From Podarcis liolepis (Eukaryota), in the NCBI GenBank assembly GCA_965112155.1, contig OZ218099.1: a DNA stretch of 64,000 bases. One strand, 5' to 3'. Positions 1 through 64,000 of this stretch are shown piece after piece. A model generated the notes under the pieces. It was not told the origin of the DNA and searched no databases. It saw only the letters and a program-made list of their open reading frames with translations. Numbering within the stretch: the first letter of the stretch is position 1; each line of letters starts with the position of its first letter. Both the position numbers and the translations under genes were made by a program.

Positions 1-1183
1 TTCCTTTTATGTCACTGGAACTTCCTCTCACAATTCCCAGCTTTGTTTATTTTATCTGTTAAGAGAAGCAGAGTATTCAATTCTCCCCCCACTGTTCTCT
101 CCCTCTTTCTTTTCCATCCCGTCATTTCCTGCCAAGGCGCTTCTTACTTTCCCATTCCTTTTTCCCAATGTGGATGGAATAAGCAAGGCTTGCGGGCATA
201 TCTTTTATATCAGAGTTGCCTACCCTGTAGCTTTCCAGGTGTTGTTGTATTCTAACTCTCTTCAGCACCAGCCAGGATGGGCCATGGTAAGAGATTATGG
301 GAGTTGCAGTCCAGCAACATCTGGAAGACCAAAGGTTCTCCACACTTCCTTTCTACACAGTATCAGAGGCAAGAAGATTCTCTGCCTCAAGGATACTTGG
401 AGGAAGTGGGCTATGTAGGGTTATTGAGTCACCACCATTTTAGGTTTTTCTCTACTACCCCCAAGGATTTGGGAAACCTGGCTTTGGTGAGCTAGAACTA
501 CGAGATTAGAAGTTGCCTTCACTCTTGGGATTTCCCCCTTGCATAGAGATTTCTCTCCAAATTGGAAACAGGAGTTTCCTCCCACAAAACGCTGCATTCT
601 CTTACCCACCCCCTCAGAGATGAAGATACAGGCAAACTCCTGGAGACAGTTCCCATTAAAAAGGTTCATATGGAGACGAATTTAAGTGCCTTCTTACGTG
701 AGAAAATTCTGCCCCTCCTGTCTCCCCTTTGGCAGGAAGAGTAGCTTAAGGGAGTGGAGATGGCGTCTCAGCCAGGAGCTGAGACTGATACTCTAAGGCT
801 GTAGCAGCTCAGACCCTCTATGAGTAGTCAAGGAAAGTGGGGGTGGGCCTTGATGATTTCCTCAGTGCTGCTTGCCAGCAAACTATTCATCGGAGAAGCA
901 GACTTCACTGTTTTTATTACAGTGGCGAAGGGCTGGGAATAGCAAAGCCTGGAGGGTTAGTCATGCAATTCTGTGCCTTTATAGCTGCAAGGATTCCTTG
1001 GAGCATGTGTACACAGACCAGCAGTTGGGCAAATTCAGGGTGGTCATTCCTCTATTGACCAGAGCCTGCTTAACCCCCTTGCCTAGAGAATCAGGATACT
1101 GTTGTGCTAACCTTATGCATGGCATGTCCAGTGCCCCACTTTTGCTCCTTTCTGTTATGGCTGCCTTTCTCAACTCCACAGCT

Positions 1184-1365
1184 AGATGGAGGACTCATAC
1201 CTCAGCGGTAGAACACATTCTTTGCAGAAGTGGTCAGTCTTTGGTTAATAGACAGTCTTGGTCAAAAGAGCAGTCCCTAAACACCTTAGAAAGTGCGGCT
1301 AGTCAGAGTAGATACTGGGTTAGATGGACCTACAGCCTCACTTGGTATAAGATAGCTCCGCATGT
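1184..1365 (+). mobile_element. Degenerate tRNA-derived SINE (same family as 51521, 53989, 59962)
   Basis: A-box-like ctcagcggtagaac head and tagatggacc...ggtataagatagct tail shared with the other copies. Confidence 0.6.
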
Positions 1366-1620
1366 GTATTTTTGCACCCATAATTTCTGTGTGCATTAAC
1401 TGCTTTATTTATTTTGTAATTGCATATTTTATTGTTGTTAACCTACCCTGGGAACTTTAGATAAAGAGCAGGTAATAAATTTAATAAAATAAATCAATAA
1501 TAATGTGCCTGGTGTACTCCCTCCCCCCAAAAAAATCCTTTTTGATTTCCTTTTCTACCACTGGTTCCAGCTGCTGGCTGTATTTTCATCTGTTCTTTGT
1601 GTTCCTGCAGTTCTCTTATC

Positions 1621-1797
1621 AGGAACACGTAAGCAACTTGACTGTCGAGCCAAGTATTATCTACTCTTAAGTGGAAGCAGGGTTTTTAGGCAGAGGTCTT
1701 TCACATCCCCTGCTTCCTGATTCTTTTAACCTGAAGATGCCAGGGGTTGATCCTGGGATCTTCAGCATGCAAAACATGTGGCCCATCACTGAGCTGT
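1621..1797 (-). mobile_element. Degenerate tRNA-derived SINE
   Basis: Reverse complement reads cagctcagtgatgggccacatg...aagatcccaggatcaacccctggcatc, matching the head of the plus-strand copies. Confidence 0.55.
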
Positions 1798-2397
1798 CGT
1801 GACACGGAAGGAGTGGGAACAGAACTTCTGCTTAATTGAAAATGGAATAAGCTCAGCAGTTGCACAGATTATATAAACATTGCTTTGGATTAGTAGAACT
1901 AACACATGATCAAGTTTGATGCATGGAATGCTTACTCCACCATCCGTAAACTTAAGACAGTTGCGTTAGGATAGGTGCTGTATGTACCATTATGGTTAAG
2001 TCGGGATGTGGGGAAATAATGGAGAGGAAGGAATGGGATGCAAGGAGACTTGTAGAGACAGCAAAGATGGAGTTGGAGTTTTGGGGGAATTCCCCCCCCC
2101 CTTCTTACTACTAGATAGGCCTTAAACTGTCTGTCTGATCATTTTCACCTCTTAAAGTTAGTAACTATAAGGAACCAGCTTTAAAATTAGGGATTTTGTT
2201 TTTAATGCCTTGTATTTGAAGCGAAACGCTGTTATTTATTGTGCACCTTTGCTATGGAATAATAAGCTAGTATTCCTAGGTGTGAGCTTGCCAGGATGAG
2301 ATGGACCCCCTTGCCTCACTGTGGTTGTGGTGCTACAGTGATGGACACATGGGTGAGTCTAATCATTGTAATAACAAATGGTTCCTCTTGGTTGCAG

Positions 2398-2511
2398 GTT
2401 TCAGTGGCACTTACTGTGAGATCAACATCAACGAGTGTGAGAGTAATCCCTGTGTCAATGGTGGCGTCTGTAAGGATATTGTCAATGGATTCAGCTGTAC
2501 CTGTCCCTCCG
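2398..2511 (+). CDS. NOTCH3: NOTCH3 exon (114 bp), EGF repeat [19 protein letters not shown]...TCPS
   Basis: ttgcag|GT acceptor, G|gtaagc donor, phase 1-1, EGF cysteine pattern. Confidence 0.95.
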
Positions 2512-5500
2512 GTAAGCCAAGGGCTTTTTTCAGCAAGGAGATAAATGGCACTGCATCGTTCTCTTACCTGTCCTCCCTGCCTGGCATAGCACAGGTGAAC
2601 TTGAGCCTGTTCCCCTACAGGGCACCTTCTCTGGTCTCTTAAAATAGTTTGCATGTTTGTGTGTATCTGAAACCTGACCAGACCTTACTTTGATAAAGCT
2701 GGTGAGCATCTGCCCTGTTTTTAAGGAGCCTTGCTTTCATCCCTTCTCCTGATGTTAGGAAATGTCTGCCCCTTGTGTGAATTCAGCTGAATTTGAGTCT
2801 CTTAAGTTGAGCTGTGCTGTAGCTTTTCATGAGCTCACACTGCCCCTTGTGCTTCCTCTCATCCCTTGCACTGTGGTACAGTTTGTGTAAGTTTTCTTTG
2901 CTGAGCTAGGAGTCCAGCTTGGGGAATTCTTTGTCAGTGTATGGGATGCAACTGTAGCCCTAAGGAGAGTGTGTTCAGCTCATTCCCCAGGACTTGCTCC
3001 GCTTTTCTGCTACCAAGCGGGTGGGGGGCCCTGTCCTCCATTCAGTTGCTTCCAGGGCTGATTGACAGACAGGCCTATAGCTTGCTGTGTGGGAGCTGGG
3101 ACAATGGTATCTTTGTTCCCCCAGCCTGTCGCACAGGCCCCTGAACCCAATTTACATGTGGGGCAGACACCGCAAAGCCCCCTGTGGAGAGGAGGGGGAG
3201 AGAACATTGAGAGCCTTTGCTATAGGCCTCTGGTGGTAGGGCTGTGCTGTGCAACCAGGATGAAGTTTGAGGACTCCTGTCCCACATAATTTTTCCTCCC
3301 AATGCGAACCTGTTTTCTCTTTATCTGGAGCTTTCTGTCCAAACTATCATTTTATTCGAGGCTTGCTCTAGCTGTGTACCCACTTCAGACACTTAGCTTG
3401 AGAATGAGTATACACTCAATTCTTTTGCCAGCCTAGCTTGTGCCCTTTTCAGACATACTTGTAAAGTCCTCTGTTACCTTTAACAGCTGGGAACTTCCAA
3501 GTACACAAGCTTTTTTCACTCAGCTCTATGTGAAACCCAGCTAGGGAACAAGAGGTGCTATACATATAGTGCCTCCACTCTTCCACTGCAGCACTGAGTG
3601 TCCATTTCCCTGCTCCTTTTTTTATATAGCGCAGATGTTAGTGTAAGATTCTCATCCATCAGAGTGGATAACAACAAGTGTTCTTTCTGTGTGTGTTGTT
3701 TGGATCTTCTCTTGTATATATTGGGTGAAATGCAACACGTATGTTAATGTTGCCAGATTGAGTGCATGTTCCTCATTTTGTTGGTCCATCTGGTTTGTTT
3801 GACTACTTTTTCTTTCTGGGTTCAGGCTTCTCAGGCTCCATGTGCCAGATTGACATCGATGAGTGTGCCAGCACACCATGCCAGAATGGTGCAAAGTGTG
3901 TGGACCGGCCCAATGCCTACGAGTGCCGTTGTACAGAAGGTAATTGCACTCTGCAATGAGTTATTGCCTTTCATGCTCTTCTGTGCTGCTGGAGAGGGAA
4001 TTGTTTCAAATTATGAGGATGTTGTGATGACGACTGCACAAGGATTATTAGAATCTGATGCAGTCGAGAGAAAATTTTCCCCAAAACATCCTTTACATCT
4101 GCCTTTCATGGGTGCCATTTTTGAAAAGCCTGGGCTGGGTGTGTTGTGAGCTTTCTTCCCAATCCATGGTCCTTCATCTTTGAGCATCTTTTAGGGAAGG
4201 TGTCAAATCACTTTCTAACTTTGGTATCAAACCTTCAGCAAAATAACTTCTCTATTCTTGATTCCCAGATAGTTGTGAAAGATCAAGATCAAATTGATGC
4301 TTGCGGAGGTTCTGTTTTATTTCCTTTTAGATGACTTTGGTTTAAAGATGAGCACAGAATTTAACACCATGAAATTCCCAAGGAAGATTATTGTGTTCTG
4401 AAACCTAGTGGTGCACAGTGCATGCCACAACACATCATAAAGAGAACTAATATTCCCATGAAGTAAAGGAAATGGACTTGGGAGAGTAGGATTTTTTTTT
4501 AACAGACTGCAAGAAACGCCTACACAGAACGGCTTTTAGGATAAGGGGAAAGGAAGCCAAATTAGTGCACACAGTTCATTCACATTGTGGAATGGAGAAA
4601 GGAGGGTTAGGTTACTCCTCATTTTTTGTTGAGTTTCTTAATTGATGTTTCTAACTTGCTTGATAAACATGAAGTGACATCCCTTCTCAGTTGCTCAGAC
4701 ACTTAAAAAAGGACAGTAGATGCATATCTGATTGGCTTACAAAACAATGACTCTCAGTTTGAAAATTACAGTGTTTTGAACACAAGCAGTTTTAAGTAAA
4801 GGTAAAACAGAGAACTAACAGTAGTTGTGGAAAAAAATAAATGTTTTGCTTGCTACATTTGGGTCTTTGGATGCATCTTTTCAGATAAATAGTAGTTTAG
4901 GAAACACTGGGCTTTTCTAACATATTAGATAAATGTATCTGGATGGACCTAAAAGTTATGAAAATGGAAGGGAGGGGAAAACCTTTCCCCAGTCTGCTGT
5001 GTGCATGAATTGCTATGATGCTGATGCTGATTTCCCTTTTCACTTACAGGTTTTGAGGGGCCTTTGTGTGAAAGGAACATTGACGACTGCTTTCCAGATC
5101 CCTGCCACCATGGCACTTGTGTGGATGGCATTGCTAGTTTCACCTGCACTTGTGCAGCTGGTTACACTGGATACCGCTGTGAGAACCAGATCAATGAGTG
5201 CCACAGCAATCCCTGTCAGCATGGCGGCAAGTGCATTGACCTGGTGAATAAGTACCTGTGCCACTGCTTGCAGGGGACCTCAGGTAGGGCATCCCTCCTC
5301 GCTCTCTTTCTCTGCTTGCTCTCATTCCTTACATCTCCCAGTCCTATCCAGCAGCACCACACTTTTTGGTTATTTTCTTAGAAAAATGTATAGACTGTTT
5401 AATCAGAAAACTCTCGTAAGTTGTATATATAATAAGTTGTTATCAATAAAAACACAAGATAAAAATCAGCAAAGTAAAACACACACACACACACAAAACT

Positions 5501-8500
5501 AAACGAATGCCTGGGAAAACTTGCTGCAATAAAAAAGAACAATATAATGAAGGCACCTGCCTGGTGTCAATAGGCAGGGAATTCGAAAGCACAGGTGCTG
5601 CCATACTAAAAGAGAGATTCACAAATGCAGAGTAAACATTACATGTCACTTATAAAACTCAAGTTTTGCAGATCAAAGCAGCAAAATAGGCATGTATGGG
5701 GCAAATCAATCCCCCCAACAAACTAGATATAAGCTGTTAAGGGCTTTTTATATGTGAATACTAAGCTTATTTTAAGCTGTCTGCTTTGCGTGCATCTAGT
5801 TTGTGTGATGTCAGCTGGCCGGCTGCCAAGCACGTAAAGCTGCAATCGCACAAGTTAAATGTGTGCAAATTGTGAGTCTCCTGTGCTGCTGTTGCCAAGC
5901 TATCCTGGTCCAGTTATGGGTCACAGCTGTTGCACCAGCAGAAGCTGGGAAAAGGCTCTCTTAGCCACTGAGCACACCTGGACCTCCAGTGACAAAACTG
6001 GATTCAGAAGCACCTCCAGGCTGTGTACCTGCTACGCTGGAGTGCAGGAAATCCTCTCCAGGGCAGGAAAGGAGATCAAGAAGGAGCAAGGTTGCACTCT
6101 TGATCAAAATCATCCCATCAGGCCAGCCACAGCTGGAACGGGTCTCGATAATCTGTACTTGCCACAACCTTCTTGACCACCTTCCCCCCAAAAAGTGAGT
6201 GCCTGCAACTGGTCAGTAGTTAGTCCAAACTAAAGAGTCAGCTTCTTTGGGAGTGGCCATACCCCTGCCTCTTTCAAGGTGGTAGGGACCATCTCCTTAT
6301 GCAGCGAAGGATTAACCATTTACATAGCTATTGGGCAGAATCCATTGATTATGCATAGGAAGCTATAACAATTTCCATTTCATTGCATCTAAACCTACTT
6401 GCACCAGTTCTTTCCACTCTATACATGTCACTCAGCCAAGACAGGAAAAAAATTTCAAGCTTGCTGTGGGTCCATTTGATGTAGGGCGATTGCATCTTTC
6501 TTCAGGCCTGTGATATATCCTTTTCTCCAAGGTGCCAATTGTGAGATCAACTTCGATGACTGTGCCAGCAACCCCTGTGATTATGGCATCTGCCGCGATG
6601 GCATCAATCGTTATGACTGCATCTGCAAACCTGGCTTCACAGGTGATGGCTGGGAGAATGAATTGCTGGTCGGGAATGGGGCAGAAGTAGGGGGAATTGA
6701 AGAGGGTCAGAGTCAACAGCTACAGCTTTAATCAAGAGAGAATACCATGGCAGAATCTACAAGTGTTTGGCTTTGCAGGCAGAGCTTGAGGTAGCATTGC
6801 TCAATAGATGCTATAGGATTTAATCCATGCCTGGTGAAGGGGACAAAGCTGGATGAAAGCAGCAAGAAGTTTCTTCTTGGCCACTCTGTTGCTGAGCAGT
6901 CCTTTCTCCCACTTAGGTCCCCTGTGCAACGTGGAGATTAATGAATGCGCCTCCAACCCCTGTAAGAATGGTGGCACCTGTGTGGATGGTGAAGACGGCT
7001 TCTCTTGCCTTTGCCCCGAGGGATTCCATGATCCACATTGCTATTCAGAAGTGGACGAGTGCAGCAGCAGCCCATGTGTGCATGGCACATGTCACGACAA
7101 CATCAATGGGTGAGAACTGATTACCCCAGTGCATGAACTGCTGCAGCAGGAGTAGGCAGGCTTTGCTCCTATTGTTCCCATGAGGTGGCTCTGAAGACAG
7201 GAGTGGATTAAGTCACTTCCTACAGGCCAGTCAAATGGGCTAACAATGGGTGGTGCTTCTTGGAGGGTGTAAGAAAGCTTTCCCTCTTCATCCTTGCTTT
7301 CCCCCCTTCTTTCCTCTACAGGTACCAGTGTAAGTGTGAGCCAGGCTGGGCTGGCACCAACTGTGATGTGAACCACAACGAGTGTGAATCCAACCCATGC
7401 CAGCATGGAGGGACGTGCACTGACTATGTCAATGGCTATCGTTGCAAGTGCAAAGAAGGCTTTCAGGGTATGCGTCTCTATAGCTTCCTTGCCTTGCTTT
7501 TGTTGCCCGAACTTTACACCATGCTCAACCTCTGTCTAGCTCTTCTGTAGCCCAAGATACATATCTCACCCACATACTGTTTTTCATCTCTTGCCATCTC
7601 TGGATAATACTCTGCCTGTTGTCCAAAGTTATGCCTTCTATGTAACCTTCAGTGTTTGAGCCATCTAGATCTATGAGGGATTTGTAGGTATCTGAACCCA
7701 GCTTTCCCCCAGTTCCATTTTCTGGTCCTTCATGGGAGCTGATGTTGGTTGGTGGCATTACAAGTGGGAGAAAGATTCATCTTCAGGGATATCTGTGTTC
7801 ATGGGGACCTTAATACTTATCTGGTTCTTCTGCAGGGACCTACTGCCAGACCAACATAAATGACTGTGCCTCCAACCCTTGCCTCAACCAGGGCACCTGC
7901 ACTGATGGCATTGCCAGCTATACCTGCATCTGTGACTTGCCTTACACTGGTGAGCTTTGTGGGCGGTGGGGAACACCTGAACATCTTCTGCAAAACTTAA
8001 TTCTTGTTAAGGGACTTGATCTAGTGAAGGGACTTGTATGCAAACCCCATGCCAGGATTTCAGTTTGGAAGGGAGGGATTAATAAGCAGTAATTGTTTGT
8101 ACTGAGTGCCATGTTAGAAATTCATATTCTGCATTTTAGCCATTCATGGATAAGTAATGCCAATAATGACTAAAGGACAATGGTGTGATAGTTAGGCCAC
8201 AAATAATGGATGGAGAATATTGCATGTGTCTGTTTCTTCCTCCTTAAAAGATAATACAGTCGTACCTCGGAAGTCCAACGGAATTCATTCCGGAAGTCGT
8301 TCGACTTCCAAAACATTTGGAAACCAAGGCACAGCTTCCTATTGGCTGCAGGAAGCTCCTGCAGCCGATCGGAAGCCATGGAAGCCATGTTGGATGTTCA
8401 GGTTCTGAAGAACGTTTGCAAACCAGAACACTCACTTCTGGGTTTGTAGCATTCGGGAGCCAAAACGTTCGACTCGCAAGGCGTTTGTGGTCCAAGGTAC

Positions 8501-11500
8501 GACTGTATGTACTTGGGTGCTCTAAAGGGAGAGTGCTTGGAGAGCTGAAATAGATGTGTGTGGTGTGAGAGAGAGAAAGAAAAAGAGAGACTGAGAAACA
8601 AAATGATAAGGGATGACATGTTGCCTTTACTATGTTTAGTTCTTGGGAATTGCCACTGTGCATGCTGAGTTCAGGCGACAATGTCACAACATGGGTAGGG
8701 AGAAGGATCTGAGTCACTCATCATTTGGTGATGTCACAGGCATTATCCAATAGATGCCTTTGGTATTTGTGCAACTTCCATTCTACAAGTCACTTTAAAT
8801 TGCAACACCATCTGCTTTCTGCAAACCACATTTTTAAAGCAGCAATATGTCATGGTTAGGGAGCCTGGAGATGGGTATAAACAAAAGTGCTTCCTCAAAG
8901 AAAGACATCTGGATCCATGCAACAAATGACTGGCAGCTAAACATTTGTTACTCTATAAACTGACTAACTGGGAAAGCTCTTGAATTAACTTTATTATATA
9001 TACCTTATGTATAAAGTATAATTCCCACTGACATTACTTTGTGGCTAGACATTTGGTCTCTGAACTTGATTTGTATTCCTGTTGAGTTCAAGACATACAT
9101 GTTATTTAGTTCAGAATAAGATGGCTATTAGGCCAGTGGAAATCCAAACAAGTACCCTTATCTATTTCTCTTCCCACAGGCCGGAATTGTGAGAATGTGC
9201 TGGCTCCCTGTTTCCCCAATCCATGTAAGAACAATGGTGTCTGTGACCACACACCGGACTATGAGAGCTTTACCTGTGGTTGTGCACCAGGCTGGCAAGG
9301 TACTCAGACTCATGAGCCACATCCTTCCTGTACTTTTCTGAATATTGTGGCATCTAATCCTATGAGCCTATGTGCCAGTTTTATATTTTAATTTGTTTTA
9401 ATTTTGGGGTGGCTTTTAAATATAAAGGCATTTTTACTAATTTGAGTTTGTATGGCTCACTGTCCTGAGTGTCTTTGGATGGAAATGCGAAAAAGAAATT
9501 TCAGAAGTAAAATTAAATATTTTTACTTGGTTTGACATTCTTGTACTGATATTACTTCACAAATACCTTTACCAGAAGATCTGCCATTCTAATGTGGCAA
9601 ATTATCATTATTCCTGATGGTAATTGTGGCTGGATAATCTAATAATTTTCTTATATCTATGCATTCTGTGTGATTGATTATTTGATAGTAGACACATGCT
9701 TGGGATATTGTTTTGTTGTTTCCTTCATTGTTGTTGGATTTTTGCTTCTCCACATGGTGGATGCAGCAATATGAAAAAGTCAATAGAAGTGGATGGGGGG
9801 GAGGGGGAAAAACAAACAGTAACCATATTTTCTTATCCCCATAGGGCAGCAATGCCAGATTGACATTAATGAATGTGACCAGGACCCATGTCGAAATAGG
9901 GGCACCTGCACCAACACACATGGCAGTTACAGGTGTGCCTGCCGTCCCGGCTACACTGGTACCAACTGTGAGCTGGATATTGATGACTGCAAACCAAGTG
10001 AGTTCATTGAGCACATGGGACAACAGGAAAGAACAACCAAGAATCTGAGATCTTGCTAACTATGTTGGTGAGGCAGTATAGCAAAAAGAACTGGGTGAAA
10101 GCTCTAGGAAGAAGGAGCACTGGTAGGACAGGAAACCTAATAAAGAACTGGAAACTGGGCAGAAAGGTCATTAGGTGACATCTGCCTTTCCAGGCTGGCT
10201 TCCAAGTTCACATTTTGGGAAGTGGCTGTGCCTTGTCATTTGGCTTATGTCTAGAGAATTAAAATGCTAAGACAATTAAATGGTACAGACTAGATGATTT
10301 AAGCAAATTTGCTTTCTTTTACCTAAGCATAATCTGTGTTGCATCACGATTGCTAATTGCAAACTCAGAACTTTGAGTGCCAGTGCTTATGTAGCCAAGA
10401 CAGAACCCTCCATGCATATGAGAGAGGTGTCGGCAGGTTTGGGTGAACCCCAAGTTTTTCGCAGGACTACAAGAAGTTTTGAAGGGGAAACACTCTCTTA
10501 AACAGTCCAACAAGACAGAGTAAGCTTACTGACCATGGAATGCTGACGGATTGTTGTGGGTGGGGTGGGGGGGAAAAACTGGCAGGGGAACAGGAATGCT
10601 TAACATAGCAACAATTGCTTGCAGGTTCCATTTGTACTTCAGACTTTTAAACTTTGCAGAACTTGGATTTCTTTGGCTAGGTATAGAATTGTAGAGTTGG
10701 AAGGGACCATGAGGGTCATCTAGTCCAACCCTATGCAGTACACGAATCTTTTGCCCAACGTGGGGCTTGAACCCAGAACCCTGAGATTAAGAGCCTCATG
10801 CTCTACCGACTGAGCTATTCCAATATAGGCTAGAGCAGTACTAAGAGTAGGTTGTGGACTGTGACTGCAACTGATATTCAGACAGAACTAGATCTTATTT
10901 GGATTGAGATGTTTGAATGTAACATTAACTCCTGTTAATGCCAGTGAAAATTCAACATGCCTGTGCTCCATCCTCAGTCTCTCCTGGATTATGTCCGTGA
11001 CTCTGCATGTGTGAAGTTAAACATGACAAAAGATCTTAGTCTTTTTGTATTGGAGGATGTCGTAGTGAAAGAGTTGAGAGCTTGTCTTGATCCCTCTGAG
11101 TATTCCTATCCCTGCCAACAGATCCTTGCCTGAATGGTGGCTCCTGCCAAGATGGCATCAGTACTTTCATGTGCACCTGCCTGCCAGGCTTCACAGGCAT
11201 ACACTGTGCAACTGAGACCAATGAGTGCCTGAGTAACCCCTGCCGCAATGGCGCCACCTGCACAGACTACGTCAACAGCTACACTTGTACTTGTGCGCCA
11301 GGCTGGGCTGGCCTACACTGTGAGCAGAATGTTCAGGAATGCACCGACAGGTGAGCGGATAGTTTGTCATGAGGAACAGTGACTTATGTCTGCCTATCTT
11401 TTAACTTGTATTACTCAGAGGGCACATTTTGCAGAATGGATAAAGGTAAAGGGACCCCTGACCATTAGGTCCAGTCGTGGCCGACTCTGGGGTTGCGGCG

Positions 11501-14500
11501 TTCATCTCGCTTTATTAGCTGAGGGAGCCAGCGTACAGCTTCTGGGTCATGTGGCCAGCATGACTAAGCTGCTTCTGGTGAACCAGAGCAGCGCATGGAA
11601 ACGCCATTTACCTTCCCGCCAGAGCTGTACCTATTTATCTACTTGCACTTTGATGTGCTTTCGAACTGCTAGGTTGGCAGGAGCAGGGACCGAGCAACAG
11701 GAGCTCACCCCATCACGGGGATTCGAACCACTGACCTTCTGATTGGCAAGTCCTAGGCTCTGTGGTTTAACCCACAGCACCACCCCGGCCCCATTCATAT
11801 GAACAAAGCCAAACAGCACTATATGATAGGAGTTAGTCAAGAGGGTTGGCTTACTGCTGTACAGTTCACATGTTTTATATATTCGAGCTAGTTCCCCACT
11901 GTTTCATGTTTAATAAGGACCCAGAGTTTTCTTCTCTGATTTTTAGAACAAAGTGACTGTCTTATTCTAGTAGCAATGTGCGGAAAGGGCTCTGTTCTAG
12001 AAAACTCTAGATGGACGAATGGTTCAGATGTAGGTAGGATCCTGTTTAAAAGGAGACAGTGTACTCCTGTCCCCTCTTTGCTCCTAACTCCTCTGTCAGT
12101 AAAAACTGATAATTAGTTATTCATATGAACACAAGACTAAGCCTGGGGTTAAGTGCTGGGTGCTATTGGGTGACAAGAGCAAGATCTGAAGTTCCCCTGG
12201 TTGTCAGTTACAGGCAAATCCAATCCAGTTGTAAAGAATGGTCAAATACTGAGTAAGGAGGGAGGCTTATCACACAGTTGCACTTTTCACCTAGAACAGA
12301 AACTTCTGTGTAAGGCAGATGCAAGCCAGCACAACTAGCCAAGTGTTAGCTGGTGGGACAGGCCTAGCCTATGCTGGGTGTCTCTTGGGGTAGATAACCT
12401 CCTTCCTCCTTCCTTTATTCCTGACTCCTGTACTTTTGTTCCGGCAGCTCCTGCTTCAATGGTGGCACATGCTTGGATGGAGTGAATTCGTACACATGCC
12501 ACTGCCGGGCTGGCTTCAAAGGATCCCACTGCCAGCATGAGATTGATGAGTGCCAGTCACAGCCCTGCCTCAATGGTGGCGTATGCCAGGATGGTGTGCA
12601 GTCCTACCGCTGTACCTGTCCTAAGGGCTACACAGGTTCTCAGTGCCAGGTAATCCACCCCAGGCCTCTGTCGAGGTTCAGGGTTTCTCTTGTTAAAGCC
12701 TGAGCCGCTAAGTTTGGATGGAGTTTACATCTTTTCAAAAAAAAGTACATATGCCTTGCAAACAGGCCCCTAGAGTGGTTGCAGTATGGAGACACCTAAT
12801 GGAGATGGATTGGGAAGGCGCCTGGGTTTCGTCATCGTTGGTGGGAGCTGGGTGCTTTTATTTTGCCACAAAATCTCTTGCCTTGTCATGCCCCCTCTAG
12901 ACCCTGCTGGATTTGTGTAGTCGCTCCCCCTGTCAGAATGGTGGCCGCTGTATGCAAACAGGCACTACCTTATCCTGTTCCTGCCCTGGAGGTTGGACTG
13001 GGCGTTACTGCGACATCCCCAATGTTTCTTGTGAAGTGGTGGCCAGGAACCGAGGTAAGGAAACATGCTCCAGGGGCGGTGAAACGGAAGCCCTTCTTCC
13101 TCATTTATTCTGCTATCTGCTTCCTCAGTGACCTTGATGACACATGTTTGTCATCCAGGCTCCCCAGCATTATCAGCTTATGCTCACTGGCAAAGCTGGT
13201 ACAGGACTTCCAGAGTTGACACAGAGAATGTTACTTGCCTTCCGTGATGCGGGGACAATGCCCTTGGGTTCACTGGTGCTCCAATCAATATTTCAGACGG
13301 CTATTCCCAGTGGCGTTGGAAACTAAAAATGCTCAACGTTTGAAGTCAATTTTTCCATGCTTCTAGGGGGCAGAATAAAAGCTGCAAATGTTGTTGCAGA
13401 AGTGGTAGTTCTGTATATGAAACTCTGTAATAATTTCAAAATGGTGTGATAATGGCTGAGGGCAATGGAGAGTTGGTCTGGATTCCCTGGTCCTGCTATG
13501 GTACTGGAGCACGTTGCATGTTCTGTCACAATTTAACCTCTATTATCAAGACTCTAAAGAGGCTTTTTTTTTACATTTTACAGAAATGTAAATTAAAATC
13601 TGACTTAGGAAACATTGGGATATGTTGTGCTTCCCCAATAAAGTGTCCTTTAAATTGAGGTGGGCAATAAAGTTTAGTGCTTGGAGGAAGCCCTTGGGTT
13701 CTGTTCTTATGACCAACTTGCTTGTACAATGTTGCTTCAGTCTTCACTTACCCTGCTTTTAGTCACTTTGTCTAATCATCCTTTGGAAGCAGGAGGGCAG
13801 AATATGTGGCAGTACACAATGTGTAATTTGCTTTTCCGTACAATAGGTGTGACCAAAGAGCAAGTGTGTCATTACGGCGGCCGTTGCGTGGATGCTGGCA
13901 ATACTCACTACTGCATTTGCAAAAAAAGCTACACCGGCAGCTACTGTGAGAGTGAAGTGGACCACTGCCAGTACAACCTGTGTCGAAATGGGGGTACCTG
14001 TCGCAGTTTTGTGGGAGACTACGTCTGTGAGGTGAGGGAGTCCTTGCAGCCAGGAACAGGCCAGGGTTCCTGGTGTCTCTTCAGAACTCTGGGAAACCTG
14101 GTAACATTTAATGATGAGTTGTTGAATGTCCAGTGAACAATTGCAAAATAAGATAAGAAAATGGCACAAATCTGCAACTTATTTTCCCAGTAATTAAAAA
14201 AAAAAAAACAACCACGAAAACCCCTCTATTTTCTTCCAAAGTTTTATTTCGTTGAAATATCGATATGGATTATAATTGTTTTCCCACTACTGCAACCTTC
14301 CTTACTTTCGGTGTCAATTCCTATTCGATGGCTGGTCAGATTGGTTGAACTTCCACCATGTCTTACAAAATCCATACATCTTTAGTTTTATTCTTTGCCA
14401 CATCATTGTTGCATATCAGCAATGAAGTCCATTGTGTTGTTTCTCAAATTCTCTGTAAGAGTTTTTTCTCATCACGCCAGGCACAGCCAAACCCATATTT

Positions 14501-17500
14501 ATATGCCCTTGTGGGGGATGCAGAGAGTTGTGTTATGTGTAGAAAACAGCCTGCCCTACAAAGTAAAATTTACGGTCATTTCTCCACCCATTTTTGCCTT
14601 TGTGGCTCCACCCACCACATGACTACTGGAAGGTTGCTCAGAAGGGAATGTAGCCATCAGACTGGAGAAGGTTCACTATCTATGGTCTAGAGATGTTGAA
14701 GAAGTACAGCATTACACAGGAACCAAACAGAAATGATACACATTTTTTGTTCATCCACAAGAGCTGCAGGTTTTCTAACAACATATGTTAGCCATGATCT
14801 TGTGATACAGTTTCATAATTATGTTTAATGTTTGTTCTTGCTATGTATTTTCCTTCCTTTTTATGAAGCCAGACTGATCTATTTGTATAAATCTTGGAAT
14901 AATTTGCCATAGTCTTATTTGCGCAAAGTCCCATTGAAGTTTAACAATCTCAATTTGGACAAGAAAGAGGATGGTGCAACTTGAAGGAACTTTCCCTTCC
15001 TTATGAAATTGTACTAGTTTTACTTGATTTTACACATCAATAATAGTACAGTTTAACAAACAAAACATAAATTTTAATGGAACCAAGAGCAGGAAACCTT
15101 TTCAAGGATGCAAGGCTTCAGCCTTTCTGGCCCCTTTGTGCTCATTGCTGTTTTGTCTTGTTTGCTTCTCTTCTACTCCAGTGCCCGCTAGGGTTCGAGG
15201 GGAAAAACTGTGAGTATGACATTGATGAGTGTCAGTCACACCCCTGCCAGAATGGAGGGACTTGCATTGATCTTGTTGGCCGCTACATTTGCTCCTGTCC
15301 ACCTGGAACTCTGGGTAAGTGCTCCTTGGTAAAGGGAGACCTTTACCAGTATTACCTGTCGGAGGAAAGTAGCAGACTGGGGAAAGGATTTAAGTTCTTA
15401 TGGCACAGGTTTTTATTGTTGGATTTGCAGTTTTGTTGAAGAATAGTGAAAGGGAGCTCCCAGGCCTCTTTTTGAGGGAGGACAGCTTCAGCAACAGTGC
15501 CCAGGGCAATGGATAGATGGATGTTGACTCACTGTTGGGCACCGTAAAGGGCGAGGAATCTTGTTTTTTCCACAGAGACAATGCAAGGATTGTGAGGAGG
15601 AGGAAGAGGTTTGTCTTCCCTGAGTCTGGATGTTTAATGTGATTGCGTGTTTGTCATCTCTCTAGGTGTCTTGTGTGAAATAAATGAAGATGATTGTGCT
15701 ATGAATCCTGGCTCCCGGGTCCCCAAATGCCTCAACAATGGGACATGTGTGGACAGAGTTGGTGGCTACCGATGCAGCTGCCCACCAGGTTTCACAGGCG
15801 AGCGCTGTGAGGGAGACATCAATGAGTGCCAGGCCAACCATTGCCACCCACGCAACACGCTTGATTGCGTCCAGGAAGCCAGTGACTACCACTGCATTTG
15901 CAAGCCAGGCTACACTGGTGAGTGGCAGTGTGTTCTCTTTTCATGTGGCTGATGTGTGCAAGGGGCAAGGGAGAGTGTGCCCAAAGCGGACCCCAGTGAT
16001 GTGTAGAGGAGCCAGGCTCAAGGGCTGCAAGTAGGAAGACTCTCCCCTGGAAAGAAGTTAGGAGTTCATCTTCAACCAAGTGGGTGGAGGGGAATCCAAC
16101 TGTGCAGCTAAATGCATATTTGTGATCTAAAACAAAGATTGGAATGGTGACTGGGTGAGATGGGCCTCTTTGGCCATTTCAGTGAGCAAATATGAGCTTT
16201 GAGAACTAGTGCTAAGATGCAAGGCCAAATATAGCAGGGTGGTGGTCTTTGGGGCTAGGTTCTGTTGGAATCCATCAGTAATACTCTTGTTTTTCACATC
16301 CTCAGGCCGCCATTGCAAGAACATTGTGAATGCATGTGACTCTCAACCTTGCCAGAATGGTGGGAAGTGTAATCCGGCAGTCAACCTGCCTCTAGGCTAC
16401 ACCTGCCACTGTCCCCGGGTGAGTCCCCTACAACACAGCTGCTTACAGCAAGTGGCTAATGCAACTCCTATACACAAACATTGCAAGGGGCTAGGCGAGG
16501 GAGAGAAAGGAAGACTGCGGTTGGGAGGATTAGGTGGGGGAACCGTTAGGTTGACATGTTGGTGTTGTGCTATGAATGAGTTTCAGTACCTGTTAGGACA
16601 AGGTTTCTGTCTGGGAGGCTTTTTGGAGGTAGAGAGTTTAGTGTCCTCCAATGCAACGCTTGTCATGGAAGGAGTTTCTGCTTGGGAGTGGCAGGAAACA
16701 ATTCTGCTGCATGATCTTGTGGGAATTCTGGTTGTGAAACCTGCAAGAGAAGTTTGATGCACTGCCATAACACAATGCAGAAGTCTAATATTGGATAATA
16801 AGGGGAGATGGTGTTGGTGAATGGTGCCCAGTACTGGAGGATGGTGGGGTGTGGGAAGGTACTTCTTGAGGGCAGGTTATGGGTGCTGGGCCTTGAGATT
16901 TGTGGAGGGAAGAATTTACTCACCAGGCTGAGCGCTTGTAAGAGAGCAGCTATGGTGCCAGAGGCTTTCTGTTGTTAGGCCAGCAGTTGGAGCGATTTGA
17001 GGGCTTGGCCGGCTTTCCAATCCTAACTCTGCTTGTTATTCTTTTCCAGGGTTATTCAGGCATCCGCTGTGAGCGCATGCTCTCCTGCCGGGAACTCTCC
17101 TGCTTCAATGGTGGCAGCTGCCGGACCACAGCGCTGGGTCCTCGCTGCTCCTGCCTGCCTGGGTGGGCTGGACCGGAATGCCGCCTGCATGCCAACAGCA
17201 GCTGTGCCAGCATGCCCTGCCACAATGGGGGTGCTTGCCATGAGACTGCTGACCCCCCTTATTTTCAGTGCCTTTGTCTTGGTGACTACACGGGGTTTCG
17301 CTGCCAGACCCGCACTCTGAAGCTCCCTGAGGTCCACTGCCCGCTGAAGGAGTGTGCTGCAAAGGCCGGGGATTTCTACTGTGACAAGATGTGCAACAGT
17401 CCAGCCTGCCACTGGGATGGCGGTGACTGTTCCCTGCGAGTCGATGATCCCTGGAAGCAGTGCGAGAGCCCCCTGTGCTTGCAGCTCTTCAACAACAGCC

Positions 17501-20500
17501 AGTGTGATGAGATGTGCAACACTGCCGAGTGCCTTTACGACAACTTTGACTGCAAGAACCATGAGTCCAGCTGCAAGTGAGTCCTGCCACTGCCTCTTGA
17601 GTAGGGGAGGCATCTAGTTGTGTATACTGTACCAGAGACCCCTGGAATCAAGGGCCACCCCAACTAAATGAGGAACCAAGTCTTATTTTAGGCAGTGTAG
17701 GGGTGCTTTGCACAAACACGGGTGCTTCCACTGAGACCTATGAATTTATATCTGTCCCTTTGTCCGACACCAAACATGGCAGAGTCTTGGTATTGTTTGC
17801 ATGGATTCCTTCTATGTGTTCCACTTGACTAGCTCTGAGACTTGGCCATGTTAGCTGTGGGGTGTAGGAATCCGCTGCAGACCCATAATGCCTTGTGCCC
17901 TTTCCTCCTTAGGGCTTAACAAGGCACCAGTGAGCTGTATTGGCACAGGGTTGGTTATGACAGGCATGACTCAGTTCCTTCTCCTCCTCCTTCTTCCACA
18001 GCCCTGTCTATGAGAAATACTGCTCAGATCACTTTGCTGATGGGCACTGTGACCAGGGCTGCAACAACGAAGAGTGTGGCTGGGATGGGCTGGACTGTGC
18101 GCTGGAGGTGCCCGAGCGCTTGGCGGACGGCGTTCTGGTCATCACTGTGCTGCTACACCCTGACGAATTGCTCCGCACAAGCACCATCTTCCTACAGAAG
18201 CTGAGTTCCATTTTGAGAACCTCCTTGCGCTTCCGCCGTGACAAGGACGGTAACTTCATGATCAAGCCATATTACGGGTCTGGCAGTCGGACGCCGTATT
18301 ATGGATCTGGCGGTCGGCAACGCAGGGAACTGGAACAAGAGATTATTGGGTGAGTCACACAGAGTTGCTGAAGAAAAACAAGGAACTTTGGGGGTTCAGA
18401 GAGCTGCTTGGTGGTGGTGGTGGTGGGGTTATCGGACCCAGGCCTCAAGGAACATGGAGGGAGGGATATAAGAAGGTCCTGAATTGGAAGGAGAGGTAGT
18501 TGGGCCCAGAGGCTCAGCTAAACTACTTCCAACAGCCTTCACAGAATAGGGCAGCTGTGAAAAACAACAACTGTAGAACTGGCATACAAATCTGAGGGTT
18601 CTGAGGAAATACTAACAAATCCACAAAAACTGTTTTGGAGCTGATAACAGGATTATTTAGTGATAGATTTCCATAACTAGACGGGAATTCATTCAAGCGT
18701 TTTTAGATAACTTTATTATATTATTCAAGAACCGCTTCTGATGTCTAACTGCTTTCTTAGCCAAAGTACCAGAAGGTGGCTAATGAAATAAAAGAAGCAA
18801 GTGAGTGTCTGAGATAGTGGTGGATCTCTGGAAGCTTTAGGTTAATGCCAAGCAAGTGGGTTGCATGCATCGTTAAGAACAAACGGGGTAAATGTGATCT
18901 GCTTAGGAAGAGTCAGCCTGCATTTTGTAAGAAGAGATTGTCCTCCACAAATACATTAGGATTATTAAAGCTGCTGATAGGATCTTGGGTGGTCTTTTCC
19001 TTGATGTGTGTATTTGGAAGTGCCCATTCTAAAATTCAGTGTGTAAAAAGCAACAGACCTTGTTTCCTGCCCCAAAGGATGAATGGGGAGCAGGACCTTT
19101 TGTGGAGCTGGCTGACTTGCCTTGTCCTAGGATTGTGTGTGCTACTAGATAAGGAGTTCTAGGCCCTCGTAACACTTGCTTCTTCCTCCAGGTCTGAGGT
19201 CACTCTTGAGATTGATAACCGACTCTGCTACCAGGCTTCAGACAAGTGCTTCCCTGATGCAGATAGTGCTGCAGACTACCTGGCTGCCCTGTCAGCGGTG
19301 GAGCGCCTAGAGTTCCCATACCCCCTCAAGGCTGTGCGAGGTGAGGGCAGCAGAGGAGTCATTTGCCGGAAGCAGAATTTGACTGGGTTTGGACTTTACA
19401 GGAAGGTCATGACAGGGTCTCCTAATAGGGCGGTATTGTTTCTACAGGTGAAAAGATCAAAGAGGAAGGCGAACTTAAGCTGGTGCCATTGCTGGTGGTG
19501 GCATGCCTGATTCTGCTGGTGATCCTGGTGCTGGGTGTGCTAGTAGCACGGCGCAAAAGAGAGCACAGCACCCTCTGGTTCCCTGAAGGCTTCAGTCTGA
19601 AGAAAGAGAGCAGCAATAAGAACCGGCGTGAGCCTGTGGGTCAGGATGCCCTAGGCATGAAGTAAGAGCCTTTCGTTCACCCAGAATGAAACCCCAGTTC
19701 CTGCAGCAGGTTTCAGCTTCTGCAGGAAATGGTCAGATATCTGTGGCTTGTACTTGCTCCCAATTGTGCTTTAGTTAGCTGATGGAGAACCTTTTCCTTC
19801 ATTTTGTGGTGTGGTGTGGGAAAGAGCAAGAGGGTGTAAGCCCATAGCCTTGGTGTTTGCCCTGCACTACTGTTTGACTTCACTGTGTATCTTTCCCCCT
19901 GCTGCAGGAATATTGGCAAAGGAGAGAGCCTAATACCAGACAGCTCAGAAGACTGGCTGGAAGAATGCCCAGAGGCCAAGCGACTAAAGGTATTCCTTTT
20001 GAGACTTTGCCTGGCTTAAGAAAGGGGATTCCAGCTCCTCACAAGAGCTACCCCACTGCCTCCCCCGCCCTTTCTCTTGGTGTCCGCAGGTATTACTCCC
20101 TGCATCAAACTACTGTGGGCCTGACTCATTAGTGTTTGCAAGCAGCAATGAAGTAGTTTGATGCACTAGGTGAATAGGCGCATATTATGTCTTTCCATAA
20201 TAGCTACAGGCCCGTGTTCATCCTTGCCAGGTGGAGGAGCCAGCCATAGATCGTGAAGACCCTGTGGACTGCCGTCAATGGACACAGCATCACTTGGTGG
20301 CAGCAGACATCCGCATGCCACCATCTATGGCCCTGACGCCACCCCAGGGTGAATTTGATACTGACTGCATGGACGTCAATGTCCGTGGACCAGGTAATTG
20401 GGAATGAGGGCAGCGAGTTGGGTCTGCGAGCTTTTGCAGACAGTGTCTGATGAACAGAATAGATCTGTTACTTCCTGTCTTCTGTAACAAGTCCCAACAT

Positions 20501-23500
20501 GTTTTGTTCTAATCCAGTATGTGGCACATGGGAGAGGAGAAACAGAGCAAATCTTTTAACAAAAGCCAAACACAACAGCAACAACCCTTGTTGGGATCTC
20601 CTTACAGATGGTTTCACTCCACTTATGTTGGCCTCCTTCCGTGGTGGTGGTGAAATGGAGACTGAACTGGCTGAGGAAGAGGAAGCAGATGACTCCTCTG
20701 CCAACATAATCTCGGACCTAATCTGCCAGGGGGCTAACCTGAGTGCCCAGACAGACCGCACAGGTGAAACTGCCCTGCATTTGGCTGCCAGATATGCACG
20801 GGCAGATGCTACCAAGCGCTTGCTGGATGCTGGCGCTGATACCAATGCACAAGACAACACAGGGCGCACACCACTTCATGCTGCCGTGACTGCTGATGCC
20901 CAGGGAGTCTTCCAGGTGGGTCTCACCCAATGGACTAGTGTGGCCTTTTAAATCCTGGACATAAATCCCCTTCCTCTGCCTTGCCCATGTTAACAGCATG
21001 CTCCAGTTCCCGTTTTAAGTGGAGAGCCACTGTGATGGTTACCACCTGGAAGTTATTCGTGTGTTATCCACTCATTACCTCTCTGGGGACAATATGAAAA
21101 GTTAGTTAGCCTGGCTGTACTTTGCATTGATAAGAGTGAATGGGAACCTAAGAACTGTACTTGAGGTGATAGTGTTACTGTGCACACGCTGCCTTGGATG
21201 GTGTGTGTTTTTGGCACCAACCTAACACACCAACATGTTCTGTTGCTAGATCCTGATCCGGAATCGATCTACAGACTTGGATGCCCGAATGGGGGATGGT
21301 TCAACAGCACTGATCCTAGCAGCCAGGCTGGCTGTTGAGGGCATGGTGGAGGAGCTGATTGTCTGCCACGCTGATGTCAACGCTGTGGATGAGATGGGTA
21401 CGTAACCCCCAGAGAGGCTGCGGGGCTGAGTTCTTTTACTTGGCTAGTCTGCGTTATGCTAGACTTCAGCGGGAGGCCTCCTCAGAACTACAACATGCAT
21501 TGCAAATGTATTCCAAATTAATTCCACAAATGCACTTGCTGAACATCCAGTCTGGTTGCCCTGGGCATTTCTCAAGCATCAGCAATTCACTTGGCCATTC
21601 TCCTGACTCTTGCTTCCCTCTCTAAGCTCCTTAGATGCATTCTGATGAGGCTCTGCAAGGCAAGAGCCACTGTCATCATAGAGGCCTGAGTGCCAGAGGT
21701 GGACGGAGCAAAAGGATGGATTACACACGTGACGAGTGTGGGATTATTATTTATCTCTCTCTCGTCACATTCTTGAGAGTCAATAGGACACCCCCTCTCT
21801 CTCTGCTACCTATTTTTTACTAGCTCTTCTTTTTTCAGTCTGCCTATTGAACTGCTGGAAAGGGGACAGAAAACCCTTGCCAGAACTGATTGGGTGCAGA
21901 GGATTTCCCTCTCCAAGCATCCATTGCTGACGTCCCTCTTCCCATACTCTCGCCCCCAGCCAGAGTTCTAAACTATTTGCTTGCAGAGGGCATCCCCTGC
22001 CCTTCCATCATTCCACCCATTTTGCCTTTTCCCATTCCAATCCACCACCCTGCCCTCCTTTCTCCTTCTCCCACCTGCATAAAAATAAGCCAAGATCCAT
22101 GTGTGGCCCTCGTTCCTGATGCATTAAGACAACGCCTTACTGTGTGGAGGGGTATTAAGAGAGTAGGGCATGGTCTTGGTGTGCAGGGTCGAAATGACAG
22201 AAGACCTTCTGGGGAACCTGCTGGTGATTCTGGGGACCCCGTAGCTACTTGACTCTTGCATGGACATTCATCTCCATAACAAAGCAGCTGATTTGCTGAG
22301 AGGACAAATCCAGAGTCTACAGAAGGTCCAGCATTAAAGCACAGAATGAGCAGCAACAGGCGAGGATGGTAGTGAGGAGCAAGGTGGTAGCTTTAGATTG
22401 AGGAGAGTTAGGGGAGCTGATGCAGCAGAATACTTCTAGTGGGATCTGAGACTCTGTATCAAAGAGAGAACTTACAGTAATCCTCATGGTGTCATTCCTC
22501 TCAGGTAAATCAGCCCTGCACTGGGCAGCAGCTGTCAACAATGTGGAGGCCACGATTGCGCTGCTGAAGAATGGAGCCAACAAGGACATGCAGGACAGCA
22601 AAGTAAGTTCTTTATTGCATTTGTTTTTCATGTGATGCTTTAAGTTTCATGTGTCCCCATAACTTGGCAGAATCACATCCGTTGCTGTAGGCTCCTTCTG
22701 ACAGGAGCAGCTCTTTCCATCCCTGTAAATGTCTTTAAGCTAGTCCTGGTGACTCCCCTGCCTGTATATGGTGGGGAGGTTTACAGGGAGGCAAGAAGCT
22801 CATGGCTCCTTTTCTAGAACGCTTTGTAGTATGTGCTCTTCATCACCCTGTCCTCTCTGCGGCAGGAGGAGACACCGCTGTTCCTGGCAGCCCGGGAAGG
22901 CAGTTATGAGGCAGCCAAAATCCTGCTGGATCACTTTGCCAACCGCGAAATCACAGACCACATGGATCGCCTGCCACGCGACGTGGCTCAGGAGCGCTTG
23001 CACCACGACATTGTCCGGCTTCTGGATGACTACAACACCGTGCGCAGCCCACAGGGGGCGTTGCCCGCCGGCCACTCCCTCTCCCCTCTCATGTGCCCTC
23101 CCAATAGCTTCTTGCCCAGCTTGAAGCCCACGCCACAGGGCAAGAAGAGCCGGCGCCCTAGCACCAAGAACGCGACGGCAGGCAGCAGCGCCAGCCTGGC
23201 AAGGGAGAGCAAAGAGGCCAAGGCACGTGCCAAGAAGCTCAACCTGGAGTGCCAAGGCTCTCTCCTGGAGAGCTCTGTCACCCTGTCTCCCGTTGACTCA
23301 CTGGACTCCCCCTATGTGCCCAACCCTGCCTCGCCAGGGGTCTTCCACCCAGCCAACTCCTCCCTGTCAGTGCCCTCCACTCCCATGGTCCATGGCATGA
23401 TGGAGGCGCCCTTTGCTGTCAGTCTGGCACGCCTGAGCGACCTAGGGGATGGCACCCTCCTCTCCATGAACCGCCTCTCAGTGCCACCAGGCCGCATGGG

Positions 23501-24104
23501 GCTCAGCCTGGGCATGGTGAGCCCCGTGGCCATGCCCTTTGATTGGCATGCCCGTGTCCCCACTTCCCAGTGCCAGCCAATCATAGGGGTTGTGCACCCT
23601 GCCGCCTCCCATCCCAACCTGCACCAACCAGGCCAGGCTTTCCCACCAGGGCTGCTTCTGCCCAGCCACATGGCCATGGGGCACAGCTCCCAGGGTCTGC
23701 CCAACTCAGCTCCTCCACAGGCCAAGGAGGCAGCCCAGCCCATGCCCCCGCCAGCTACCACCATGAGAACCAACCAGCCTGTCTCGCCCCAGGAGGCCCA
23801 GGGGGCGCCCCGTGCAGGGCCCCCACAGTACCTAAAGCCCGCAGGGGTGGAGGATTACCCAACACCCCCTTCTCAACACAGCTACACACAGGGGCAGGAC
23901 GCGACCCCCAAGCACTTCCTCCATCCGCCCAGTGAGCACCCCTACCTGACTCCTTCGCCAGAGTCCCCAGAGCAGTGGAGCAGCCCCTCGCCCCACTCCT
24001 TGTCCGACTGGTCTGAATCTACTCCCAGCCCGACTGTCCTGGGGCCCAGCCACACCCAGCTGCCTTCGGTGGAGCCATCCGCTAAGATGCAGGTGTTTGC
24101 ATGA
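2398..24104 (+). CDS. NOTCH3: NOTCH3 (neurogenic locus notch homolog protein 3), 5'-partial multi-exon gene; 26 coding exons in window
   Basis: 26 GT-AG exons with compatible phases summing to 5843 nt (2 nt + 1947 codons including stop). EGF x24, LNR x3, HD, TM, RAM (WFPEGF), ANK, PEST. NOTCH3-diagnostic strings: [73 protein letters not shown]. Confidence 0.97.
3826..3939 (+). CDS. NOTCH3: NOTCH3 exon (114 bp), EGF repeat [19 protein letters not shown]...CTE
   Basis: ttcag acceptor, gtaatt donor, phase 1-1. Confidence 0.95.
5050..5283 (+). CDS. NOTCH3: NOTCH3 exon (234 bp), two EGF repeats
   Basis: ttacag acceptor, gtaggg donor; [14 protein letters not shown]...CLQGTS. Confidence 0.95.
6532..6642 (+). 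CDS. NOTCH3: NOTCH3 exon (111 bp), EGF repeat
   Basis: ctccaag acceptor, gtgatg donor; [16 protein letters not shown]...KPGFT. Confidence 0.93.
6917..7109 (+). CDS. NOTCH3: NOTCH3 exon (193 bp), EGF repeats
   Basis: acttag acceptor, gtgaga donor; [11 protein letters not shown]...CHDNING. Confidence 0.95.
7322..7467 (+). CDS. NOTCH3: NOTCH3 exon (146 bp), EGF repeats
   Basis: ctacag acceptor, gtatgc donor; [11 protein letters not shown]...CKEGFQ. Confidence 0.95.
7836..7949 (+). CDS. NOTCH3: NOTCH3 exon (114 bp), extra EGF repeat equivalent to NOTCH1/2 EGF21; not in the ORF track
   Basis: ttcttctgcag acceptor, gtgagc donor, phase 1-1; [38 protein letters not shown]. Confidence 0.93.
8257..8505. 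mobile_element. Tc1/mariner-type MITE
   Basis: TA|CAGTCGTACCT...AGGTACGACTG|TA terminal inverted repeats with TA target duplication. Confidence 0.9.
9180..9299 (+). CDS. NOTCH3: NOTCH3 exon (120 bp), EGF repeat
   Basis: cccacag acceptor, gtactc donor; [16 protein letters not shown]...APGWQ. Confidence 0.95.
9845..9997 (+). CDS. NOTCH3: NOTCH3 exon (153 bp), EGF repeat
   Basis: ccatag acceptor, gtgagt donor; [16 protein letters not shown]...IDDCKP. Confidence 0.95.
10683..10817 (-). mobile_element. SINE with tRNA-Lys(CTT)-derived head and CR1-type 3' tail
   Basis: Minus strand TAGCTCAGTCGGTAGAGCATGAGGCTCTTAATCTCAGGGTTCTGGGTTCAAGCCCCACGTTGGGC followed by ggttggactagatgaccct...cccttccaactctacaattcta; lacks the 5' acceptor-stem strand. 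Confidence 0.8.
11122..11350 (+). CDS. NOTCH3: NOTCH3 exon (229 bp), EGF repeats
   Basis: caacag acceptor, gtgagc donor; [12 protein letters not shown]...NVQECTD. Confidence 0.95.
11441..11791 (-). mobile_element. Sauria SINE, near full length
   Basis: aaaggtaaagggacccctgaccattaggtccagtc tail; gtacctatttatctacttgcac core; ggattcgaacc B-box. Confidence 0.9.
12448..12649 (+). CDS. NOTCH3: NOTCH3 exon (202 bp), EGF repeats
   Basis: cggcag acceptor, gtaatc donor; [11 protein letters not shown]...GSQCQ. Confidence 0.95.
12901..13054 (+). CDS. NOTCH3: NOTCH3 exon (154 bp), EGF repeat
   Basis: ctctag acceptor, gtaagg donor; [11 protein letters not shown]...EVVARNR. Confidence 0.95.
13847..14031 (+). 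CDS. NOTCH3: NOTCH3 exon (185 bp), EGF repeats
   Basis: caatag acceptor, gtgagg donor; [12 protein letters not shown]...DYVCE. Confidence 0.95.
15182..15314 (+). CDS. NOTCH3: NOTCH3 exon (133 bp), EGF repeat
   Basis: ctccag acceptor, gtaagt donor; [10 protein letters not shown]...CPPGTL. Confidence 0.95.
15666..15917 (+). CDS. NOTCH3: NOTCH3 exon (252 bp), two EGF repeats
   Basis: ctctag acceptor, gtgagt donor; [11 protein letters not shown]...CKPGYT. Confidence 0.95.
16306..16418 (+). CDS. NOTCH3: NOTCH3 exon (113 bp), EGF repeat
   Basis: cctcag acceptor, gtgagt donor; [11 protein letters not shown]...CHCPR. Confidence 0.95.
17050..17576 (+). CDS. NOTCH3: NOTCH3 exon (527 bp), last two EGF repeats plus LNR-A and LNR-B
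   Basis: ttccag acceptor, gtgagt donor; [21 protein letters not shown]. Confidence 0.96.
18002..18349 (+). CDS. NOTCH3: NOTCH3 exon (348 bp), LNR-C, HD-N and S1 furin site (RQRR)
   Basis: ccacag acceptor, gtgagt donor; [14 protein letters not shown]...CGWDGLDC...[12 protein letters not shown]. Confidence 0.96.
19192..19340 (+). CDS. NOTCH3: NOTCH3 exon (149 bp), HD-C
   Basis: ctccag acceptor, gtgagg donor; [12 protein letters not shown]...FPYPLKAVR. Confidence 0.95.
19448..19661 (+). CDS. NOTCH3: NOTCH3 exon (214 bp), transmembrane helix and RAM
   Basis: ctacag acceptor, gtaaga donor; [38 protein letters not shown]. Confidence 0.96.
19908..19989 (+). CDS. NOTCH3: NOTCH3 exon (82 bp), RAM linker/NLS
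   Basis: ctgcag acceptor, gtattc donor; NIGKGESL...CPEAKRLK. Confidence 0.94.
20231..20393 (+). CDS. NOTCH3: NOTCH3 exon (163 bp)
   Basis: tgccag acceptor, gtaatt donor; VEEP...[12 protein letters not shown]...DVNVRGP. Confidence 0.95.
20608..20915 (+). CDS. NOTCH3: NOTCH3 exon (308 bp), ankyrin repeats
   Basis: ttacag acceptor, gtgggt donor; [10 protein letters not shown]...ADAQGVFQ. Confidence 0.96.
21250..21397 (+). CDS. NOTCH3: NOTCH3 exon (148 bp), ankyrin repeats
   Basis: tgctag acceptor, gtacgt donor; [13 protein letters not shown]...NAVDEM. Confidence 0.95.
22505..22602 (+). CDS. NOTCH3: NOTCH3 exon (98 bp), ankyrin repeat
   Basis: tctcag acceptor, gtaagt donor; [13 protein letters not shown]...KDMQDSK. 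Confidence 0.95.
22866..24104 (+). CDS. NOTCH3: NOTCH3 terminal coding exon: last ankyrin repeats, NLS, TAD-like region, PEST
   Basis: cggcag acceptor; [13 protein letters not shown]...[27 protein letters not shown]...KMQVFA*. Confidence 0.97.
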   Translation, partial: EETPLFLAAREGSYEAAKILLDHFANREITDHMDRLPRDVAQERLHHDIVRLLDDYNTVRSPQGALPAGHSLSPLMCPPNSFLPSLKPTPQGKKSRRPSTKNATAGSSASLARESKEAKARAKKLNLECQGSLLESSVTLSPVDSLDSPYVPNPASPGVFHPANSSLSVPSTPMVHGMMEAPFAVSLARLSDLGDGTLLSMNRLSVPPGRMGLSLGMVSPVAMPFDWHARVPTSQCQPIIGVVHPAASHPNLHQPGQAFPPGLLLPSHMAMGHSSQGLPNSAPPQAKEAAQPMPPPATTMRTNQPVSPQEAQGAPRAGPPQYLKPAGVEDYPTPPSQHSYTQGQDATPKHFLHPPSEHPYLTPSPESPEQWSSPSPHSLSDWSESTPSPTVLGPSHTQLPSVEPSAKMQVFA

Positions 24105-25580
24105 GGAGGTGGGTGGTGGAGCAGATCCCAGAGGCCTGTGTCCCTCTGTGGCCCCCATTGGGGCCTGCACTTGCCTCAGGGGCTCCTGTCGTCGTTTCCC
24201 CTGACTGTGTTTTTATAAGAGAAAAACTCAAGTGTAAAAAGGTTTTTTTAAAAAATAAAATAAAATAAAATATGCCTGGTCTTGGAGGGGGAAGGCATGG
24301 CCTCCCCGTTCCCTCACTGCCACAGAGCCCAGGCTGGCCCTCTCCTTTCCCCTCCCTTGTAACCATGGCAACGAGGTTTCAGGGGAGGATTTTTTTTTTT
24401 TAAAAAAAGAAATAAACTCTCTTTTTTTTGTATAAACACTGCATTTACTCCAAACGCTTTATTTTTTACAATGTATGCAATGTCAGAACCCCTGTCTTGC
24501 CACTCTTCTTCCTATGGGTCTTGAGCTGTGAGGAATGGAGAGGAAACTGTGCCCCTTGCTCCCCCCCTCTGCATGGCACTGCCTCTCGGGTCGAGCACCC
24601 ACCTCCCCTCCCACCATGTTGGGGCGGGATTCTGCTCACTGTATTTGTGTACTGGGTACGCAGCATTAGCCCAGACTGGCATTGCTATGCAGAGGGTCGA
24701 GCCCCAAACCTGCCCGCTGTCCTGCAGGAAACTAAGCCCCATAGCCCCCCCCCCCAAAAAAACTTGGCACTTCTTCACATTCCAGGTTAATTTATTCATC
24801 TTAAATTCTACAGCATTCCCACCCTGTTCCCCACAAAATCCCCCTTGACTTTCCAAATTGCTTCAGCTAACGCTAGCCATGGTCATGGGGATTTTTTCAG
24901 TCTCCAGAGTATTCTGAGCCACTCTTGTTTTCCCCTTTTTATTATTATATTTTATTATTATTATTCCCGGCCTTTACTAACATTCCTCCCATCTGGTCCA
25001 AGGCCGCCTTCGGCCTACATCGGCAAGTTACATTTTCCCTGTACGACGAGTTCCTTGCCCCTGTGGTACTGCGTGGGAATCTTGGGGGCAGCCCCAGACA
25101 CTAAAAAGAGTTTCACTCTGTCGTGAAAGGTACTGAGATAGAACACAAAATGCTTCTTCTGTTTCTCCTCAGAAACATCTGGCCCCAGCAGCCAACTACC
25201 TACACTTTCCTCACTCCCTGACCCCCCCTCCCCTTCGCACTCTGTACATTCCAGCTATCCCTGGCTGTAAATACTGCTGGTGGGAGCAGGGGCCCAGGCA
25301 GGACCTTGGTCCGGTGGGGACCGCTGCTTCCTTCCCACCCCACCCCCTTCCCTTCCCATGCTCTGTAGCAATAGTGGGGGAATGGCCCTGTGCAAGTCAG
25401 ACCTCTCTTGTCATAGAAGGACCATTTCTAGCTCATTTAAATAAATAAACAAAAAAACTTTTTTAAAAAAACAAATTAAAAAAAATCCAGTGTAAACCAA
25501 GTAGCTTTAAAGCAGCTGGGTGCTTTGTGTACAGAGCGGCTTGAGCCGCGGCATAATAAACATAGCTAATAAGGAAATCG
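24105..25580 (+). other. NOTCH3: NOTCH3 3'UTR (distal end approximate)
   Basis: Repeat-free sequence after the stop, ending at AATAAA 25555-25560 with a GT/T-rich element ~30 nt downstream; transposon cluster begins at 25666. Confidence 0.7.
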
Positions 25581-25612
25581 CCTCTGCTTCCTCTGTGTGT
25601 TTTTTGTTTCGT
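25555..25612 (+). terminator. Distal polyadenylation signal AATAAA plus GU-rich downstream element
   Basis: AATAAA at 25555-25560, then ctctgtgtgttttttgtttc; further AATAAA at 25440-25449. Confidence 0.65.
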
Positions 25613-25665
25613 AGTTGCAAGTTCCGGCTGTGTAGCAAGCCACTACATATTTACATATATCTTTA

Positions 25666-25836
25666 CAGTGGTACCTCGGGTTAAGAACTTAATTCGTTCC
25701 GGAGGTCCGTTCTTAACCTGAAACTGTTCTTAACCTGAAGCACCACTTTAGCTAATGGGGCCACCACGCCACCGGAGCACGATTTCTGTTCTCATCCTGA
25801 AGCAACTTGAAGCGTTTGTAACCCGAGGTACTGCTG
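25666..25836. mobile_element. Tc1/mariner-type MITE, internally deleted relative of the 28442 copy
   Basis: TA|CAGTGGTACCTCGGGTTA...TAACCCGAGGTACTGCTG|TA. Confidence 0.9.
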
Positions 25837-25904
25837 TAGTCTACTACAAATAGATTCAATAGGTTTTGTCTTGTTTTCCTTCCATTCTGGGTCACTATGG
25901 AATA

Positions 25905-26153
25905 CAGCCGTACCTTGGTTCTCGAACGCCTTGTGACTCAAACATTTTGGCTCCCGAACGCCACAAACCCGGAAGTGGGTGTTCCAGTTTGCGAACGTTA
26001 TTTGGAACCCGAACGTCCCGCTGCTTCTGCAGCTTCCGATTGAGTGCAGGAAGCTCCTGCAGCCAATTGGAAGCCGCGCCTTGCTTTTGGAACGTTTTCA
26101 GAAGTCAAACGGACTTCTGGAATGGATTCTGTTTGAGAACCAAGGTACGACTC
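25905..26153. mobile_element. Tc1/mariner-type MITE, same family as 8257-8505 in opposite orientation
   Basis: TA|CAGCCGTACCTTGGTTCTC...GAGAACCAAGGTACGACTC|TA; interior is the reverse complement of the 8257 copy. Confidence 0.9.
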
Positions 26154-26368
26154 TACTATCAAAGGTTCTTCCACTACCACCCTTTCAAATGCCTGCTCTC
26201 TGTGACTTCTCCAGCGTTGTAGCATTTGAAAGAAGGTTGCTGGCTTTCAAGAGCGTTGCTGTGACCGATGTGCTTAGAAGCACAGGTCCATAGGCTTTCC
26301 ATTATTGGATTTTGAACTTCCTACCATAAGGGGATCCTTTTGACATTCATTATTCTGCCACGGAAATA

Positions 26369-26624
26369 CAGTGGTGCCTCGCAAGACGAAAATAATCCGT
26401 TCTGCGAGTCTCTTCGTCTAGCGGTTTTTTCGTCTTGCGAAGCAACCCTATTAGCGGATTAGCGCTATTAGCGGTTTAGCGGATTAGCGGCTATTAGTGG
26501 CTTAGCGGCTAAAAGGCTATTAGCAGTTTAGCGGCTTAGAAAAAGGAAAATTCGTCTAGCGAAGCAACGCAAAAACGGAAAACTCTTTCGTCTAGCGGGT
26601 TTTTCGTCTTGCGGGGCACCACTG
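26369..26624. mobile_element. Tc1/mariner-type MITE with internal TTAGCGG-like tandem array
   Basis: TA|CAGTGGTGCCTCGCAAGACGAAAA...TTTTCGTCTTGCGGGGCACCACTG|TA. Confidence 0.9.
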
Positions 26625-27645
26625 TATGGAACTGTTTTAGGGCTCACCCTTGATTCGATATGGGGCACTGGCCATGTCTTTTGGGCTTCACTGTTGCTGC
26701 ACATGAACTGAGGACACGCACAATGCTTCCTGGCAGCTGCACATTGTAGGAGCAGTGGCTAAGCTGTCTTTCAGCAAATCATCTAATGGAAGAACCCCTG
26801 ATAAACCCCACGGTTTTAGAAAACAAAAACACCTTTTACAAGCAGAAATGCCTTTAAAAAGGTTACGTCGCCATCACAACAGAGAAAAATAAATACATAC
26901 TTTCCTCGCAAACTTCCATTTCTTTAGCAGGGTCTTAATGCTTTTTCTTGCCTCGGATTTCACCTGAGGTTTTTGTTTGCTGAGTCATCAAAGCAATATG
27001 ACGTCACAGCATTCCAAACATGATTTGCAAATGAACAATCAATGGTGTTCTGTTTGGTTTCCCCAGAGTGGGGGCGGGAAATCTATTGCTTCCTAAACTG
27101 AAGCTGGCTTGCGCTTGCAAGTTGCCAGGATTAATCTTAATCTACGTGCATGTAATGCTTTCTCATCTGTGGCAGCACAATGCAGAGACAGGAACTGATA
27201 CAACCTTGGAAGTTTCACTGCTAAAAATATCTGTGTTGAAAAGAAGTTGGGATACATTACTTTGGTTTCCCACATACGAAGCAGTCTATGGACAGAAACA
27301 TTGCCTTAACCAGAGAATCTAACCTTGTGGTGTGTTTGGGTATGGTGGTTGATGGGACGTCCCAGTTTTTCCCATGCAAGCATATTGAAGACTTCTGAAG
27401 AAGGAGCACAGAGTGAAATACCCAACAGAAGCAGCAAGCAACAGATAGTGGACACAGGAATCAACAACCATATATGAAACCTTGTCTTTTCTTGGGGGTA
27501 AATCATGAGCTGTTTCATAGACACTGAAAAAGCTGCCCCTTGAATAGCTAATACAGTAAGAAGATTTAAGAACTCACCTTCCTGAGATCATATTTTAATA
27601 CAGTACTTCATCCAATAAAGGATGTGACTGACTAACGATAGAACT

Positions 27646-27728
27646 CTGCTGCCCAGAGTGGCTGGGGAAACCCAGCCAGATGGATGGGGAAGAAATAATA
27701 AATTATTATTGTTAAAATTACTATTATA
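27646..27728 (+). mobile_element. LINE 3'-tail remnant (L2/CR1 group) ending in an ATT-rich tail
   Basis: cccagagtggctggggaaacccagccagatggatgggg...aataataaattattatt; related tail at ~39772-39802. Confidence 0.5.
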
Positions 27729-28441
27729 TCTCCCAGGAATGTCCAGGAAACTGCCTTGAGAAGGCATGGTTCATTTTTACTTTAGGTTGGCAAGTATTAT
27801 CAAGCTCCACAAGGCCTGCAATATTCTACCTCCCCATTAGGCCCCCTAATAGTTCTGTTCAGTTATTCCCTGTGTAGTCTGTCCCTCCTCTTTTTTAACA
27901 TTTTCAGTCTTATTGCTATAGCAGTTGCTCACCACTGTGTGGCAGCAGAGATGGTAAGGGACTGCGTTTTCTATTACGAGTTTATTGCACACATAAATAA
28001 AATACAAATAGTAGTATCCTTTAATAATTTAGAGTTTCCTGGCACCTTAAGAACAAAAAAAATTATTGGGCTTCAGATTTTTGTGAGTGTGAACCCATTT
28101 TATCAGACCTGTGAAGAAGAAGGTTCAGCCTCCCCACCCCCCTCCACCAACCTGGTGCCCTTGAGACATTTTGGGCTACAGCTTCCATAAAATGCTGTTC
28201 TGTTTGGTTATTAAGAAAGAAAGCCACTTATGTGACCACTTCACTTACCTGCTCAAATGGCTCTTGCCCACAGACATTTATGCCACAATAAATTTGTTAG
28301 GTCTTTAAAGTATCCCAAGGTTCTGGTCTTGTTTTGCTGCGGCAGCCTAATATGGCCTCTGAAAACCAAAGTTTTGCAGCCCCGAATCAGTGAAAATGTC
28401 AGAGATCCTGCATATGGGAAAGTGCCTATAGGAACCAAGTA

Positions 28442-28699
28442 CAGTGGTACCTCAGGTTAAGTACTTAATTCGTTCCGGAGGTCCGTTCTTAACCTGAAAC
28501 TGTTCTTAACCTGAAGCACCACTTTAGCTAATGGGGCCTCCCGCTGCCGCCGCGCCGCCAGAGCACAATTTCTGTTCTCATCCTGAAGCAAAGTTCTTAA
28601 CCCGAGGTACTATTTCTGGGTTAGCGGAGTCTGTAACCTGAAGCATATGTAACCTGAAGCATATGTAACCTGAAGCGTATGTAACTCGAAGTACCACTG
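28442..28699. mobile_element. Tc1/mariner-type MITE with internal (GTAACCTGAAGCATAT)x3
   Basis: TA|CAGTGGTACCTC...GAAGTACCACTG|TA; first ~95 bp nearly identical to the 25666 copy. Confidence 0.9.
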
Positions 28700-29618
28700 T
28701 ACTGGTATTACAAATTGCAGCTGGGATGCTACCCCTGAAAAATGAAGGTGTTAAGTGTGATGAGCCTGATTTAAATCACTTCACAGGGTGGGCCTGCACA
28801 CAGAATAATTTTCACTGGGCCACCATAACGTAAGCTATATAGTTTGTGGTGACACAGTGAGAGTCACTCCGTCCACGTTAGAAGCTACTATCAGGCGTTG
28901 ATGACATATGCTTTCTGAGGGCCATGCTTCAGCTAGAGGCCCACTGCCACCCCTTAAACCCCCTGGCCCTGATCTTCCTCTTCCTTGTTCTGCCACTGCC
29001 TGTTCACCTGCCCGCTTGGAGTGAGCAAAAAGGGACTAGTCTGCTTACTGGTGCACCTCCTGATATATGTGCAGGCTGCACCCAGATAAATAGGGAAAGC
29101 AAAACGGGTGGCAGTGACAGTCGTAAAGGGGTGGTGGATCCACTAAGACCATCTTGCTCAAGGCCCTCTCAAAAACTGACTGCTATGAATGAGCAGCTCC
29201 CCAGAGGAAAGTGTTGCCTTTAATACAATCCTTAGTTTCCGTCTTTTGCTACAGGCAAGGTGGTCTTTTAGATGCAGCCATTAGTATTGCTTTAGGCTGG
29301 CCATGTTCTTGCTGATTTCGGCAGCTGTGATGGAGGTTTCCAGGCAAGGAACAAACCTAGACACTGGGAACTGTGATAGTTTTCTAGACCAATAGCTTTT
29401 GGGGGTGAGGGAGATAAGTGGAGAGACGGGGGGGGGGCACTGAACTATTCTATCTTTAGCTAATAACTAGGATCTTCCTTCCATTCTTTTTTTTTAAAAA
29501 GCACAGTACAAGAAAACAAGGGGAAACATGCAAGTCTAGGGTACACGAGTGCATCAAAATTTAAAGTCTTGGGTCAATCTAATCCTATGCCCGTTTGCTT
29601 AGGAGTAAGCCTTATTTA

Positions 29619-29813
29619 TGATGTTGGGAAAGATGGAGGGCACAAGGAGAAGGGGACGACAGAGAATGAGATGGTTGGATGGTGTTCTTGAAGCTACTAG
29701 CATGAGTTTGATCAAACTGCGGGAGGCAGTGGAGGACAGGAGTGCCTGGCGTGCTCTGGTCCATGGGGTCACGAAGAGTCGGACACGACTAAACGACTAA
29801 ACGACGACGACGA
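29619..29813 (+). mobile_element. BovB/RTE LINE 3' end, 5'-truncated
   Basis: Encodes MLGKMEGTRRRGRQRMRWLDGV; ends tggcgtgctctggtccatggggtcacgaagagtcggacacgactaaacgac with short-repeat tail. Confidence 0.9.
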
Positions 29814-32800
29814 TCTCAATGAAACTATTGAGTCAACAGGTTGCAAAACCCACAAAAACCACTAGGTGGAGGTTGTTGTAAATCTCCCAGCCTGACGAGT
29901 CTCCCTGTAGTGAAATGCTACTTTCCAGGATGTTGAGAATTTCCTTAACCACCTGGATTGGGTTGTTTTCTTCACATCACTGCAGGGCTCCTCTATGAAA
30001 GGATGTGCTGTGTTGTGGATATTTCCTGAACCAAGGATTAGTTACTAAGGATAACAAAGGATTCTATGGTTCTAGGATACTAAGTTAACTAAGGATAATG
30101 TAGACTCTACTTCATTGGAGAAAGAGACATTGGCCAGCCTTCTGTCCAGATTTCTTTAGTTGTGATTCCTGCATTGCACAGAGTGAAGTAGGTGGCCCTT
30201 GGGTCCCTTCCAACTCTACAGTTCTACTATTCCACTGCACATTGGAAGAATATAAGGTAATGCCTGACTGCATGGTGACAGCTGTCCCGGGGAATGCTTT
30301 AAGGTGGCCCCTGACTTCCTTCCCATTTATGTATTCATGTTTTACACTGTTGATCATCACCAGAGATAGACAAAGGAAATCTCAGTTGGGTGTGTTGATC
30401 TCTTAATTTCCTGTCGCATCGGATCTTATTTTTATTTTATGTAGAAGGGTTTACAGATCACAACATTCTCGAAATGGTGTACAGTATATGTCTCTAAGCG
30501 GCATACATACATCTTAGCAGGGTGATTCTAACATCCAAAGATAAGTGCCTATATTAGGTGAAGTCTGAGTCCAGGTCTAAGGAACAAATGAGGTAAGACT
30601 TCCTGCATTGAATTAAGCCATGAAAGATGACGTCATAATAAACTTGTTATTATTTAAAGTGCCACAAGACCCTGTTATTTTTGCTACAAGAGACAGCATA
30701 GCTACCACTATGGAATACATTTCTGTTACTGATGGCAGTCAAAGACCAGCAGGGAGACCTTCCCCCACACCTCCACCTGCAGATAGCAACAGGGCAAAAT
30801 TCTAGCAGGACACCCTCTAGCACAGTATTCCTCAAACCTTGGATTCCCACATGCTGTTGAGCTATAACTCCCATCATCCCTGACCATTGGCTAAGCTGGG
30901 TGAGTATGATGGAGTACAATGCCATCAAGGTGGAAGAGCAGTGCTGCAGAAGCATCCCCCCAAAGGTTCAACCTGTCTGAACACACACACACACACACAC
31001 ACCTGTGCTGGAATAAGATTTGAACTTCAGCCTTCTGTTGATGCCCTCAGAAGACTGTTCTCAGGCCTAAATGCCCTGGAGAGGGGGAAAGTGGAAGCTA
31101 TTGGCGGGATGGGGGAGATCCCATGGGTCAGCAGTTTCCTACTCTAGCTCTGCATTGCCTTGAAAACAGAGGTATGTGTCTTTGTGTGTCAAAATCTATG
31201 CACTGGGCTCTGTTCTACTAGCTAGAGAGAGTACCTGCAGCCCTCTACTAGACTTTCCCATCCCTATGCTTTCCCTCCTCACAGAGCTTTAATTGGAAAT
31301 GTCTGGGCCACTTAATCCTCTTACTTTCTAGACCAGGGCGTGCACATCACATGCTTGGTACAAAGTCTCTGGGGAATGTGAACCCCATGCCAGGGGATTA
31401 ACCTTTTCTGGCCCCAGCAGATTGCATGCCTACAGGGACTCCATGTGCAAATTCAGAAGGGCAAGGTAATGCAAAGCCCTTTCTCCCTCCTAGAATTGGC
31501 TGAGCTCAGTGGGGTGGATAGGCAGACCTAAGGTAGGGCCCTGGGGCAGATGCCAATCACATCTTTGCAACCATATAATGCCAACATACCCCCCCATATG
31601 GTAATGCTGCTGCTTCTGTAGTAGCTAAGGGTTGAGCAGGCACAATGAAGGATGCTTTTTAAATTATGTTTTGAGTGTTTGCATTGCAGGTCATCTAAGG
31701 ATGCTGGATGGGGCCATGCCCTATTGGACAGCAGTGACATACCTCCAGAATCTGGCTGTTGGGAGGTGCAGAAGGAGAAGGAGCAGGCAGGAGGCCCCCA
31801 GGAGACAGGTTTCAGGAATCAAGCCAAGGGTGTGCCAACGTGCATTTCTGGGATGGGATAAATGCCAGCAGCCAGGGCTTGCTGGGGCCTGCATGGCTCT
31901 GGCGCCTGCACCTGGGGATGTGCCTGAAAGTGCCAGGGTGGAGTCAGACCGCACGTGTTGGCAAGTGTGCCATGTGGTAAAAAGCATTCCTGATCACAGC
32001 AGTGTTGCCAGGGGCCTTCATTTTAAGGGGGGCATTTCTTCAGAATCTCCGCTGAGCTCATGCAGCAGAGACCCAGGGCGGCAGAGCTGCGCACTGAGCC
32101 CCATTTCCCAACTCAGGAAATAGCTTTGCATGCGGATCAGGGCCCTTCTCCATAGCTTGCTGTGTAAGACAGAATTGGAACAAGGCAAAGCAACTGTGGG
32201 CTTCCTAATGGACACGTCGGTCAACTGAAAACACATTTAGGCTGTGGTTTCTCTTTGCTGGCACCTAGCTGGCTGAACTTTGTCTAGATTTCAAGTCAGT
32301 TTTCAAAATTCTGCTTTAAGTGGCCTGTCTAAGAGAGCTCAGGTGTGCTCTAGAACGCAGGTAGACAATGTGGTCCCCCCAATACCCATTCAACTCTCAT
32401 CAGCCCCAACCAACACAGCCAGTAGTCAGGGATAGTGGGAGCTGCACTCCAAAAACATCTTCCAAGCTACACTGCTAGACTCTATCCTGAGTCTAAAGGA
32501 AGCTGGAAAAACAACAACTGTGCATGTGAGCGGTCTATTTATGTGGGAGGTTAATACCAGAGGAGGGGATTTGTGTGTGACCATGATAATTAGAAAAAAT
32601 ATTTTGTGTTACTGAATGTACAAAAGGGAATCAGCTATGAATCGGAGTGGGGAGAGGAAGAAGGAACTGGTATATGCTCAATTCTTCTTCCCACTCTCCT
32701 ACACACAGTCAATTCATGGAAGGAACATGGAGGGGGGGGGGGTTGTTGTCCCTGGAGCAGCTTCTGGCCAACATGTCTCCCACAGACATCAGAAAGCAAG

Positions 32801-35059
32801 GAAGAGAAAAACCCAAAGAGGAGGGGATCCCACCTTGTCCCATTTCTGAATATGCAGAAATTTCTGAATATTCAGAAATGGAAAGAAGAAGATTATCCAG
32901 AGCTAGTGATGTCAATCAATCAATATCACAGGTGCAGGTTTGTAAAAAGGAGAAGAAGAAGAAGTTAGGGTGGTGTATGTTAACAGCTTTCCATTCTTCA
33001 TACCGCTTAGGGTTGAGTTAGAGAAATCAATTTCTTCCTTCATAACAAACTGATTTAGAACACCTTTAGTATTAAAGCTTTCAAGAAACAAAACATTTTC
33101 TTCTGTTTGAAATTTCTCTTGGGAAGGCTGACCAGGAAACTGGGAAATTTCCCAGAACAAATGAGGACACTGAAAAATGATTAGAAAGATAGAAAAGTTG
33201 AAGGAGAGAGAGAAGGGGAGAGGGAGAGGTTTTTTGCTGTCTCCATGATGGCAAATAAATCCACGTATTGAGAGAGGGAACATACTCCCATTGATTATTC
33301 CCCCCAAATGGAGATTTGTACTTTTCTTAAAATGGAACTTAATCACATCAAACAAATGTAGGTCATGTTCATCTCAGACTAGTCCTGGGCTCAGTGGGTC
33401 AGTGGAACTAAAGCCAGACAAGAGTGGCATATTCACTAAAATAATTTTAATCAGCTTAAAATCAGCTTGGTTTTTTTTTAATCAGCACTGAGTGGGTGGT
33501 ATCCCAGAAGACAGGACAAGTTTAAAAGATGGAACCAAGTTGACTTTTATTTTTTTTAAGAAACACAAAAGGATCAGTTAATGTCATTGTTTATTGGGAG
33601 GCTGGTTCCATCCTGCCCCTGCATCTTTTATTTCCTACACTGGAGTTTTATCTGTGCTTATTTCAGGACACTTTAGCCCTGGGATTCTTTCCCTTCTTCT
33701 TTTAAAAGACATACCATAAGATGGTACAGGAAATGGTTGTGTTAACTGCAGCTGAAATTGGAAGGGTCTAGTGTGCTTCTCTTCTCCTGAAATGAGTGCA
33801 GACCAAGTTCAGGACCAACGTGGCTTATGATGAGGAGTCACCCTGAGCAGGCCCATACAGTCATCAAAACAGCCCCTGCACAGATGGATCCTTTTAAGAC
33901 CCTACGTTTCAAGCAAGAACTGTCGCGCTGTCACTTTTCTGCTTGAACTGCTCAGACAGCGTTGACCTTCTCTGTCTTTATTCATGTGCTAAGCAGGGCT
34001 CTGCATTAAACATGAATTAAGACACTTCTCTGTCCTCGAGTCCAGAACACCAGGAAAACAGCAGCGCAGCTAGGATTTCCACACCGTCTGCAAATAGCCC
34101 AGCCAAAGATCTCGCCCACCCATCCTCTCTCTTCCTGCCACCCCTTTTCAATCAGCTGCGAGAGGCACATCTGTTTGCTATTCCCTAGTCATGCAGGCCC
34201 TCGGCTGCTCCCACAGAAATGTAACTTGGGTGTGTTGCATTAATGATACATACGGTTGTAAGAGTGTCCTGGGAAGTCGTCACAGCAGAGATGCGTGATG
34301 GTTGGCAGATGTGCTGAACTGGAGGGAAAGCACTGGGGGTGTGTGCAAGAAATGGAAACCTCCTTTCTTAGCTGAGCTATGGAAACAGCTGCTGCATCTC
34401 AGCTTCTGCGGGAAGCTTGGTTTAAGGGGCTGCGGCTTGTGGAACAGTCTGGACACAGATGCATGTGGTCATTTTGTCAATGAATCCCAACCCCGTTAAC
34501 CTTCCTTTTCATAGCATATATTCATTAATACACACCCTTTCAATTTATTTTTAAACATTGTTTACGTGTTTGTTACTATGTGGCATCAGCTTCTTCCCAA
34601 CCTGCAGCGTAAGCTAAATAAGCCTCTCTCTCGCTCACACTCAAGCACTGTACATCATGCAAGCCAGTTTCATGTCTCTTAGTCCTTCCTTCTAAGCTGG
34701 CCTGAGTGAGCTCTGCTTGCGCCTTCTCTTTAGGCATCAGAAAAGCTACATCAAGCCTTCTAAGCAACAAGCAATTGCTCTTGATCTGCAGCCAGCACTG
34801 TCTCGTCTCCTTTGTAACAGCAGAGAGAAAGCTCCAAGAGGCAAGCCCCTTCCATTAGGGATCTGTCCAAAATATGACGTGTTCCTTGGAGCCATGAATA
34901 CAACTAATTTGAGACCACCAAACCATTGCACCAACTAGCTTCAAAGAAGGATTTTTTTAAAAAAAAGTTTCAAAGCAACAATTGTTTGGGGAACATCTTT
35001 TTACCCTACTGGTTTATGCTTCTTCTTTCCTGGGCCATTTTTTTAAAAAAACAACAACT

Positions 35060-35495
35060 ATGATTTTTGGTTATACATTTCAATAGTTTTACAATCATTC
35101 TAACATTTCAAAACTCAACGTCCTTTCTCCTCTTTCTGTGGCTCCTTAAATTTGGGTTTTTTTATTTTTTTACATTTCCTGCATATTCTATATTAACTTA
35201 CTATTTTATTCATCTACTTTAAATAAAATGAAACTGCAGGTTATTACAGTGGTACCTCGGTTGAAGAACAGTCCAATTTAAAAACAATTTGGTTTACAAA
35301 CTCCGCAAAACCGGAAATGGTGTCTTGGTTTGAGAACTTTACTTTGGTCTAAGAACAGAATCCAAACAGTGGAAGGGCACTGGCGGCAAAAGGCCTCATT
35401 AGGGAAAGCGCACCTCGGTTTAAGAACGGTTTTGGTTTAAGAACGGAATGTATTAAGTTCATAAACCGAGGTACCACTGTACAATAATCCTGCCA
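35060..35495 (-). mobile_element. AT-rich LINE 3' fragment interrupted by a MITE
   Basis: Starts after a T/A tract; resembles a recurrent lacertid LINE tail from memory; sequence rejoins as ggttatTA|caataatcctgcc across the MITE. Confidence 0.5.
35247..35479. mobile_element. Tc1/mariner-type MITE
   Basis: TA|CAGTGGTACCTCGGTT...AACCGAGGTACCACTG|TA, perfect 16-bp TIR. Confidence 0.9.
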
Positions 35496-36078
35496 TTATG
35501 CCATACTGTTTTTCTCTTCTATCCCAGTCCCCCAATGTAAAACACAGTTCCTTTCCTACCCGAGCCTACCTACAGGATGGGAGGCACCCCAGCTTAGAGG
35601 GTCATCCATCAGGAATGTCCAGGCTTGCAACGTGACTCTCCCACCCCACCACTGGAACAAAGGAAGAAACCTCTTTGCACCTCAACAACAAAGTGCCTGT
35701 TGGGATAACCTGCCTTGGATGACGTGCACTCTCGCCCATGAAAGTTTTATGGCATAATAAATTTGTTAGGGTTATGCTAAATGTGTTGCTCATAAAGGTT
35801 TTTCGAAATATTTCAAACACCAATTTAGGCCTCTCCCAAGGTTCCGTTAGCAGAACACAAAGGGAATACATTTCAGGCAGCTCCCCTTCCTTCGTTTCAT
35901 CTGCTCCGGGGGGTTGGGCACCTTCCTGAGCAGATTCAGGGGAGGCACAGGGACTATAGGGGGGGTGGTTTCTGCAACCATTGGACGCAACAGTAGGCTA
36001 CAATTCACTTGGAAGAAATCAACCTTGCACTATATTGAACATTTCATCAGGGCCAGCTTTAAAATTTTCCAGACAGAA

Positions 36079-36264
36079 TAAGGTTGCCATACATCCGGGA
36101 AATCCCTGACATGTCCTACAGGGGGATTTTTACAATTGTAAGCAAATGTCCGGGTTTGAGGGGGGTTCAGGATTGGGCTCTGGTGCAGGCAGCTCTGGCT
36201 CTGTTTCAGGCTCAGCGGTAGCCCCCCAAAAAGCTCAACAACCTCTGGATATACGGCAACCCTA
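36079..36264. mobile_element. hAT-type MITE
   Basis: TAAGGTTGCCATACATCC...GGATATACGGCAACCCTA ends; 8-bp flanks agacagaa/agatagag. Confidence 0.75.
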
Positions 36265-38603
36265 AGATAGAGCAATCCCCTCGCACCCCCACCAATGCAT
36301 GTTTCTGGGGGTTTTCCCAACCCACCCAGAGCCAATTTCAGAGGGCGTGTGGGGCACAGGAGGAAGAGGGGGCGGGAAAACATTGCACCAGGGCTTCTGC
36401 TGACAAGACTCTTTAGGCTGCTTACGCATCTTACATTTAAAGCACATTCTGCTCCCCAGAGAATCCTAGGAACTGTAGTTTAAGGATGCTGGGAATTGTA
36501 GCTCTGTGAGCAGTAAACTACAGTTCCCACAGATGTGTGTGTGCAATGTGCTTTAACTCTTGAATGTGTACACAGCTTTTGTTTGTTTTGCAACTGTTCT
36601 GTCTAGTTACAGTTCACAACTTGCCTCTGCCCAGAGCAGAATGCACCAGGTGGAGGGCTGATTTGCCTAGGCACCCATCGTCATGCCACCCACACTGGAG
36701 GCCTGCGTTCTGCTTCTAACTGTTATCTTGCCTTGCCTAGGTATTAATTCATTTGCAAAATGAGCTTGTAGCCATTTAACGCTCCTTCGACTTGCAGAAC
36801 AAGACCTTAATCAGAACTTTATAAGCAGGTAAATCACAAAGCAACTGTGAACATTATGAAAACTGCTCTGGTGAGTTGCACAAACAGGTAGGCCAGCACA
36901 GAGTTTCAGTCTCGGTAAGGAATATGCTACCATGGAGAACTTCTCTTTAAACTCAGGCACCTCGGAAGCCCTGGACAAATCCCATAGAAGGTGTTTCCCT
37001 GCATGATCTAAAGGCAAAACTTTGTCCCTAGAGATTGTTAGGGCCTTCCAGGTTTAAAATCCAGCAAATGTGCAAAAGTTGTTGCTCATTTCTTGTGTGG
37101 GATCTAGCCTTTCTCTAATAGGGGGACTTTTGCTTGGAGTGGAGAGAGTATCATGTTTTCTTAGCTTGCAAAGCACAACACACTATCTCTGGAAAAATAT
37201 TATTCTTCCTTCTATTCTGGGCTACATCGTGGTCAAATATCGGCAGTCCGTCTATAAGCAGGGACTTGACCTAAACTTGCACGCAAGGTGAAACTGACAA
37301 AGTGCTTCTCCACACATCGCCCTGAGACTAGTCGGTTTCAACTTCCATGTGAATCCTGTCATCGCAAGTAGAGAGACACTCCCTATCTCATATCACTGGA
37401 GTGATTTTCATCATCCAGACTTTAAGAATAGGAACACCCCTCCTTAAGCAAGGCTACCACCCGTCCCATCCATTTTGTGTGGAATGCATATCATGTTACT
37501 GCTTTTGAAATGTGACTTGCAGGACTACGTTGCAAAACCCAGAGTGCAGATGGGGCGTATTTTGGACTGACTCTGTCTGGATCAGCCTAAGCAGATTGAA
37601 AACAATTGAATCCTATACTGTCATGATGCTGAGTGGTTAGGGAGCTGCTCTGTGGTGTTGGCATTGCAGTTTCAAGGTCCTGGGAGCTCCCTGCCTTTCA
37701 CCCCTAACATATCCTTTTAGGGTATGTGTATGTAAAGGTCATGCATGCAAAAGGTAAGTGGGGCCATGTTACTGCCTTCCCCTCGTTGAGGCTTGAGCTC
37801 CTCTCTCCTGCTTCCTAACCTCCTTCCCTATGGAGTGAGCCCTTGGAGGTGGCCACTACCAAGGTGTCTCTGTGGCTGCCTTTGTTGCATGTCTTGGCCA
37901 CTCCCTACATCTGCTTTGCAAGAGGCTGCTTCCCTCCCTGGGTGATCCTCAGATTACTATTGTCCCAGAAGGGCCGTGTGTGCTCTTTGCAGCTGTGCTG
38001 TGGGAGTCGTCCTCCTATCCTCCGTGTGTGCGTGCGTTGTGCTCCAAAATGTTGACTGTGAGGACTATAAGGAGATTTACACTCCTGGCTGCAGGATATC
38101 TGGGACTGGCCACAACAGGGGCACTGCTGGGTCAGCCCCAGTGCTATATGGATTGGGGTACCCTGGCATTGCTGTCTGTGTTGTGATGCAGGGAGCACAT
38201 CATTGTGAGCTCATTGGCTCCTTCCATGTTTGGGTGGCATGTGAACATCGCCATTTGGCTTTGCCCCCAAATCAGTGGGTTGTGTTTCCAGGGCTGCTGG
38301 GGTGGGTGTGTGTGTCATTTTTTAACCCTACCGTGGGATTTCATGTGTGTTTGCTTTCCCTTCCCCTCCTAAGCTGAACATGTACAGAGCTCAGTAGCCA
38401 TTCTGCCGGCATATCAGTGGAACCTCTCTTCCTCCCACTGGCACAAGTTTCCTCTGTCATACAGGTCTCTAATACTCCCCACACTCTGGGTTGGACAAAT
38501 TCCCATGCCAAACCACATTTGCTCACCTCTCCCCGAACAAGCTATCCATTGTTCACCCTCCTATTCCCTTTTGCATGAAATGTTTTGGTTCAATGCTGCA
38601 GAT

Positions 38604-38605
<2 letters not shown>

Positions 38606-38655
<50 letters not shown>

Positions 38656-38658
38656 TGT
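38606..38658. repeat. (TG)n microsatellite
   Basis: Seen directly. Confidence 0.95.
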
Positions 38659-39593
38659 ATATGTATGCAAACACATGCACAGCTACACAGACAAATTGCA
38701 GTGGAACTGATGGAACGGAAGATGGAGTCTGGAACTGCCATTTAACACGTTGGCTCTTCTCTGAGCCAGAGATTTCTAAGTGCATCAGAATCTCACTCGG
38801 GTTAGGATATGACAAGCCTTATTTACTTTCTGTCTGCACGACTACACTGGCTCTTTGTAGATCTCTCAGTAGTAACTGATTAGGGTAGATGCACACCATA
38901 CTTTTAAAGCACATTTATTGCACCTTTAAAGCTCACAGCTCTCTCCAAAGAATATTGGGAACTGCAGTTTGTTAAGGGTACCAGGAATGCCAGGATTATT
39001 TGGGAGAGTTCATGCTCTTTAAATGTGCATTGAATGTGATTTAAATATAGGGTGTGGATCTGCCCTCAATGTTGCATTTGTTCCTATACTTCCTGATGTT
39101 GATGGCTCTCCTACCATTCCTTGCTTGAGGGAGAAAGAAATTAAAGAGAAAGCAGGCTTTGATAGCTTGCTTCTTTCCTGCTGGGTGGCTGGTTCCTTGT
39201 GCAGCTTGAATGGGAGGGTATCTCAGCCTTGAGGCTGGTCTTGAGCCAGTGGGTTTCATGACCCACAGCAATGAGGATGCAAAGTTACCCAGAGCTGGTC
39301 ATGCTACTGGTACCAAGGCCATCTTAAGAGAAAGAGAAGAGAGAAGAGAAAAGATTGGTGAGAGAAGAAAGACAAGGAGGAGAGGAAAGAGACTGCAGGA
39401 GAGATGTACAGCATGATCCAATGGATGTTTACTCAGAAGTCATGTTGAGTTCAAGGTAACTTACTCCCAGATAGGTGTGTGTAGGGTGGCAACCTTGGAT
39501 AATGATAAAAATAATAAATAATGTCATCAGTTTGTGTCTTGTTGCATATGGGTGCTTAATTCTTACATTGAAAAGTTCATAGCAGGCTAATCA

Positions 39594-39639
39594 TGTTGTT
39601 GTTGTTGTTCATAATAATAATAATAATAATAATAATAAT
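39594..39639. repeat. Compound (GTT)n(AAT)n microsatellite
   Basis: Seen directly. Confidence 0.95.
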
Positions 39640-39801
39640 AGAATCATTCTTTCAAAGTGCCCAAAGCCCTTCATATGAAATATCTAGTTGTCCACCTTAC
39701 AGAACAACCTTGTAAGATAAGTCTGAATTATTATCCCTTAATATTGCAGAAATGAGGACCATGAGACGGTGCCTAGATGGGCGGGATATAAATAATAAAT
39801 T

Positions 39802-39841
<40 letters not shown>
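39802..39841. repeat. (ATG)n microsatellite at a LINE tail
   Basis: About 13 units directly after gggcgggatataaataataaatt. Confidence 0.95.
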
Positions 39842-42800
39842 CAGAGGTAAGATCTGAACCAGGGACTTCCTGATCCACAGCTCAATTTATTACCTGCTAC
39901 ACTATACCAGCTCTTTTGTGGTTCCTAGGCAATATCTTGTTGAGGTGATTTATGAAGCCAGACTTCTTTATCTTCAACAGTAGACCTACCTCATGCACTT
40001 TTCAGACCAGATCTTGGACCTCAGAATGTTAAAGGTCTACCTCTGCTCTTGCGTCCAAGAGGCAAGGAGTTCAAGTAACTCAATTACCTCCTGCTGTTGA
40101 CCTCAGTTGCAAGTTGAGTCTGAAGCAGGAAATAAATAATCAGTGCTGGATAAAGCAGAATTAGCCAAACTCATCAGCAAAATATTGATCATAGGGGAAA
40201 TTTAGGTCAGGCAATGGTGGGACTCATGGGAGGCATTTCAGTGGCTACTAAACCGCTTCAGTTGTGATAAATCAACAGTACGGACACACACTGTCATTCA
40301 AAAAAACTGGGGTGGGGAAGGAAAGAGCTGGAGTTGTACTAGAAATTACAGGGGGGGAAACATTTCGCTCTCTTCCTCTGTTCTGTCACCCTTGAGCTAA
40401 AAGAGCATTCTTTCCATTCTTTAAGGTGTAACTGCTGTGCAGCTGCTCAGCTATAACTAATGGCACAATGTAATGATTTCAGACGGGCAGACCTTGGCAT
40501 GTTGTATTTGCTTTTGCACAGAGCTAGTCGTCTTTCATGAGCTGGTTTCACAGCAGATATTGGGATAAACAGCTTCATGTCTGAGCTGGTATGAAGTGAG
40601 TAAGACAGCAAGGTATTTCAGTCCCCAGGGGGCACTCTTCTCTCAGGTTCCGCTGAGTTCAGTCCAGCTTTCCCCCAGGTAAGCATGGGCAGAATTGTAG
40701 CCAATGTGGGAAGAATCCAGAGGACTTTACCAACAATCGCATGGGTGGAGATAATGCTGAGGTGACCCTGAGATGGGATGGTAGCACAGAGACTTGCTGG
40801 GGATGTCGGTTAGATTTGGGGTGGGGAAGTCAGGGACCTGGCATTCCTTGTTCTTTGAAACTGCATCCAAATCTCCTTCCGTTCTCATTCGCTTAGTGAG
40901 GGGAAATTTGTGAAAAACAATAGCTTTCAAAGGGAGTGCTGGAACTATGATGATACAGAAGCAAAAATACTAATTCTAATAATACTAACAATAAAGTTTC
41001 TGCATTCAAATAATGTAATCACTAACCTTTTTCCTACCAAGGCCTTAGCAAAGCATGGAAGATGGCTTTCTCCATTTACTGGAGGAATGGTGACTTATCC
41101 TAAAGTTTGTAAATGCACCTGTGAGAGAGACCCTAGAAACCAGACTCAATCACTCTGGAGTTTGCTTTGACTGCCTTCACATAATGATTAACAGTGGGGA
41201 GCTTTGCAACTGCATTCCCTTACTGAAGTAATGACAAGACTTTGCCCTGCATATGAGGGCCTCTGCTTTTCGGATTCAACCGGTGGAGTACATGAGGCTG
41301 TTTCCAAAGGAAGCAGAACATCTGGGTTCACGTATCTACAATGTCAAACCCATGAAATAGGGGCAGCATCATTCTTCATGTTAGTGGCTGGGCCTTCAAA
41401 GAGTTATGAGATCAAACCTATGTAAAGGCTATAGAAATAAATTTAAAACAGGAACTAAACATCCTGGCATATATTCTCAGCCCTTGACAAATGGAGCATA
41501 ATCTAATTGGTTGACGCAAGGTGGACAAGTCCTTGATTTGTTTGATCCCTGGCTCAGCTTCTGTATCTTATTTGAATTAGATTTTTCAGATTGATGCAAC
41601 CATACAGTTTCCCTGCTCTCTTATCAATGGTGTTATCCCATGAAATGGACTGGCAGTAGATCCAAGCTCCAAATTCTAGTTTGTTAAGAATGGGGGGTGG
41701 GGGTGGGATGGGTGTCGAGGAATACGATGAGAGGCAATGAGGAAGGTCTACTGTCGTCATGCCCTGCTAATGAGCTTTTCACAAAGGATGCTGTATTAGA
41801 TGGAATCTTGTTCTCCAGTAGGGAAATTTTTTTGCATGTATCAGGTGTGGGGAACCTTTGGACTGCCAGATATTGCTGAACTGCAACTCCCACCATCTCT
41901 GGCGAGTGACCATGCTTGCTAGGGCTGATGGGAATTGTAGTTCAGCAATGTCTAAAAGGCCAATCATTGTGCACTCCTGGCATCTCTATCTATATGCCTG
42001 AATTCTTCTCCACTCCAGCAGTCTATCTGAGCAGGTAATTTATTATTGACACAAGAGCTCACAATCCACCCATTTGAAAATTCAGTGAAACTAACCTGGC
42101 CTCTTTGTTAACGATTTTATTTAAAGTGTTGGAAGTCTCTGTTAGAAACCACACATTATCTCATTATTTCCTGGGATCAAACTGATGCTTCATCCAGGCA
42201 AGATGGAGGTTCTGCTGCTTGAAAAAATGGTTAACCCAAGAATAGCAGATTTGCAGTTTGGGAGTGCTTTTAAGATTTGGCTTTGCTTCTACATAAATAA
42301 GTAGAATGCTTGTGCACACTTTATTCTAGTGCACCAACTTGCAATAGTTCTGCATGCTTTTGTTACATCCAGGTTAGGCTACTGCAATATGGTCAATGTG
42401 AAGCTGCCTATGAAAACCGTTCAGAAATTTCCAGCGGTGTAGAAGTCTGTTTTTGTGATTGTATCAGGATTGTACCAACAGGAATTGTCTCTCAGTTGGC
42501 ATCTGGGCTGAATTCAAAGCACTAAATCTCAAATGATTTGGGACCTCAGAATTGAAGGGCAATTGAGGTTCTACAGAGGAAGTGAAAGGTGAGATATTGT
42601 AATGTGTAAAATGTAAAATCCTTGGCCTAAGACAAAGGTGGGGAACATGAGGCCTTTCAGAGGTTGGTGGATTGCCAGCTCCCATCAGCTCCAGACAGCG
42701 CAGCTAATAGCCAAGGGAATGATGGGAGTTTGAGTCCAGCAACATTTGAGGGGGTGGTGTCACATGTTCAATGGATTTACCCCAAATGGGAGTTATGGGA

Positions 42801-42864
42801 TTATGGCTTAAATCTCACCTGGTATCATGGCTGGCTGATGCCAATTAAAAGTATATCAGAAGAC

Positions 42865-43559
42865 CAAATGTAAAGAATGTAAATGTAAAGAAAAAGAGGG
42901 TACCTTTTATCATATGTGGTGGACCTGTCCCAAGGTGAAAGACTTCTGGGAGAAGATTTATAATGAATTGAAAAAAATGTTGAAATATACATTTATTAAG
43001 AAACCAGAGGCCTTTCTTCTTGGAATAGTAGGTTTGGAATTGCCCAAAAAAGATGTTAGATTGTTTTGTATGCCACAACTGCAGCTAGTATTTTGTTAGC
43101 TAAGAACTGGAAATCACTAGAAGTCACAAGTAGAGGAATGGCAGATGAAGATGATGGATTTTTCGGAGCTAGCCGACCTGACTGGAAGAGTCCGCAACCA
43201 GAAGGAGGAAGAGTACCAGGAGGAATGGATGAAATTCAAAGACTATTTAGCTAAATATGCTAAGATAACTTAATTGGAAAAACTTGCAAATATTAGACAG
43301 GCTTAGGATTTAATTATGTGATGTTAGAGAATAATATGTTTAAAGTCAAAATGAAAACAAAGTAAGATGCTAAGTGATTAACTTAATTTTATGAGAAAAA
43401 TGGTTTTGGAAAACTGTTACAATGATATACATTGAAATTCAGCCAGGGGGATTTGAAGAAGTCACTTAACAATGTTACTAAAATTGGATCAAGTACAGTT
43501 AAGATGTATGTTTGTTTGTCTGTTCAAAAATTTTGGAAAACCAATAAAAAAAAATCGAA
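42865..43559 (+). mobile_element. 5'-truncated L1-clade LINE (ORF2 C-terminal Cys/His region, 3'UTR, poly-A) with 18-bp TSD
   Basis: CKEKEGTFYHMWWTCPKVKDFWEKIYNELK; AATAAA plus A tract at ~43543; TSD AAAAGTATATCAGAAGAC (42847-42864) / AAAAGTATATCGGAAGAC (43560-43577); TT/AAAA target. Confidence 0.9.
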
Positions 43560-44210
43560 AAAAGTATATCGGAAGACTGCTACATATGCTACATTAAATA
43601 TTTCTGTATAGGAAAGTATGACACATTATTGCTTGTACTGATTGCATGTATTTCTAGGTACAGTACTGGTGGAGAAATTGGAACCAAAGGCATTAATTTA
43701 GTGTGCATGCAGCAAAATGCACATAATGGTACATGCAGATGGAATTTTATTTCCTATGTAAAAAAAGTGTAAAATTGTAAGTCATTGAAAATTTGGGGCT
43801 TACCTCCATCCACCACATCCATCATCATCAGTGCCAGGGCTCAGCCCTGGAACAAGTGAGGGAGAGGCAATATTGATCAGTGCCTCTGAGCCTGGGTAGA
43901 GTAGTCAAATGGCCACTACTTAACCCTACACACCTGGAACTAGGAAGAAGCACATCTAAGCAGGTCTGTCTAACTCTGCTGGGGACCCTGATAGACCACA
44001 ACTAACTAGATGGTTTAGGGATGCACTGATGCATCCAGTGCTGCTGAAATGTCCTTATAAGCAACTGCTCAGCTTATTAGAAAATGTATGATATTCTTTT
44101 GTTGTAGCATAGTGGAAGAAATTGCTATCAGAGGGTATAGTGAAAGAGTTTTGAACATGTGCATGTAATATTTTCAGGTCTGATTTACCTGCTTGAGTGT
44201 ATGTGTAGAT

Positions 44211-44416
44211 CAAAGCTTTCCAAACTGTGTGTCACAACATGACTCTGTGTTGGCTGCAGTGTGTAGGTGTGTCGCACAAATGCTCCCCTCACACCTCCCT
44301 GGTCTGGAAAGGGGTTAGTTCAACCTCTGGTTTGCTATTAAAACTGAATTACTGTGTCCCAAAATGATGCATGTCTAAAAAGTGTGTCACCAACATGTAA
44401 AGTTTGGAAAGCTCTG
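44211..44416. mobile_element. hAT-type MITE
   Basis: CAAAGCTTTCCAAACT...AGTTTGGAAAGCTCTG TIRs; 8-bp TSD gtgtagat/ctgtagat. Confidence 0.85.
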
Positions 44417-45584
44417 CTGTAGATAGATCTTAGCTTGTGTATTCATTATCTTGCTCCACATCACACATCTAAATAAAGGCACACCTCCTCCACTCCTTCT
44501 TCCTCTCCACCATCTTGCCTGAAGCTCAGTGGGGCTTAGCAACCCACCCTGATTATCGCAGGATAACAGTGATCAACTACTCAATGTTTAAAATGTTTTC
44601 TGAATGAGAAATGTACTTTGAGAACTACCACAATCCTTTTGGGTAGTGTTTCATTTTTGTTTGGGACTGAGGGTATGTTTTCCAGATGTCTTTATTTTAT
44701 AGGACATTCCAGATGTTAGAATTCTAATGCTCCAAAGTGCAATCCATTCAACTTTCTGTATATTACCATGGAAATGATACCCAATACCACCAGTTCAGCT
44801 CTACTGGGACACAGAGAACAGGCACATAGGGTCAACCCACGGAGTCTTGTTTCTTTCATTATTTGATCCTTGAATCTCTGAGTATTAACTCAGATTTTGC
44901 CCCATAGAACTAGTTACTTTGTTAAAATTAGTATTATGAAAATATTGGATTGTAAGGGGGAAAGCCTTATTTTAAATGAAGGTCAATTGGATCTTGGCAG
45001 CACATCTGGCCCTATATTTACTTAGAAATAAGCTCAAATTGCACCAGAACATGGATTGCATGCAGTAGAACAACCCTCTTAGACTGAAGCCAGCTAGTTG
45101 AGAGAGCACTTTTAAGCCAGGGATGAGGCATTTTGGCCTTCCAGGTGTAACTAGGCCACAACTCCCAGCCTCCCTGATGGTTGGCTATGCTGGCTGGTGT
45201 TGATGGGAGTTGTGGCCCAACAACATCTAGAGGCTCACAGGTTCCCTACCGCTGCCCATGCATTCTGCTTAGAGCTCCCTCTTCAAAGACACGAAGGCTG
45301 AAATGTGAGGGCGATCTGGCTGCGACATCTGTCACCCCATTGATTGCCAGGGTTAATTCGGCTGATCTGGCCGGCTAGGCAGGTGTCCCCTCCCTCCCTC
45401 ACCGCTCCATGTGCTTCCCTCCCAAAGCTGCACACTCGGTGGAAGAGGATGACCATCCCAGATAGAACGAGTGTTCTTCGGTCAACCATACAGTATACAA
45501 TAGCTGTGCTCCCCTGCATAGAACCTCCAAACAAGACCATGTCCCCTTTTGAGATGAATCCACTATTAAGAGCTAAAGAGCTGA

Positions 45585-45850
45585 ACTAGACTAGAGCAAG
45601 GGTCCGTCTAGCCCAGTATCCTGTTTCCAACAGTGGCCAGTCAGCCAGATGCTTCTAGGAAGCAGGGCAATCAAGTTAGTGGTTCTTCTTCACTGTTTGC
45701 TTTCCTTGCACCTAACACTAAGAGGCATATTGTGCCTGAAGGTCGAGGTTCAATTTAGGTGGCAGAGCTAACAGCTGGTTTTAGGCTAATCCTTCTCCAC
45801 GAGTTGGTCTACTCCTTTTCCAAAGTCATCTAAGTGCCAGACAAGTTCTG
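45585..45850 (-). mobile_element. Degenerate CR1 LINE 3' fragment
   Basis: gtccgtctagcccagtatcctgtttccaacagtggccag resembles the reverse complement of the squamate CR1 tail. Confidence 0.55.
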
Positions 45851-46068
45851 ATGGTAGCAGATTCCATGTGTAGAATCAGATTCCATGTGTAGAATCAGGA
45901 TTGCCACCAACTCCCTATAAATCCTGGGGTAGACTGGTGGGAAAATAGGAACTAAACCCAGCCATGTCCCACTCACCCTTAAAAAAATGTTTCTTCTGTT
46001 CAAGCAACCTCAGCCAGGAGAAAACTAAATGGGGCACAGAGAGGATGAGGGGTCTGCTCCTTTTTCTG

Positions 46069-46243
46069 CATAGCTGTCAACTTTCATATTTGAAAATAAG
46101 GGATCAGCAGCCTCGAAGATAAGGGATCAGCAGCCTCACCTGTCCTGGGGACAGTCTACGGGATATCTAACAATCTGGGATAGCAGTGGGAAACGGTGCT
46201 GGAATAAGGGTATTTAAAAAAAAAGGGAAGGTTGACAGCTATG
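46069..46243. mobile_element. hAT-type MITE with internal 23-bp tandem duplication
   Basis: CATAGCTGTCAAC...GTTGACAGCTATG TIRs; 8-bp TSD tttttctg/tttttttg. Confidence 0.8.
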
Positions 46244-46369
46244 TTTTTTTGGTATGCTGTGCTTTACATCTCCACCCTCTTCAGAGGAATCTGTAAGATA
46301 CAGACAGAGTCCTGCAGTCAGCATCATGTCTGGCTGCAACCAAAAGCAGTGGCCTGCCACCAGGAGAAC

Positions 46370-46970
46370 ATTCATGCTGAATCAGGCCGAGGGCTTATTT
46401 AGTATAGCGTCCCATTGTCATTGTGGCCAGCCAGGTTCCTGTGGCAAACCATTGCAAGAACATGAAGCATATCAGCACTCTCTCCACTTTTTAAAAAAAA
46501 GTTTTTATTAAAGGTTTTCTTGGGTTACAAAAGTATTTACAGAGTCTCTGTTTTCCATTCATAGAATCTTTTCTACAGATCAATTATATTTGATGTGAGA
46601 CACTAATGTTGTAGACACTCTTCCCCATTTGTGAACACCAACAAATGGTATTCCGAGGCATCCTGCCTCTGACAGAGGAGGGAGGACATTCTAGTGAGTC
46701 GCCATTAGTAGCGTTACCCTCAATGAATTTCTAGTGTGCCTTTAAAGCCACCTTTGCGGAGTCAATTCTAAAAAAATTATTTATCTGAATCTACTCCCAG
46801 TTTCATTGGGTACCCCAAGTTCTAGTCTTAGAGGAGAAAGAAAAAATTATTTCCTCCATTTATAATTTTATACACTTTTATCATTTCCCCCTTCTTCTAA
46901 ACCACAACACTCCAAAACGTTTAGCCTTTCCTTGGAGTGAATGTGCTCCAACCCACTTGGGTGAACCTTC
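46370..46970 (-). mobile_element. Degenerate CR1 LINE 3' fragment interrupted by an AT-rich insert
   Basis: gctgaatcaggcc...tgtggccagccag...tggtattccgaggcatcctgcctctgac...cctttaaagcca mirrors the plus-strand CR1 at 56.5-57 kb. Confidence 0.55.
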
Positions 46971-47039
46971 TTTAAAATTATTATTTTAACAACATCCTTG
47001 TTGGGAAGGGCGGGAGAGAATCAGAACTGGGCTTAAAGT

Positions 47040-48480
47040 TAATTCCGGGCAGCGGACAGCAAGAAGAACGCAGAGCCGGACACGCACCACGTACTACTTG
47101 AATAAATGAGAATTTGCGGGAAGGGGCCAGCGCGGGAGGCCACCTCACTTTCCCCGCGCCCCGTGGGAGGGTCATGCCTGCCTCCCAACATGGTGGAGGT
47201 GTGCATGGGAAGGCGGGCGCGCGCGCGCTCCCGCTTGCTCCAGCCCAGGCTGCGGCTCCTTTGTGTCTCTCCCTCTCCCGGAGAAAAGGGCTGGGGCGCT
47301 CGCTTGCAGCCTAGGCAAAGAGGAAGCGTTATGCCAGGAGGAACGGGTTGGTGGGGTGGGGGGAGAGAGGGAGGGAGCAGGAGGAATCCCAGCCTCCTCT
47401 TTGCCGCGTGTGTTTGTAAGTAAGATCAATGGAGCTGCAGGCTCCCCCCACCAGCGCCAGGCGGCCTGCTTACTGCAAGGCGCGCACGCGCCCCACCCAC
47501 CCGGGGCTGCAGCTCCATTCCACCCAACCCTCTTACACCGCCGCCTCCTCCTCCCCCCCCCCCACCGCGCACCCGGGGCAATTACCTGTCTGCAAGCCCC
47601 GCCCCCGCGCTGATTGACGGCCCGGATCACGTGGGGGAGGGAAGAGGAGCAGGAGGAGGAGGACGCCGGGGCGGGCGCTCGCACCTGGAGCTGGAGGGGA
47701 GGGAAAACCGGACGGGGATGCGCTCGGCTGGGGCCGCCGCTACCGCCACCAGCTCGTTCTGCGCCGCCGCCGCCGCAGCAGCAGGCCGAACTCAGCTCCT
47801 GCGCCCGGTGGAGGGGCCATGGTGGCTGCTGCCCCTGCTGCAGCCGCGGCCATGAGGAAAAGCTTCCTGGTGCCCGAGATCAAGCCCTTGGATCAGTATG
47901 ACTTCCCTCGGGCGCGCAGCGCCGCCAGCCTGGCCTGGGTGCTCGCCAAGGGCTACGGGGGTGCAGGTACGGCGGGAGCCCCGCGCGGGGAAGGGAGCGG
48001 GCAGCCCGTCGGCGGGGTCGGGGTTTCTTTCCCTTCCTGATCTCCCTTCCGAGGAGGAGGGGCGGGATCTCCAGTGGCTGCGTGTGAGTTAAGGAGAGAG
48101 GAAGCCGTGATTCCCGTCCCCCCCCCTCCCGCCTTCGACCCGATCTCGCCCTCCCTGGCGGCTTGCGGGCTCCTGGGTTTGTGTTTCTTCTGCCTGCTCC
48201 TCCCCGGCTAGGATAATATGTCCGCCTCCCCATCGCGCTCGGCTCCGTGGGATGCCCTACCTGCTATAGCACCCGGGGAGGGATGGGATGGGGTGGGCTG
48301 CCTTGGCAACCAGCCCTGCTGCTTCCATCCCACTCTTTCAGCGCTAACAATGGGCTCCGCTCGGTCGCCGCCTTCTCGACTAGATAGCCCGGGTGGGGCT
48401 GAGGTGGAGGGGGGGGCGGCGGCTCGAGTCTGCTCCTTTCTTCCTGGCGAGGGTCGCCTAATGTCTCTCCCCACGCAGGT
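47040..48480 (+). promoter_or_regulatory. CAMSAP3: CpG island / TATA-less promoter of CAMSAP3
   Basis: Abrupt rise in GC and CpG density; GC box CCCCGCCCCC 47597-47606, TGATTGAC 47611-47618, CACGTG 47628-47633, G-tracts; encloses the first coding exon. Confidence 0.85.
47819..47966 (+). CDS. CAMSAP3: CAMSAP3 (calmodulin-regulated spectrin-associated protein 3, microtubule minus-end binding), first coding exon (148 bp); rest of gene beyond window
   Basis: Strong Kozak gccATGG; MVAAAPAAAAAMRKSFLVPEIKPLDQYDFPRARSAASLAWVLAKGYGGA matches the CAMSAP N-terminus, closest to CAMSAP3 (FLVPEIK.LDQYDF...AASLAWVL...GGA); donor CAG|gtacgg; no exon 2 (PFYTDQY motif) found up to 64000. Confidence 0.9.
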
Positions 48481-51126
48481 GCCGGGCTTCCCCAGGTGTG
48501 GACGGAGCTGTGATTAGGAGAGGGGAATTGGCGTCTGGGCTGGGAAGGGGCCTTTTTTGTAGGTCGAAGTGGGGCGTGTGAGGGGAGGGGGAGGCTGCCA
48601 TGATAGCGGAGGGGTGGGTAGGTGTTCTGCCATGTCTGCTGCAGCTCCTTTGCTAAGAGCAGCCCTGGGTGAACCTCAGCTCCCCCTCCCCTTCACTAAG
48701 CTCAATTCCTCCCTGGCTTTTTGTGTTGCCTTTTGTTAACAGTGTTGGCAGCACCTGCATGACTAGCATACTGTTAGGTGAGATCAGAGTCGAAACATGC
48801 TCTTCCCTGGGGTCCAGCTGGTCTGCGGAGCCTGAGGGTGTCAGTGCCGCCCCACCCTGCTTAGTGACAGCATTCACTGGCAGAAGCCGAGAGCAGGGCG
48901 CTGCTGTTGGTGTTTACCTTTGCTAAGTGGCATTATTTTGTGGCGTTAAATTCCTCCAGGGGAAGCCCTGCCAATGGGTGCCACCAGCATGGCCCCAGCT
49001 GTGGAGCTGTATTCTGAGGCTAACTGTGGCAGCTGGAAGGCAGGGGGGGGAGAGAGAGATGGGAGGTAACTAGTGAGGCTTCTGGGCTTGTACTTGATCC
49101 TCTGGTTTTGCCATCTCGGTAAAGACTACTCAAGGACCACTTTGCATCCTTAGCTTGGTCCTCTTCAGCTCCTTGGCAATGCTGGGCCCAGGACTGTGGT
49201 TCCTTCTTTGGCAACCCTGGGCTCTCCCCGCTGTTCCCTTTGTCTCTGCCAGGCCTGGAATTAATGTTCTGTGAGGATTTGCAGATTGGCGTTGCTTTCA
49301 TGCATGATGGAGGAGGAGGAGGGGAGGGGGGAGCAGACAATCCCTAGTGGGGGATTGACCTTCTTGCTGTTGCTTCATAGAAGTGTGTGCTCTTTGTCGC
49401 TGCTCTGGTGCCCCTGCTAACCCAGATCCCTCTCCTGGCTTCGCCCTCCCTGCTGCCAAGAGGGTGGTGGGCCAGCCTGTGCGCCTTGTGTTCATTGAGA
49501 AGCCATGCTTCCTTCGCGTTGCTCCACAACTGTCAGACTTCTGTGGATGAAGTAGCCTAAGCACGACTTATATGGCAAGGTGGAGGTGTGGGTAAGTGAG
49601 ACGGCCCTTGACAGTGGCTTCTAAAAGTATAAGGAGCTCCATGTTGCTGGCATACCTGTAGCCAGGAGGCTACCAGCTAGTGTGTGACAGGCCTTCCTCA
49701 TTGTGTATGGGCTGCTATGGGGAGGAGAGGAGAGGATGACGACAATCCTCTGGGGCTGTTGACCTGAAAGTAACATAATAAGGTTTGAAGCCTGCTGGTC
49801 CACAGCCAGCTCCGGAGCTGGGAGCAACAGGAATGGCTTGCAAGGTTGTGTGACAATGAATAACTAGAGTCTCTTTCCCTCCCTCCCTCCCTCCCTCCCG
49901 CAACTGAGGGCTTTTCTGCCCAGAAGCTGTTTTCTTCTTAGAGACTAAATGTACCCTGCTTCTGGGCTGAGGTGGGAACCACCATTCCGTGAAGCAACAG
50001 GAGGACAGTGAATTGCTGTGCTTGGTGGATGTTGAAGTGCCTTCTGTGTGTGTGTATTCACAGGCGTGTATTTGGATGACCAGTTCTCTCATTTGGAGTT
50101 AGTGTAAATATAGGATCTGGTCAAGCCCAAGCGAGAACAGGTTCCCCTTGTCCCTGCCCTTCCTTGTCACCCCGATGACACACCAAACAGTACACTTTGG
50201 TGGTGGAAAGGAGAGAGCCTTGTCATTTGCCTTGGATGGAGGCCAGGGCTATCAGCCTTGCTCAGCCAGTGCTGGGTTCAAAGTCTAGTGAAGTGTGTCG
50301 AGAATGTGCTTGCTAGGGTTTGCCATAGTTTTCCGGATAGAGCCTGAAAACCCCTACGGCCTTCAAGGCAAGCCTTTATGGAAAGGGCACCTGCTTGCCT
50401 CACGTCAGAAAATGCACATGGCACTGCTAGCATCTGCTCCTGAAATAAGCTACTGGTCATGGTGGGAGTCATCAGTCGGCCTCAAGCCAGGGATTTTGTG
50501 CGACTGCTATATGATCTAAAGGCACAGTGTGGGGGCTGTAGAAAGTTAATGTGAAATGGCAAAAATATACATGGCAGTGGCTTTTTCAAGTTTTACACGA
50601 CTGAATTTTAAGTAATTTCAGTATGCATTTGAAAATAAAGATCTGCAAGTGAAACTGAGTGCCAGCTTGCTTTACTAGACACACTGCTGCCTGCACTTAT
50701 TTCTTCACCAATAAGTAAAAGAGCCAGATGCTTTTAATTTACTGAAAGCCAAATGAGGAAGGGACTTGGAATTCCTTCAGCCCAACCTGTAGCTACAGGG
50801 CCTGTGATCCAATGCTACGTATTACTCAGCTGATACATCCGGCAACTGGTCCCTTTCCCATAACTGGGTCAGGAACCGGCTAACCTCTGCCAGGTGTCCT
50901 GATTGGCATTGCTGTGTTTGTTGCACACCCAAAGCAGTTGCTAGTAATTATGTGCAATGTTGTAGCACCCTGAGGTTAATTCCCTATATTACCGTGATCC
51001 CTTTTGTGTTCGTCCACAAACTGGGGTAATCCCCACCCTCAAGGGTTTGTGGCAAAGGGTGGGGCAGGAAATGGAGGAGGAGTGGGAGTGACCAGAGTGA
51101 GGCTCACCAGCTGAGATAGGTGTACA

Positions 51127-51500
51127 CACGCAAATGGCGCTGTGGTCTAGACCACTGAGCTTCTTGGGCTTGCTGATCAGCGGTTCGAATCCCCGTGTCA
51201 GGGTGAGCTCCCGTTGCTCTGTCCCAGCTTCTGCCAACCTAACAGTTCAAAAGCATACCAGTGCAAGTAGATAAATGGGTACCACTGTGGCGGGAAGGTA
51301 AGCAGCATTTCCATGTGCTCTGGCACTTGTCATGGTCCTCCGTGCGCCAGAAGCGGTTTAGTCATGCTGGCAATATGACCCAGAAAGCTGTCTGTGGACA
51401 AACAACAGCTCCCTCGGCCTGAAAAGTGAGATGAGCGCCACACCCCATGGTCGCCTTTGACTGGACTTGACCGTCCAGGGGTCCTTTACCTTACCTTTAC
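51127..51500 (+). mobile_element. Sauria SINE
   Basis: tggcgctgtggtct A-box, ggttcgaatcc B-box, gtgcaagtagataaatgggtacc core, ggggtcctttaccttaccttta tail. Confidence 0.9.
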
Positions 51501-51520
51501 ACACCTATTTCTTGGCTAGT

Positions 51521-51715
51521 GGGAAGGGTCATAGCTCAGTGGCAGAAGCATCTGCTTTGCATGTAAAAGATCCTGTGTTCAATCCCTGGTATATTGATGT
51601 AGGACTGGGAGAGATTGCTGCCCAAAGCTCCGGAGCTGTTGCCAGTCAGTGTAGAGAATACTGAGCTAGATGGACCAATGGTCTGACTCAGTATAAGGCA
51701 CATTTCTATGTTCCT
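51521..51715 (+). mobile_element. tRNA-derived SINE
   Basis: atagctcagtggcagaagcatctg...gttcaatccctgg...gtctgactcagtataaggca...tatgttcct. Confidence 0.8.
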
Positions 51716-52129
51716 GGTAATCCAGTTAGGAGGACTGAGCCCTGCTGTCCCATTAACCACTGATTCAGTTTCACTTGCTGTTCTGTAGGTTAAACAGGTG
51801 TGGCTGTCTGGATATTGACTCTTGTCTCACCTTCACCCAGTGGCAAGTTTTTCCTCCACCAAAGACACCAAGAATAAAGCAAAATCTCAACTCATGGGCA
51901 GCTTATCCTTGCATTGCTCCCTCAGCCAAACTGTACCCTGGTCTGTAGTGCAGGCATGTGAAATGAAATGTTGCCTCTTTCCCCCAAATGGTGATTTATA
52001 TACATATCAAACCCAGCTAGTTTCACCCAGTCCTGAGCCATAGCGGATGCTTTTTGCACTTTAGCAAAACTACCTGGCATCTTGAAACCACAGAATGGAA
52101 GGCCTAAAATTGATACACAAAGCCCAGTA

Positions 52130-52371
52130 CAGTGGTACCTCTGGATACGAACGGGATCCGTTCCATATCCCCGTTTGTATCCTGAAGTGAACACAACCCG
52201 CGTCTGCGTGTGCGCGGGTCACGATTTGCTGCTTCCGCGCATGCGTGTGACGTCATTTTGACTGCGTGAGCGGCGAAACCCGGAAGTAATGTGTTCCATT
52301 ACTTCTGGGTCGCTGCGGAGAGCAACCTGAAAGTGCTCAACCTGAGGCATATTTAACCCGAGGTATGACTT
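52130..52371. mobile_element. Tc1/mariner-type MITE
   Basis: TA|CAGTGGTACCTC...CGAGGTATGACTT|TA, right TIR degenerate. Confidence 0.8.
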
Positions 52372-52949
52372 TATGGGAGAAGAAACAACATTGCTCCCTC
52401 AGCCAAACTGTACCCTGGTCTGTAGTGCAGGCAGCGGGATGGAAGATGCATGGGTACAGCAGTGCTCTGTACTTCAGTGTCCCAGGTACATGAATGCTTT
52501 CTGCCCTCCTAGAAAGGCACCTGAGGCTTGGATCATCTAGTTGAACTCAGTCCAAGGATGGGGCTCCTCCTGCCTGGTGCTAGTCAGACAAGATGGTGCT
52601 GCCCAGCCTGGGCAGTTTGCTCTGCTGTCCATTGTTCTGTAAATCCATTTTGCGACAACTGGGACCCATGGCTATTTATCATTTCTGGTGAATGGTGGCT
52701 GTACCTATTCTTTGGGTGGTTCTCAATGTCTTATTCCTAGTATATGGCATTTGGGACTGCAGAGCTCTTGAGTTCAAGGCCCTGCTTGGCTTTGGAGAAA
52801 TCATCATCATCATCTATCAGCCTAACAAACCTGATGCAGCTATGGTGAGAATAAAATAGGTGAATCCATGAACACTGCTTTGTGCTTCTTTTGGGAGGAG
52901 ACACGGCTTAGAAATGCAGATAAGTAAGTGGCATATAGATGTCTTATAT

Positions 52950-53086
52950 CAGGCACCCCCAAACTCGGCCCTCCAGCTGTTTTGGGACTACAGCTCCCAT
53001 CATCCCTAGCTAATAGGACCAGTGGTCAGGGATGATGGGAACTGTAGTCCCAAAAACAGCTGGAGGGCCGACTTTGGGGGTGCCTG
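52950..53086. mobile_element. Palindromic hAT-type MITE (137 bp)
   Basis: ~58-bp near-perfect inverted arms CAGGCACCCCCAAA...TTTGGGGGTGCCTG; 8-bp TSD tcttatat/tcttttat; degenerate relatives near 265, 30820, 32360, 41842, 42635, 45118, 56340. Confidence 0.88.
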
Positions 53087-53988
53087 TCTTTTATGAAAAA
53101 AGGACAGAATAAAAACCTTCCTTTTCCACCTGTAAAATGATTGTCGTCTTTAGCCTTTCTATATATATTATTTTGCTAGCCCTTCAAAACATTAGTCTGA
53201 ATCTTGCCCTTGTGTTCCTAGAAGGTAATCACTAAGTAGAACCTTTTACTACTTCTTTGTGGTTTTCTTCAGTGAGTGAAGCTATGTTTTTTAAAACAAC
53301 AACACCTCATTGCCAATTCCTATTTAGTTTATGTTGATTCAAAAGTCTAAGTCCTCCTTTTGATTCTTTGAGTGCCTTGCTTGTTCCTTGATTTTGTAAA
53401 GCTACTTTGGAGCTGTGTGCAATTACTAGAGGCCCTGGATGGGGGCGGTGCCTTGTCATCAGCATAAAATATCAACCTTATTTATTTAATTTGTCACTTT
53501 TTTCACAAAAGTGACTCAAAGCAACCTAAAAAAACAACATTAAAACCAAGCATTAAAAAAACACACCAAGAATGATATAGGAACCGATCCAGAAAATGGT
53601 CTACTGATGTTGTTTTACTGCTTGCACTTCAATTAGTCAAGGACACTCATTTTAATCCTGCCCTCTGTGGCTTCCCAAATTCCTTTGAACTTTTGCATTA
53701 TCTACAAAGTTGAGCATATTACCTGTTTCTGCGAGTAATGAAAATGCTAAATAGCACTACCCCCTAGGAGATAACTCCTTTTGGACATCACACAACAACG
53801 CCTCCAGGCTCCTCCCCTCCCCACATACTTTTTAATGCCTTATTGGTTGTTCTTGTGCAGCTTGAAAGAATAAGGGTTGCTTTCCTCATGGTAGTGCCCT
53901 CTGATCCACCTGCCAAAGAATATTCCACCTGCCAAAGAATGTGTGGAACCTTCTCCTAGAGACTAACCTACTACAGAGCGACATTGAT

Positions 53989-54185
53989 GGGGCAAGGCCA
54001 TGCCTCAGTGCTAAAGCATTTGCCTTGAGCACAGAAGGCCCCAGGTTCAATTCCCAGCAAATCCAGGTAGGGCTGGGAGGGACTCCCTGCCTGAAACCCT
54101 GGAGAGCCTCTGGCAGTCTGTGTAGACAATACTGAGCCTGATCAGCCAACAGTCTGACTCGGTATAAGGAAGCTTCTTATGTTCC
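53989..54185 (+). mobile_element. tRNA-derived SINE
   Basis: cagaaggccccaggttcaattcccagca...gtctgactcggtataaggaagcttcttatgttcc. Confidence 0.8.
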
Positions 54186-54544
54186 ACATTGGTTTGGTCT
54201 TGGCAAGTCCATGTTGGTTGTTAATGATCACCTCATTTTCTTCTACATTACATATATTCATTTTTGATGAATTTGTTCTTATAACGTCTTATAGGTAGAC
54301 ATTGGACCTGTAATCTCCTGGTTTCTCCTATTCTCCCTGTTAAATATAGATGTGGTAGATATTTTTTGCTAGTCTGCTGGAACCTCACTTGTCTTGAGAG
54401 ATTTCTCAAAGATGACTGTTAGCAGCTTTGAGGTTTATACTACTAGTTCGTTTAGCATTTAAGGGTGTATTTTGTTGGGAGATCGATGCAGATATTAACT
54501 AGTTCTGCCATTCCTTTCACATCTCTTTGATCCAATCTGGCAAC

Positions 54545-54546
<2 letters not shown>

Positions 54547-54576
<30 letters not shown>
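54547..54576. repeat. (TG)n microsatellite
   Basis: Seen directly. Confidence 0.95.
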
Positions 54577-54579
<3 letters not shown>

Positions 54580-56504
54580 GAAACTGAAGTGAAGCAAGCG
54601 CTAAGGAGTTTGACTCTTCTTGTGAAAAAGGACTGAAACACGTATGCTTCGGTCTACTCTGGTGCCGTTGGATTTCACTTGTTGACCATGAAGTTGTGTA
54701 TTCATCTACTATGGAATCCTGTTCTGTGGACCATTTTACCACATTTTGGTGGGGAATGCCTTACCATGTCAGGCTAGATTGGCACAAACTGAATCCTCTG
54801 CTAAGTGCTTTCTATAGTAGCCTGAACTGATGCCAGGTCAGTTATTGGTAGGATCCCTTTTTGGTACTTCCCTGAGATCATCTGGTCCTTTCTAACTGTG
54901 CCATAGATGCTTGTTGCTGATGGCCTATTTTTTCCCATTGGCCCTGCCTAGCACTGACCTGACAACATGCACAGCTGTATATGCCCTGTAAATCCTGTGC
55001 TGAGGAATTTTGAACCTCTGCTAGGCTTTGAACAGTAGAGAACCCAGAGGTACTCTCTATCCTACAGGTGCTCAATCTGGTTCAGGAATTATGACTGCAG
55101 GCACATCCATATTGCCATATATCAGGGATGGGGCACCTTTTCCAGTCCAAGGCCCTCATTTCCATCTGTTGTGAGGGGGTTGTCAGTGGTGGGTGAGCCT
55201 GGAGGCAACGGTGGGTGCAGGAGCACATGTAAATGTTACCTTTGTACAGCAGGCAAGCTTCCACATACAATCCTCTTTTGTCTGGACAAGGAAGAGGAGT
55301 TATTAAGGAGACACATTCCAACCAGGCAGAAGCTCTTTGTGTGTGAAGCAGTGCCAGTGGGAAATCTGGCCTGGAAAGAGTTCTGAGGGCCAGATACAGA
55401 AGCCTGGGGGCCACATTTGACCGCCCCAGGCCTGATGTTCACCACCTGTGCAAGGGGGGTGGGAAAGATAAACAAGATCCCAAATTAACACTCCACAACA
55501 AAGGGCTTGCCTTGGTTAACCTTTGGGATATTAGCAAAACTGTTGGTTGCTATTGCTATTTTACTTTTAGAGCCTGCCTTCAGTTCTGTTCTGCAGCTTG
55601 GACCTTCACTTTTCCTTCCTGTGGTGCCATATTATGCAACCCACCTTTGCTGGGATGCATAAGCCCAAGAACCGCCACTGGAACATGGCACGCACACGTC
55701 ATAAGGGGCTCTCACTCTTAACATTATGCTTTGTAGAAGCTGACCTGCTGCTCGACCTCTCTTCACTTTCAGCAGGTGCTGGCAGGCCCACCTTACTACC
55801 TGCAACTCAGCGTAACCCTGAATTTTGCCTATAATTGCCTGTGTGCATGTGCTGTCGGTGCCCTTGCTGTTGATTGCCTTGCCTGTTTGCTTAGTTTCCT
55901 TCCCGTGTCCCTTGACTTAAGCAGTCCTTTCTCTCTTGCAAGGAGTCAGAAACCACTGGTGGGAACAAGGTTCTCCCATATTTGTAGCTATGGAGAATGT
56001 CCTTGCAGGTGGGAAGAGGTTTGAATTCTGCTCCGTCATGCCAGCTAGAGTGGGGTGGAAGTTGCCTGACATTTCCCAGCAACTCCCCTTTCTTGGCTGT
56101 GCCTCCAATCTAGTTTAACCTGCTGGAGGCACCTAACATGACCATGAGCTTGACAGCCTTTGCCTCTTGGTGCTTGCTGGAAAATGGGTGGGTTTGTTTC
56201 GCTGCTGTGCTGATTGGGTATGAGATGGTGCGAGAGCTTCTCCCAAAATGCAGCGCACACCCACTTCTGTCAAGGACCTCACTTAGGGAGTGGCATTTGG
56301 CATAGCAGTTTTTCATTTTCCGCTCTACCTCCACTCCTGGCAATCCTATAGATGTTGCTGGACTCCAGCTCCCACCAGCCCCAGTCAGAGTGACCAGTGA
56401 TCAGGGAAGATGGGAGTTGTAGTTCAGGAACATCTGGATGGCCACAGGTCAGAGGATATTTTCCCAACCATTTTCTGTATAGTAGGATGTTTGTTCAAAG
56501 AAAG

Positions 56505-57015
56505 GGCTGCCAAAATGACCAGTGGGCTGGGCCAAGTCCCCAATGAGAAAAGTTTCTAACATTTGAGAGTGTTTTTTAGCTGAGGAAAGAAGCAAGTAAC
56601 GTGGAACATGATACAGGTGTTTTAACACTTTTGCATGAGAGAGAGAGAGAAGTTCTTCTCCATCTCTTGTAATATTAGAATCTGGAGCTGTCCAATGAAG
56701 CTGAATGATGGGAGATTCAGGACAGACACGGAAGTACTTCGCACAGTGCATAGCTAGTACTATGAAATTTGGTCCCACAAGAGGGACTACCAATTTGGGT
56801 GGCTTTAAGAGGGGATTAGACAAATTAATGGTGGATAAGGCCTTAAATGACTGCTCCTCACGAGGGCTTTATTATCTCCCACATTGGAAGCAGCATGCCT
56901 CCGAATATGTTGCTAGGGAGCATAAGCGGGAGGGTGGCGTTGGACGCAGGTGCTGCTTGTGGGTTTCCCAGGTTGGCCGCCGTGGGGAAACAGGAAGATC
57001 CAGCAGGGCTCCTAC
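56505..57015 (+). mobile_element. Degenerate CR1 LINE 3' end
   Basis: ccaatgaagctgaatgatgggagattcaggacagac...ggctttaagaggggattagacaaatt (FKRGLDK) is typical of the CR1 ORF2 end, followed by 3'UTR. Confidence 0.8.
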
Positions 57016-59961
57016 ATGAAATTGAAAGCATACAGCCGTCCTGTGCCTTGATCCTGTGCAGGCCTATTGACAGTGTCTTGCAGCTGGCATGCCTCTGGAT
57101 TTCATAAGATTGCCCCTTAAGCTGCTGGCTGCCTCTGTGCCCCTCCCTCTTGCCTGGCTGTAACCCTGCCACAGAGCTTGAGCTGCGACCTTGGCCGTCT
57201 GAGAGGGTGGGGGAGGCGGTGGCGGCTGCCCTGCTTGTTTTTCTCTTTAATCCGGCTGCTTGGCTAAGGCTCCCATATGCAGGTTTCCCCTGCCTCAAGA
57301 ATGGTTTCTGGGCTTGAGTCAAACGCCTTTGCCCCTTGAGTCCTGGATCACACTCTGCTTGTTGCCTCCTTCAGTGTACCTGTCAGTTTCTGCTTCTGAT
57401 CTGTGCCCAACACCCTCTAGACTTCTTCAGTCAGAGAGCCTCATGCCAATGGTGGGCAGAGGAAATGTGGGTGAAGCAACAAATGTAATAATATTAAAAA
57501 TAAATGTTATTATTCATACCCTGCCTATATGTACACTAGGCTGGTTTCTGTGCACTCTTACACCTTTTTCTGTCCTCCATTCAAACAGACAAGAGGCATT
57601 ATCTCAGAGCTCAAGGATGCAATCTAGCCACACAAAAACCTTCAAGGAAGGTACAGAGCAGGTTTGCATGGCACCCTGATAAAAGTCTCGAGGGCCAGGT
57701 AGGCGCAAAGGGCCACATTTGGCCCCTGGGCATGGGTTTCCCCTTCCTACTCTAGAATATAAACTTATCCATGAAGTTTACGGCAGGGAGAAATTACCTC
57801 CCTCACCCATCTTGCTTGTATTTGTTATTTTATTTGGAATATTTTTATTCTGCCTTTCTATCAAGAAAAGACATTAATAATTGTAATTCCCTGAAAACTT
57901 GATTCTATGTTGGGACCGAGAAATTTAGGCCCCTGTCTACAGGGACAGTAGAATGTGGGGGCAGAGTTGGCTACAGGTTTTCAGATGGTGGTCTACGAGC
58001 GCCATTGAGGTAGACCATGAAACGATTGTGAATGTCTGTACTTTGGCCTGCACATGATTTATACTTTGTTGGCAGTGGAAGGTAAGGCCATGTTGATCGG
58101 GAGTGGATAAGGTCCAGTGATGTTCTGGCTTAAGGCCTGTGATTTTCATTATATGGTGCTGGTGCAGTTCACTCATTTTTACCTTAAAACAACAATTGAA
58201 GGAACTCTTCTCAGTGCCTTGAGCTATGGCTCATTATTTTTATGATCAGGTTCTGGTTTTGAGAATGCCAGCCCTGAAGGATGAGAAGTTTATGAAGTGG
58301 TTTGTCAAGATCCCCAACAATTTTCAAGTGGTCCATTGGGGGGCGGGGAAGTGATTGAGAACTGACCATACTTGTTGAGGAATAAAATGAGCAGGGCACA
58401 ATTTTTGAAATCTCCTGCAGGTTAAAAACAAAGGGCATTATGGGGAGACGTTCTAGCCTATCTTCAGCTCTCTGCCGTGCTAATTTTCTACCTGAAGGGT
58501 TTCTTTTTATAATGGCAAAGCATTCAAAGATGTAAAACCTCCATATCTATTAAAGAGCACTGCCCTATTTTACCACCTTGAGACTTGACCACCTCAGTCC
58601 CTTGCTATGTATTGATCTAGTCTGCATATCTGACTTTCAGTTCCTCTGAGACAAGTGTCCTTCTGATTAACATTACAAATACAGTGGTACCTCGGGTTAA
58701 GAACTTCAGTGTCACACTAAGGAGATTGTTCAGTCAGAGGAAGCATTTTTAATCTCTCCTCTGCTCCACTGCGCACTGTTCTGGGGGGTTCTCCCAATCC
58801 CTCCTGAGCCGTTTCTGGGGGTGAGGAAAAGCTCCATTATGATAGCAGGGAAACCCTTGCCTGGATTTCTGCTAGTGGGACCAGTTACCTGAATCTTGCC
58901 TCGTGTTTGCCTGCTTCCTGGTGATAGCAAGTTCCATCTTTCCTCATGAGTTTTCACTACACTGTTTCGCCCTCTTCTTAGTTTGTTCAGACCTAACCTT
59001 CCTGAGATGCAGGCTGTGCTGTTGCATCAGTGCGATCATTTCTCACCAGAGTTGCTGTATGGACGAGTGCTTTAGAGGAAGCACCCTGTGCTGGGAAGTA
59101 GAGTCTGGGTAGGAAGCCTAGAATCATAGAGTTGGAAGGGACCACAAGGCTTGATGGATAACGGCAAGGATGTGTTTTGTATGTGTGTAATGTAGCACTG
59201 ATGTCATTTCAGGGCACAGTACTTACACCCTGGAGCCTGTGTTGCGTGTTGGGGCCTGTTGTCAGGTGGAGGTGTGGTGCTTTGCCGGAGACAGGTTTTG
59301 CCTTCGCCCCTCTGGCTCTTGCATAGTTCCCGGGGCACTCTTGTCACGTGTAATTGTACAAGCCCCTGCAGCTTCAGACTGCAGCCGAATAGGCTTGCTG
59401 AGGCCTATGGATGCTCTGTGGTGGGGCAGTCTGAAGCTGCTGCGCAAGAGGTTGGTGCAAGGCTCCTTTCTGGCCTTACCTGCTGGGACTGAGGACTGAT
59501 CTGTGAGGCACGTGCCAGTGATTTCTGGGTGGAATGTGGTTCCTGCAAATAATGCCCACTTCCTGTGTCCCAACAAACTGCTAAACCTGTGCTAGAATTG
59601 TCATTTGAGGCACTTCAGGGCACATTCCCATCATTAAGTCATGACTTAACATGGATTAGTAAGTGCTCAAGGTGTTTTAACCACATGAGTCTTTGCTACC
59701 TAAGGCCCAAACTGCATGCTAATTTCAAACATGTATAATGGTAGCTCAGGGACCCTTTTGGAATAGGGGGAAAAACCCAGTTTCCAGTGGAGGCTACTGA
59801 AAGCGCTTGGGAGAGACAATCCTTTTTTCTCATGGCTATCCAAATCTTTCTCTCCACCCCACCAAGGCTTTTCCCTCACCAGGGTTTCAGATGCACATGT
59901 CTGAAAGCCAAACTAAATGTGGCTTTCAGTGCATCGTGGCATGTGGTGTTAAATATGCCAG

Positions 59962-60173
59962 TGGGGGATTTCTGTGGCTCAGTGGTAGGCCATAGCGTCA
60001 GCGGCAGAGCATCTTCCTTAGATGCAGAAGGTCACAGGTTCAATCCCTGACATTTCCAGGAAAAGCTGGGAGACGCTTGCCTGGAATCCTGGACAGCCCC
60101 TGCAAGTCAAGGTGGACAATATGGGTTAGGTAGACCAGTTGTCTAACTAAGTATAAGTCGGCTTCCTATCTTT
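59962..60173 (+). mobile_element. tRNA-derived SINE with an apparently doubled A-box head
   Basis: tggctcagtggtag then gccatagcgtcagcggcagagcatc...gcagaaggtcacaggttcaatccctgac...gtataagtcggcttcctat. Confidence 0.75.
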
Positions 60174-62227
60174 CCACAATGCAAATATTTGCTTCAGAAT
60201 ATTTGCATTAGGACCACAGCAAGGAAAGGACTAGCTAAGCTCTCCTTCCATGTCTGGTACACAATAATTGGCAGCCCCCTCACCTGTGATGCTATTTGAA
60301 TTTAAAAATGAAAAATAAACTTGCATGTTAAATACTTTGGGTCTGGTTTGGAGTTGAGTGAGCACAACATTACTGGGAGCAAGGACTGTTAGCTTCCTTT
60401 CCCAGGCTTGGGAGTTCCCACTTCTCTGAAACATGATGAGGCTCTCATTTGGAAGGTGTTCTCGTTGCACCATGGCGTGTCCCTGCTTTTCTGAAGTTTG
60501 TTTGAAGGAATCGGCACAGTGATATTTTATTAAGTTTTTGCCGGCATTTCCCCCTAAGACCTGCGGGCCCAAAGCTGATCCTAATCATATGCTGCCACTC
60601 ATCTCCCAGTGCAATTATGTCTCCATGATGCTTTTCTCTCTGTGTCCTTTGTGGCTACAAGCTTACCACATTGGGATGTTGCCTGGCATCATTTTTGCTG
60701 CTCATTAAATGTGCAAAAGCTCATGCCAGGATGGCTGGGGGCAAGGGAAGAGTAGTGTCCCTGGATATAATTGCTGGAGAGCTTGTGTTGTTTGGCCTAC
60801 TCTTTGTGGTTCAGATTTTTTTTTTAAGTCAGTGGCCTGTGTGGCACAGTAACTCCCTGTCATGAGAGCTGGGCTTATACCTTTCTAGCACCTCATTGGG
60901 TATCAGATTAATATCTTAATGTGAAGAGCAAACTAGACGTGACATTTGTTCACTTGAATGTCTGATTTTAAAACAAGAAGTAGCCAATGGTGTTGGTTTT
61001 TTTTGGGGGGGGGAGACTCTACCCAGATTGGGACCATGGCATGGGAGACAGAGGGGCTTTAAACCTTTGCCCCCCACTACAGTCCTGCTTGGAATTAGCA
61101 AAGAACCCCTCTGTATATCTGGTTTTTGTAAAAATCAGAAAACTCTTGGTGCCTATTTTCCTCACAGTCCTTCCTTGCTTGCTACCTTCTTTCCATTGTC
61201 AATAGCAGGTGTGAGGACCTGATTCTAGTAAGTACCCTAGTGGGGACAAAGGGTTAACACCCCCTGCCCTCCCCACCCCCACCATGGTTTCTATCCAACT
61301 TTGTTCCCTCTGCACATGCTATTTATTTCAAATTAACAGCCACACAAATCAAAGCCAAGTGCCAAATGTCACATCTGATTTGTCCCCAGGCTGGCAAGAC
61401 CCCCTTATCAAGTAGCCCCTTCATCTGTTGTGAAGTACAAGACAATAATATCCCCCTTGAGGTTGGTAAGCAGATGGACAATATGGGTTAGGTAGACCAG
61501 TTGTCTAACTAAGTATAAGTAACTAAGTATATTGTTCACCATATCTAGTCTTTCCCCTTTGTCTTTCCCTTACATCTGGTGTGGTAAGGAATGCAGATTC
61601 GAAAGATCAACCTTGGTTTGGAGCAAACTCTCCTCCCTTTGTAGCTGAGCAGGTCCATTTCTGTACTCCACTCATGGAGTTTCTGACAATGGTTCTGTGC
61701 AGTGAGCAAGCTGCCATCATTTTAAGTTTCTTTGCAATGGGAAAGTGGTCGTTGCTGCCTTTCATGTGAAAAGGGGCTGATCCCTTTTCAATTCTCAGCT
61801 CTGGATACTGCTGAAAAGGCATCCAGGACAGAATGTGAAGAGACAGTAAAACCTGTTGGCTTCATAATCCTTAGAGCTGCATTACTCCCCACCCCAAATA
61901 TTGGGTTTGCCTGTTGTGCAGAGAAGCCGCCCATTGTGGTTGCAGATGGGGGAGGAGAGGACATGGGTCAGTACTAGCAGCCATGCTAGCCCTGGGCAAT
62001 AATTGATGTGGGGTGGGTGTGTTGTGTGGCAGGGACCCAGAGTATTATACATAGCCATTCATGTCTAGGCTGACCTCTTTGCACTCTCTTAGGTTCTGGG
62101 CTACTATATGCAGGCTCTGCTTTGTGCTTTCCCCCCTCCAACCACAAGTTTGGTAATGATCTTAGTGTCTATGCCAATATTGGTCAGCATGTGAAAAGCT
62201 GGACCTTTTGGCAGACATTTCACAGAT

Positions 62228-62292
62228 TGCTCAGTTGGTAGAGCACAGGACTTAATCTCAGAGCATGGTTTCGGGCCCCATGTTGGGCAAAA
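62228..62292 (+). mobile_element. Degenerate tRNA-Lys-derived SINE head
   Basis: gctcagttggtagagcacaggacttaatctcag...gccccatgttgggcaaaa, related to the 10683 element. Confidence 0.65.
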
Positions 62293-62407
62293 CTGTTACC
62301 TGCTCTGTCTATATTTCTCAGTAACAACATGTGCCCCCCTCCACAAGTTCAGCTGTGCTTGGGAGGGAAGCTGTGCTATTCACAGCCTAAAAGATTTGAC
62401 TAGGGAC

Positions 62408-62408
<1 letters not shown>

Positions 62409-62454
<46 letters not shown>
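62409..62454. repeat. (TG)n microsatellite
   Basis: Seen directly. Confidence 0.95.
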
Positions 62455-62458
<4 letters not shown>

Positions 62459-64000
62459 ACCACTCTCCTTATCCCTCCCAGCCAAAGTAGGCTGTTCCCA
62501 ATGTTGGATGCCCTGAAGACTTGGAGGTGGGTGGGATGGGCTTTCTGCCAGGAGGGGTGGCTGGGCTTTGTTAGTTTGGGCTCTAAGCCATGGGGCAGGA
62601 AAGGAGCTGGGACTGCGGCCACAAGTCTGGTCCCGTGCAGTTGTGGCTGTGATCAGGTGCTGCTGAATCAGCTGGCGAAGCTGTTCCACCTGTTCCCCTT
62701 TGCACACTCGCGCGCTCAGGAATGTCCCGTCCCTCCCAGCCCTGCTCACTGGCAGGAGCTGACACGTAGATCTCCAGTCTCGTGGCCTCACCTCTTGAGG
62801 AAACAGCTGGTATAGCGCGTGCGTGTAAGCCTTGGCATGATCTTCCTGTCAGGAAGACGCTAATATGTCTTGCTTTCCCTATACCTGCCATCCGCAGGCC
62901 AGAGTACCGCAAACCCAGTGGGAGGAAGAGAGCTTACAGTTTCTGAAGGAGGAAGGAGAAGCTTGTACCGCTGCCGTTTATTATTGAGCCTGTGGGAGGC
63001 CTGCTTCCCAGTTCCTCCAAAGGCCTGCCCCTTTCCCAAAGCAAAAATTGGCCCGACTTCTTGCTTAACTCTTTAAATATAACTGGCCTCTTGCAATCCA
63101 GAGGCTAAACACAGGATTCCCAGCCTCCGGACACTCCACTGCCCCCTGAAATAGTGCTGTGATAGCATTGCGGATCCCCTTTCTGTCGTAAGCCTGCAGA
63201 GGGTGGATGTGTCTGAGCCTGCTGATGTTAATTGTGTTGTCAGGGTAGAAATTAATACCCTCCTCTTACGGCTGGATGCCAGAGCTCTTGCAGTGGGTGC
63301 CCCCAAGCTATTTGTCTGCTCTGCACTTGCTTGTTGGGGTGTGTGGTTTGCGTGCAAGTCCCCAGCGGATGCACAGCCAAGGCTGCCCCGTGAGGCTCCA
63401 TCTCTGCCTTCTGTCCTGTAAGGTTTTATCTGAGATCGGGAGCACTCGCTTAGCATTCAAGGGAATCTGGCTCCTAGCCATGCTGTTCCTTGCTTCTGCC
63501 TTTTTCCTCTTGGCATGCTAGGGGAAAGGTGCTCAAAAGAGGCAATGCTTCTGCTGTGGAGATGAAAGTTCATGAAGGGGGAAACCCCTTGTCTCCAAAT
63601 CACAAGTGTTGCCAAATCGCATCCATCTGGGGCTGCTGTTCCAGTGTGTGCATGTTTTATGATGCCAGGAGACTTGTAAGGTGAGGGCAAGGATGGATTA
63701 GTCTTTCCCTAGTTGCCTCATATGTATTCCAGGGATGGACAGTCTTTTTACCCCCAGAGGCTACATGCAGCGACGGTGGGTGCTTACATACATGTACATA
63801 TCACCACAGAGATATGTGCGCACATCCTCTGAAAGCAGCAATTGTGGTGCCTAGCAAGTATGATACTTACTTGCTTTCTTTCCTTGCTCAGAGGATAATA
63901 ATCAACTACCACCTCAGAATGAGCAGCTGTGTGGTGTGCTGTGAGTAGCACAGTTTACGTACTTCTACCAGTAGTAAAATTCAGCAAAATTCAATTGGCA

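Follow-up and report, generated by a model that had tools for sequence, protein, structure and literature searches.

A conserved, spliced EGF21-equivalent exon in lizard NOTCH3, likely lost on the line to placental mammals

The NOTCH3 gene of Podarcis liolepis carries a conserved, spliced exon that encodes the equivalent of EGF repeat 21 of NOTCH1. Our reading, to which we give a probability of about 0.9, is that this exon is ancestral and that a single, whole-exon loss likely occurred on the line to placentals. The interest is modest and lies in the dating of a known gap; the exon itself is real, was correctly identified in a preliminary description of this DNA, and is ancestral. That human and mouse NOTCH3 lack EGF21 is textbook knowledge, and the original mouse report is said to be that of Lardelli in 1994.

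The exon and the gene around it

The window, i.e. the whole stretch of 64,000 nt that was analyzed (G000:C2:42594001-42658000), contains 26 exons of NOTCH3 with 24 complete EGF repeats. The features referred to below are listed with their positions in the window.

2398..24104, + strand: NOTCH3 exons 9-34 (26 exons), encoding EGF12-35, LNR/HD, TM, RAM, ANK and PEST
7322..7467, + strand: upstream exon 14, 146 bp, with C1-C5 of the NOTCH1-EGF20 equivalent
7468..7835, + strand: GT-AG intron, 368 bp; RNA support of 20, 24 and 5 reads and 1 contig
7836..7949, + strand: NOTCH3 exon 15 (the unlocated exon 1 being counted), 114 bp, phase 1-1
7950..9179, + strand: GT-AG intron, 1230 bp; RNA support of 16, 51 and 5 reads and 1 contig
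9180..9299, + strand: downstream exon 16, 120 bp, which completes the EGF21 equivalent (C6) and begins the EGF22 equivalent (C1-C5)
22866..24104, + strand: last coding exon, with the end of ANK, the C-terminal tail and PEST

Exons 2-8 are situated on the same contig upstream of the window, while exon 1 (signal peptide) is unlocated. All of exons 3-34 (32 exons) have AG/GT ends, and when joined they make 2339 codons with zero internal stops. Exon 2, detected by tblastn ~17.7 kb upstream, supplies EGF1 and brings the total to 35 EGF repeats, compared to 34 in human. Apart from the unlocated exon 1, the complete Notch architecture (EGF array, LNR, HD, TM, RAM, ANK and PEST) was found in a single open frame. 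Exon 14 is as long (146 bp) as the matching exon in NOTCH1 of the same lizard genome. The human gene has 33 exons and 34 EGF repeats (PMC7372551); together with these totals, our gene model confirmed the earlier count of 26 exons and 24 EGF repeats in the window against 25 and 23 in human.

For exon 15, we found again the length, the phase and both splice sites, an AG at 7834-7835 behind a pyrimidine tract and the donor GTGAGC at 7950, and we reproduced the translation given in the preliminary description. The exon was described there as the EGF21-equivalent exon. The identity was right, but the exon is not one complete repeat: of its six cysteines, one (C6) closes lizard EGF19 and the other five (C1-C5) belong to lizard EGF20, i.e. 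the exon spans the end of one repeat and most cysteines of the next. Here lizard EGF19 is the equivalent of NOTCH1 EGF20, and lizard EGF20 that of NOTCH1 EGF21. The O-fucose consensus is C2-x4-T-C3, and this motif is found in the exon 15 translation. The O-glucose motif C1-x-S-x-P-C2 (consensus taken from PMC7922208) is found there too, so that both glycosylation motifs named earlier were seen again. A calcium-binding type start had also been claimed; the motif is present and agrees with the strict consensus D/N-x-D/N-E/Q...D/N...Y/F (PMC7922208) at every position except one, where Asp replaces Glu/Gln. Mole-rat NOTCH1 EGF24 carries the same Asp at this position, and human NOTCH1 EGF24 binds calcium tightly (PMC12979247). 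In one frog NOTCH3, the calcium motif of the EGF21 equivalent is gone.

The assignment of the gene to NOTCH3 is supported by a tree of the RAM-ANK region (36 rows, quick IQ-TREE run with SH-aLRT only, no bootstrap, NOTCH4 not included). The protein encoded in the window fell into a clade of 17 rows together with 16/16 NOTCH3 rows (SH-aLRT 99), and not with NOTCH1/2; its nearest row was tuatara at 94%. The best database matches of the last coding exon were turtle and tuatara NOTCH3 (72%). NOTCH1 of this lizard genome is located on contig C21, not on contig C2, and its repeat 21 matches by eye a Lacerta NOTCH1 record. Another multi-EGF gene on C21 (G000:C21:49973001-49983000), which is not NOTCH1, gives a weak third match to exon 15.

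The intron after exon 15 contains a MITE-like element (8254-8508) that has 27-nt terminal inverted repeats, is flanked on each side by TA and can form a hairpin internally; RNA reads from many other copies stack on it. The next gene, on the + strand, has a GC-rich start at about position 47820 of the window. Its first residues presumably resemble CAMSAP3, and the beginning of this gene had no match in PDB. ILVBL/HACL2, which we take to be the neighbor of NOTCH3 in human, was not detected by tblastn in the window or within 100 kb upstream.

Identity, distribution and splicing of the repeat

The proposed equivalence to EGF21 was upheld by similarity as well as by position. The lizard repeat was identical to repeat 21 of mole-rat NOTCH1 at 27/38 positions, compared to 21/38 for the next-best repeat, and lizard EGF13-21 map in order onto NOTCH1 14-22 (out-of-order best matches, as happen among similar repeats, were seen in 5/29 repeats tested). 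In PDB, exon 15 matched best to NOTCH1 structures, namely repeat two of 9B3N and repeat one of 9B3G; these appear to be the EGF20-24 and EGF21-23 structures, respectively, of PMC12979247. The exon 15 peptide had 33/37 identities with NOTCH3 of tuatara, 31-32/37 with three turtles and 31/37 with lungfish and sturgeon, compared to 26-28/37 for nine NOTCH1 records and 19-26/37 for seven NOTCH2 records. Within NOTCH2, the shark, ray and mammal sequences had 23-26/37. For the NOTCH2 models of a tortoise (P0121) and a crocodile (P0139), the best match to the exon was only 19-20/37 and came from another repeat; these two models may lack EGF21 or be broken there.

The distribution was counted over named records, with unnamed Logan records left out. 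The pattern used for a direct join of EGF20 to EGF22 was built on placental sequence, and non-mammal records without the repeat were judged by eye. The repeat was present in 26 of 36 named non-mammal NOTCH3 records, which is 23 of 28 species; carriers include stingray, sturgeon, teleosts, lungfish, four frogs, tuatara and four turtles. The remaining 5/28 species are represented by broken models only, missing several exons or half the repeat (the Chelonia, Scleropages, Sphaeramia and Terrapene models are without several exons, and that of S. grahami has the second half only). One model from the carp family joins EGF20 to the middle of EGF22, and two other models of the same species carry the repeat. 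In placentals, the repeat was found in 0/18 records and 0/10 species. Of the 18 records, 10, covering 7 species (tenrec, three rodents, rabbit and two cattle), show a direct EGF20-EGF22 join; the other 3 of the 10 species are uninformative at this join. Overall, 10/36 non-mammal and 8/18 placental records are uninformative, being automated models with missing exons.

These numbers agree with a loss on the mammalian side, as was suggested earlier. Two parts of the preliminary description have to be reworded, though. Its statement that mammalian NOTCH3 lacks the EGF21 equivalent holds for the placentals and should read "placental at least". The lizard gene does keep the exon, but was presented as special for it, while retention is general in non-mammals. 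On the compared sequences, the lizard state is ordinary and ancestral, common to fish, frogs, lungfish and turtles. Indeed, the presence of EGF21 in non-mammals is already visible in public annotated proteins, and the lizard is unremarkable among them.

The extent of the gap was seen from the placental exon that comes directly after the EGF20 exon. In 6/6 records this exon aligned to lizard exon 16, its orthologue, with 18-19 identities and scores of 97-117, compared to 9-11 identities and scores of 30-49 for lizard exon 15. Placental sequence is of the exon-14 type up to the junction and of the exon-16 type from there on; thus, the exon ends bracket the placental gap, and the whole-exon extent proposed earlier stands in the alignment to lizard.

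Splicing was judged from four runs of unspecified tissue: three raw RNA runs of one related species, taken from two studies, and an assembled run of the lizard species itself, presumably RNA. Of each raw run, 6-12% was sampled. Reads were mapped to window positions 6400-10100, where they supported 5 of the 31 modelled introns, and junctions were listed at a threshold of 3 reads from 2 starts and 1%. Both flanking junctions of exon 15 are read-supported, with 49 reads for 7467>7836 and 72 for 7949>9180 over the three related-species runs, a depth comparable to that of three neighboring introns. A 5456-nt contig of the same species crosses six consecutive exons, exon 15 among them. The skip junction 7467>9180 was not listed in any of the four runs at the above threshold, so the earlier suggestion of alternative skipping in the lizard was not borne out. 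A symmetric exon with six cysteines could be skipped tolerably, and exon 15 as a cassette, left out of a sizeable share of lizard transcripts, would produce 35- and 34-repeat isoforms. With inclusion junctions as deep as those of the neighbors and the room for skipping reduced to below roughly 5-15% per run or to tissues outside the sample, we regard a cassette exon as very improbable.

Still less credible, to the point of being almost negligible, is a misassignment of one kind or another: that placentals kept EGF21 and lost EGF22 or carry a hybrid, that EGF21 came back into the lizard gene from NOTCH1, or that the gene is NOTCH1/2. The placental exon after EGF20 is indeed equal to lizard exon 15 in length (37 residues), and the lizard exon is identical to the lizard NOTCH1 exon at 83/114 DNA positions, gapless over the 114 bp. 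However, at either end the placental exon matches lizard exon 16. Also, just 20/37 third codon positions are identical between the two lizard exons and the peptide is nearer to turtle, lungfish and sturgeon NOTCH3 than to any NOTCH1; therefore, the exon was inherited rather than copied recently from NOTCH1. The third version is contradicted by the placement in the RAM-ANK tree and by NOTCH1 being on a separate contig.

Dating and manner of the loss

Human NOTCH3 is described as lacking repeat 21 and parts of repeats 2 and 3 (PMC7603621). A preprint on 113 mammals (10.1101/2025.09.28.678708) counts, for almost every species, 204 cysteines in the extracellular part (34 x 6); its main text makes no mention of marsupials or monotremes, and its species list may include marsupials. 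Our protein, cluster and representative searches retrieved no full-length human NOTCH3 record, and the absence in human is taken from reviews and from ten other placentals. The same kinds of searches found no monotreme NOTCH3. For marsupials, they yielded just two records, a fragment from Gracilinanus in which EGF repeats are absent and an opossum model that is broken (P0370). In open full text, we found no printed statement of a 35-repeat non-mammalian NOTCH3 or of a loss on the mammalian line; subscription papers may contain one.

The opossum model shows EGF20, then junk, then EGF23. It has no EGF21 sequence (the best match to the exon, 19/37, was to another repeat), and since most of EGF22 is missing as well, it is uninformative for dating the loss of EGF21. 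Its residues 546-622 are intermediate in character: the calcium start of the EGF19 equivalent is lost, as in placentals, and that of the EGF20 equivalent is kept, as in reptiles.

The segment corresponding to NOTCH1 EGF2/3 has a different date. Exon 3 (143 bp, on G000:C2 and ~5.3-4.6 kb before the window starts) leads straight to a repeat of the NOTCH1-EGF4 type; lizard EGF2 corresponds to NOTCH1 EGF2 and lizard EGF3 to NOTCH1 EGF4, with the NOTCH1 EGF2/3 segment absent, as it is in the placental orthologue. Frog, turtle and carp records have this absence in common, which makes it far older than the loss of EGF21. The two missing repeats would then have two dates, before the split of bony fish and tetrapods for EGF2/3 and on the mammalian line for EGF21.

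We observed that the repeats around the gap are diverged in placentals, with 16-19 of 37-39 residues identical to lizard compared to 27-32 of 37-40 for lungfish. The divergence is wider than this spot, several later placental repeats being also near 50%. In the placental equivalents of EGF19 and EGF20, calcium-type starts are absent. Two frogs (P0108 and P0242) lost the calcium-type starts in the EGF18-20 equivalents, independently of placentals, and kept EGF21. The region thus appears to have been relaxed more than once, and a neutral loss fits as well as an adaptive one.

A single loss of the whole exon would have been tolerated owing to the symmetry of the exon (114 bp, phase 1-1) and its content of exactly six cysteines. 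With exon 14 spliced directly to exon 16, the frame would be kept and one correctly spaced fusion repeat would result, with C1-C5 from EGF20 and C6 from EGF21. How early this happened, and by what route, allows for alternatives. At slightly below even odds, the loss was specific to placentals (eutherians), with marsupials and/or monotremes keeping the exon. The opossum keeps the ancestral calcium-type start of the EGF20 equivalent, and this repeat is identical to lizard at 26/33 residues compared to 18-19/37 for placentals, which places at least part of the placental remodelling of the region after the divergence of marsupials. On the other hand, the calcium start of the EGF19 equivalent is already gone in opossum, and the model, without EGF21 and with EGF22 mostly missing, does not speak either way on the exon itself. 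Somewhat less probable, and offered tentatively, is a loss in which the exon was not physically deleted: its splice sites decayed and it eroded in place, possibly with a phase of skipping in early mammals. Decay of splice sites would give a gap on both exon ends equally well. Also, the placental repeats flanking the site are much more diverged from lizard than EGF8-10 (36-38 of 38-40 identical), which suggests relaxed constraint around it. Nothing direct speaks against decay, the lizard runs without skipping saying nothing about early mammals.

An adaptive version, which we find unlikely, is that the placental stalk was rebuilt, the EGF21 hinge and the two preceding calcium motifs being dropped so that a calcium-tuned joint became calcium-independent. 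If so, placental NOTCH3 would have three non-calcium repeats in a row; the cis/trans response to ligands, background activation or aggregation of the ectodomain could shift, and fish and reptile NOTCH3 would differ mechanically from the protein affected in CADASIL.

Whichever way the exon disappeared, "34 repeats, no EGF21" fits placental NOTCH3 and not NOTCH3 in general, which corrects a common generalization. Past EGF19, repeat numbers are one lower in placental NOTCH3 than in that of lizard, frog and fish, and this matters for mapping CADASIL variants onto fish, frog and reptile models.

Comparison with known systems

NOTCH3 of the other non-mammals (tuatara P0003, turtles P0002/P0225, the frogs Mixophyes P0242 and Xenopus P0108, lungfish P0103, stingray P0097 and teleosts) has the repeat in the same position, with 20-33/37 residues identical. 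Mixophyes shows the 35-repeat layout of the lizard, and there is no architectural difference among the non-mammals. Frog NOTCH3, however, lost the calcium starts of the three repeats before EGF21, while the lizard keeps them. Placental NOTCH3 differs from lizard in having no counterpart of exon 15 and no calcium-type starts in the equivalents of EGF19 and EGF20.

The paralogous EGF21 of human NOTCH1 (9B3N/9B3G) has the O-glucose and O-fucose motifs in common with the lizard repeat, and also a calcium motif, in which the lizard NOTCH3 repeat carries Asp in place of Glu. In NOTCH1 of this lizard genome, repeat 21 ends at the same phase-1 donor as NOTCH3 exon 15. The NOTCH3 repeat also differs from its paralogue by a C-terminal half of the NOTCH3 type. 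By homology, it would be a putative stalk spacer, O-glucosylated, O-fucosylated and calcium-binding, that separates the ligand-binding region from the NRR. In human NOTCH1, EGF21 is a weak calcium binder (KD of about 1.3 mM), and the EGF20-21 interface is flexible at physiological calcium (PMC12979247). By analogy, the lizard NOTCH3 repeat would probably be a weak-calcium flexible joint as well; what placentals lost would correspond to a calcium-dependent hinge in NOTCH1, and any functional consequence could be tested.

The loss of EGF21 can be viewed as a fixed natural case of cysteine-neutral exon removal. Natural skipping of human NOTCH3 exon 9 yields a fusion repeat by the same logic (PMC7372551). 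In this skipping, as in cysteine-corrective exon skipping in CADASIL, a symmetric exon with two half-repeats is taken out and six correctly spaced cysteines remain (PMC7372551). The difference is that exon 9 skipping is a human splice variant that affects the ligand-binding region and reduces signalling (PMC7372551), while the loss of EGF21 is a fixed evolutionary change in the stalk.
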